64,000 nt of DNA from NCBI GenBank assembly GCA_964016885.1, contig OZ024740.1, positions 268,770,001 to 268,834,000 on the forward strand. Direction: 5' to 3'. Source of the DNA: Eledone cirrhosa (lineage: Eukaryota). Below, in pieces: positions 1 through 64,000 of the stretch. Below the pieces are notes generated by a model. It made no database searches, had not been told where the DNA came from, and worked only from the letters and a program-made list of their open reading frames with translations. The position numbers and the translations under genes were made by a program. The stretch's first letter is position 1. The number at the start of each line of letters is the position of its first letter.

Positions 1-165
1 ATATTAACAAGGTGTAATAGTGAAAACATAGATATGGTACAGTAGCCAAATGATTATGAGAGCTAGAATGAAGAGTCGTCAAAAACCAATGGTAATAATG
101 ATGATAACAATAATGTTGGCAAACAAAAGAACCTAAACAAAAAACTAAGTAATGGAATATATCTG

Positions 166-2818
166 CTAATGGGTACAATTTGTACTACTAGAACGTTTGG
201 GTTTATAATAAAAATAAGAATTAGAAATGGCGTGGGGGCAAGAAGAGAATATCTCAGACTGTCTATTAAGTAAGGATACGCTAGAGAAAATTATAGAGTG
301 TGTCTCAAGTATACAGAGATTACAAAACTTACTATGTGTAGAAAGATGGTTAGAGCGTGCTACTAAACGCCAGTTAAGGCTATATGGTATATAAGCTCCC
401 TTAAGATCCCAGATATAATGCGCTAAAGAAGTAGAATTCTTAAACCTAACATGTTTGAAGTTAGAGATATGAGAGTTAAACCTAGTCTTAAAAGTGTTTG
501 AAGTAGATCCTATATAAGTTCTATTAGAGGAATTAGTTATAACCTCGCAAGCGTAGACAATGTTCTTAGAAAGGCAGTTACCGTTTAGAGGGCAGTTAGC
601 ACTCATTCTACAATTGCACTTCCGGGTGTTATTGGTTGGCTCGAGTGGTGATGTATTACACGTAGGATCTCTATTAGATAAGGACTGTTCTGGTGATAAA
701 GCATTGTCAGATCCGTTCAGACTAGTAGTATGTAGAGAGGAGAATCCATCCCTAATTTTCCTATTATTAGTGCTAGCTAAATGAGAACTAATATTAGGGG
801 TGGTAGAGAATGAGAGTTTAATAACATTTTTATTAAAAATACCATGGTATTTATGAGAAGGGGGGAAATTTTTCTCTAAGATAGTGAAGAAAGACCTAGG
901 GATATTAGTTGATACATCCTGATTATATGACGGGTTGAAATAAGTATTTAATCGCCTTCTATTTTTATTTTTATTCTTACCGACCCTACCTTTATCAAAT
1001 GTCCCACCGTCGAGACTAGGGTTACTATCAGGATTAGTTGAAGCCACATTCATAGAATCAGCCATAATTTCGTTATGTCTATTATAGTTTCTACCTCCAG
1101 TAGATCTGCTGCTGTCCGGAATCCCTTCAAGAGGATTAGGGCCAATGATAGGATCAGTAGGAGCAACATTATTAGAATAAGATCCAGCAAAACCAACAAC
1201 AATGCGTGAGCGCACAGGGGGTTCAACTTGTCTCCTAGAGGTATTATATTTGCTATTACGAGTCCGGTGGGTTAACTTATGGGTGGGTTCAGATACACCT
1301 ATATAATTTCTACGGTTACTATATTTGCTACTCCCATTCATGGCCATGTTATGTGATATAATGTTATTATTATTAAGAGTAAGCGGAGGCTTTCTAAGGT
1401 TACTATTATTATAATTTATTTTACTAGAGTGACCTGAATTTGCTAGGGCATTATTGTAGTACTCCGCATGTTCATTAAATGTTCCTATGTCCTTAGAGAG
1501 TGTGGAAATCCTATTAGATACGCCCTTAATTATAGAGTTTATCATAGACTTAGGGTGGTTAGAGTTGGGGTTAACATAAGAAAGAATTTCATTAGGCTTA
1601 TGGAAGGGTTTAAAACTATTAGTGACCAAGTCCAAAGTCACATCTAAAAAGTTAACCGCTCTATCATTTCTATCTATCGTGATCGAAAGGTTGTAGCTTT
1701 TAAAAAACTTATAAAGCTTCTTCTTATTATGTTCTACATTGTTCGTGCTAGAGTTAATTACAAACAATGCATCATCAGGATATAGTCCGCCTATAAGGTG
1801 CGGGAAGGTAGCGTATAGTTCATTAAGGAGGAACAACCCAACAAGATCAGTAACCTGGGCCGAATCACTCGAACCCATTGTAACGTCGAAATTATTGGGC
1901 GTGTTTTTACGGGTCCAAAATGTGTCCTCAAATTTAATAATAGTTTTACGGGCTGCTAGTATAATATCAACCTGCGATCGTGTAAGGCTGGACACTCTCA
2001 TGGCCAACATTAAGGCTTGAGGAGGATGGGTGAAATTGATGTGTAGTAGGCATCAATATCGAATTGGATAAACTTATTAGATTCAAGTCTATTAATCCCA
2101 GAGAACCAATCTATAACTTCCCTAGTGTTCCCCCATAGGTTAAAATTAACCTTATCCCTAACATCTGGTATAATAAGGTCAAGGATTTTTTTACTGATAA
2201 TGGCTATATCCGACTTAGAAGGACAGATAAGTCTAACTGAGGGGTTACTAATAAAATCAACCTTATGATCCTTAAGTGTGAATATCGGTTCTCGAGCGTA
2301 ATATGGCTGGGTATACTTATCGAGTCCGAGGTCAGAGACTATTCTAAGGCCCTCACTATTGATGTGGTTCAAATTCTCAAGCGTAGTTTTTTTATAGTTT
2401 CTATATAACTCTTTATAAATAAAATCGCGGTATGTACTATAGTCCATGGAGTATAGATTCTTAGTCTTATCTGCTGGGACAAGAATGGACTTATTCTCAC
2501 CGAAACCCTTAACAATATTTTTAAGTCTGGACTGGAACTTATCAAAGTTATTATAATTTCTATGTCTATTATTTGGCCTAAACCTAACATTTTTGACCAG
2601 AGAGAGTAAGTCACTTTCAAAACTATCTAATAGTATATTGTGTGGTGGGCACTTATAAGTTTTGAAGCCATAGTTATTAAAATTTGTTCTATTCCTGGGG
2701 TCCTTCCTATTCTTATTATTATCGTAGTGGAAAGCACGCCATCTAATCCTTTTTACAAAGGAGTTAACACTAGCTATCAGTAGATTTTGGTAAGTATTCT
2801 TAGAGGGGGTGGGAATAT
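166..2818 (-). mobile_element. Penelope-like retroelement, near full-length but frameshifted (RT + C-terminal GIY-YIG endonuclease)
   Basis: Collinear fragments: N-term NIPTPSKNTY..FVKRIRWRAF (~2815-2730), KDHKVDF..PSVRLICPSKS..FIQFDIDAYYTSI (2010-2447), FDVTMGSSDSAQVTDLVG, YPDD (catalytic YxDD), VNFLDVTL, SNHP, CNCR..CPL..CL..NIVY..YIGST..FKTRF..H, CNLCILE..LLN..EIFSSCPH (166-2010). Confidence 0.92.
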
Positions 2819-2831
2819 ATATATATATATG

Positions 2832-2881
<50 letters not shown>

Positions 2882-2899
2882 AGAGTTAAACAAGGTTCA

Positions 2900-2987
2900 A
2901 TGAATACATCTAAGAATGAGTTTTACACACATACATGTGTGTGTATGTATTTATATGTATGTGTGTGTATATGTATGTATATATGTG

Positions 2988-3020
<33 letters not shown>

Positions 3021-3386
3021 ATGTATATGTGTATGTATGTGTATATGTATATGTATGTGTTTTTGTGCGTGTGTGTATGTGTATGTATTTATTTTTATGT
3101 ATGTATGTGTATGTGCAATTAAGCATATTGCTTACCACGTGTGTTTGTTCATTTATTTGTTGTCTGTATCGCTGTCAACTTTATAATAATTTTTACATTT
3201 TTTTTATTCTTATGTGATGGTATTTTTATTATAATATTTTTTCTTATAATTAATTGAGTGTATGCGTATGTAGGTGTGCGTACATATATCTATATTTGTG
3301 TATGCGTATGTATGCGTGTGTATGTATGTGTGTGTATGTACGTGTGTATACATGTATGATTATGTGTATGTATGTATATATATATA

Positions 3387-3481
<95 letters not shown>

Positions 3482-3899
3482 TTGTGTGTATGTGTATGTA
3501 TGGATATGTTGATATATATGTGTATTTGTACGTGTATGTATATGTGTATGTATATATATATATGTGTGTGTATATGTATGTATATATGTATATATGTGTA
3601 TGTATATATGTGTGTGTATGTAATTGTGTGTGTGTGTGTGTGCACGTGCGTTTATTTTTCCTTTCCTTCTTCCTTTTCCAGCCTCACTTTCATATAGATT
3701 ATATTTTTGTATTTAAAATCCAATGTCAATAAATACACCAGGATTTTTTCATTCTGATGATTGAAAACACAATTAGTTTGCTTTCATGAAACCACTGGTA
3801 AATGAAATAATTGAATTATGTTGTTTATTACATAACTATTAAGCTCTGTAACCTACATAGAGCACTCTTTTTTCCTGGACCTTTCCGACGGAATTACTT

Positions 3900-3902
<3 letters not shown>
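2900..3902 (+). mobile_element. Microsatellite-rich PLE 3'UTR/pseudo-LTR copy ending in an HHR (homolog of 27530-28790)
   Basis: Shares unique anchors with 27530-28790 (gagttttacac; cttaccacg..ctgtatcgctgtcaa; cctttccttcttcc..ccagcctcactttcatatagatt; agagcactcttttttcctggac..ccgacggaattacttca), separated by TG/TA mosaics. Confidence 0.8.
3747..3807 (+). ncRNA. Type I hammerhead ribozyme (intact core)
   Basis: tttcatt-CTGATGA-t tgaaa..tttca t-GAAAC-cactg-GTA-aatgaaa: 7-bp stem I, stem II, ACC/GGT stem III, GUA cleavage triplet. Confidence 0.85.
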
Positions 3903-3958
<56 letters not shown>

Positions 3959-4924
3959 CACAAATCAACTAATGGTAGGTGCACAACAGAAAAGACAAAC
4001 ACTATAGATTAAAACATACACTGACATTCAATGCACTGATAACACTAATAATAAGGTTCATGTACAAAGCAACTCACATCCCCTCCAACACACACACACA
4101 CACACACACACGTGTCACAAGATTGAAACAAAGACCAGAAAATGCAGAATGAATGAGACACGTTCACCCGTTAACACACATAACTAATTATATATACAAC
4201 AGTACAATGAGGCACTAATATATACAAATAATTGTACTTAGGCATACACAACTAATTAAACATAATACGTGGTTGTACAATTACACAAAATGCACATTCT
4301 AACAAATACAAATATATAAACAATATATGCATTAACTACATCTACAATATACTAAATATGCACTTCTATACTCATATAAAATAAAAAGAGGATTATATAA
4401 GATACAAAGCTTTTTCAACTTTTGTTTACAAACAACGGAGAATTGGAAATTAGATAGTGAAAATACTGCCACCGTTGTATTTTTAGGCTAATAATTTTAA
4501 GTCATGAAAAAATGAATGACCATTGACGTACATAGGGCACGAACGCACATCTCCGGGTACTATTGCATTGCATTGTGCCACCATTACACCAATACGCCAC
4601 TCACAAAATTACATTAAATTTGAAGCTATATAATCATAGTGCATGAATACATATATATATAAGATACAAAGCTTTTTCAACTTTTGTTTACAAACAGCCG
4701 AAAATGTCAAATTATTAAATACCAGGTAACACAAACTGTTTCGTTGCCTTCATTCTACCGTCCATTTCGCATTGTCTTAGCTTTCTTAAACATAATTTTC
4801 TACATCATTTACTATACACAATGCTTCAAGCAAACTACATTCTATTGCACTCATATAAATATATCCATTCACATATATCAAATTGAACACATACTATTGA
4901 AGTTCACATTAACACTCTATACGA

Positions 4925-5335
4925 AGGGTCTCAAACGCACGGCCCACGAGCCTCATTTGGTTCGTAAGCTGTTTTATAGTCCGTGACCAATATTTCTCTA
5001 AACCTTGGTAATGTCTCCCTTCTTTAAAAGTATTTATAATAATATTTATTGTTATTTAAAATGCTAAAAACGAAAAAAAGGGGTATTTACCAAGTGTAAA
5101 ACGTAATTAAGGAAAATTTGAAACGAAAATTTTGACCTCCTCAATTTTTTACTCTTTCATATATCCCACTTACTATCATATGCATATTCATTTTTATTTT
5201 AAAAAGCAAATAGCACCCTTATCAGCTTTATTGTAAATTAGCATTATAACTGGTGGAAATCGCGAGCCCACTCGCATTTTGTACGCTTTGGCCTGCTGTC
5301 CCCCAAGATATAATGAGCCATTTGAGTCTACTACA
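4925..5335. mobile_element. Degenerate hAT-like MITE remnant
   Basis: Starts agggtctcaaacgcacggccc and ends tttgagtctact, resembling the imperfect TIR plus GGCCC subterminal motif of hAT MITEs. Confidence 0.4.
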
Positions 5336-5430
5336 GTAGACAAATAAATAGAAAAAAAACTACATTAATGAAGGCACACTGAGACATGGGCACAACCAAT
5401 CATAGAAATGAACATTATAATATGCAGCTT

Positions 5431-5620
5431 AAGGCGGTGGATTGGCAGTATCGGTAGAGGGTCGGACGCCATGCTTTGTAGCAAAGAGTTACGGCCCTTT
5501 GTGGTCTGAGTTCAAATCCCGCCGAGGTTAACTTTTCCTTTCATCCTTACGGGGTCGATAAAATAAAGTACAAGTAATGCACTGGGTAATTGCTGGCCTT
5601 GTGCCAAATGTAGAAACAAT
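5431..5620 (+). mobile_element. tRNA-derived SINE
   Basis: A-box-like TGGCAGTATCGG, B-box GTTCAAATC, body ctttcatccttacggggtcgataaaataaagtac, end gccttgtgcc..agaaacaat; about 12 copies in the window. Confidence 0.88.
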
Positions 5621-5645
5621 CATAATATGCAACTTTATAAGGATG

Positions 5646-5735
<90 letters not shown>

Positions 5736-5880
5736 TACATGCACGTGGGTGAGAGAATACACAAACGCACACACACACACACACCAACGCATATAAACAC
5801 ACAGATATAGAAAATAATTTAGCTGAATTATAAAATCTTCTCAAATAGACACATAAACAAACCTAACTCGAAAACAAATA

Positions 5881-6060
5881 ATTGTTTCTACTTTAGGCAC
5901 AAAGCCAGCAATTACCCAGTGCATTACTGGTACTTTATTTTATCGACCCCGTAAGGATGAAAGGCAAAGTCAACCTCGGCGGGATTTGAACTCAGACCGT
6001 AAAGGGACGTAACTATGCTGGAAAGCATGGCGTCCGACCCTCTACTGATACTGCCAATCC
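5881..6060 (-). mobile_element. tRNA-derived SINE with target-site duplication
   Basis: Reverse complement of the same family; flanked by aactcgaaaacaaa(a)ta at 5865-5880 and 6061-6077. Confidence 0.88.
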
Positions 6061-6454
6061 AACTCGAAAACAAAATAATGATATAAAAAGAAGTCAACTG
6101 CCCTCACACACCACACCAGATCTCAACTAACCTTTTAATTGCCTTTATATCTCCATGGGCTTTCTTGTCACTTTCTTTTGTATTATTTTTATTTTTACAT
6201 TTATATTTTTTATTTTTTTTAAATGTTCATATATCTCCAATGAATCACTTCTACCAATTAAGTTATAAATCCTTTCCCTAGTGAATACGAATTAATCTGG
6301 TTTGGAGAATTGAATTTATATCAACCATCGACAGAATGTACATGCGTTATCAACATTCTACTTTCTTTAATTAAGATAATGGTCTTACTATTCATTTAGT
6401 CATTTAACTAATGAATTTCCTATATGTATATATATATATATAGAGAGAGAGAGA

Positions 6455-6869
6455 TTACATGAAACAAAGTTCTGTTTAAATCATTTATCTGCTTACAATT
6501 GTTTCTTCCAAACCGAGGTTAGAATTCTTCGGAGCAATTATTCAGTGATTTTTAACATACTTGACCTCCTTTTCAACACAAGAGACATATAGAAAGATAT
6601 GTATATATTGACCCACAGTGGGTTGACATCCATTATAATAATATAGCATGGTAATTTACATACAAAGAATACAGTCATATTGAAGGACAAAATCAAAGTT
6701 AAAATTAAAATTAAAATTAAAATAAAACTTTGGCAGTCTACTAAGATAAAGCAAAAGGAAAGTTTGGAGTAGCCAGTGTATGCAACAGTCACACGTTCTT
6801 CCTAACCTCGGTTTGGAAGAAACAATTGTAAGCAGATAAATGATTTAAACAGAACTTTGTTTCATGTAA
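6455..6869. repeat. 68-bp inverted repeat pair (PLE-type inverted pseudo-LTR)
   Basis: 6455-6522 is the reverse complement of 6802-6869; both arms include the 3' half of an HHR. Confidence 0.8.
6490..6536 (-). ncRNA. Hammerhead ribozyme, U4C core variant
   Basis: Minus strand: tgct-CCGAAGA-attctaacc tc ggtttggaa-GAAAC-aatt-GTA-agca; palindromic stem III ACAATTGT. Confidence 0.65.
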
Positions 6870-7054
6870 ACTCTATATAACTGCTCTGTAAAACAACTGA
6901 TGTTGTTACATTGAGCTATTTATCTTACTGGTAATAAGATAGTAATAAATTACTGTCTTTCACTATTTAGGGTATAATATATATATAACTATAAAAGGTT
7001 TTAGTATATACATAACCATAAATAGTATCCTTAATACTATATATATATATATAT

Positions 7055-7400
7055 ACATTTAGGATTGTTGGTTCACCACTGGCTAGAACTGGTCATTCCG
7101 TATAGTCAACCGTGATGTAAGCTTAGGAAAATTACTCGACGTAATGCAACCCATCCATCTTCGTTTATGTTGAATCTTGTTGGTGGTGTGAGAACGGATT
7201 TAATTATTATTGAGTAATATGACAGGAGGCTGGACTGGTGAACTTCCTTCAAAGATTTATTACAAACACTATGCACAATTCAATGACCAGGTTCCGTAGG
7301 ATCCTGATGACATCATCAGGTGTTAATTGTATAAAAGTTATCCAATAAAGGAATATAATAATGGTAGACACAATCCAAGAGGCTGAAAAGTAGAGAGAAA
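7055..7400. repeat. Dispersed repeat (probable PLE terminal repeat) shared with 52345-52705
   Basis: 7222-7395 aligns with 52345-52500 on the same strand; 7055-7235 aligns with 52530-52705 in reverse. Confidence 0.65.
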
Positions 7401-7789
7401 TGTTTAAGAACCGAGGGCAGTCTGCATGACCGCCTTGAAGGATGACCGACTTGAAGGCGGTCACCCAGACGGACAATAACTGGCTCTGACCACCCTCGGG
7501 GCTTAAACATCTCTCTACTTTTCACCCTCTGACCATAGGAGAGCCTTAGCAATCTAGGGGTGAATGTACAAGCGCGTGTGTAATAACGGATGGGATATTA
7601 AAGAAAGGAAGGTATAAATCCAGCCGCAATGCCTACGGGGTTTCGGCTTGTATGTAGCAAGACTTCTCAATATATTCTTTAAAGAATAAACCTTCTGAAA
7701 TTTATGAAACATTGAAAATTAATAGCTGATTAGAAAATGAAAAAAAACAAACAAACAAACAATAACAGTTACTTGGAGGAGGAGTAGAA

Positions 7790-8097
7790 GGATGATGATG
7801 GTGATGATGTTGATGATGATGATGGTGGTGGTGGTGATGATGATGATGATGATGATGATGGTGATGTTGATGGTGGTGATGATGGTGATGATGATGATGA
7901 TGATGATGATGGTGGTGGTGATGATGATGATGATGATGATGATGGTGATGTTGATGGTGGTGATGATGGTGATGATGATGATGATGATGATGATGGTCGT
8001 GATGATGGTGATGATGATGATGATGATGGTGGTGGTGATGTTGATGGTGGTGATGATGGTGATGATGATGATGATGAAGGTGATGATGATGATGGTG

Positions 8098-8129
<32 letters not shown>

Positions 8130-8210
8130 AATGATGCGTAGAGGGGGGGGGGGGCAAACACCACCATTACCACTTCCACAGTCAGGATAATGAGGATTAT
8201 GAGAATGATG

Positions 8211-8246
<36 letters not shown>

Positions 8247-8354
8247 ACGACGCTGATGGTGATAATGATGCTTAGGAGGGTGAGGAAGGGGAGGCCAAAT
8301 ACCACCATTACCACTTCCACAGTCAGGATAATGAAGATTATGAGGATGATGATG

Positions 8355-8404
<50 letters not shown>

Positions 8405-8450
8405 AAGGCGACGATGGTGAAGATGATGGTAATGATAATGATGATCATGA
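7790..8450. repeat. (ATG/GTG)n trinucleotide microsatellite with an internal duplicated spacer
   Basis: Long (GAT)n array; caccaccattaccacttccacagtcaggataatga-like spacer occurs twice (~8158 and ~8299). Confidence 0.95.
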
Positions 8451-8451
8451 T

Positions 8452-8645
8452 AATTGTTTCTACTTTTTGGCACAAGGCCAGTAATCACCCAGTGCATTAC
8501 TGGTACTTTATTTTATCGACCCCCGTAAGGATGAAAGGCAAAGTCAACCTCGACGGGATTTGGACTCAGACCGTAAAGGGACGTAACTATGCTGGAAAAC
8601 ACGGCGTCCGACCCTCTACCGATACTGCCAATTCACCGCCCTTGC
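8452..8645 (-). mobile_element. tRNA-derived SINE
   Basis: Full reverse copy of the SINE family. Confidence 0.85.
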
Positions 8646-8659
8646 GGTGATGATGATAA

Positions 8660-8828
8660 TAATTGTTTCTACTTGTGGCACAAGGCCAGCAATTACTCAG
8701 TGCATTACTGGTACTTTATTTTATCGACCCCCGTAAAGATGAAAGGCAAAGTGAACGTCGGCGGGATTTGAACTCAGACTATAAAAGGGCGTAACTCTAT
8801 GCTGCAAAGTATGGCGTCCGACCTTCTA
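8660..8828 (-). mobile_element. tRNA-derived SINE (5'-truncated, tandem to previous copy)
   Basis: Reverse copy of the SINE family. Confidence 0.85.
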
Positions 8829-9075
8829 TGAATGTTGTGGTGATGATGATTTTTGTGCGTGAATGAAATAATTAAAAATATAACACTTCCATCTGAAAGA
8901 AGATATTCCAGTGCGAATAAAACAAAAATCTGAATGTCTGTGACATATGATGTTTGATGGATGAGACAATGTGTGTATTAACAGGGAAAATGGTCGGATT
9001 TGATAGATGGATACAGGTGGTGGTGGTGGGGTTTGATGACAGGTCACAGGACTGAAGCATAGCAGTGTCGTTTCT

Positions 9076-9185
9076 TAGACATTACATCGGTGTGTGTGAG
9101 TGTGTGTGTGTGTGTGTGTGTGGCAATGTAGTTGGGTTAGTTAGACATTACATCGCTGTGTATGTGTGTATGTATGAGTGTGTGG

Positions 9186-9222
<37 letters not shown>

Positions 9223-9421
9223 GCAATGTAGTTAGGGTTAGATTATTTCAACGCTGTGTATGTGTGTGTGTATGTGTGTGTGTGTGTGTGGCAATGTAGT
9301 TAGGGTTAGATTATTTCAACGCTGTGTATGTGTGTGTGTATGTGTGTGTGTGTGTGTGGCAATGTAGTTGGGTTAGTTAGACATTACATCGCTGTGTATG
9401 TGTGTATGTATGAGTGTGTGG

Positions 9422-9456
<35 letters not shown>

Positions 9457-10080
9457 GCAATGTAGTTAGGGTTAGATTATTTCAACGCTGTGTATGTGTG
9501 TGTGTATGTGTGTGTGTATGTGTGTGTGTATGTGTGTGTGTATGTGTGTGTGTGTGTGTGGCAATGTAGTTGGGTTAGTTAGACATTACATCGCTGTGTA
9601 TGTGTGTATGTATGAGTGTGTGGGTGTGCGTGTATGTGTGTGTGTGTGTGTGTGGCAATGTAGTTAGGGTTAGATTATTTCATCGCTGTGTATGTGTGTG
9701 TGTATGTGTGTGTGTATGTATGTGTGTGTGTGTGTGTGGCAATGTAGTTGGGCTAGTTATACATTATATCGCTGTGTATGTGTGTATGTATGAGTGTGTG
9801 GGTGTGTGTGTATGTGTGTGTGTGTGTGTGGCAATGTAGTTAGGGTTAGATTATTTCATCGCTGTGTATGTGTGTGTATGTGTGTGTGTATGTGTGTGTG
9901 TGTGTGTGTGGCAATGTAGTTGGGCTAGTTAGACATTACATCGCTGTGTATGTGTGTATGTATGAGTGTGTGGGTGTGTGTGTATGTGTGTGTGTGTGTG
10001 TGTGTGTGGCAATGTAGTTAGGGTTAGATCATTTCATCGCTGTGTATGTGTGTGTGTATGTGTGTGTGTGTGTGTGACAA
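9076..10080. repeat. Compound tandem repeat: two alternating ~40-bp cores separated by (TG)n
   Basis: Core A ggcaatgtagttgggttagttagacattacatcgctg; core B ggcaatgtagttagggttagattatttcaacgctg; order approximately ABBABABABAB. Confidence 0.9.
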
Positions 10081-10230
10081 TGTTGTTTTAGGTTTTACAT
10101 GTGACTGTGTATCGGTGAGTATGTATGTATGTATGTGTGCGTGTATGTGTGATTGTGTGTGGTGTTCCTGAAGCATGACAGAAGTGTGTATGTATATGAG
10201 TAAATATATTCATATACGTTAGAGAGAGGG

Positions 10231-13200
10231 GTGTAACTGTATGTGTGTATATGAGTTAGACAGTGTAGCTGTATGTGTGTATATGAGTTAGACAGTGTAA
10301 CTGTATGTGGGTATATGAGTTAGACAGTCTAGCTGTATGTGTGTATATGAGTTAGACAGTGTAACTGTATGTGTGTATATGAGTTAGACAGTCTAGCTGT
10401 ATGTATGTATATGAGTTAGACAGTCTAGCTGTATGTGTGTATATGAGATAGACATTCTAGCTGTATGTATGTATATGAGTTAGACAGTGTAACTGTATGT
10501 GTGTATATGAGTTAGACAGTCTAGCTGTATGTGTGTATATGAGATAGACAGTCTAGCTGTATGTGTGTATATGAGTTAGACAGTGTAACTGTATGTGTGT
10601 ATATGAGTTAGACAGTCTAGCTGTATGTGTGTATATGAGTTAGACAGTCTAGCTGTATGTATGTATATGAGATAGACAGTCTAGCTGTATGTGTGTATAT
10701 GAGATAGACAGTCTAGCTGTATGTATGTATACGAGATAGACAGTCTAGCTGTATGTATGTATATGAGTTAGAAAGTGTAGCTGTATGTGTGTATATGAGT
10801 TTGACAGTGAAGCTGTATGTGTGTATATGAGATAGACAGTCTAGCTGTATGTATGTATATGAGTTAGACAGTCTAGCTGTATGTGTGTATATGAGATAGA
10901 CAGTCTAGCTGTATGTATGTATATGAGTTAGACAGTCTAGCTGTATGTATGTACATGAGTTAGACAGTCTAGCTGTATGTATGTATATGAGTTAGACAGT
11001 CTAGCTGTATGTGTGTATATGAGATAGACAGTGTAGCTGTATGTATGTATATGAGATAGACAGTCTAGCTGTATGTATGTATATGAGTTAGACAGTCTAG
11101 CTGTATGTGTGTATATGAGATAGACAGTGTAGCTGTATGTATGTATATGAGTTAGACAGTCTAGCTGTATGTATGTATATGAGTTAGAAAGTCTAGCTGT
11201 ATGTATGTATATGAGTTAGACAGTGTAGCTTTATGTATGTATATGAGATAGACAGTCTAGCTGTATGTGTGTATATGAGTTAGACAGTGTAACTGTATGT
11301 GTGTATATGAGTTAGACAGTCTAGCTGTATGTGTGTATATGAGATAGACAGTCTAGCTGTATGTGTGTATATGAGTTAGACAGTGTAACTGTATGTGTGT
11401 ATATGAGTTAGACAGTCTAGCTGTATGTATGTATATGAGATAGACAGTCTAGCTGTATGTATGTATATGAGTTAGACAGTGTAGCTTTATGTATGTATAT
11501 GAGATAGACAGTCTAGCTGTATGTATGTATATGAGTTAGACAGTGTAGCTTTATGTATGTATATGAGATAGACAGTCTAGCTGTATGTGTGTATATGAGT
11601 TAGAAAGTGTAGCTGTATGTGTGTATATGAGATAGACAGTGTAGCTGTATGTGTGTATATGAGTTAGACAGTCTAGCTGTATGTATGTACATGAGTTAGA
11701 CAGTCTAGCTGTATGTGTGTATATGAGTTAGACAGTCTAGCTGTATGTGTGTATATGAGATAGACAGTGTAGCTGTATGTGTGTATATGAGATAGACAGT
11801 CTAGCTGTATGTATGTACATGAGTTAGACAGTCTAGCTGTATGTGTGTATATGAGTTAGACAGTCTAGCTGTATGTGTGTATATGAGATAGACAGTGTAG
11901 CTGTATGTGTGTATATGAGTTAGACAGTCTAGCTGTATGTATGTATATGAGTTAGACAGTCTAGCTGTATGTATGTACATGAGTTAGACAGTCTAGCTGT
12001 ATGTGTGTATATGAGTTAGACAGTCTAGCTGTATGTATGTACATGAGTTAGACAGTCTAGCTGTATGTATGTACATGAGTTAGACAGTCTAGCTGTATGT
12101 GTGTATATGAGTTAGACAGTCTAGCTGTATGTATGTATATGAGATAGACAGTCTAGCTGTATGTGTGTATATGAGTTAGACAGTCTAGCTGTGTGTATGT
12201 ATATGAGTTAGACAGTGTAGCTGTATGTATGTATATGAGATAGACAGTCTAGCTGTATGTATGTATATGAGATAGACAGTCTAGCTGTATGTATGTATAT
12301 GAGTTAGACAGTCTAGCTGTATGTATGTATATGAGATAGACAGTCTAGCTGTATGTGTGTATATGAGTTAGACAGTGTAACTGTATGTATGTATATGAGA
12401 TAGACAGTCTAGCTGTATGTATGTATATGAGATAGACAGTCTAGCTGTATGTGTGTATATGAGTTAGACAGTGTAGCTGTATGTATGTATACGAGATAGA
12501 CAGTCTAGCTGTATGTATGTATATGAGTTACACAGTCTAGCTGTATGTATGTATATGAGATAGACAGTGTAGCTGTATGTGTGTATATGAGATAGACAGT
12601 GTAGCTGTATGTATGTATATGAGATAGACAGTGTAGCTGTATGTGTGTATATGAGTTAGAAAGTGTAGCTGTATGTGTGTATATGAGATAGACAGTGTAG
12701 CTGTATGTATGTATATGAGATAGACAGTCTAGCTGTATGTATGTATATGAGTTAGACAGTGTAGCTGTATGTGTGTATATGAGTTAGACAGTCTAGCTGT
12801 ATGTGTGTATATGAGATAGACAGTCTAGCTGTATGTGTGTATATGAGTTAGACAGTCTAGCTGTATGTGTGTATATGAGTTAGACAGTCTAGCTGTATGT
12901 ATGTATATGAGATAGACAGTCTAGCTGTATGTATGTATATGAGTTAGACAGTCTAGCTGTATGTATGTATATGAGTTAGAAAGTGTAGCTGTATGTGTGT
13001 ATATGAGATAGACAGTCTAGCTGTATGTATGTATATGAGATAGACAGTCTAGCTGTATGTATGTACATGAGTTAGACAGTCTAGCTGTATGTATGTATAT
13101 GAGTTAGAAAGTGTAGCTGTATGTGTGTATATGAGATAGACAGTCTAGCTGTATGTATGTATATGAGATAGACAGTCTAGCTGTATGTATGTATATGAGA

Positions 13201-16200
13201 TAGACAGTGTAGCTGTATGTGTGTATATGAGTTAGACAGTCTAGCTGTATGTGTGTATATGAGATAGACAGTCTAGCTGTATGTGTGTATATGAGTTAGA
13301 CAGTCTAGCTGTATGTGTGTATATGAGTTAGACAGTCTAGCTGTATGTATGTACATGAGTTAGACAGTCTAGCTGTATGTATGTACATGAGTTAGACAGT
13401 CTAGCTGTATGTATGTATATGAGTTAGACAGTGTAGCTGTATGTATGTATATGAGTTAGAAAGTGTAGCTGTATGTGTGTATATGAGATAGACAGTCTAG
13501 CTGTATGTATGTATATGAGATAGACAGTCTAGCTGTATGTATGTATATGAGATAGACAATCTAGCTGTATGTGTGTATATGAGTTAGACAGTCTAGCTGT
13601 ATGTATGTATATGAGATAGACAGTCTAGCTGTATGTATGTATATGAGTTAGACAGTCTAGCTGTATGTGTGTATATGAGATAGACAGTGTAGCTGTATGT
13701 GTGTATATGAGATAGACAGTGTAGCTGTATGTATGTATATGAGTTAGACAGTGTAGCTGTATGTGTGTATATGAGTTAGAAAGTGTAGCTGTATGTATGT
13801 ATATGAGATAGACAGTCTAGCTGTATGTATGGATATGAGTTAGACAGTGTAACTGTATGTATGTATATGAGTTAGACAGTGTAGCTGTATGTGTGTATAT
13901 GAGTTAGACAGTGTAGCTGTATGTGTGTATATGAGATAGACAGTCTAGCTGTATGTATGTATATGAGTTAGACAGTGTAGCTGTATGTGTGTATATGAGA
14001 TAGACAGTGAAGCTGTATGTATGTATATGAGTTAGACAGTGTAGCTGTATGTATGTATATGAGTTAGACAGTGTAGCTGTATGTATGTATATGAGTTAGA
14101 CAGTGTAGCTGTATGTGTGTATATGAGTTAGACAGTGTAGCTGTATGTATGTATATGAGTTAGACAGTGTAGCTGTATGTGTGTATATGAGATAGACAGT
14201 CTAGCTGTATGTATGTATATGAGTTAGACAGTCTAGCTGTATGTATGTATATGAGTTAGACAGTCTAGCTGTATGTGTGTATATGAGTTAGACAGTCTAG
14301 CTGTATGTATGTATATGAGATAGACAGTCTAGCTGTATGTATGTATATGAGTTAGACAGTCTAGCTGTATGTATGTATATGAGATAGACAGTCTAGCTGT
14401 ATGTGTGTATATGAGTTAGACAGTCTAGCTGTATGTATGTATATGAGATAGACAGTCTAGCTGTATGTATGTATATGAGTTAGACAGTCTAGCTGTATGT
14501 ATGTATATGAGTTAGACAGTCTAGCTGTATGTGTGTATATGAGTTAGACAGTCTAGCTGTATGTATGTATATGAGATAGACAGTCTAGCTGTATGTATGT
14601 ATATGAGTTAGACAGTCTAGCTGTATGTATGTATATGAGATAGACAGTCTAGCTGTATGTGTGTATATGAGTTAGACAGTCTAGCTGTATGTATGTATAT
14701 GAGATAGACAGTCTAGCTGTATGTGTGTATATGAGTTAGACAGTCTAGCTGTATGTGTGTATATGAGTTAGACAGTCTAGCTGTGTGTATGTATATGAGT
14801 TAGACAGTGTAGCTGTATGTGTGTATATGAGTTAGACAGTCTAGCTGTATGTATGTATATGAGTTAGACAGTCTAGCTGTATGTGTGTATATGAGTTAGA
14901 CAGTCTAGCTGTATGTATGTATATGAGTTAGACAGTCTAGCTGTATGTGTGTATATGAGATAGACAGTGTAGCTGTGTGTATGTATATGAGTTAGACAGT
15001 GTAGCTGTATGTATGTATATGAGTTAGACAGTGTAACTGTATGTGTGTATATGAGTTAGACAGTCTAGCTGTATGTATGTATATGAGTTTGACAGTGTAA
15101 CTGTATGTATGTATATGAGTTAGACAGTGTAACTGTATGTGTGTATATGAGTTAGACAGTCTAGCTGTATGTGTGTATATGAGTTAGACAGTGTAGCTGT
15201 ATGTGTGTATATGAGTTAGACAGTCTAGCTGTATGTGTGTATATGAGTTAGACAGTCTAGCTGTATGTATGTATATGAGTTAGACAGTCTAGCTGTATGT
15301 GTGTATATGAGTTAGACAGTCTAGCTGTATGTATGTATATGAGTTAGACAGTGTAGCTGTATGTATGTATATGAGTTAGACAGTGTAACTGTATGTATGT
15401 ATATGAGTTAGACAGTGTAACTGTATGTATGTATATGAGTTAGACAGTCTAGCTGTATGTATGTATATGAGTTAGACAGTGTAACTGTATGTATGTATAT
15501 GAGTTAGACAGTCTAGCTGTATGTGTGTATATGAGATAGACAGTCTAGCTGTATGTGTGTATATGAGTTAGACAGTGTAGCTGTATGTGTGTATATGAGT
15601 TAGACAGTCTAGCTGTATGTATGTATATGAGTTAGACAGTGTAGCTGTATGTATGTATATGAGATAGACAGTGTAGCTGTATGTATGTATATGAGTTAGA
15701 CAGTCTAGCTGTATGTATGTATATGAGTTAGACAGTGTAACTGTATGTATGTATATGAGTTAGACAGTCTAGCTGTATGTGTGTATATGAGATAGACAGT
15801 CTAGCTGTATGTGTGTATATGAGTTAGACAGTGTAGCTGTATGTGTGTATATGAGTTAGACAGTCTAGCTGTATGTATGTATATGAGTTAGACAGTGTAA
15901 CTGTATGTGTGTATATGAGATAGACAGTGTAGCTGTATGTATGTATATGAGTTAGACAGTGTAGCTGTATGTGTGTATATGAGATAGACAGTGTAGCTGT
16001 ATGTGTGTATATGAGATAGACAGTCTAGCTGTATGTGTGTATATGAGATAGACAGTCTAGCTGTATGTGTGTATATGAGATAGACAGTGTAGCTGTATGT
16101 ATATATATGAGATAGACAGTCTAGCTGTGTGTATGTATATGAGTTAGACAGTGTAGCTGTATGTATGTATATGAGTTAGACAGTGTAGCTGTATGTATGT

Positions 16201-19200
16201 ATATGAGTTAGACAGTGTAACTGTATGTATGTATATGAGTTAGACAGTGTAGCTGTATGTATGTATATGAGTTAGACAGTGTAACTGTATGTATGTATAT
16301 GAGTTAGACAGTGAAGCTGTATGTATGTATATGAGTTAGACAGTGTAGCTGTATGTATGTATATGAGTTAGACAGTGTAGCTGTATGTATGTATATGAGT
16401 TAGACAGTGTAGCTGTATGTATGTATATGAGTTAGACAGTGTAGCTGTATGTATGTATATGAGTTAGACAGTGTAGCTGTATGTATGTATATGAGTTAGA
16501 CAGTGTAGCTGTATGTGTGTATATGAGTTAGACAGTCTAGCTGTATGTATGTATATGAGTTAGACAGTGTAGCTGTATGTATGTATATGAGTTAGACAGT
16601 CTAGCTGTATGTATGTATATGAGTTAGACAGTGTAACTGTATGTATGTATATGAGTTAGACAGTGTAGCTGTATGTATGTATATGAGTTACACAGTCTAG
16701 CTGTATGTGTGTATATGAGTTAGACAGTGTAGCTGTATGTATGTATATGAGTTAGACAGTGTAGCTGTATGTGTGTATATGAGTTAGACAGTGTAGCTGT
16801 ATGTATGTATATGAGTTAGACAGTGTAGCTGTATGTATGTATATGAGTTAGAAAGTGTAGCTGTATGTATGTATATGAGTTAGACAGTCTAGCTGTATGT
16901 ATGTATATGAGTTAGAAAGTGTAGCTGTATGTATGTATATGAGTTAGAAAGTGTAGCTGTATGTATGTATATGAGTTAGACAGTGTAGCTGTATGTGTGT
17001 ATATGAGTTAGACAGTGTAGCTGTATGTGTGTATATGAGTTAGAAAGTGTAGCTGTATGTATGTATATGAGTTAGACAGTGTAGCTGTATGTATGTATAT
17101 GAGTTACACAGTCTAGCTGTATGTGTGTATATGAGTTAGACAGTGTAGCTGTATGTATGTATATGAGTTAGACAGTGTAGCTGTATGTATGTATATGAGT
17201 TAGACAGTCTAGCTGTATGTATGTATATGAGTTAGAAAGTGTAGCTGTATGTATGTATATGAGTTAGACAGTGTAGCTGTATGTATGTATATGAGATAGA
17301 CAGTCTAGCTGTATGTATGTATATGAGTTAGACAGTCTAGCTGTATGTGTGTATATGAGTTAGACAGTGTAGCTGTATGTATGTATATGTGTTAGAGAGT
17401 GTAGCTGTATGTATGTATATGAGTTAGAAAGTGTAGCTGTATGTATATATATGAGATAGGCAGTCTAGCTGTATGTATGTATATGAGTTAGACAGTGTAG
17501 CTGTATGTATGTATATGAGTTAGACAGTCTAGCTGTATGTATGTATATGAGTTAGAAAGTGTAGCTGTATGTATGTATATGAGTTAGAAAGTGTAGCTGT
17601 ATGTATATATATGAGATAGGCAGTCTAGCTGTATGTATGTATATGAGTTAGACAGTGTAGCTGTATGTATGTATATGAGTTAGACAGTCTAGCTGTATGT
17701 ATGTATATGAGTTAGAAAGTGTAGCTGTATGTATGTATATGAGTTAGAAAGTGTAGCTGTATGTATGTATATGAGTTAGACAGTGTAACTGTATGTATGT
17801 ATATGAGTTAGACAGTGTAACTGTATGTATGTATATGAGTTAGACAGTGTAGCTGTATGTATGTATATGAGTTAGACAGTGTAGCTGTATGTGTGTATAT
17901 GAGTTAGACAGTGTAGCTGTATGTGTGTATATGAGTTAGACAGTCTAGCTGTATGTGTGTATATGAGTTAGACAGTCTAGCTGTATGTATGTATATGAGA
18001 TAGACAGTGTAGCTGTATGTATGTATATGAGTTAGACAGTCTAGCTGTATGTATGTATATGAGTTAGACAGTGTAGCTGTATGTGTGTATATGAGATAGA
18101 CAGTCTAGCTGTATGTATGTATATGAGTTAGACAGTCTAGCTGTATGTATGTATATGAGTTAGACAGTGTAGCTGTATGTATGTATATGAGATAGACAGT
18201 CTAGCTGTATGTATGTATATGAGTTAGACAGTCTAGCTGTATGTATGTATATGAGTTAGACAGTGTAGCTGTATGTATGTATATGAGATAGACAGTCTAG
18301 CTGTATGTATGTATATGAGTTAGACAGTCTAGCTGTATGTATGTATATGAGTTAGACAGTGTAGCTGTATGTATGTATATGAGTTAGACAGTGTAGCTGT
18401 ATGTATGTATATGAGTTAGACAGTGTAGCTGTATGTGTGTATATGAGTTAGACAGTGTAGCTGTATGTGTGTATATGAGTTAGACAGTCTAGCTGTATGT
18501 GTGTATATGAGTTAGACAGTCTAGCTGTATGTATGTATATGAGATAGACAGTGTAGCTGTATGTATGTATATGAGTTAGACAGTCTAGCTGTATGTATGT
18601 ATATGAGTTAGACAGTGTAGCTGTATGTATGTATATGAGTTAGACAGTGTAGCTGTATGTATGTATATGAGTTAGACAGTGTAGCTGTATGTATGTATAT
18701 GAGTTAGACAGTGTAGCTGTATGTATGTATATGAGTTAGACAGTGTAGCTGTATGTATGTATATGAGTTAGACAGTCTAGCTGTATGTATGTATATGAGT
18801 TAGACAGTCTAGCTGTATGTATGTATATGAGTTAGACAGTCTAGCTGTATGTATGTATATGAGTTAGACAGTGTAACTGTATGTATGTATATGAGTTAGA
18901 CAGTGTAACTGTATGTATGTATATGAGTTAGACAGTCTAGCTGTATGTATGTATATGAGATAGACAGTGTAGCTGTATGTATGTATATGAGTTAGACAGT
19001 GTAACTGTTTGTATGTATATGAGTTAGACAGTCTAGCTGTATGTATGTATATGAGTTAGACAGTCTAGCTGTATGTATGTATATGAGTTAGACAGTGTAA
19101 CTGTATGTATGTATATGAGTTAGACAGTGTAACTGTTTGTATGTATATGAGTTAGACAGTCTAGCTGTATGTATGTATATGAGTTAGACAGTCTAGCTGT

Positions 19201-19990
19201 ATGTGTGTATATGAGTTAGACAGTCTAGCTGTATGTATGTATATGAGTTAGACAGTCTAGCTGTATGTATGTATATGAGTTAGACAGTGTAGCTGTATGT
19301 ATGTATATGAGTTAGACAGTCTAGCTGTATGTATGTATATGAGTTAGACAGTCTAGCTGTATGTATGTATATGAGTTAGACAGTGTAGCTGTATGTATGT
19401 ATATGAGTTAGACAGTGAAGCTGTATGTATGTATATGAGTTACACAGTCTAGCTGTATGTATGTATATGAGATAGACAGTTTAGCTGTATGTATGTATAT
19501 GAGTTACACAGTCTAGCTGTATGTATGTATATGAGTTACACAGTCTAGCTGTATGTGTGTATATGAGTTAGACAGTTTAGCTGTATGTATGTATATGAGT
19601 TAGACAGTGTAGCTGTATGTGTGTATATGAGTTAGACAGTCTAGCTGTATGTATATATATGAGATAGGCAGTCTAGCTGTATGTATGTATATGAGATAGA
19701 CAGTTTAGCTGTATGTATGTATATGAGATAGACAGTTTAGCTGTATGTATGTATATGAGTTAGAAAGTGTAGCTGTATGTATGGATATGAGTTAGACAGT
19801 GTAGCTGTATGTATGTATATGAGTTAGACAGTTTAGCTGCATGTATGTATATGAGTTAGACAGTCTAGCTGTATGTATGTACATGAGTTAGACAGTCTTG
19901 CTGTTTGTATGTATATGAGTTAGACAGTATAGCTGTATGATTGTATATGAGTTACACAGTCTTGCTGTATGTATATATATGAGTTAGACA
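10231..19990. repeat. 32-bp satellite/minisatellite array, about 305 copies
   Basis: Unit gagWtagacagtStaRctgtatgtRtgtatat repeated for 9.76 kb. Confidence 0.98.
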
Positions 19991-20453
19991 AAGACGTTTG
20001 TGTGAGTATATGTAGCATTTTGTGTTGTCTTGTGATTTATTTTGTCTTTGTCTTTTACATGGCTTACGCAAAGGATAAAATGCAGGCCCCATGACTCTTT
20101 CCGGAACCTTGGAAACTGGTTGGATAGAGTATCATTAGACCGAATATATGGTCTAAATACGTACAATAGTGGACTTCGCTTGTGTGATTAAACCAGTCAA
20201 CAGATTATGTCTAATATCTAACATTTTTATGAGAAAGAGTATAAAGAATATATGCTGCGTTTGAAAGCAGTCTATATGTATATGTGTCAGAGAGTGCGTA
20301 TACGTTTGAAAGATAATAAGTAGTTTTACGTGAGTATCAGTGTGAGAAAGAGAGAGTCTGATAGAATGTAAGAAGAAGTATGTTTGTATGCGTGTGAAAG
20401 AACACATTGATCAACTGTTTGTCTATGTAGGTGTGCATACTTTTATAGATAAA

Positions 20454-20527
<74 letters not shown>

Positions 20528-21055
20528 GTATGTATGTGTGTTTGTGTGTCTGTCTCTGTGTGTGTATAAATCAATATATGTGCATGCGTACCTAGATGTG
20601 TGCTTGTAGATCTTTATGCACAGCCAGTGGTAACGTTGTGTCTCATTGAAAACGCAAGGGAAAACACAAATTGCAAAAATTAGTCATAAAATATATTTAA
20701 AATTCAGCATACTATAATGAGAAAGATCAAATTATACTAAAATAAAATTATCTAGCTAATAGAAAATACTTCCTTGTACATGTATTTAGCAGTAAATAGA
20801 AATAGAAATTGAAAAAATTATTATTTTTCAAATGAAGAGTGCGTATATGTGTATGTGTGTGTGTGTGTGTGCATGTGGATAGTTTCATGTGTGCGTATCT
20901 TCGTTCGTATATATATATATGTGTCTTTGAGTTTACTGTTTGTGATCATAGGTTAGAGGGTCTGTTATCGATACTTTCAACTGTCTCTTCAAATAGTGCC
21001 TAAGCATGTCTGTAGTGTACTGGCTGAAACCTGGAAAAGCATAATAAATTATATA

Positions 21056-21212
21056 TACCGTATTTCCCGGCGCCAAAGACAAACCCTACTTTTGACAACC
21101 AAAAATTTGGAGAGAAATAATAAACAACCTTCAGCCTCCAGGACGCATGGTAGACTTTTGAGATTAATTTTAGGAAAAAAAGGTAGCGTCTTCGATGCTG
21201 GGAAATACGGTA
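21056..21212. mobile_element. Tc1/pogo-type MITE
   Basis: Terminal inverted repeats (ta)ccgtatttccc / gggaaatacgg(ta) with TA ends; 157 bp. Confidence 0.75.
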
Positions 21213-21498
21213 AATATATTCTGAAATATAAGTAGCACATTAACACGCATGTATTTCTGATATCAACCTACCGATCGTGCCAAGCTGGGATCACAATCAA
21301 AGATTAATATGTTAGAATATATTGGAATCTTCTTCAGTAGATATCCTGCCGAAGTCTGTAATTTGAGTTCTTTATGTACAGTCGATTACAATATTCTTGT
21401 AGCAAAATGTGAGACTTTTCCGGTCCATTTCATCTCCTTCCTGCCATTTTTCACCAATCTTTTGATATTTCAGCATTTCGTATAAATATATATGTGTG

Positions 21499-21557
<59 letters not shown>

Positions 21558-22580
21558 AGATCAAAAGATGGTTAAAAGAGTTCCATGTATTTTATTATGC
21601 GCATTTCAAAAACAAATATCATCATGCAATAACATTTGCGTTTTCGTCAGATAAAATAGGGAGACATGATATGAAGGTTAAAACACACTTGTGAATAGTG
21701 CAATTTTAAATCAACATATGAAAAGTAGTTTTATATTGATGTGTGATATTGGGAAAACAAAATTTGAGGGGGGTGGGGTGGAAAGGATGAAAAAGAGGAG
21801 GAGATGAGAGTAAAAGTGGAGGGGGAGGAGTATAATGAGGGAGGATGAGATAGGAGGAGAGATGGGTGATAGATATCTGCATTGCTTTATTGTACTACAA
21901 TAAAACTCACCTCTCTGCCACTCATGTCGGATTTGTTTATCGCAAATTCGTGAGCTGATTTTCCGATACTCGATTATTCTATTATATTTAGCTCTAGACA
22001 TAGCTATTGACCAGTTAATTTTATTGTTCATTTTTTGTCGATTCTATTGAATGATGAATAGCTCCTGTTTATTTTAACATGTCTACCGAGCAATCTAATT
22101 CGATATGTGTTTTCCACATTACCGATAAATTTTCGCGAATATAGAGGTTATCTCCCTTGCTGGACTCCATGTGCGTTCTAGCTAAAGTTAACTTCTTTAT
22201 CCGTTGGACATAACCCGTTGATAAAGTGTTCCGGTCCATCCGCTCCCTAGAAGTCTTATATATTTTTATGTGGGCTGATAGGGGGCGGATTAAGGAATTG
22301 CAGAAACCCAAGAAGCTAGATTTACCACCTTTCTAGTGGGTCCGGGTAAGTTTTTTACATTCATATAAATTATTGATTTATTGATATTTTATTTGAGTGA
22401 CCCGAATCTTCCTGGTCGTTCTTTTTCGGCTGCATGGGTGATTTTAGGCATAATCTTTGTGTGTTGGTATTTTAACGATAGTTATAGCTCTGATTTATCT
22501 GCATTATTGAGCCCTCTGCCACTCATGTCGGATTTGTTTATCGTAAATTCGTGAGCTGATTTTCCGATACTCGATTATTC

Positions 22581-22656
<76 letters not shown>

Positions 22657-22659
<3 letters not shown>

Positions 22660-23170
22660 TATCTATATCCTAAATTAAGATAAATTAAATTAAATTAAAT
22701 GAATTTAATCTAAATCAAAATTATGGGTGTCATGCCAGAAAGACATGCGCCATATCACCCGGAAAATAAGCTCTAAGATTCTAATGAGTAGGTCCGAGCA
22801 TTTTATAATAACTAGAAATTGATTAACATATATATAAACATGAATAATCACAGGAGATAATTTTTACAAGGAAGATTAATCATATTATAAGGTTTCTATT
22901 TTTGAAGTTCTGGTCAACTTTATTTAGTTACCTACCTAGCTATGTGGGGTTACACGCTTGTAAAAATTATCTCCTGTGATTATTCATGTTTATATATATG
23001 TTAATCAATTTCTAGTTATTATAAAATGCTCGGACCTACTCGTTAGAATCTTAGAGCTTATTTTCCGGGTGATATGGCGCATGTCTTTCTGGCATGACAC
23101 CCATAATTTTGATTTAGATTAAATTCATTTAATTTAATTTAATTTATCTTAATTTTGGATATAGATATAT
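22657..23170. repeat. Fold-back inverted repeat, 214-bp arms and 86-bp spacer
   Basis: 22657-22870 is the near-perfect reverse complement of 22957-23170; spacer plus arm start recurs directly at 23450-23601. Confidence 0.9.
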
Positions 23171-23615
23171 AAATATGGCTCCTTAATTGTAGAGATAACT
23201 CTGTTGAAAGGACTCGACTGCTGTTTCTAGTTGTCGATAACCCTATTCACGCAACTGGGACGAAGCTACTATGATGTGTGTATTTCTAGTAAATACTACA
23301 CGTGGTGATAGCCAGTCGCAGATTTGAAATTGAAGTGTAAGAACGGATACCTGGAAATTTCTTCCTTGTTGAAAATCCAAATCTCCACTTCCGTGGTTTA
23401 CCACCCGATTAATTGGTGAAATATATTTCTTCAATGGAATATATACAGAGAAGATTAATCATATTATAAGGTATCTATTTTTGAAGTCCTGGTCAACTTT
23501 ATTTAGTTACCTACCTAGCTATGTGTGGTTACACACTTGTAAAAATTATCTCCTGTGATTATTCATGTTTATATATATGTTAATCAATTTCTAGTTATTA
23601 TATATACATATATAA

Positions 23616-23650
<35 letters not shown>

Positions 23651-23722
23651 GACAGATGACGTAGGACAGAACAATGGAGAGGCAAAAAAACAAGGCAAAA
23701 AAACAAAGAAAAGAATCCCCAA

Positions 23723-23763
23723 TCACTGAAGAGGTCACAGAATGTGTGACGAAAGAACTTTGA
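23723..23763 (+). ncRNA. Minimal hammerhead ribozyme
   Basis: tca-CTGAAGA-g gtcaca gaatg tgtgac-GAAAG-aa-CTT-tga; 6-bp stem II, very short stems I and III. Confidence 0.6.
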
Positions 23764-24120
23764 CAATATATGAACAATCGTCTGGTTGTGGAACCAACCC
23801 ACCAACCGGAAATGTATAATAAATTGAAGTGAAAGTATCTGGTGCGTGTTTTTCTTATTGGCAACATGACCCTCCCAAAGTATAACAATATCGGTTTCAA
23901 CACACGTTTTCAGATAAAGAATCTTGCTAAACAAATTGTTAAACGAAATATATATATATAAATGGAAAAAATGAAATTTCATTTCTCACTTTTAGTACGG
24001 CTGATACTTAAATATAAGTATGTATACGTACATATATATGTATACAGACGTACAGTAGTATGTATATATACATACATGCACACATATACATATGTACGTA
24101 TGGGTTTACCAAATATTTAT

Positions 24121-24173
24121 TATAATGTTCGGTTTGTTTGTAAACAAACGTCTGTATATCTATATATGTACGT

Positions 24174-24248
<75 letters not shown>

Positions 24249-24312
24249 TATGTATACGTACATATATATATATATATATGTATACAGACGTTTGTTTACA
24301 AACAAACCGAAC

Positions 24313-24318
<6 letters not shown>
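24121..24318. repeat. 38-bp inverted repeats around a (TA)n tract
   Basis: 24121-24158 is the reverse complement of 24281-24318. Confidence 0.8.
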
Positions 24319-24354
<36 letters not shown>

Positions 24355-24607
24355 ACTCGCACATACACTCCAACTCACTTTACTGAAGCCTTTGCAGCGG
24401 AAGTGTTTTCATTATTATCTGCGTACACATGAGGTGTTTCTGGAGCCTTGGTAACGTTGGAACTCCCAATGTGAGGGGTGAGCTTTACTTCCCGCATTGT
24501 ACTCGTACAAACGCCTCTTCTATTATCTAGTTATACAGGAACAAATGTCGGATAAGCTTTTGACCCCCCCCCCCCCCCACACACACACATATATATATAT
24601 TCTCTCG

Positions 24608-25456
24608 TTCACGATTTTATCGAGTTTATATTCATAGAAATCTTGGACTTGTCTCTTTCTTCTCACTTTCTGTTGCTTAATCCATTTTGTTTGTTCACCC
24701 TAACGTTCTCTTTATTTGCGTGTCCCAACGACTTTTTTTAGCCGTTGTTCGCACCAATCTTAGGTATATGGCCCTTAAAGCGATGAAATGCCTAGGAGGG
24801 TTGGAGGGTCACTGATGAAGGACTCACTTTTTCATATGTAACCCATTTGCAACGCCGCAGCTCCATTATTATCATATTTACACATATATTTTTTCCTCTG
24901 CTGCCACCCGTCTGTTTCGTTCTTTGTATCTTTACCCTTTCTAGCAGTCTCTCTCTCTGTTAGCCTCTTCCTCAACTTTCACTCACTCATACCCTGTCAC
25001 TAGCTCTCCTCCTCTCCTCTTTCTTCCCGCTTGACCTGTCCGATTACTTTTCACGCGCGCTCTTGGCCAAGCTGGTATGCATTTTTTTCTCTCTCTCTCT
25101 CTCGTCTGCGACTTCACAGAACTTATGTTTACCGAATTCGCAGACCAGACCCCTTCTTCTTCCCCCCGTTAGACCTGTGCGAAATTCCTTCCTTGCTCAC
25201 ATTTCAACCAGGTTTGATGGTCTTTATTCTCTCCTTCACGATTTTATCGAGTTTATATTCATAGAAATCTGGGACTTGTCTCTTTCTTCTCACTTTCTGT
25301 TGCTTAAACCATTTTGTTTGTTCACCCTAACGTTCTCTTTATTTACGTGTCCCAACGACTTTTTTTAGCCGTTGTTCGCTCCAACCTGAGGTATATGGCC
25401 CTTAAAGCGATGAAATGCCTAGGACGGTTGGAGGGTCACTGATGAAGGACTCACTT

Positions 25457-25463
<7 letters not shown>
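24608..25463 (+). repeat. Direct repeat pair (~230 bp, ~627 bp apart); related copy at ~28960-29110
   Basis: 24608-24836 matches 25235-25463 (ttcacgattttatcgag..cactgatgaaggactcactttttcatat). Confidence 0.8.
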
Positions 25464-25509
<46 letters not shown>

Positions 25510-25514
<5 letters not shown>

Positions 25515-25732
25515 GGAAAAAATGAAACGATATTTCATTTCCCAAGTGGTTTCTTAAGAGCAAAAGATTTTGCTTTCAATCCTAAGAATGAAAAAAATCC
25601 TGATCTGTTTATTGAAATTGGATTTTAAAAAAAAATGCTATCTATATGAAAGTGAGGCTGGAGAAGGAAGAAGGAAAGGAAAAATAAAATAAAACTACAC
25701 ATGCAAATACACACACAAAAACAAAAAAGCAT

Positions 25733-25803
<71 letters not shown>

Positions 25804-26938
25804 CATATACATACATATATATATATATACATATACATACACTCATACATACACACACACACATATACACACACATATATGTGTATATAAATACACACAA
25901 ACACATATATACATACGCACATAAATATCAACACATCCATACATATATACAACCAAACACACATATATACACTCATACATACACATAGAAACATAAATAT
26001 AAATACATATACATACACACATATACATACATATATATATATATATATTTTATATATATATACACATATACATATATATATATATGTGTACAAGCATACA
26101 CATACACAAACATAGCCATACACACATACATATACATACATACATGCACACAATCATACATATATACACACGTACATACATACACATACATAAATGCACT
26201 CCTCTACATATTCACACACGCAAATAAATATAAGAAAAAAAAAAAATATATATATATATATATATTTAAAAAAATGTTTGACAGCGATACAGAAGGCAGG
26301 TAACTGGACAGACACGCGTGGTAAGTAATACACACAAATGCACGTATTCATACGTACGAAATAGTAAATACATACACACACTCTCACACATAAATATACA
26401 TATACAAATACATAAACACATACATACACATACATGCACAAACACGCACACGCACACGTATACAATTATACACACACATATACACACACATATGTATATG
26501 TAATTATATACACATACATATATATATATATACATAAATATAAACATACACACACACACATATATGTATACATACACACATACATATACATACATAGCTA
26601 TACAATTATACACATACAAATACGTACATATCATAAACACGCACAACCAAATACAAACACACACAGACACATATACATATATATATACATACACATACAT
26701 ACACATACACATGTGTGTGTGTGTAAAACTCAGTGTAAGATAATTCATATGAACCTTACATATACATATATATAGTAGTAAAGTAATAAAGTAATAAGCA
26801 ACATAAGGCAATTATTCCATTCACCAGTGATTTCTTAAAAGCAAAAAATTTTTCATTCAATCTTCAGAATGAAAAAAACCTAGTCTATCTACATATACAT
26901 ACATATACACACACAAATATATATATATACATATATAT

Positions 26939-26982
<44 letters not shown>

Positions 26983-27363
26983 TAATATACATACACATAC
27001 ACATAGGTATGTGAAAGGCAAGGCAAAAAGAATATATGGGGGGGGGGGGGAACATAGGGAAAGATGAAATATAAGGGGAGGTAAGGGAGAAAAAAAATAA
27101 ATATACAAGAGTACAGAACGTAGAATCAGCAAAATAAAAACCGTAGCAGAAGTAAAGGGCAGGAAAGGAGTTCAAGGCGGTTGATTTATCATAGGAGTGT
27201 CAATCCAGTTACAGATCAGATGCGATTTCAGATGAGGACAGCATCTGAAGATCTCAGTCTTTGAGTTACGGCAAGCGGAAGTGGCTCTCAAATTTAGCAA
27301 AATCCTATACTTTTCTGTGGTACACAAAGAACAATTCTTTGTGTCCCTTTGGATAAGATATTT
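25510..27363 (-). mobile_element. 5'-truncated PLE: endonuclease C-terminus plus microsatellite-rich 3'UTR with two degenerate HHRs
   Basis: 27363-27172 translates to KYLIQRDTKNCSLCTTEKYRILLNLRATSACRNSKTEIFRCCPHLKSHLICNWIDTPMINQPP*, matching the tail at 39440-39646; HHR remnants at 26815-26874 and 25533-25593. Confidence 0.85.
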
Positions 27364-27386
27364 AATATGTAGATAGACCAGGTTTT

Positions 27387-27446
27387 TTTCATTCTGAAGA
27401 TTGAAGGAAAAGGTTTTTGCTTTTAAGAAACCACTGGTGAATGGAA
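27387..27446 (+). ncRNA. Hammerhead motif with non-cleavable GUG triplet
   Basis: tttcatt-CTGAAGA-stem II-GAAAC-cactg-GTG-aatggaa. Confidence 0.6.
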
Positions 27447-28627
27447 TAATTGCCTTATGTTGCTTATTACTTTATTACTTTACTACTATATATATGTATA
27501 TGTAAGGTTCATATGAATTATCTTACACTGAGTTTTACACACACACACAAACATGTGTATGTGTATGTATGTGTATGTATATATATATATATATATGTAT
27601 GTGTCTGTGTGTGTGTTTGTATTTGGTTGTGCGTGTTTATGATATGTACGTATTTGTATGTGTATAATTGTATAGCTATGTATGTATATGTATGTATGTA
27701 TACATATATGTGTGTGTGTGTATGTTTATATTTATGTATATATATATATATATATATGTATGTGTATATAATTACATATACATATGTGTGTGTATATGTG
27801 TGTGTATAATTTTATACGTGTGCGTGTGCGTGTTTGTGCATGTATGTGTATGTATGTGTTTATGTATTTGTATATGTATATTTATGTGTGAGAGTGTGTG
27901 TATGTATTTACTATTTCGTACGTATGAATACGTGCATTTGTGTGTATTACTTACCACGCGTGTCTGTCCAGGTACCTGCCTTCTGTATCGCTGTCAAACA
28001 TTTTTTTAAATATATATATATATATATATATTTTTTTTCTCATATTTATTTGCGTGTGTGAATATGTAGAGAAGTGCATTTATGTATGTGTATGTATGTA
28101 CGTGTGTATATATGTATGATTGTGTGCATGTATGTATGTATGTATATGTATGTGTGTATGGCTATGTTTGTGTATGTGTATGCTTGTACACATATATATA
28201 TATATATATGTATATGTGTATATATATGTATATATGTATGTATATGTGTGTATGTATATGTATTTATATTTATGTTTCTATGTGTATGTATGTGTGTATA
28301 TATGTGTGTGTGGTTGTATATATGTATGTGTATGTATGGATGTGTTGATATTTATGTGCGTATGTATATATGTGTTTGTGTGTATTTATATACACATATA
28401 TGTGTGTATATATGTGTGTGTGTGTATGTATGAGTGTATGTATATGTATATATATATGTATGTATATATATATGTGTGTGTGTATGTATGCTTTTGTGTT
28501 TTTGTGTGTGTATTTGCATGTGTAGTTTTATTTTATTTTTCCTTTCCTTCTTCCTTCTCCAGCCTCACTTTCATATAGATTGCATTTTTGTTTTTAAAAT
28601 CCAAATTCAATAAACAGACCAGGATTT

Positions 28628-28687
28628 TTTCATTCTGAGGATTGAAAGCAAAATCTTTTGCTTTTAAGAAACCACTGGTAAATGGAA
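28628..28687 (+). ncRNA. Type I hammerhead ribozyme (intact core)
   Basis: tttcatt-CTGAGGA-ttgaaagcaaaa tc ttttgcttttaa-GAAAC-cactg-GTA-aatggaa; long stem II. Confidence 0.85.
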
Positions 28688-30425
28688 TAATTGCCTTATG
28701 TTGTTTATTACATAACTATTAAGCTCTGTTACCTACATAGAGCACTCTTTTTTCCTGGACTTTTCCGACGGAATTACTTCATTTATATATATATATATAT
28801 GCAAAAAGTAAACAGAAATAAGAATATATGTCGCACGGTCTGTTGTCTCTCGCTCATGAAATCCACACAGCTAAAGCTGATCGGACTCCCATGTGCTTGT
28901 TTTTTCCTATCTTTGCGTTGCTATCCTTCTATGTTTGTTTACTTGTCTCGCTCGCTTTACGCGATTTACTTGTCCCAATAGCTTTGTTTAGCTATTGCTC
29001 GCACCAACTGGAGGTATATGATTTTTAAAGCGATGAAATACCAATGAAGGTTGGAAAATCACTGATGAAGGACTATTTTTATCATATGTAACCCATGTGC
29101 AACCATGCAGTATTCATTCTTCTCATGTTTTATATATATTTATATATATGCACTGATATACTCTCTTCTAGGAAAAATATTTTTCTTCATGTTTGGCCCA
29201 GAAAATTAATGTACGTAACTCTCTTCGTCCATGCACACAAACTTCCTCATACATACATTTGTACACATCCATATACACATGCACACCTGATTAAACTATA
29301 CGTGAAAATATACCCCACGCAGAGAAATATTTGTACTTTAATGCTGTCAAGCAACGCCGCAGGAGTTCAGCACGAACATAAATATATAGAAAATTAATAT
29401 ATTCTACGCCGATTTAAAGGTACATGGTTAAATTTCAACTCAGATTCCTATGAATATGTTCGTAATTTTGTAAGAAAATTACAATATTTGGTTAGTCTCT
29501 GATCATAGCACATGGAGGGTGTCAATTAAATTGTAGCCTGAAACGAATCCATTAATATTAGATAGCGAAAACATTAATTCACTTGCCTCTAACTAAAAGA
29601 AATACTTGCAAAATTTTGTTGTTCGATAGAAAATATACACAAAGTTACTCGCAGGAATAAAACATAAAGCATTAAAATGTTGGTTTCAAATCAGCGTATA
29701 AATTAACGTATAAATTAACGTCAACACGTAAATGTAAATATGTGCCAGACGGTTGAATTCATCCGGTGTATTGGACCAGCAGCGAGAAAGTACAGCTTCC
29801 CTTTCTATGATTAGAGGACTTAACTAATTTCGCCGTTTCTGTTTCCTTAGTTGTAGATATGTGCTATGTGAAGGTACAACTCATCAATTAAAGCTACAGA
29901 AACGTTGTATGATTGATGTTTTACACCTGCATATTGCCAAGCAGTTAAATGTATTGTAAGTGACCACATCCATAAAGTGTCACTACACTGTACAAAAGTA
30001 CGACAGTTGATATAGAAGCATCGATATACTAACGTATTCAAGAAGATTATCTCGATATCTAACCTCATACCATGATTTACTTGGTCACTTGATCTGCAGG
30101 AAATAACAGTTAAATAACACTCCACCATCATAAAATGAAATGGCATGGCAAGGATGCATTGCTCATACATTTATTCAATTAAGACTTATCCGGTTCTAAA
30201 AATCAGCCAAATCAGCTTTGGTTCAGTTACATGCCGTTGAATTAGTATGGTTAACTGGGTGTTTCTTTAAATCTCAGTGTTGATTTAAAGTCCGTATATT
30301 TACAAGAAAAAATCAAAATAGGAGTAAGAGAATCGAAACAAAATTGAAGTTCCTTATGTCACTCAAGTCTATCTAATTCTTTATTCTTTTATAATTCTTA
30401 ATTCTTTTATTATTACCTCCTGAAT

Positions 30426-30614
30426 AAGGCGGTGAATTGGCAGTGTCAGTCGAGGGTCGGACGCCATACTTTGCAGCATATAATTACGGCCTTTTATGGT
30501 CTGAATTCAAATCCGACTGAAGTGAACTTTGCCTATCATACTTACGGGGTCGATAAAATAAAGTTCTAGTAATGCACTGGGATAATTGCTGGCCTTGTGC
30601 CAAACGTAGAAACA
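30426..30614 (+). mobile_element. tRNA-derived SINE with 17-bp TSD
   Basis: attattacctcctgaat at 30409-30425 and 30615-30631 flanks a full SINE copy. Confidence 0.9.
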
Positions 30615-31212
30615 ATTATTACCTCCTGAATGATAGGGAATCACCTATACTGGAGCACTGTCATACCACTATATTTGCAATCTACCAAGTTATGGAAGAG
30701 TACAGATGAAAGTTTGCTAAACATTTAAAGCATTAAAAGTTAATGCCGAAAATTTACGGCTAATGAGAAATTAACCCCCCTCGCTATAGATTCATCTATG
30801 ACTTGTTAGTTCTTTTTCCAACAGCAAAATATGTTAACTAACAGGATTGAAAGAAACACATTTTCAAATCTCATAAAAATGTATTTCTACTCCAATCGAT
30901 GTATAAATTAGATACGGCAAGAACATGAATGTTACTTCATTTTACAGTACTGTCGTTCCCTGGATTACGATGGCCACAGTTAGTGATATTTGACCGTTGA
31001 TAACTAAGTTCTTCAGCCAGATAGTAAATGTACTAAATATTAATATTACAATCTCTTGAATCACGAGAAGGTTGTTCGGTACCCTATGAATTCCACCTTC
31101 TCCACTCACTTTATACTGCGTCAATTACACATCACTCTTATCACCCAAACTATTTGATTGGGCGTATACTAGCAAACACCTACTTCCTTCAGCTTCAATT
31201 GATCTTCAAGCA

Positions 31213-31404
31213 TTGGCTGAAAAGTTCATAGACCAAGATAACTTAATGGAATCACCAAATGAGGTTTATTTTTCAACATAGCCCCTCGGTAGAAACAATG
31301 CAGTTATTAATAAGCAGAGTTGAAATTGATACATGCAATTTTTCACAGATCTAGCACCAATACTTCATAGAGTCAGCCAATGAAGTTTTTACTCGACCCT
31401 CGTA
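31213..31404. mobile_element. mariner-like MITE remnant
   Basis: Left ttggctgaaaagttcata; right agtcagccaatgaagtttttactcgaccctcgta (reverse reads TACGAGGG.., a typical mariner TIR start). Confidence 0.55.
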
Positions 31405-33120
31405 TAGCTTAATACATGTTCTGGACCGTTGCTGTATCAAAAGAGTATCAATTACTGATTGAATGTTCCACGGTTCTTATTTTATTGCCCGCCCTATATT
31501 ATATTCATAGTCGGAAATTTATGGAATACAACCCAACCCTTCTGAATGGACATATAAGACGAAGAATTGGCAGTTTCATTAGGGAAATAGATATTTTTGT
31601 GTTATTTTTCTGCGTTCAAATCCCACCAAGGCCAGCTTTGCATTTTATTCCCTCTTGATCCATAAATAAAATACCAGCCTAATATTAGCGCCAAGTCATC
31701 ATTTCTATCTCTTCTCTCACTCTCTCTTTCTCATTGGAAGAAGCCAGCTATGGTCTGACGTGCAGAAGTAGGCGCTCTACCAGATTGTAAATGCCCAGGA
31801 CTGCAACCCTGCGATAGTAGCTCAAAGGACGAAATATAAACCCAGCAATGACATAATCTAGCTCAACCTAATAATCATCATTAGAAATATACATTTCTTT
31901 CGTTTGTAAATTGAGTTCAATTTCCATAATAGATAAAACTTGATGAAGATTGACTCCACTTAAGAGATCCGTCTTTGATACAATGTAAGACGATGTTTTC
32001 AACCAGTCAAGCCACATACTTGAAGCAGAAAGAGTTCAATGTTAGCTATTAGATACCATCTCTCCTACATTCAGTATAGATTCTTTGCTAATTTTCTGTT
32101 CACTTAGCCAAAGCAATGTTTCATACCAATAATCAGGAAATGAGAACATGTGTTATAACTTTTTTATATGATTTATTAATATAGCAACACTTAATCATTC
32201 ACACGAATATTAAATCTATACGTTTTTGACGGATACTCAATGACGGTGGAGTTATTTTTCATTATGCTGCCAAATGTCTGTTTTATTGCAGTTTATAAAC
32301 AACTTGCTGATGGCAAAATTTAGTCTATGTTTGTAGGATTGTTATCAGCCATAACTTAGTTGCCAATAAAATATTCGTTATTCGTGTTTTAAATAATTAT
32401 GTATAAAGTTGAAAATTCGGAAAGAATTCTATTTTGGATTCAATTACTTTAATTAAGTTTGTAACCATTAGAAACGAAAAATAAGAATACCTTTTAATGT
32501 ATGTCATTTTGAAAGCCCCATCATCAGCAACAACAACGTCAATCATAACAATAATATAACCACATATATAATGTTATGCACGAGCGAATATTTGACAAGT
32601 ATAAAGATCGGACACTACAAAATTTTATTGAGGTAAACAGTAAAGCAGATTTTTAATTTTATGCTAATGTGGTCAATACAGTTTTTCAGTAACGGGTTAA
32701 ATACTTGCTATTTCATTGCACCAGGTGCAGTTTGGAAGGTAGTTAAAGAGGCGAATGCAGTTACTGTCTTCTGCTGATACCGTAAATTACCATGTTGCTG
32801 CTCTTGCATCTGCTACTAATGCTGATATACACGTGATGTTCATTCAGTAGCTGTTATTACAGCAATTGCAATAATTTCACTAATTATATGAAAGCATGTA
32901 TTTCACTAATTATATGGAAGAATGTAATTTAATTGTCAATTCCCTTTAATTGTATCTCTAATTGTTTATTTTACTATGTAAATATTTTGCTTCTTTATCA
33001 AAATTACTCTCCGCTGTCACACCAGAACCTAAGTATTTAGTACATTTTAAATAAATCTAAATTTAACTTGTACTTAGAAAAGTTCTGAGAAAAATTACAA
33101 GGGCTAGAATTAACACGTAT

Positions 33121-33715
33121 TCTCTTGAATAATAATTGTTTCTATTTTTGGCATAAGGCCAACAATAACCTCAGTGTATTACTGGTACTTTATTTCATCG
33201 ACCCCATAACGATGAACGGCAAAGTTTACCTGGGCGGGATTTGAACTGCCAATCCACTGCCCTTTACTTGAATAATAATGATTTCTACTATAGGCACAAG
33301 GTCAGTAATTTGGGGGAAGGGGAAAGTCGATTAAATCGACCCCAGTACGTTACTGGTACTTTATTTTATCGACCCCGTAAGGATGAAAGGCAAAGTTAAC
33401 CTCGGCAGGATTTGAACTCAGATCGTAAAGGGACGTAACTCTATACTTAAAAGCATGGCGTCCAACTCTCTACCGACACGGTCAATCCAATGCCCTTCTC
33501 TTGAATAATAATTGTTTCTACTTTTGGCACAAGGCCAGCAATTACCCAGTGCATTACTGGTACTTTAATTTATCGACCCCGTAAGGATAAAAGGCAAAGT
33601 TAACCTCGGCGGGATTTGAACTCAGAATGGCAAGGGTCGTAACTCTATTCGTCAAAGCATGGCGTCCGACCCTCTACCGATACTGCCAATCCATGCCTTC
33701 TCTTGAATAATAATA
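33121..33715 (-). mobile_element. Three tandem SINE copies separated by a reiterated target sequence
   Basis: Copies at ~33135-33262, 33280-33495 and 33511-33697; cttgaataataat occurs four times at the junctions. Confidence 0.85.
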
Positions 33716-35569
33716 ATAGTTGTTTGCATAATAAATAGTTCCAATCATGTAGAAATGGAAGAAAAAGAGGCATGGTAATTTTGCCGTATATATTAGGGAC
33801 GTAAGGAAGGAGGTTTCATACTAGAAATAGAACCCTTGTTATGGGTTAACCCAAACTTAAAACTCTATTGCACTATCATGAGCCTCTACATGACCTCGGT
33901 CTTGTTGCGTCAAATAACAGTCAAATTATAGTCTCAAAAAAAGAATGAAATATGCATTGGATAATGTAGTTCTACACACATTGTCTGGAATACAACGTGA
34001 TACATGTGGTTAAAATGTCTTTGATCAAAGGTATGTTCTATCAGTAGTGACATAGGAGAAAATAATAATCGGTTAGAGTTTATAATTTTCTAAGAAGACA
34101 TTGTATGTTTTATTGAATCCGCTTCTGTATGTTTACGGTATAGTAAACAGTCCGATGCTACTGATGTGTCAATTCATCTACTTAACTGTTTATACTAATA
34201 AAAGAAAATGCAAAGAATGTTAAAATGTAATTTGTTGCAAATGAAATTATTTATATTTACAGGAAGATTTCTAAGAGATTTGGATAACATCAGTTGAAGT
34301 GTTGCATTAAAAATTTAACATTTCTGGTTTTGCTCTTAGTCCAAATATGAAGAACAAAGACAATGAGGTGATGTTGTTTGGACCTTGTTTAATTAATTAT
34401 TGCCGACCTATATAATCGGTAGTTTCCTCTCATTTCTGATGTTAAACTTTGGCCAAGTTGATACTACGTGCAACCTGATAACCTTTTGAGTTTGTTCGTC
34501 AACTCAGCATTTTGGAAAATATATATAACCGCAGTCACCTTTCATTAAGAGTAATTGTCAAGTATATTGAAATTAATTATGCTCCCTAATGTTGTTTAAC
34601 GAGTATTTTTGTTGGTGATTAGCCCTCTGATGAGCCCTTATTAAAAGAACACCTATATTGTAAGACGTTATAATCATGTGCAATGTATCACATTCCGATG
34701 AGAAAAATAACATAAGACCTTATTATCCAGTATGGACAGTTTTTTCAGGATGGTAGATAGGGCCGGATTTAGAATATATTCACGTGCTTGGCGAACGAAA
34801 GAACACGACAGCACAGAACCTTTTCCAATGTCGGATTTAATATATTATAGATTATAAATTGAAACTACGTTTCAAACAAATATATGAAAAAGTGTCGCTC
34901 ATTTTAATTGTTTTGCTTTTATTGATTTTTGCTATTTATTGTAAAGTGAATACGATAGAAATATCAGGTTATATCAAATATAGTTGTGGTTCTCGTAAGA
35001 AAGATTAACACAAAGAAAGCTGATTGTTAATCTATTATTTCCCACCCAAAACATATGTCTTAATGGCTATTCAATTAGATAATATAAATGTCAAGGGGAC
35101 ACCATTTTGGCGGTGTACATAGGCGATCAGTTCATTTTAATCGGCTCAGAAGGTATTGTGCCTGTTGAACGAAATTTAGCTATTTTTAGAAGATTTCAAC
35201 GCACACATAGAAGCTCCTAAATTAACTCATGAGTAAGTGTTAGATTGGAGTGCTGTAGGAATTTATTGATAAGCTCTCTTGTCAGCTGGTTCGATCATAT
35301 AGTGAAACTAAATTACTTTTTATATTTATGATTTCCGTGTTAAATGGTATCGATGATATAGACGTTCCTCAAGCTGGCACACTACAGAGGTTAAGAGGTT
35401 ATCTAACACAAAATATTCAGAGGTTATTTAACGAATCGGTTGTTTCGTTTATTCCTTTTGTTTAACAAATCTGAAATTTCTGTACCTTAAATCCTATTAC
35501 TATACTTCATATTCTCAAACCTTTAAAAAAATATTCTTCAAGCGATATAAGGTATGACACATCAAAATT

Positions 35570-35756
<187 letters not shown>

Positions 35757-35922
35757 GCGGGAAGTAGTGCATACAAAGAACTCAGAAATCTATTTCTTTT
35801 TCCTCCCAAACTCAATCATACAGTAGTCCAACAGATTCCTCTTACAGATCAGGTCTTAACAAACTAATATTTAATAAACTCAAGAAAAAAAAAATTCTCT
35901 CCCTTTCCACACGCATACGCAA

Positions 35923-35924
<2 letters not shown>

Positions 35925-36014
<90 letters not shown>
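35925..36014. repeat. (AG)n microsatellite
   Basis: Direct reading. Confidence 0.95.
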
Positions 36015-36016
<2 letters not shown>

Positions 36017-36097
36017 AATGTTACCGTTTAGTGCATATAGATATATTTTAGAAACAATCCTGTTCCATTGATAAATTATAATAAATTATTGACAAAG

Positions 36098-36193
<96 letters not shown>

Positions 36194-36503
36194 TATAAAT
36201 ATATGTATATAAATATATGTATGTACATATATATATATATATATTCGTTTGAGTGTGTGTATGACTGTAATATCTATATATGTATATAGGTTTTACACTC
36301 ATACACACAAAACCTATGTATATATCCATATACGCATATACAGCAATGGAAACAGGGTGTAAGAGGGGAAGATAGAGATATAATTAATAGTTACATGTTT
36401 TTAAAAATATAATGGAAGTAATAAATCTTGTATGAAAATAATGTTTACACACACAGAGACAGACATAGAGACTCAGACACAGACACACAAACACACACAC
36501 AAA

Positions 36504-36683
<180 letters not shown>

Positions 36684-37660
36684 TAGATATATATATACAT
36701 ATATATTGTTTAGACCTACACGTTCGAAAAGTTTTCGACAGATTAGTGTCGGCTTGAATAGATATACAAATCAATAAAATAACAAACAAACACAGAAAAC
36801 ATTAAATATCTCAATGTATGTTCTTTTTAACGTTTAAAGGAACACTGTGGTCTTGCAGCTGCTTTCTATTCTTTCACTTTTTTCCAATCTTTTATTTATT
36901 CTTTATCTGCGTATATTTTTTATATAGACATTGCCGAACAGAAAATAAACCACCCCAGCTGTTTGACCTCGGGTTTGGAAATAAGTTTTCATTCTGAACT
37001 TATTTACGTTGTTTTCTTTGCCAATTCTATTTCACTATAGAATAAATAAAGTTTTAACAATCCATTATATTAGGCTTCTAGAAATATTTTGAATAAAAAC
37101 ACGCAGAATATAGCAAAACATATTTTTCGCATTACAAAAAAAGTAAAACTAAAAATCCCAAACGAAACTAAAACAAAAAATAAACTAAAAGATCCGTTTT
37201 CTAATGTTTACATATTCTTGAGTGAAACTATATAACTATATATTTATGTATATATATTCGTATATTAATTCCTACATTGTGTGGGTGAATTGTTCTGATA
37301 AGTATCTCGACTGATTTTTGTTGACTGATTGTTACAACATATATTTCCCACTCCTCGAAATTTACTTGGAACAGACATCATTCAAACTTGTTCAACAAAC
37401 GAGAAAAATATTTTCCAAATCACACTGGAGGACTGATAAGTAGAAAGTTTAAAACTCCTGTCTGTGTTTTGTTATTTAGAAAACAAACTCTGTTAAACTA
37501 TGTTATGTACTGAATATAGCTTAAAGCTTCAGAATACCAATTTATGCAATCGGGATTTCTTGATCGGTTCGTTTTTGCAAGGCCATTGTCACTGCTTTGT
37601 AGAATCTAACAATGTGAAATTTCCAAAGAAAAGTATTTGACGACTCCATTAACAAACATT

Positions 37661-37777
37661 CTGAGTTCAAATACCGCCGAGGTAAACGTGCCTTTCATCC
37701 TTACGGGGTCGATAAAATAAAGTACCAGTAATGCGCTGGGATAATTGCTGGCCTTGTGCCAAAAGTTGAAACAATTA
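37661..37777 (+). mobile_element. 5'-truncated SINE
   Basis: B-box onward of the SINE family. Confidence 0.8.
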
Positions 37778-38154
37778 TTTAAAAACAAACAAACAAATAA
37801 TCAGACAAACGAATTAATGAAATTAGCAGAGGAAAACACAAGCATATTTAGTGGCAAGAGTTAAAAACATATGGGATTTGATCTAATAAATCACTTCTTG
37901 TTCGATGATCAGTAAATTTGTTAAAATCTCGAAGGCTAGTATATACAGACAGTGATTACATAAACGATTATTCATAGTGTTATATTTCTCCTCAGAGTAT
38001 AGATGTTACTGACGCCAAATGGTCTGTCTTATATTTCATCATGTTTCATTATTTAGTGCTGAAAATTTATTAGAAAATATAACTGAGATATATGTTTTTA
38101 TGAGATTTATATATACATGCACACCCACTCACATATACCCAAACTCATACGCAT

Positions 38155-38195
<41 letters not shown>

Positions 38196-38337
38196 TATGC
38201 GTATGGTCATAAATTATATATATATATATTTGTATCTCAACCTTTCAAGTCATCTCAAATTTTCTCAGTGTCTCCTAAGAATATTTTTACTCGCTTTGAG
38301 TCCTCTTTGGTTTTTTGTCTCTTTAATCATCAAGAAT

Positions 38338-38417
<80 letters not shown>

Positions 38418-38852
38418 CAATATTCAATAATATACAATAATATATATATATATATCATAAATCATGTCTTTAGAATCATCAGATATTAAAATATATACTA
38501 TTTCCTCTTCTAATTAGCATAATTAACGATATACAAAATCAAATCTAGCAAGCTTTAAGAATAAATTTTCTTATGGGGAAATCTCCGACAAACAATCGAC
38601 CGTAGCCTCTTCGCGGCAGCCCCGTTCCATTATTTATCGAACATTTCGACAGCATGCAGACTTCGACCAAATATACCATCAACCACACACAATTAGTAGT
38701 AAAATTAAACTTAGAAGAAATGCGCACATACCGTAATTATATCCCTACCATGGTTTCTTCCTTATTTAGGACATCCAAATAATATGGATTTCCAGAGTTA
38801 GTTTCATCAGGGGATAAACTCAAAATCAGACATTTAGTTTTTCAATCCGATC

Positions 38853-40952
38853 GTGCCAAATTTAGATTCAAAAATGGCTAAAAATCAAAATAGCGGATTT
38901 AGCGAACCGATTAAGTACATACCCAACAATACTAACTCTTTTAAACATAATAATAGGAAAAGAAAAAATAATCTGGTTCACACCCCCTACTCTCTAGCAG
39001 TTAAAACTAATGTAGGCAAAACATTCCTAGAGCTCTTAGATAAACATTTCCCTAGAACACATAGATACTATAAGATCTTCAATAGAAACTGTGTCAATAT
39101 TAGCTACTCCTGCGGTCCCCCTATTAAATTTTATATCATCAATAAGAAATCACCCAGAGAACATCAAAATTGCTCCTGTAGAGTCAAAAGTGAATGCCCA
39201 TTACAAGGTAAATGCAACACCAAAGCCATTGTATATGCGGCTAAAATGACAACCATCAGCAACAACCAGCCATCCACCAGCGAACGATATGTTGGTATGA
39301 CACAAGACAAATTCAAAACGCGTTATTTCTCACATGTCGCATCTTTCCGACATCCAGAAAAAAGATTCACACAGCTCTGGCTAGCAGAATATGGGATTTG
39401 AAAGACCAATGTATCCAATATAAATTGGATTAGTCAATTTTGAACCAATCTAAAGAATATGCAAGAGGAACAAGAAGATGCACACTCTGCATAACTGAAA
39501 AATATTGGATTTTACAGAACCTTAAATCACCAAAAACCTGCCTAAATACAAAAACAGAAATTTTCACCAGTTGCCGACACATGAAATCACACTTGCTTTC
39601 CAGCTCATATAAACTTAACTCGCTTTCAGATACTTATCCTCCATAAACTCTTATTCTTCACTTTCCTTAAATTATCATCTTTACAGACTTCTCTTCCAGA
39701 TTTACTTTCATTTTTAACTTTATTTTTAATTTTATTTTTATTTTTACTTCACATCCACCAGTAACCCCCATCCTACTTTTCGATTCACTTACCTAATATC
39801 TCCACATTCCACATTTTACTTCCCCAGTTTCTTTCACTACCTGATATTACATGTCACTTGCGTTTTCCACTCCAGATATATTCTGTTGTTTCGGAGCCGA
39901 TTTTATATTTGTACTCATTTATTCATACGGCTGGTTTATAATCTATATCTATGTGTGTGAGTGTGCTTATGTGTGTATACGTTCTGTATACGTATACGAA
40001 CGCCTCCGTATGTGTGCGTGCGTACGTATATATATGTGTGTGTATGTGTGTTTTTATATCTATGTTTTTTTTATATCTATATTTTTTACATACTTATTTA
40101 TACGTGTGTGTGTATGCGGGTGAATGTATGTGTATGTGTATGTATATGTGTGTATATGTATGTGTAAGTATGGGTGTGTATGTATATATGTATATATATA
40201 TATAGTCGCGTACGTACGTGTGATTAGATATACATGTGGCGATATATATATACCTGCCTCGTGTGTATGTATGTACGCATGCATGCGCTTTTGTCTGTAC
40301 GTATTTGTGTGTATAAATATTTTATATATATATATGTACGTGCGTACCTATGTTTATTTTCTTTTCTCTAGTGTTAATTGATTACTTTCTCTTTGATTTA
40401 AAAAAATGTTTCATTATCATATATTGTTTCATTTTTATACATATATCGAGAATGACACTTCTTTTTACTATTACACTCCCCTCTTTATCTTCCGAATATA
40501 AGTGACCACATGTGTGTGTTTATACGCGTGCTTTCATACTCGTATGTGTATTTAATACATGTATCTGGATGCGTGTTAACTATATTATCATACAATTTCT
40601 TTTTCAACTCTATATTATATACGTATTTGTGGTCACATATACACAAATATACTTGCCCTCATATATGTACTTACGCACACATTTTCACCATACACATGCA
40701 TTTGTACATTCACACATATGTACATTTGTGAGTGTATATACATACATATACACATACCCTAACTACATTTCCTTATTTTTTTATACATCTCTTGCATTAC
40801 TTTTATTTATATATTTTTATATATTCTTGAGGAGACTTTTCAAATATTTCACTATGTTTTAAATTGCCTTGTCCGACGAACGAATGAGGACGTTTTTCGT
40901 ATTCGTCTTATTCGGGAAACTTCTGGTAATGAGGTAATTATATTGTATTGTT

Positions 40953-40960
<8 letters not shown>
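38853..40960 (+). mobile_element. 5'-truncated PLE (linker + GIY-YIG, frameshifted) with microsatellite-rich 3'UTR ending in an HHR
   Basis: PYSLAVKTNVGKTFLELLDKHFP..IFNRN..ISYSC, CSCR..CPLQGKC..IVY..YVGMT..FKTRY..H, CTLCITEK..LN..EIFTSCRH (38853-39646). Confidence 0.88.
40862..40939 (+). ncRNA. Hammerhead ribozyme, U4C core variant
   Basis: aattgccttgt-CCGACGA-a cgaatgaggacg..cgtcttattcg g-GAAAC-ttctg-GTA-atgaggtaatt; 11-bp stem I with G-U pairs and long stem II. Confidence 0.72.
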
Positions 40961-40998
<38 letters not shown>

Positions 40999-41039
40999 AT
41001 ATATATATATATATATATATAACCAAAAGTTTATATGGT

Positions 41040-41825
41040 TCGTTGATTATTCAACGAATTCAATTTTACAATAGATTAGAAGCACTCAACAGCTATTTAT
41101 CAGGAGTATCTATAATAATAATTTAGTATCTATAATAATACTTTATTGAACTAAATAGAATAAAGAAAACAATTATAGAATTTTTTAAAAATGACGACCT
41201 CAAATTAGAAATTGAAAATAATAATAAAATAATTAACGTTTGGGATGTGAGTCTAAATCTTAACTCAGGCCTTTATTACACAAAGTTAATGAGAACTTAA
41301 ATTATGTTATTCTTTATTCTAATCATCCTAAAAGCGTTAAGAATGCGATAGTCAATAGTTACAACAAAGAATCTTCAGACTTTCTGCTAATAGATCTATA
41401 TTTAATAGTAAGGCTGTATATTATAATGAAGCGCTACATAAAGCTGGATATAACAATAACATTGAGTATATAGATATAAAATACTGAAATCCATCAAAAT
41501 AAAATTAATTATAATCATCATAAAAATGAATATAACCACAACAACTGGATGAATAAATCAAAGAAGAAAGTAAGAACTAGATCTATAATTTGGTATGCAC
41601 CGGCAGCATCCTTAGGTATTAATACACCTGTAGCACACTTATTCTTTAAAGCTTTAGATAAATGCTTCCCTAGATAACATAAATATAACCCTATCTTCAA
41701 TAGACATACAGTTAAGCTCTCTTACTCAACTACTATGAATATAGGTCAAAATATAGCAAAAATAAATAATAGGAATTTAAAATGAAACCAACTTCTACTA
41801 AGCAATAATAATAATAATAATAATA
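41040..41825 (+). pseudogene. Degenerate PLE, left half (RT thumb + linker), interrupted at its poly-Asn (AAT)n tract
   Basis: Fragments INVWDVSLNL, NHPKSVKNAIV, IIWYAP, DKCFP..IFNRHTVKLSYSTTMNI, then (AAT)n. Confidence 0.75.
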
Positions 41826-42860
41826 AAGATACAGTAATGGACTACAAATTTCAGAAGTCCCATTTACTGCTGAAATGGAAAACACAGAAAAAGCAAAGCA
41901 GGTAAAAGTAACTGCAAAGGAAGAACTGCTACAGAAACTGGCTAAGAAATGGCAAGAAAAGCCTCTGTATGGAAAATACCCAGAGCGAGCTAACAATCCT
42001 GATGTTGACAAAACTTTAACCCATCAGTGGTTGGCAACCTCTGGACTGAAATCGGAGACTGAAGGACTGATTATATCGGCACAAGATCAGTGTCTGCCAA
42101 CAAAAAATTACCAAGCCAGCATAATAAAAAATGGGTGCAGCCCAGTATGCCGTGTATGCAAAAAACAACCAGAGACCATTGACCATATAATATCAATGTG
42201 CAGTCCTATAGCTCCAACCGAATACCTAAACAGGCATGACAGAGCTGCACAATACATACCTTGGATAATGTGTAAGCATTTTGACCTGCCCCATCAAAAG
42301 AATTGGTGGGAGCATCAACCACCTCCCATACTTGAAAAAGATCACATCTCAATCTTGTGGAACTTTAGCATCCAAACAGACCGAAAAATAGATGCAAACA
42401 GACCTGATATAATATTGAAAGACTTTCAAAAGAGGGTATGCCTGCTAATTGATATGTCTGTTCCAATAGACAAGAATGTATCTATAAAAACATTTGAAAA
42501 ATTGAGCAAGTATAAGGACCTGGAGATAGAAATTGAGAACTAAAACAATACCAGTGGTTGTAGGCGCTCTGGGAATGATACCTAAGGGGTCTAATGATTA
42601 CATATCGCAAATCCCAGGAAACCCGCGTATAGGAGAAATACAAAAGATAGTACTAATGGGAACTGCCCATATACTAAGGAAGATTCTGTCAATATAAGTA
42701 CATCACAAGTCTAAACACTAAAGATGCATGTGTGAATATGTATGTTCTTTCTTGAACATGGCGGACCTTGTTGTCTCTTGAGGTCACTGGTTGTGACTTG
42801 GTGATAACTCGTATGAACATAAAGCAAGATAAATGCAACTGTAATAATAATAATAATAAG
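41826..42860 (+). mobile_element. 5'-truncated R4/Dong-like LINE (family A)
   Basis: CRVC..HIISMC (CCHC), RHD, RPD..LIDMSVP..KLSKY restriction-like endonuclease; near-identical to 46848-47900; (TAA)n on both sides. Confidence 0.9.
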
Positions 42861-43800
42861 GGAAGAAGACGCACGAGGTGGTAGAAGGTCATGAAATCGC
42901 TCCCGTAAGTTTTTGATTTTTAACATGTTTAAATCAATTGTGAAATAACAATTCTTAGTACAAATGATGCATAAATCACCGAATCAAGTCTTATAAAAAT
43001 TAGGATCCATAATATATTGTTATATCGCTCAAATATTCAATTTTGTATTATTTATTTTATATTAAAAAAAGAAAATGGCTATAAATGGAAGAAAACCCCC
43101 TCTGTCTACACTATATAGAACAGCCAAATAACAGCAATTTCACCAACACCAGAAACTTGATACACCACCTACCCCATCACCCCGCTGTGTACACTAAATA
43201 TAACAGCCAGATAACGGCAATTTCACCACCACCACCACCACCAATCCCAGCATCATAATAATAATTACTATTATTATTGTCTCAAGTTTTAACAAAATGT
43301 TTAATTCCAATTTTACGGGAATATCTCAACACATATATTAAACATACGCGACACAAACGCATAGATACTACAGATCAAACAAAACTAGTCAATTCAACAC
43401 AGATATTAAACATACGCGACACAAACGCATAGATACTACATATCAAAAAAAAACTAGTCCACTCAACAAAACTCAGTAACGACAACGCCAGCGCCGCCAC
43501 CACTACATCCATCATTGCTACCACTACCCCATCACCGCCGCCACCACTCCTTCATTGCTACCACCACTATTCCCCTGTTAACTTAAGAAAGGGGAAGGTG
43601 GCGGTATCACTAGACAAGGGAGAGGCTAGCAAAAGATATAAATAGATTGACTTAGTGACCTGGCCACCGGCCAAACGTCAACAACTATGGCACTGCTGGC
43701 TCCCCCCTTCCTCACCAACAATATAAAAAGCCCCAGCACCACCACCGACATAGCCAACAACAATAACAGGCAACTTCAGCAAAAAGTATATTATATTATT

Positions 43801-43857
43801 GTAATGCACTGAGTGATTGCTGGCCTTGTGCCTGGAGTGGAGACAATTATTATTATT
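43801..43857 (+). mobile_element. SINE 3' fragment
   Basis: gtaatgcactgagtgattgctggccttgtgcc..acaattattatt. Confidence 0.6.
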
Positions 43858-43940
43858 AATAATTTCATTCTTAAGCCACGCAATGCTCACATTAAGGAAC
43901 CACTCATGATAATAACAATTTAAAAAAAAAAAAAAGAAAA

Positions 43941-46900
43941 CCCCGTGACCAAGAAATACCCGGATGGCGGCCGGCGGGGAATAGCCGTGTCTCTAGGGGA
44001 GAACGATCTCTCTAGTCTTGGTTGACACTCGTTCTAGAAGTGGTAACACGAAATGATTACCCCTTGGCGGATAAGGATAAAACGCGACAAAATAAAGTAA
44101 ATGTCTAATGATAAAATCTCATACCGGATCGGTCGTCACCCGGGTAAAAAAGGGCCGCGTCCCTCAGAGAGGAACCAGACTGGGGTCGAAAAATCAGCTA
44201 ATGGTTCAAACCTTCCCATCACTTCGGAGCTGGAGACCTCTCATAACCGGAATACTCCTACTGTTGGCCTTCCATGCTCACCACCAAGAAATCCAAAGAA
44301 ACAGAGAGAAAAATGGTCAAGGGAAGATAATAAAGAAGTCCTTGAGGCTTTCTACACTGCCATGTACTACCTATCAAATACATCGAATACAGAACAGACA
44401 TATATCAACTGGAAAAAGAAACATCCCGAAAACAGAGGCTATATTGACAGTAACAAACTAGCCAATATACGAAGAAATATTGTAAAAAAAAAGTTACTAA
44501 CTGATATAGAAATTGATCAGATCAAGCTATTAGCACAAAGTCAGCGAAGGGAAAATGAAACATGTGTCAGTGAAAACAAGGTAAATTATAACACTTCGAA
44601 TCCCAGGGTTGGGGCGGAATCACTTGCAACAGAACAAATTAAAGAAAGGATCGAAAAAGAGGAGGGAGTGCATGCTCAAGATGAAACTCCAAATGAAAAT
44701 AATGAGATTGTAAATGATAATGAAATGAATGAGAATGAACTTGCCAACTTCAAGGATGAAATTATGATCGAATGGATGAAAATGAAAGAATCTGACACGG
44801 GGCAACGAGACACCCTCCCTAAGATCCAGAACTCCAAACAGAACCAAAAGATAATACACAAGACTAACATAATTCTCAAAAACATTATCATCACAAACAA
44901 ACTAAACATTACTGATTTAAATCATCTCTATTATGCATCGGCTAAAATCACCACTCACTTATGTGGAGTGAAGATGAAAAAACAAAGGAATTCCCACAAG
45001 AAATCTACTTGGCAAGAGAACATCAATCGCCAAATAAACCTTCTCCGATCTGACATAGAAATTTTAACAAACTATAAAGTAGGTGAACATGTTAAACAAA
45101 CTAAACTTAGAAAATTGAAAAGAAAATACAGTATAAAATCAACAAGTGACATAGGCATGCTGATAGAAATAATCAAGCAAAAAGTGTCGGCCAAAGCTGC
45201 TCGTATAAGGCGCTTTGAAAAATGATCTAGATTCTATAAGGACAATAATATGTTCAAAAATAACCAAAGAAACTTCTACAGAAAAATTGGTAAGTCAACA
45301 ATAACTGCTAAATCAATACCACCCAAGGAGGAAGTGCAAGAATTCTGGGAAAAGATCTGGGCCGAAGAAAAAGTTCATAACATACATGCCCCATGGATAG
45401 ACAGACAAATGAAAGATACAGCTCACCGAGAGGAACAAATATGGGAAAATATAACAGTTGAACAGTTGCGCTTGGCTCTAAGAAAAACCAGCAAATGGAA
45501 ATCCCCAGGAAAAGACAAAATATAAAATGTTTTCAGAGTATCATGAGCTGTTAGCCCAACTTTACAATGAAATAGTTAAGGAGCCAGAAAAGATACCATC
45601 ATGGCTAGTTAACGGCATTACATTCCTGCTTCCGAAGAATGATGAGACAAACAATCCCCAAAATTACAGACCGATAACTTGCTTGACCACAATGTATAAC
45701 ATTTTAACATCAGTCCTAACTGAATACACATATGACCACCTGATAACAAATGACCTATTTCCCATTGAGCAGAAAGGGTGTAAACGAGGCTCATATGGCT
45801 GTAAGGATCAGCTTTTGGTTAACAAAATGATACTGGAAGATTGTCATAATAGACACAAAAATCTATCAATTGTTTGGATAGATTATAAAAAAGCATTCGA
45901 TAGTTTGCCACACAGTTGGATTGAAAAATGTTTAGAGATTTTCAAAATATCCCCCGTTGTCAGGAGGTTTTTGTCATTCAGTATGAAGACATGGACAACG
46001 ACACTCCTTTTGAATAGTGAAACAAAATCACTGGAAGCTGGAGAAGTTAATATTAATTGTGGAATTTTTCAGGGTGACTCTTTATCACCGCTTTTATTCT
46101 GCATCGCGCTTATACCATTAAGTAAAATGATCAAAGAAACAAAACATGGATATAAAGTCTATGACAAAACCATTAATCACTTGTTCTACATGGATGACCT
46201 GAAACTATTTGCAAAAAATGATGAACAATTGCAAGGGCTATTATCCACTGTGGAGCAGTTCAGTGATGACATTAAAATGGAGTTTGGACTAGATAAATGT
46301 GCCAAAGCAACGTTCACCAGAAGAATGCTGCTGAAGAGTTCGGACATTAATCTTGATCGGGGGAACGTGATAAGAGAACTTGATCAAGAAAAAACTTACA
46401 AATATCTAGGTGTTTGTGAAGGAGACGGAATCAAGCACTCGACAATGAGGGAAAGGATAAGGAAGGAATGTTACCGCAGAGTAAGAACAATCTTAAGAAC
46501 GGAATTGAATGCAAGGAATAGGATCGATGCTATAAACACGCTTGCCATACCAGTAGTAACCTACAGTTACAATGTCATCAACTGGTCAAGCACAGAGATC
46601 CGTAGGCTCGATACAAAAATTAGAAAATTCTTAACCATGAACAGAATGCATCACCCTAAGGCAGATATAGATAGAATATATCTCCCTAGGAAAGAAGGAG
46701 GACGTGGGTTAATCCAGTTAGACATTGCGTTGAAAACTGCAACAATTGGATTATCTACATATCAAAGGAATCACATGATTGGATGATCAAACTCGTTTTG
46801 AAACACGAAAGCATCAAAAGATCATATTCCATTACAAAAGATGCACAAAGATACAGTAATGGACTACAAATTTCAGAAGTCCCATTTACTGCTGAAGTGG

Positions 46901-47903
46901 AAAACACATAAAAAGCAAAGCAGGTAAAAGTAACTGCAAAGAAAGACCTGCTACAGAAACTGGCTAAGAAATGGCAAGAAAAGCCTCTGTATGGAAAATA
47001 CCCAGAACGAGCTAATAATCCTGATGTTGACAAAACTTTAACCCATCAGTGGTTGGCATCCTCTGGACTGAAATCGGAGACTGAAGGACTGATTATATCA
47101 GCACAAGATCAGTGTCTGCCAACAAAAAATTACCAAGCCAACATAATAAAAAAATGGATGCAGCCCATTATGCCGTGTATGCAAAAAACAACCAGAGATC
47201 ATTGACCATATAATTTCAATGTGCAGTCCTATAGCTCCAACCGAATACCTAAACAGGCATGACAGAGCTGCACAATACATACATTGGATAATGTGTAAGC
47301 ATTTTGACCTGCCCCATCAAAAGAATTGGTGGGAGCATCAACCACCTCCCATACTTGAAAAAGATCACATCTCAATCTTGTGGAACTTTAGCATCAAAAC
47401 AGACCGAAAAATAGATGCAAATAGACCTGATATAATATTGAAGGACTTTAAAAAGAGGGTATGCCTGCTAATTGATATGTCCGTTCCAATAGACAAGAAT
47501 GTATCTATAAAAACATTTGAAAAATTGAGCAAGTATAAGGACCTGGAGATAGAAATTGGAAAAATGTGGAAATTGAGAACTAAAACAATACCAGTGGTTG
47601 TAGGCGCTCTGGGAATGATACCTAAGGGGTCTAATGATTACTTATCGCAAATCCCAGGAAACCCGCGTATAGGAGGAATACAAAAGATAGTACTAATGGG
47701 AACTGCCCATATACTAAGGAAGATTCTGTCAATATAAGTACATCACAAGTCTAAACACTAAAGATGAATGTGTGAGTATGTATGTTCTTTCTTCAACATG
47801 GCGGACCTTGTTGTCTCTTGAGGTCACTGGTTGTGACTTGGTGATAACTCGTATAAACATAAAGCAAGATAAATGCAACTGTAATAATAATAATAATAAT
47901 AAT
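43941..47903 (+). mobile_element. Apparently full-length R4/Dong-like RLE non-LTR retrotransposon (family A), ORF disrupted
   Basis: One ancestral ORF split into 44101-45225, 45250-45525, 45527-46786, ..47737; WKSPGKD, NYRPITCL, IDYKKAFDS, GIFQGDSLSPLLF, YMDDLKL, CCHC, RHD, PD..D..K; 3'UTR then (TAA)n tail. Confidence 0.92.
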
Positions 47904-48055
47904 ACACGCTTTTTGGAACGCTTCAAAAGGCATGCTTGCTGGAAACAGCAATATCCCTCCGATACGTCCTGAATATCTGAGGCTGCAGGTAGTGGCTTGA
48001 TATTCATTTCAACAAACTTTCCAGTTGACTAACATCAATGACTGAGACTCAAAGA

Positions 48056-48056
<1 letters not shown>
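47904..48056 (+). mobile_element. R4/Dong-like family B, 3' end fragment
   Basis: Matches 49326-49475; flanked by (TAA)n. Confidence 0.8.
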
Positions 48057-48134
<78 letters not shown>

Positions 48135-48135
<1 letters not shown>

Positions 48136-49474
48136 CAGGTGAGATGATAAAGGAAATTGACTCTGAGGAAGGATACAAGTATTTGGGCGTTCTGGAGGCT
48201 GATGGCATAAAGAACAAAAAAATGAAGGAATTGTTAAGAACTGAATACATTCGGAGAGTAAGGAGCGTATTGAAGTCATATCTGAACAGCAGAAATGCCA
48301 TAAGCGCAGTAAATTCCCGAGCTGTGTCTATTATTAGGTACAGTGCGGGAATTCTGAGATGGAATGTTGCTGAACAAAAAGAAATGGATAGGAAGACTAG
48401 GAAGCTATTGACTATCTACAACATGTTCCACAAGAGGAGTGATGTCGATAGACTCTACCTAAGGAGATCTGAGGGTGGAAGAGGTCTTATCAGCATAGAG
48501 GACTGTGTTCAGATGGAGAAAAACAACCTACACAAATAGGTGACTGATAGTAAGGAGCCAATGCTCAGAACTGTACTGAAGGAGGGGACAATAGGCCAGG
48601 GGATGTCCAAGGAGGAAATAACATCAAGGAGAAAGAGCAGCCTTCAGGAAAAATCCCTTCATAGTACCTTCTTTGAGAAAACTGAATTTAGAGATCCACA
48701 GACATGGAACTGGTTGAGAAGAGGAGACCTTAAACAGGCTACAGAAGGAATGTTAATGGCTGCGCAGGAGCACCCTCAAAACGAAGTCGTTGAAACACCA
48801 TATTTACAAGGAGGAGGCTAGCCCACTGTGCAGGATCTGTGGAGAGAGAGAGGAGACTGTGGCTCACATTGTATCCGAGTGTAAACACCTAGCCCAGACC
48901 TACTATAAGGGCTGGAGACATGAAGTGATGGGCAGGGTGATCCACTGGCACCTGTGCAAAGTAAACAATTTACCACATTCTGAGAAATGGTATGAGCATA
49001 AGCCAGAGGCGGTGATGGAGAACGATCAGGTGAAGGTGCTGTGGGATTTTAGGATACAGACGGACAAGAAACTGGAACACAATAGACCTGACCTGGTGGT
49101 TGTGGACAAAGAAAAAAGATCGTGTCTGATTGTGGATGTGGCCTGCCCATTCGACACGAGAGTGCAAGAGAAGGAGAGGGAGAAAATTAACCGATACCAG
49201 GACTTAAAGTGGGAGGTAAAAAGGATTTGGAACTGCCATGAAGTCAAAGTGATCCCGATTGTCATAGGCGCACTGGGGACTATCTCCAAAAGTTTCCACG
49301 GATGGTTAAAGAAAATCGGCCCCTTCACGCTTTTTGGAACGCTTCAAAAGGCATGCTTGCTGGGAACAGCAAGAACCCTCCGATACGTCTTGAATATCTG
49401 AGGCTGCAGGTAGTGACTTGATATTAATTCCAACGGACTTTCCAGTTAACAAACATCAATGACTGAGATTCAAG

Positions 49475-49506
<32 letters not shown>
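48135..49506 (+). mobile_element. R4/Dong-like family B, 5'-truncated
   Basis: YKYLGV, RLYLRRSEGGRGL, CRIC..HIVSEC, RPDLVVVD..IVDVACP; (TAA)n on both sides. Confidence 0.9.
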
Positions 49507-49508
<2 letters not shown>

Positions 49509-50408
49509 GGGGATGTCCAAGGAGGAAATAACAACCAGGAGAAAGAGCAGCCTTCATGAACAATCCCTTCATAGTACCTTCTTTGAGAAAACTGAATTCA
49601 GAGATCCACAGACATGGAATTGGTTGAAAAGAGGAGACCTTTAAAAGGCTACAGAAGGAATGCTAGTGGCTGCGCAAGAGCAGGCCCTCAAAACGAAGTG
49701 GCTGAAAAACCATATTTACAAGGAGGAGGCTAGCCCACTGTGCAGGATCTGTGGAGAGAAAGAGGAGGCTGTGGATCACATTGTATCCGAGTGTAAACAC
49801 CTAGCCCAGACTCACTATAAAGGCTGGAGACATGATGTGATGGGCAGGGTGATCCACTGGCATCTATGCAAAGTAAACAATTTACCACATTCTGAGAAAT
49901 GGTATGAGCATAAGCCAGAGGCGGTGATAGAAAACCATCAGGTGAAGGTGCTGTGGGATTTTAGGATACAGACGGACAAGAAACTGGAACACAATAGACC
50001 TGACCTGGTGGTTTTGGACAAGGAAAAAAGATCGTGTCTGATTGTGGATGTGGCCTGCCCATTCGACACGAGAGTGCAAGAGAAGGAGAGGGGAAAAATT
50101 AACCGATACCAGGACTTAAAGTGGGAGGTAAAAAGGATTTGGAACTGCCATGAAGTCAAAGTGGTCCCGATTGTCATAGGTGCACTAGGTACTATCTCAA
50201 AGAGTTTCCAGGGATGGTTAAAGAAAATTGGCCCCGCCCCGCTTTTTGGAACACTTCAAAAGGCATGCTTGCTGGGAACAGCAATAACCCTCGGATACGT
50301 CCTGAATATCTGAGGCTGCAGGTAGTGGCTTGATATTCATTTCACTAAACTTTCCAGTTAACCAACATTAATGACTGAGACTCAAAGAACAATAATAATA
50401 ATAATAAT
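49507..50408 (+). mobile_element. R4/Dong-like family B, 5'-truncated second copy
   Basis: Close paralog of 48598-49475 (ORF 49660-50313); (AAT)n tail. Confidence 0.9.
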
Positions 50409-50543
50409 TGTTTCTACTTTAGGCACAAGGCCAGCAATTACCCAGTTCATTACTGGTACTTTATTTTATCGACCCCGTAAGGATGAAAAGCAAAATCACC
50501 CTCGGCGGGATTTGAACTCAGATCGTAAAAGGACGTAACTATG
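50406..50543 (-). mobile_element. 5'-truncated SINE
   Basis: Reverse copy of the SINE family sharing the AAT/ATT tract. Confidence 0.85.
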
Positions 50544-50554
50544 TTGATATATTA

Positions 50555-52330
50555 ATTAATAGAAATAACAATAATAATAGTCTAAACATGAATAATAGTA
50601 TTACGCCTTTAAATAGCAATACGAATGGTATAATACCGTTAAATAACAATAAGAATAATTGTAATTGTAGAAATAGGTCCGAATGCCCATTACAAAATAA
50701 TTGCCTTGAAAAAAAACCTTGTATATAAATGTACTATTAAGGCAAATGGTCATGTATATAATTACATAGGTGCCATTTCATCTAAATTTAAGGATATAAT
50801 CACAAGCATACTTTTAATAGACCGAATAAAAATTGTTCAACTTCACTTTCACAATTAGTATGGTCTTTAAAAGACACCATTAAATACTCCATTTCATGGA
50901 GAAAATTAAGTGTTGCTATCCCCTACCGGAACTCTGCAATCTCAGAACTTTGCTATCTTTGCAATGAGGAAATCCTTCACATAAACACAAACTATGACAA
51001 TTTAATCAACAAAAAGAATGAATTTTTTTGTAGTTGTCATCATAAAATTGGTAAGACTTTCAACGCAATGTACCAGTTCAAAAAAAATAAGGACAAATAA
51101 CACCTTGAATATATGTAGATTTTGCCTAATTGAAGTAATAATCTATGGATATTTATATGTAATAGCATAACCTCATTGAGAGTTTTTCTATCCTACGAAT
51201 TGATTGGGATAGCTCACTATTTAATTAGACATCAATTAAGATATATACATTAGATATGTTGTGGATCTTAAGAATCGTTGGACGAGAGGGAAGATATTCC
51301 CTCTAAGTTAATTAGGGTTTTTACATTGTAAAAGAGTTTTCTTCCTTTTGTTTACATTGTCCGTAAATGTTATTAGCTTGCAAAAAAAGAAATATATATA
51401 TATAAAATATAGATTAATAGTTTAATAATACATAGACTATCATTAAACTTAAACTATATATATTAGAATAATTAAGTATTGAAGTAAATATAAATATAAC
51501 TCTTCATTAAGTTAAATAAAGTTTATGGAGAGTTAATATAACCATAGTTAGATTTTAAAGAATAAATGAAAATTAAAAAAATAACTAAGTTTTACATAAA
51601 GTAGAATTTTGAATTAATTTAGATGATAATTGAACAAAATATATTATATATTAATATATGCATTTTTAATATATTTTACTACATATTTAATAGTTATTTA
51701 ATAAGCATTAAAGATAAATTGTTTAATTGTTACATTATAATGCTTATAATAAATCATTGTCATAATCTAAAATGAGTTAAATTAAATTAAATTAATTAAA
51801 GCATATAAAGTTGTAATGAACTTAAATATTCGATTGCCGTAGAAATTAATCCATGCCTAATAATCTAGATATATTATAAACTTATAATTAACCATAAGCG
51901 GTATTCACTGATAAATAATAGAAAACATTTTTGAATTTTTGAATTTTCGTCTAGCATTTCAAAACAACGGGTTTTTGTATTTTCTCCTTTACTTTATCCT
52001 TTCCTTTTCCTTTTGTTCTTTTCTTTATTTCCCTTCCCTTTCAACTCCCCTTCTGTATTTCTTCGTTGCTTTACGTCCTCTTCTTCTCTAAGTTTATCAT
52101 ATTATTTGTGGTATATAATTGTTGAGTGTTGGTGAAATAACTTACTGCCACTATAGGAATTGAATAATCAAAACCTTAGTGGTATGTCACATATCCAATC
52201 TCTTATATATTTTACCTGATGAAAACGTACTGAAACACCATTGTACCTTTGAAAAATGTATAATAAAATATATACTTTGGTTACGATAATATTTCTCATT
52301 TATTAATATTTTGAATAATATTTTATATAT
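50555..52330 (+). pseudogene. Degenerate PLE, right half (GIY-YIG + AT-rich 3'UTR with HHR remnant at 52206-52272)
   Basis: NCNCRNRSECPLQNNCL..VYKC..YIG.., CYLCNEE..LINKKNEF..CHHK (50650-51100); CTGATGA-aaacgtac..gtaccttt-GAAA..GTA at 52216-52260. Confidence 0.75.
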
Positions 52331-52344
52331 ATTATAATAAAACA

Positions 52345-52705
52345 ACAGGAGGCTGGACAGGTGTAATTCCTGAAAGGTTTATTATACTATGCATATTTCA
52401 ATGACCGGGTTCAGTATGAATCCAGTGACATCATCATGTATTCGAAATTTAACAAAGCAATATAATAGACAAAATCCATGGGGCTGAAAAGGCAGAGACA
52501 AGAAGGCAGCCAAACATTTAGCAGTTTCTAGTCCGGTCGGCCTCCTGTTATTTTATAGTAATTAACTCCGTACTCGCACCACCAACAACACAAACGAAGA
52601 CGGGTGAGTTGCATTACGTCGAGTGCTCTCCCTAACATTACATCAAGGTTGACTATAGGGAATGAGCAGTTCTATCCAGTGGTGAACCAACAAACCTAAA
52701 TGAAT
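52345..52705. repeat. Rearranged copy of the 7055-7400 repeat
   Basis: Two halves in opposite orientation relative to the 7 kb copy. Confidence 0.65.
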
Positions 52706-52801
52706 ATATATATATATTATTTGGAAATGTATGTATGGATGCATGTATGTATATAAGATGTATATATATACACATATACATATATATATATAGAGAATTA
52801 T

Positions 52802-53566
52802 ATATTGCCACACTTGGGGAGGGTCCTATTTGCGTAATATTGCCAGAATTAATAACAGAACACACTCACTGTTTGGTTGGTTTTCGCTTCTCGCTGTCTT
52901 TTATTATATCTGCGATCTAACTTACTCGGTCCTCAATGTTGCCATTGACTGACCGGCGGTCAAAAATAATACAGATACAATATAGACACAAACACATATA
53001 TATATATATAGTTTACATAATTTACATAAATCTTTCGTTGCACATCTGCAACATCGTCAGTGGTGTTATATTCATTGTTCCTCCTGTTGTGTTGTATGTC
53101 TACGCCATTTTTTAAAAAATGGCGTAGACATACAACACAACAGGAGGAACAATGAATATAACACCACTGACGATGTTGCAGATGTGCAACGAAAGATTTA
53201 TGTAAATTATGTAAACTATATATATATATATGTTGTATGTCTACGCCATTTTTTAAAAAATGGCGTAGACATACAACACAACAGGAGGAACAATGAATAT
53301 AACACCACTGACGATGTTGCAGATGTGCAACGAAAGATTTATGTAAATTATGTAAACTATATATATATATATGTGTTTGTGTCTATATTGTATCTGTATT
53401 ATTTTTGACCGCCGGTCAGTCAATGGCAACATTGAGGACCGAGTAAGTTAGATCGCAGATATAATAAAAGACAGCGAGAAGCGAAAACCAACCAAACAGT
53501 GAGTGTGTTCTGTTATTAATTCTGGCAATATTACGCAAATATGACCCTCCCCAAGTGTGGCAATAT
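52802..53566. repeat. Large near-perfect palindrome with a 141-bp internal tandem duplication and three HHR-like motifs
   Basis: Spacerless centres at 53113/53114 and 53254/53255; outer arms pair 52802 with 53566; CTGACGA-t gttgca gatg tgcaac-GAAAG-at-TTA at 53167(+), 53308(+) and 53060(-). Confidence 0.9.
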
Positions 53567-56039
53567 CTGTTTCTACACACGATTTCATATAAAAAACCTC
53601 GCAAAACTAAGAGAATTATATAAGTATATATATATATATGTATATGTATATACATATGTATATGTATATGTATATACACACAAATACAACTGTGTTTGCA
53701 CATATATATGAGTAGGCATGTATTTATATAAAATTATGAGCTTGGATATGTTTATAGCCATAACATAAACCAAAAGTCTTTAATCAATAAGAAAGTAAAA
53801 TATATATTCAACATTATCTAGCAATTAATTAGAGATAACAGTCCTGTAATTTAAGTTTCTTAATTTCGTGCTTTGAAATAATAAATAGTTAGTTATATCT
53901 AATTCAGGTTTTATCTACGTACATCACATGTATATATAAATGGCTGACTAAATATGCACGTGTGTTTTTTTTTATATTTTCCCGCATCTTCCTCTTCTCA
54001 CTCTTTATCTTTTATTTCTAATTCTATCTTATGATGAAAGACTTGTGTCCGAAACGTTAATACTCTTTTCGTGTTATTTCAAACGTTAAACTAATATATT
54101 TCTTTAATGTACTGTATCGTTTACTTTGTTATATCTGTTTATTTTTTTACACGCACACACAGATACACACACACATTCACACACACAAACACGCACACAT
54201 ATATATATACGCAGAAAAATCCACGCAAAAGCAGTCGTTAAGAAAAGGAGGAAAAAAGAAGCGTGATAAATCCTATTCGATGGAAAGTTTACTTTAACGA
54301 AGAGTTAGTTAAACATAACAATTGGAAAATAGTCATGAATTCATGTCTTAGAGGTAAAGGGGTTAATGACAGCATGTGTTGTTTGAGAGGTTATGAATCA
54401 CGGAAAGTTATTTTATTATTTATTTACTTATCTTACTTGAAATTATGTGTATTTTACAATTGCTTCCATTACTAATGTATCTTTAAGCGTGATGATGTGT
54501 ATTGTAATTTCTCCTTTTTGTAAATGCATAATGAACCAGTTAGAAATGATTGTACTTGTACCGGCGTTCTTGTTCCCCGGACTACTTCTCTACTCACTAC
54601 TAAGGGGGCAGAATTGACCACCAGCAGGAATGAGCCCCACTAATTTAAATGACTATTCCAATGTTTGCTGGGATTACGAGGCGTCCAGCGCCGGGTGTCT
54701 TGCACGCCAGAGAGCGTTCCTCCATACCCACACCCATACCCGGAGTAGCGATGCTTGAACACAAATTTAGAATTTAAGGCTAAATGAAAATTCAGAATAA
54801 TTAACAGTGTTAATTGATGTTGAAGCAGTTAGAATTGTCAAGTTTACAACTTTTACATTTGCAATTAAATTTGTAAATCAGATTTGTAAATCAGAGTATT
54901 AATAGCTCGTTCGTGTATGAACATGTTTTCGATTTGTTAAGAAAGATATTAGTTTTCTTATTTTTGCAGTATATTATTAATGCCAATTTATGGTTGGGTG
55001 CAACTCGTTATATTTTTGGTTTGCAAATAAATCTGTGAATTACATTGGTTATTAATAGCCTTTTCGTGAATTAACAAGTCTTTCGTTTGTTAACGTTTTT
55101 CGTGTTTTTGCAGTGTATATGCAATTACTTCTATTTTATGGTAATTCAGTATGCTCTGTGTTTTAGGATTTGATTTTAGAACGTGTTAATCTAATCTATT
55201 TATGGCTGCATTTGTGCCAATATTGTTTCAGGGCTTGCTTTATTAATATGTTTGAATATTCGTTGTTTATTAGTGTTTGTTGTATTCTACACATTTCTTA
55301 ATATAGTGTTTGGTTCGTGGATGGAAATTTCTCTCGGAAGTATAACTGATATTTTATATATCTGTGAACATTACATATCTACACGTACACAGAGAATTTT
55401 TTTCGGGGTAGATGGCGAAATATATAATTTACATGTTTATCTGTATGTTTATTACTGGAAATCGATATCGCTAAGAGATTTATTAAACGTTCTATATATT
55501 CAATGTATATACACTGTAGTTATCTTTCTTTCGTATTTGGATATCGATCTTTGGTATTTGGATATGTGTCCATTGCAACGAGAATATCATCTATATGATC
55601 ATTCTCATCATCTTCAGTTTTAGGTCCATCATCACAGCTTCATGTGATGTTAGGAGACAGAAAGTACTCTTGGACAGGATATTAGTCTGGTGCCGTGTTA
55701 ATGCCAATTGTTACTGGTAGCTATCTTAGTTAAGTGGAGCAATGGTTACTCATTTGATTTGCTTATAAATATACCTTGGGTACAACGAAAGATAATCCTG
55801 TTGTGTAGGACGAATAATGTCTTCAGTACATTAGCTTATATAAAGTCGGCCAACTCTGGTTCCCCGAAGTTCAGGCTTGGAGCATAGCAACTGATTAGAC
55901 TTAAACGAATAGCGTCAGCAAGTTTAAGTTTCTATATCATGAATCGATAATTTATTACCTGTGGTAAAGATGTTAATATATTTTTTCTTTTAGTTCTAAT
56001 AGCATGGTGTTACTTAACTCGACTAAAGCTGATCCTCGA

Positions 56040-56545
56040 CTTGCACTTCATAGGTTTGTTGCCGAGTTTGTTGCATGACTGGAATGAAAACCAGTTCTGT
56101 GAAAACTGAGACACAGGTTTTCTCAAGGAAGCCTGCGCAGTGCAGTTTACATTTGAACGGAGTTTCACTGAAGCGGCTGGTGAAGATCAAGTACCTCGTG
56201 AGCGTTTTCACCAGTGATGAAAGATAGGAGGCTGAATTAAGTGCAATAATTGCGCCAGCTTCAGCATCCGCTAATCAGAAGAAGGGAGGTAAGTGTAAAA
56301 GCCAAGCTAGCTATCTTCAATTCGGTATTCGTCCCAACCCTTACCTATGGACATGAACCTTGGGTAATGACCGAAATAATACGATCGCGAATACAAGCGG
56401 CCAAATGGGGTTTTGGGAGATTGCGTAGCTCGGAGTTCAGAAATTCACTCCTGGTATAGCCGCTACTTCTCCAAATTGATAGATCAGAGCTCTGAAACTA
56501 TGGGCATGTGGGAAGAAGAAGAAGAAGAAGAAGAAGAAGAAGAAG

Positions 56546-56575
<30 letters not shown>
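56040..56575 (+). mobile_element. Degenerate RTE-clade LINE 3' fragment followed by (GAA)n
   Basis: LHLNGVSL..KYL..FTSD, SVKAKLAIFNSVFVPTLTYGHEPWVMT..RSRIQAA, similar to the C-terminus of the RTE ORF at 59814. Confidence 0.7.
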
Positions 56576-56576
<1 letters not shown>

Positions 56577-57059
56577 TATAATAGCAAAGCCAACACCCGG
56601 GGACCGAATTGCAGCGCATGGGTGTTTTCTCAATTCTTTATGGAGATAGTCGTAATATTTTTCTTATCTGTGAATAACTTCTTCGTTTATTCACACCAGT
56701 ATTGGAGTCTACGAATATAATTTAGTAAAAGGGAAACAAAACAAATTTTGAGAAATGTCGGATAAAGTCACAAAAGCAATTAATTAACCATCCAAGGTAA
56801 GCTCTTCTCTCATTTATCTCCATTTCTCTTTTGAATAGATATATTTAAACAAAATTACAGCGCTTTGCTTTCAACGGCCAGGCAATTATTCGCGGTAACT
56901 TTAATTATTTTCAAATGAATACTATAACGCAACTTGCTGGTTAACTCAAGGTAAACTACTAAATATCTCCTTAAATCAATATATATTTTTTTTCAATCAT
57001 AATAAATATGAATAGTGTCATAAAAGTGTATGTAATACTGACTAAATGATTCATTCTAG

Positions 57060-57232
57060 CATTGGGACGTGGTCAGAAATTTCGAGGAAGGGAAAAATAG
57101 ATTATATCGGTCCCAGTATTTAACTGGTACGATCTCGTGAATGGATGAAAGGCAAAATTGATCTCAGAACGTAGAACGTCGTAACTAAATACTGTAAAAC
57201 AATTGATCCGCCGCTCTATCGATACTGCCAAT
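57060..57232 (-). mobile_element. Old degenerate SINE
   Basis: ggatgaaaggcaaa..ctcagaacg..gtaact..gatactgccaat. Confidence 0.55.
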
Positions 57233-57384
57233 ACCCCAACCTCATACTGACTAAATTATGCAAATTATTTTCATTATAATTATCATATTTCTTTTGAACA
57301 GTTAATGTAAATGGCATTACAAATTTTTGAATTCATAACCTGGCTCCGTTAGTGATTTTGATATTTACCAGTAAATTTTTAAAT

Positions 57385-57430
<46 letters not shown>

Positions 57431-57450
57431 TTTATTAAAATAACAGATTA

Positions 57451-57503
57451 AAGTTTAAGCAAAGAATCGCTGCTTTCACCCTTAACGGGATCTTCTGAAA
57501 CTT
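57451..57503 (-). ncRNA. Hammerhead ribozyme, U4A core variant
   Basis: Minus strand: aagttt-CAGAAGA-t ccc gttaa ggg t-GAAAGCA gcgattctt TGCTT-aaactt; perfect 6-bp stem I, AGCA/TGCT stem III. Confidence 0.6.
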
Positions 57504-57589
57504 GATATATATTTATCCTTATCGAGCCCTCTTTGGATTTTAGTCTTCAAATTTATTATTATTACTATATATATATACCTTAAAAAACT

Positions 57590-58028
57590 AATTACCAAGG
57601 CAAAATTTACGACCAACATGGAATCAATGCAAGTAACGAAATGCGGGGACCCTAGATGTGGAACCTGTGAACTCATCGAAGAGGGCAAACAGTTGTCCTT
57701 CAAAAACCATGATAATTTCAAGGTCAATGCTAACATGAACTGCAAAACGAAAAACCTAATATATTGCGCAACATGTCCACAGTGTAAAGAGTATTACATT
57801 GGGGAAACCGGAATGGGATTACATGATAGAGTCCGGGTACATAAACAACAAATTAAAGACCCCACAGTCAGAAATACCACATGTAGCGCACACTTTGCAT
57901 CATGCGGGAAGGGAAAATTCACAATCTTCCCTTTCTTCAAGATATGGTCGGATAACGAACATTTCCGCAGATATAAAGAAGAATTCTTCATTGAAAAATT
58001 TAAACCACTACTGAACACGAAAAAATGA
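57590..58028 (+). mobile_element. PLE 3' fragment with Cys-rich GIY-YIG endonuclease (different lineage from the other PLEs here)
   Basis: KCGDPRCGTC..CKTKNLIYCATCPQCKEYYIGETG..RVRVH..CSAHF..E..FI..KPLLN. Confidence 0.85.
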
Positions 58029-58180
58029 ATTAACACACGGAGGTAAAATTCCATTTCACTACCCCCACCCCTCTTCTTATGTATACACATGAATATCTGA
58101 GTAAACGGTGAGACACACACATATATGTGTGTGGGGATGTATGGATGTATGTACGTGTGGGTATATATGTATGTGGGTGT

Positions 58181-58226
<46 letters not shown>

Positions 58227-58249
58227 GTATGGATGTGTGTATGTTTGTA

Positions 58250-58305
<56 letters not shown>

Positions 58306-58462
58306 ACCACGTGTTGCTACACACACACAAGAGGAAAGAGAAAATTTAAAATTTATGAGACCAATAGAGATATGTACATTTATATATTTATATCTAGATA
58401 TTGCTATCATCATTTACAGTCCCTCTGTGTTTAATGTATGTTCATTAGTATATGTGTTGTTA

Positions 58463-58763
58463 TTTCTGCTTGCATTTTGCATATATACATATATATATCT
58501 ATATATATGCTTGCGTGGACCCCTCTCAAAATTCGTTGGATTTTCTAATTGGATACCCCAACACTGGATACCAACACTGAATACACCTGAACTTCTACCA
58601 GGAAATCTTTCGTTGTCATTTCTGCTTGCATTTTACATATATAGATATATATATCAATGGTTGCGTGGACCCCTCTTAAAGATTCGTTGGATTTTCTAAT
58701 TGGATACCCCGAAACTGGATACCAATCACTGAATACACCTGAACTTCTACCAGGAAATCTTTC
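58463..58763 (+). repeat. Two tandem ~155-bp repeats downstream of the PLE
   Basis: tttctgcttgcatttt..ttgcgtggacccctct..ccaggaaatctttc occurs twice. Confidence 0.8.
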
Positions 58764-59635
58764 ATATCAGTGAAAATTTTCTTTTCTTTGCTTCATATAT
58801 ATTATATATACTTGGCCGCCATTGCAAAAGGCCATAAATTCAAAATTTTGAAGAGAGAGGAAAAGAGAGAAGTGATCTATGAACTTGTAACATCTCACTG
58901 ACCCCCCCCGTCACCACAATAACAATAACGCCTACACTCGCTCCCCACCATCACCACATTACTCTAAGGTCGCTGTCCTGTCCCCTGTTGACATACTGCT
59001 GACTATCTTTTGATGTATGTATGTGTATATACATATGTGTATGTGTGTGTATATGTGTATATCTCTGTGGATGCGACCAGATTTCAACACAGCAACAACT
59101 ACAACAACAACAGCAGCAACACCAACAACAACAACAACAGCAACAACACCATCGTCTGTGTTGAATGTGTGTGTATGTATTTGTATATATGCGACAGCAA
59201 TAACAGCATCAACACCATTGTCTGCAGCAACAGCAGCAGTGAAATGAAGGACAACAACAACAGTAACAACTACAGCACCAACAACTGTCACCACCATCAC
59301 TGACCATCCACCACCACCACGCTGATACCATCCACCACCACCACACTGACACCATCCACCACCGCCATTACCAGCGTAAACAAACAATTATTATTGTTAT
59401 TGTTATTATATACAAGCCGAACTGGACTGGGAAAGGTCAACAGTTGACATGATAGTGATTTTGACGATTTTGACTTTGATTTTGATTTTGTATCAGAACT
59501 CTCGGTAATATATGTATATATATATATGTGTTTGTGAGTTGTGTGTGTGATTGTATGCATGAATGAGTGTTGGTATGTGTGGTTGTGGTTTGTATGCATG
59601 AGTATTGGTGTGTTTGTGAGTGCGTCGTGTCAATA

Positions 59636-59666
<31 letters not shown>

Positions 59667-59670
<4 letters not shown>

Positions 59671-62600
59671 GACCATGCTGTAAAATGGAGGGGTAGAGAG
59701 GGCCCTTGAGTCTAGTAAGACATCCTCTCTAGTGCTGGTGGCACAAATAAAAGCACCCAGTCCATGCTGTAAAGTGGCGCTGGTGTTAGGAAGGGCATCC
59801 AACCAGTGTATCAATGCCAAAAAGCTTATCAGCACAGCAACAAAACAGCATAGAAAAAAATATGAAGACGTCGCATCTCAGAGTTGCAACACTTAATGTT
59901 GGCACTCTCAGAGGTAGATCTGCTGAAATAGCGGAGATGCTGGAGAGAAGGCAGGTGGATGTGTGCTGCGTGCAAGAGGTGAGATGGAGGGGTGCCTCTG
60001 CGAGACTAGTCGTAGGCAAGCGTCTTAGCTATAAGCTATTCTGGGTAGGTAAGGATGATGGGTTAGGGGGAGTAGGCATTTTCCTGGCTGAGAAATGGAT
60101 CAATAAGACAATAGAGGTAGTTCGAGTTAGTAATCGAATAATTAAGCTTAGATTAGTTGTAGGTAGGAGACTACTGACAATCATCTCGGTCTATGCTCCC
60201 CAAGCAGGCCTAGGCAAAGATGAGAAAGACTGCTTTTATGAGCAACTTTTGCAAACAACCACAATGACAGAGGACGGAGACATCGTTATGCTAGCAGGAG
60301 ACTTCAATGGTCATGTTGGACAGCTCCAGGATGGTTACACTGGGGTACATGGTGGGCATGGTTACGGTTCAAGAAATGAAGAAGGAGTGAGACTTCTTGA
60401 ATTTTGTGATGCAAGTACATTGACTATTTGCAACACAAACTTCCAGAAACCTGCCAATCACCTAATAACCTACAAATCTGGTGAGCACATAAGCCAGATT
60501 GACTTCCTGCTAGTTAGGCAGCGGGACAGGCAGATAGTGTCTAATACCAAGGCATACCCTGGGGAAGAATGTACCCCACAGCATAGGTTAGTTGTTAGTG
60601 ATATCTCAGTAAGCAAGAGATGGAATGAGCCATATAGGAAGGTGTGGAGAAGAAAGGTCTGGAAACTAAAAGACCTTTCACTAAAATTCAAATTTAGGAA
60701 AGCCCTTCAAGATGTATATGACGAAAAAGAAGACGATTTAGAGACGTATGACATAGATAATAACTGGAAGTTCTTACGTGACAACTTGCTGAAGGCTACT
60801 GATGAAACTTGTGGCTGGAGCAGAGCCCCAACCAGACAGAGAGTGACCTGGTGGTGGAACAGCAGTGTAGATAAGGCTATTAGAGACAAAAGACTAGCAT
60901 GGAAGGCTTGGAATAAGGGTGGGAGTAGGGAAGAATATACAGCCACTAAGAGAGAAGCTAGACGTCAGGTGTACTTAGCACGCAGGGAGGCAGAGAGTAG
61001 GAGGTTTGCCAATGTTCTGCGACGGGAAGATCAGAGGCGTGCGGTGTTCCACATTGCAAGGCAGTGTGTCAATGCAAATCAGGATGTTGTTGGTGATAAA
61101 TGTGTCCGGGATGATGCCGGTGTACTTAGTGTCACGAATGACCAGAAAAAGGAGGCCTGGAAATGCCATTATGAGAGACTGATGAATGTGGAGAACGAAT
61201 GGGAGAGAGAGAAATTACCCTTGGTAGATCCGACAGAGGGACCAGCTATTGAGATTGACGAATATAGGGTCCAAGAGGCGATTAGGGAAATGAAAAATGG
61301 TAAGGCGGCCGGACCATCGGGAATAGTTGCTGAGATGCTGAAGGCATCAGGGGACGTAGGCACTAAACTGGTTGCACGCATAATCAATCAGGCTATATAT
61401 GGTGGTGTCATACCCAAAGACTGGTGCAGCAGTATTCTCATAAATTGCTACAAAGGTAAAGGGGATGCTTTGGAGAGGAGCAATTATAGGGGTATAAAAC
61501 TGATAGATCAGGTTATGAAAGTGGCAGAAAGGATTTTAGCACAACTAATTAGAGAAAGGGTCAAACTAGATGAGATGCAGTTTGGTTTTGTGCCTGGGAA
61601 GAGTACAACAGATGCCCTCTTCTTGGTGAGACAAATGCAAGAGAGGTTCTTAGAGAAGAATAAGCCACTATACTTGGCCTTTGTTGACCTAGAGAAGGCC
61701 TTTGATAGGGTACCCCGATCTGTCATCTGGTGGTCCCTAAGGAAGCTGGGTGTTGAGGAATGGCTTGTAAGGACAGTGCAAACTTTGTACAGAGGTACTC
61801 TCAGTAAAGTCAGGGTAGGAATGGAGTTTAGTGAGGAATTCCAGATACAAGTAGGAGTACATCAGGGTTCGGTCCTCAGCCCGCTCTTGTTCATTATAGT
61901 CCTCCAAGCCATAACAGAGGAGTTTAAGACTGGCTGTCCATGGGAACTTCTCTATGCTGACGATCTGGCTCTTATGGCAGAATCAGTAGAGGAGCTAGAG
62001 AATAAATTCCGGCTATGGAAACAGCAGTTGGAAGCAAGAGGACTGAGAGTAAATCTAGCTAAGACAAAAGTGTTGATGAGTAGAAAAGAGGACAAAACCC
62101 TGATTCCGTCAGGGAAATGGCCATGTTCGATATGCAGAAAAGGAACTGGCATAAATTCTATAAAATGCACACAATGTAGGTCCTGGGTACACAAGAGATG
62201 TAGCGGGATAGCAGGCAAACTAACAGGTAGGGAGAAATATGTATGCAGTAGATGTACAGGGAAATTAGACAGTAGAAGTCGCACTGATAGACACATTTTT
62301 CAAATGCGAGAGGGCGCTATAGAAGTGGTGGATAGCTTCCGGTACCTAGGAGATCAGATTAGCATGGGAGGAGGGTGTTCCGAGGCCATAGTATCTAGAA
62401 TAAGGACGGGTTGGAAGAAGTTTAGGGAGCTGCTTCCTCTGTTGACGAAGAAGGGTTTCTCCCTGCGTACGAAAGGCCGGTTGTATGATGCCTGTGTGAG
62501 GAGCGCGATGCTGCATGGTAGTGAGACATGGGCAGCTACCGCAGAAGATATGCGACGGCTGGAGAGAAATGAGGCAAGCATGCTCCGTTGGATGTGCAGT

Positions 62601-62960
62601 GTAAATGTGCGTGAACGACCCAGCATAAATGTGTTGAGAGAGAAACTGTGTCTGAGAGGGATAGAATGTAGTGTACGGGAGAGGAGACTGAGGTGGTATG
62701 GACATGTGATGCGCATGGAGGATGACCGATGGGTGAAGAAGTGCCAGGAAATGCCAGTTGAAGGAAGACGTAGTAGAGGTAGACCACGAAAAACATGGGC
62801 GGAGGTGGTGAGAACAGACCTCAGATCATTGAAGCTCACGGTGGAGATGACAAGGGACCGTGACGAGTGGAGAGATGCTGTGCTGAATAAGACCCGTCCC
62901 ACCCTTGCAAGCAGGGAAAAGCGGACGTAAAATGATGATGATGATGATGATGATGATGAT
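59667..62960 (+). mobile_element. Full-length RTE-clade LINE with (ATG)n tail
   Basis: Structured 5' leader, single uninterrupted ORF, and (ATG)n immediately after the stop codon. Confidence 0.92.
59814..62930 (+). CDS. RTE LINE ORF: AP endonuclease + reverse transcriptase + internal PHD-like zinc finger
   Basis: [37 protein letters not shown] (APE); [40 protein letters not shown] (RT); [23 protein letters not shown] (RTE tail). Confidence 0.95.
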
Positions 62961-63021
62961 GTATGTGTGTATGTGTGTATATGTGTGTATATGTACATGT
63001 ATGTATGTGTATGTGTGTATA

Positions 63022-63088
<67 letters not shown>

Positions 63089-63401
63089 ATAGATATGTAT
63101 GTTTATGTGTGTGTGTATGTATGTGTATGTACCTATATGTATGTGTGTGTGTGTGTATGTATGTGCATATATGTATATATGTGTGTACATATGTGTATGT
63201 TTCTGTTTGTGTATATGTATGTATGTATGTAGATGTATGTGTATATATATGTGTGTATATATATGTATATATATGTATATATATGTGTATGTGTTTATGC
63301 GTCTTTATGTGCTCGTGTGGACGCACATATATATATGTATATATGTATGCGTGTATGTATGTGTATGTATGTGTATATATATGTACATATATATGTATGT
63401 A

Positions 63402-63487
<86 letters not shown>

Positions 63488-63549
63488 CATGTATGTGTAT
63501 GTATGTATGTGTGTATGTATGTACTTGTATGTGTATGTGTATGTGTATG

Positions 63550-63655
<106 letters not shown>

Positions 63656-63737
63656 CGTTATTCCGGGTTGAATCGGAGGTAACCACAGTAAGTAAGGTAC
63701 TCAATACATAGCAGAGTATAACAGTTTTAATATAGAT

Positions 63738-63790
63738 GAGATTCTACAGGACTAGAACTGTTTCATTCATTAGAAATCATCAGGAATCTC
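63738..63790 (-). ncRNA. Type I hammerhead ribozyme (intact core)
   Basis: Minus strand: gagattc-CTGATGA-t ttc taat gaa t-GAAAC-ag ttctagtc ct-GTA-gaatctc; perfect 7-bp stem I, ACAG/CTGT stem III. Confidence 0.85.
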
Positions 63791-63913
63791 ATATATATAT
63801 ATATGTGTGTGTATATGTATGTGTGTATATGTATGTATATGGATATATATGTATGTGTATGTGTATGTGTATATGTGTGTATGTGTCTGTGTGTGTTTAT
63901 GTGTGCATATATG

Positions 63914-63964
<51 letters not shown>

Positions 63965-64000
63965 AAGAATTCATATCTAGTAACATATATATACATGCAG

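Follow-up and report, generated by a model that had tools for sequence, protein, structure and literature searches.

Positions 25510..28790 of the window (the whole stretch analysed, 64,000 nucleotides of Eledone cirrhosa contig OZ024740.1, 268,770,001 to 268,834,000 of the forward strand) are one insertion of a young, abundant Penelope-like element (PLE), consisting of a 5'-truncated sense copy and an inverted copy, and the 1.24 kb unit at this locus is the 3' UTR of the PLE family. We put at about 80% the probability that the locus is a high-copy PLE insertion of this structure whose 3' UTR likely travels only within the element RNA, since the inner of its two hammerheads is predicted not to cut.

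Structure of the insertion

A descriptor scan of the window located hammerhead cores at 27394 (+, GUG), 28635 (+, GUA) and 26867 (-, GUG). The two cores on the forward strand begin 1241 nt apart, as had been noted, and belong to the inverted arm. Its inner type I hammerhead (27387..27446, +) has an intact core, and its triplet, GUG at 27437-27439, is predicted to be uncleavable. It is followed by a decayed copy of the family short end with a short TA tract (27447..27499, +), this short end being unchanged at the same place in older copies, and then by anchor a2 (27500..27545, +), which is similar to the tail end, in reverse, of a different repeat family that has a hammerhead (L158-L160). The body (27546..28524, +) is the TA/TG/CA mosaic originally described, 62% of the unit lying in purine-pyrimidine alternating runs of at least 8 nt; it includes a unique anchor at 27910-28005, for which a search for the source found none. 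A unique lead-in sequence (28525..28627, +) precedes the terminal type I hammerhead (28628..28687, +), which has GUA and a predicted cut after 28680. The short (S) end of the family comes next (28688..28718, +); many copies end here and continue into (TA)n. The inverted arm extends further through an optional tail of ~65 nt (the T end, 28719..28784, +), which is the start of the 5' UTR in full-length copies and is here followed by (TA)n.

The mirrored unit was confirmed: the minus-strand arm spans 26896 to ~25531, and 1265/1291 aligned columns (98%) are identical between the arms. This sense arm contains an inner hammerhead with GUG and one additional change in stem III (26815..26874, -), the microsatellite body (25607..26780, -) and a degenerate terminal hammerhead (25512..25606, -) adjoined by (TA)n at 25461-25511. 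The core of the latter is changed, its triplet is GGG and its end is foreign, so that no cleavable site is predicted in the minus arm; the window's own copy is predicted from these sequences to have one cleavable site at most.

Between the arms, the sense copy continues with the proximal 3' UTR and first TA/TG tract (26897..27171, -), which in family copies stand in the same order after the endonuclease. The spacer was originally said to hide a PLE endonuclease C-terminus at 27363-27172. A GIY-YIG endonuclease C-terminus with its stop codon is indeed present, and 57/59 residues match the intact 711-aa ORF P0001 of locus L062, but it starts at 27352 (27172..27352, -), which is the 5' truncation point of the sense copy. 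When this piece was used as query, 39/39 other matches began at query base 12 or 13. The adjoining 15 nt (27353..27367, +) form a junction patch from further upstream in the family ORF, with an exact match in 5/6 full-length loci tested, and we infer that a template jump produced it. A variant common to both arms was missing from all other fetched loci, in line with a single insertion event. The proposals that the inverted pair lies at a PLE 5' truncation and that the unit is a PLE 3' tail were both borne out.

Hammerhead numbering and core letters are used here in their established sense. An Rfam search gave no hammerhead match at E<=1, with only miRNA-model noise on the microsatellites, and single-strand folding of the hammerheads was not better than that of shuffles (z -1.2 and -0.6). 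The assignment rests for this reason on core conservation, stems and position at the PLE 3' end: the 11 invariant core letters are intact in 114/120 terminal copies. In the terminal hammerhead, stem III comprises 3 bp and is embedded in a near-palindrome, as in the dimer type reported from animal PLEs (PMC4209133, PMC6466107). The terminal repeat carries, by sequence, the type I hammerhead typical of EN+ PLEs, and its activity is predicted.

A high-copy Hydra-type family

In the 3.0-Gb genome, a first look returned 714 candidates for the 3' end and 1,554 for the endonuclease piece, the best 40 at 97-100%. We fetched 58 ten-kb loci, 38 around 3'-end matches and 20 around endonuclease matches; because these loci were picked by similarity to the chosen queries, proportions among them are not genome-wide values. 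The full-length layout is a truncated body, terminal hammerhead, tail, 5' UTR, ORF, UTR, inner hammerhead, body and terminal hammerhead, the final terminal hammerhead leading to a short or tailed end in (TA)n. The spacing between terminal hammerheads is 3,969 nt in L066 and 4,678 nt in L062, above the size of less than 3 kb that is typical, though not strictly so, of the Hydra clade. The 711-aa frame of L062 contains YRDD and VYE...RYVG; as in EN+ PLEs, a single ORF encodes a reverse transcriptase together with a C-terminal GIY-YIG endonuclease. Pfam gave no match for the 63-aa endonuclease fragment; for the ORF of family B, a related family, it gave GIY-YIG at E 0.002, below the cut-off. P0001 also contains RWK, DKT, a CxCX5C linker, CxxC and CxH at 37, 114, 556, 659 and 690. 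This motif set was taken from the description of the Hydra clade in PMC8557442, and by motif the family is a Hydra-type PLE. The Naiad clade was considered and rejected, as the endonuclease is C-terminal and a hammerhead is present.

The spacing of two hammerheads is not limited to our locus, as 47 pairs were found in the 58 loci (median 1303 nt, range 646-4795). Among the 38 loci chosen by the 3' end, 17 do not extend as far as the middle anchor and 19 extend up to the inner hammerhead, which is the usual 5'-truncation gradient. As in other EN+ PLEs, partial tandems, an inverted 5'-truncated copy and a one-sided tail were observed. Copies have either a short end or one with the ~65-nt tail, and 23/25 outward-facing pairs combine one of each under a strict rule (21/26 under a looser one), counts to be read with the fact that 38/58 loci were picked because they had a tailed end. 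Two internal start sites of reverse transcription likely underlie the two end types, by analogy with an anole PLE for which two such starts were shown in vitro (PMC11167929). Microsatellite adjoins 53/63 tailed and 25/26 short ends (78/89 in total), in keeping with the (TA)n insertion of the Hydra clade; four ends run on into the 5' UTR.

Triplets and history of the inner hammerhead

Exact patterns retrieved 292 inner-type and 3,870 terminal-type hammerheads across the genome. Triplets were counted by eye in the first 100 matches listed for each: the inner site had 91 GUG, 7 GUA and 2 GUC, and the terminal site 100/100 GUA. Among copies from the fetched loci, terminal GUA was present in 119/120. 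A second pattern detected 256 GUG copies versus 16 non-G matches; only 3 of these were inner copies, the other 13 being terminal hammerheads that carry a point change. GUG at the inner hammerhead is a family trait and not a quirk of one copy, and the caveat of the original prediction, that GUG in both arms might allow only one cut, holds family-wide at the proportion just given for the inner matches listed. Hammerheads are reported not to cleave GUG (PMC4191386), and in most copies the inner hammerhead is predicted on this basis to be unable to cut. Being mutated and likely uncleavable in most copies, it makes a free RNA circle unlikely. Retention of GUA at the terminal site together with its loss at the inner one suggests that cutting matters at the end of the element and is disfavoured or useless inside.

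A further diverged copy had been noticed at 2900-3902. A 5'-truncated copy with a T end is present there (2878..3902, +), but it has only one hammerhead (core at 3754) and belongs to a sister subfamily, A', that lacks the inner one. It is one arm of another inverted pair, with its partner in L049 at ~7730-6900. In A' the endonuclease region is 86% alike and the UTR order is u1, u2, (TA)n, a2 and a single hammerhead; the 3' half of a hammerhead-like end in another family is matched by anchor u1. Family B (ORF at 2810-166), situated between two A' arms, was considered as a family sharing this tail and rejected, as it has its own 2-kb UTR and hammerhead.

Locus L104 represents an intermediate, with an inner GUA hammerhead followed by an unchanged short end, (TA)n and a2. 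Of the 30 loci most like L104, 18 have GUA and 12 have GUG, and two intact GUA hammerheads occur in series in 11/30, spaced 1.1-1.3 kb apart in this older subfamily. L120 and L133 combine A' anchors with an inner GUA hammerhead, and L120 retains u1 and u2 ahead of it, as A' would with an insertion at (TA)n. Divergence of the inner GUA copies is 5.1% against their own terminal hammerhead, similar to the spread within the group, and 11.5% against the A' hammerhead, indicating that the duplication was gained after the A' split. In a tree built from the ORF's final 420 nt (62 rows), 37 GUG rows grouped apart from the GUA rows with 94/93 support, and one more GUG locus sat among the GUA rows; this tree was midpoint-rooted, had 9 starred of 58 inner branches and included duplicate loci, 10 unlabelled rows and the mislabelled L132. 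The change from GUA to GUG probably happened twice, and one GUG lineage took over.

These data are best accounted for as follows. The family inserts into (TA)n and has (TA)n in its own UTR, so that a master copy would itself have become a target. A 5'-truncated piece of ~105 nt of the family's own 3' end may have landed in the (TA)n of the UTR, giving rise to the inner hammerhead, with GUA at both sites. Ends of other families were likely captured likewise, two UTR anchors matching ends of other PLE-like families, and such additions to the UTR would have been carried along by read-through. Self-insertion and tandem insertion followed by deletion are only partly separated as origins of the inner hammerhead. 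GUG would then have arisen, probably twice, with one of its lineages yielding the young copies. That lineage likely succeeded because internal cutting would part the ORF from the end at which reverse transcription starts, a putative selection against internal cutting.

The same structure and history could have come about with GUG fixed by chance in successive masters, as a passenger that neither helps nor harms. Copies with two GUA sites transposed whole, and cleavage was dispensable in vitro in another PLE, that of the anole (PMC11167929), so GUG could have been fixed by drift; few masters and few changes would have been involved. We consider this account unlikely, though the best of the alternatives: terminal GUA is almost invariant, yet the inner site changed at that very position, probably on two occasions.

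The inner hammerhead might also have been kept, although uncleavable, as a catalyst, its own GUG escaping cleavage as its intact core cuts the terminal GUA in a cis double fold. Dimers are reported to be required by metazoan PLE hammerheads (PMC4209133), and this arrangement, if true, would satisfy that need of animal PLE ribozymes inside a single RNA. When the structure was imposed, the inner core faced the terminal GUA, and the modelled double fold of inner and terminal hammerheads had -23.4 kcal/mol versus -14.4 for two single folds, but both energies come from imposed structures. Among 69 GUG copies, no variant found in at least 3 loci falls on the 11 invariant core letters or on stem I, and the free core position 7 changed twice. 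However, a test of shared against private variants was not significant for the GUG copies (p=0.14) and reached p=0.005 only when GUA-stage copies were added, and misalignment may account for several flank variants next to a poly-T run. Moreover, the young inner copy has an eroded stem II and, when left to fold freely, misfolds, and both A' and the unrelated family B multiplied with just a single hammerhead each. Such a helper role appears improbable, more so than chance fixation.

Fate of the unit and comparison with known systems

In the original prediction the unit could be excised by its hammerheads, circularised and re-inserted, in the manner of a retrozyme. A re-inserted circle would be expected to show the terminal lead-in, hammerhead, short end, (TA)n and a2 in series. 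A search for this junction with two gap ranges gave 4 and 1 matches, none of them a re-inserted circle: L157-L160 pass into other repeats, and a hammerhead is lacking in L161. The halves of the pattern match 64/88 and 100/120 known copies, giving a sensitivity of ~0.6 for the search. An inner hammerhead joined to the tail gave 0 matches in the pattern search, and an apparent terminal hammerhead with inner-type downstream sequence was rejected as an artefact that BLAST produced from the short end together with (TA)n. Cleavable hammerheads at both ends of the unit, as a retrozyme would have, were found by sequence in 11 older loci and are lacking in the window, where the inner triplet is GUG in both arms. 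With their two intact sites, an excised RNA was possible in the older subfamily, and the junction searches (sensitivity ~0.6) detected no trace of one. At the 3' ends of L066 and L063, pairs of terminal GUA hammerheads are spaced by 456 and 500 nt, and in L036 the spacing is 164 nt.

Tandem multimers lacking an ORF had been named as something to look for. The junction matches, 0/5, revealed no ORF-less tandem dimers or multimers of the monomer at that sensitivity, and the one ORF-less array found, 8 A' units on C28, is made of a longer, different unit. The C28 units measure 2.0-4.2 kb, contain a foreign satellite of ~0.54 kb in varying number, and have a broken stem I and a tailed junction, features that suggest local duplication of DNA; a search that caught only 2/8 known junctions found the array's junction at no other site. 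Even though copies with two GUA hammerheads exist and animal retrozymes are described as deriving from PLE terminal repeats (bioRxiv 10.64898/2026.07.22.740005), the lack of any re-inserted circle among the junction matches, against 3,870 terminal hammerheads, and a window copy with at most one cleavable site make excision and re-insertion very improbable, and conceivable solely for the older two-GUA subfamily or small terminal tandems. Animal non-LTR retrozymes share with our unit type I hammerheads, a PLE origin and low GC, and are described as tandem repeats of 51-972 bp with a hammerhead per unit and RNAs of ~170-400 nt (PMC7229834; bioRxiv 10.64898/2026.07.22.740005); unlike them, the unit here is ORF-linked or 5'-truncated, is 1.2 kb long, has one predicted cleavable site and gave no circle junction in our searches.

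The known systems closest to it include, by motif, the Hydra clade of PLEs with a C-terminal endonuclease (Craig et al. 2021, PMC8557442), described with the same RWK, DKT, CxCX5C, CxxC and CxH motifs and with a 3'-end hammerhead, (TA)n insertion, partial tandems, an inverted 5' copy and an optional tail. Our family differs from that description in its unit of 4.0-4.7 kb (L066, L062) as against generally <3 kb, its two hammerheads per unit with the inner one GUG, and its tail of ~65 nt versus the 30-40 bp described for PLEs. Poseidon PAc of Anolis (PMC11167929) likewise has two end types with an optional tail between them and a hammerhead upstream of the ends, but it belongs to another clade and its single hammerhead overlaps the ORF start. 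Among the papers searched, mostly openly accessible ones, we found none that reports a PLE whose inner hammerhead is a duplicate inactivated by GUG. The in vivo role of PLE hammerheads is presented as unsettled (PMC8557442, PMC11167929), and the family offers a natural comparison within one genome between one hammerhead, two GUA hammerheads, and GUG plus GUA.

As for the spread of compound microsatellites, the family does carry them, as had been suggested, but the proposed circle route is without support, and ordinary PLE retrotransposition likely spreads them. Elements that target microsatellites would thereby have a likely route to grow microsatellite-rich tails and disseminate them. Carriage of microsatellites by Penelope (PMC7878876) and captured DNA in the PLE 3' region (PMC3846280) are both already known. 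In penaeid shrimp Penelope, as here, simple repeats travel with the element and alter in length after insertion, and that account, in its accessible text, mentions neither a ribozyme nor a tail history (PMC7878876). In Pen1_Av of Adineta vaga, similarly, the ORF and the 3' terminal repeat are separated by 0.9-1.5 kb of captured DNA (PMC3846280). The Pen1 spacers are described as varying between copies, whereas here one captured tail, with a second hammerhead, is fixed across hundreds.

Inner hammerheads with GUC and an ORF-less tail array

The triplet at the cleavage site was GUC at two inner hammerheads of the main Penelope-like element (PLE) family, one in locus L105 (the same as L154) and the other at position 387,970,063 of contig C1 of genome G000. 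In L105 the core of the inner hammerhead is intact, and a terminal hammerhead with GUA lies downstream of it. L105 is a candidate young copy that could cut twice. For the sister subfamily A', an array of eight ORF-less units of 2.0-4.2 kb each occupies positions 45,834,900-45,856,500 of contig C28 of G000 (L147-L150). Every unit consists of an A' tail with a satellite of about 0.54 kb, variable in copy number, nested inside, and stem I is broken in the hammerhead of each unit.

A family B element between A' arms

Two inverted A' arms enclose a near-complete PLE of a second family, B (window 166-2810, minus strand; L049 8200-10000). This element contains one frameshift, and has its own hammerhead and an AT-rich 3' UTR of about 2 kb. 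A family B copy 92-95% identical to that of the window was found in L069.

Further repeats and other PLE-like families

Both flanks of the inverted pair of the main family carry a further repeat, in one orientation (window 24600-24860, 25227-25467 and 28964-29103), with copies 96% and 79% alike. No hammerhead was recognised in the sequence of this repeat, which forms an inverted pair in L049 near 6760-6870. Near-perfect inverted repeats at window 52794-53574 (344 nt, 99%) and 22651-23176 (220 nt, 98%) are possibly additional PLE inverted pairs. A satellite with a 32-bp unit (about 305 copies, 94% match) extends over window 10237-19990.

Hammerheads of other families were located at window 21596-21650 (minus strand) and 52216 (plus strand), and the fetched loci contained at least five additional types, each ending in (TA)n. 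At window 38850-39450 (plus strand) lies a decayed piece of a related family that covers linker and endonuclease and is 58% identical to P0001, the intact 711-aa ORF of the main family. A short motif is common to the tails or 5' UTRs of different families, for example at window 28740-28747, in L158 and L159, and in L033 near 2850; it may be a promoter or protein-binding signal.
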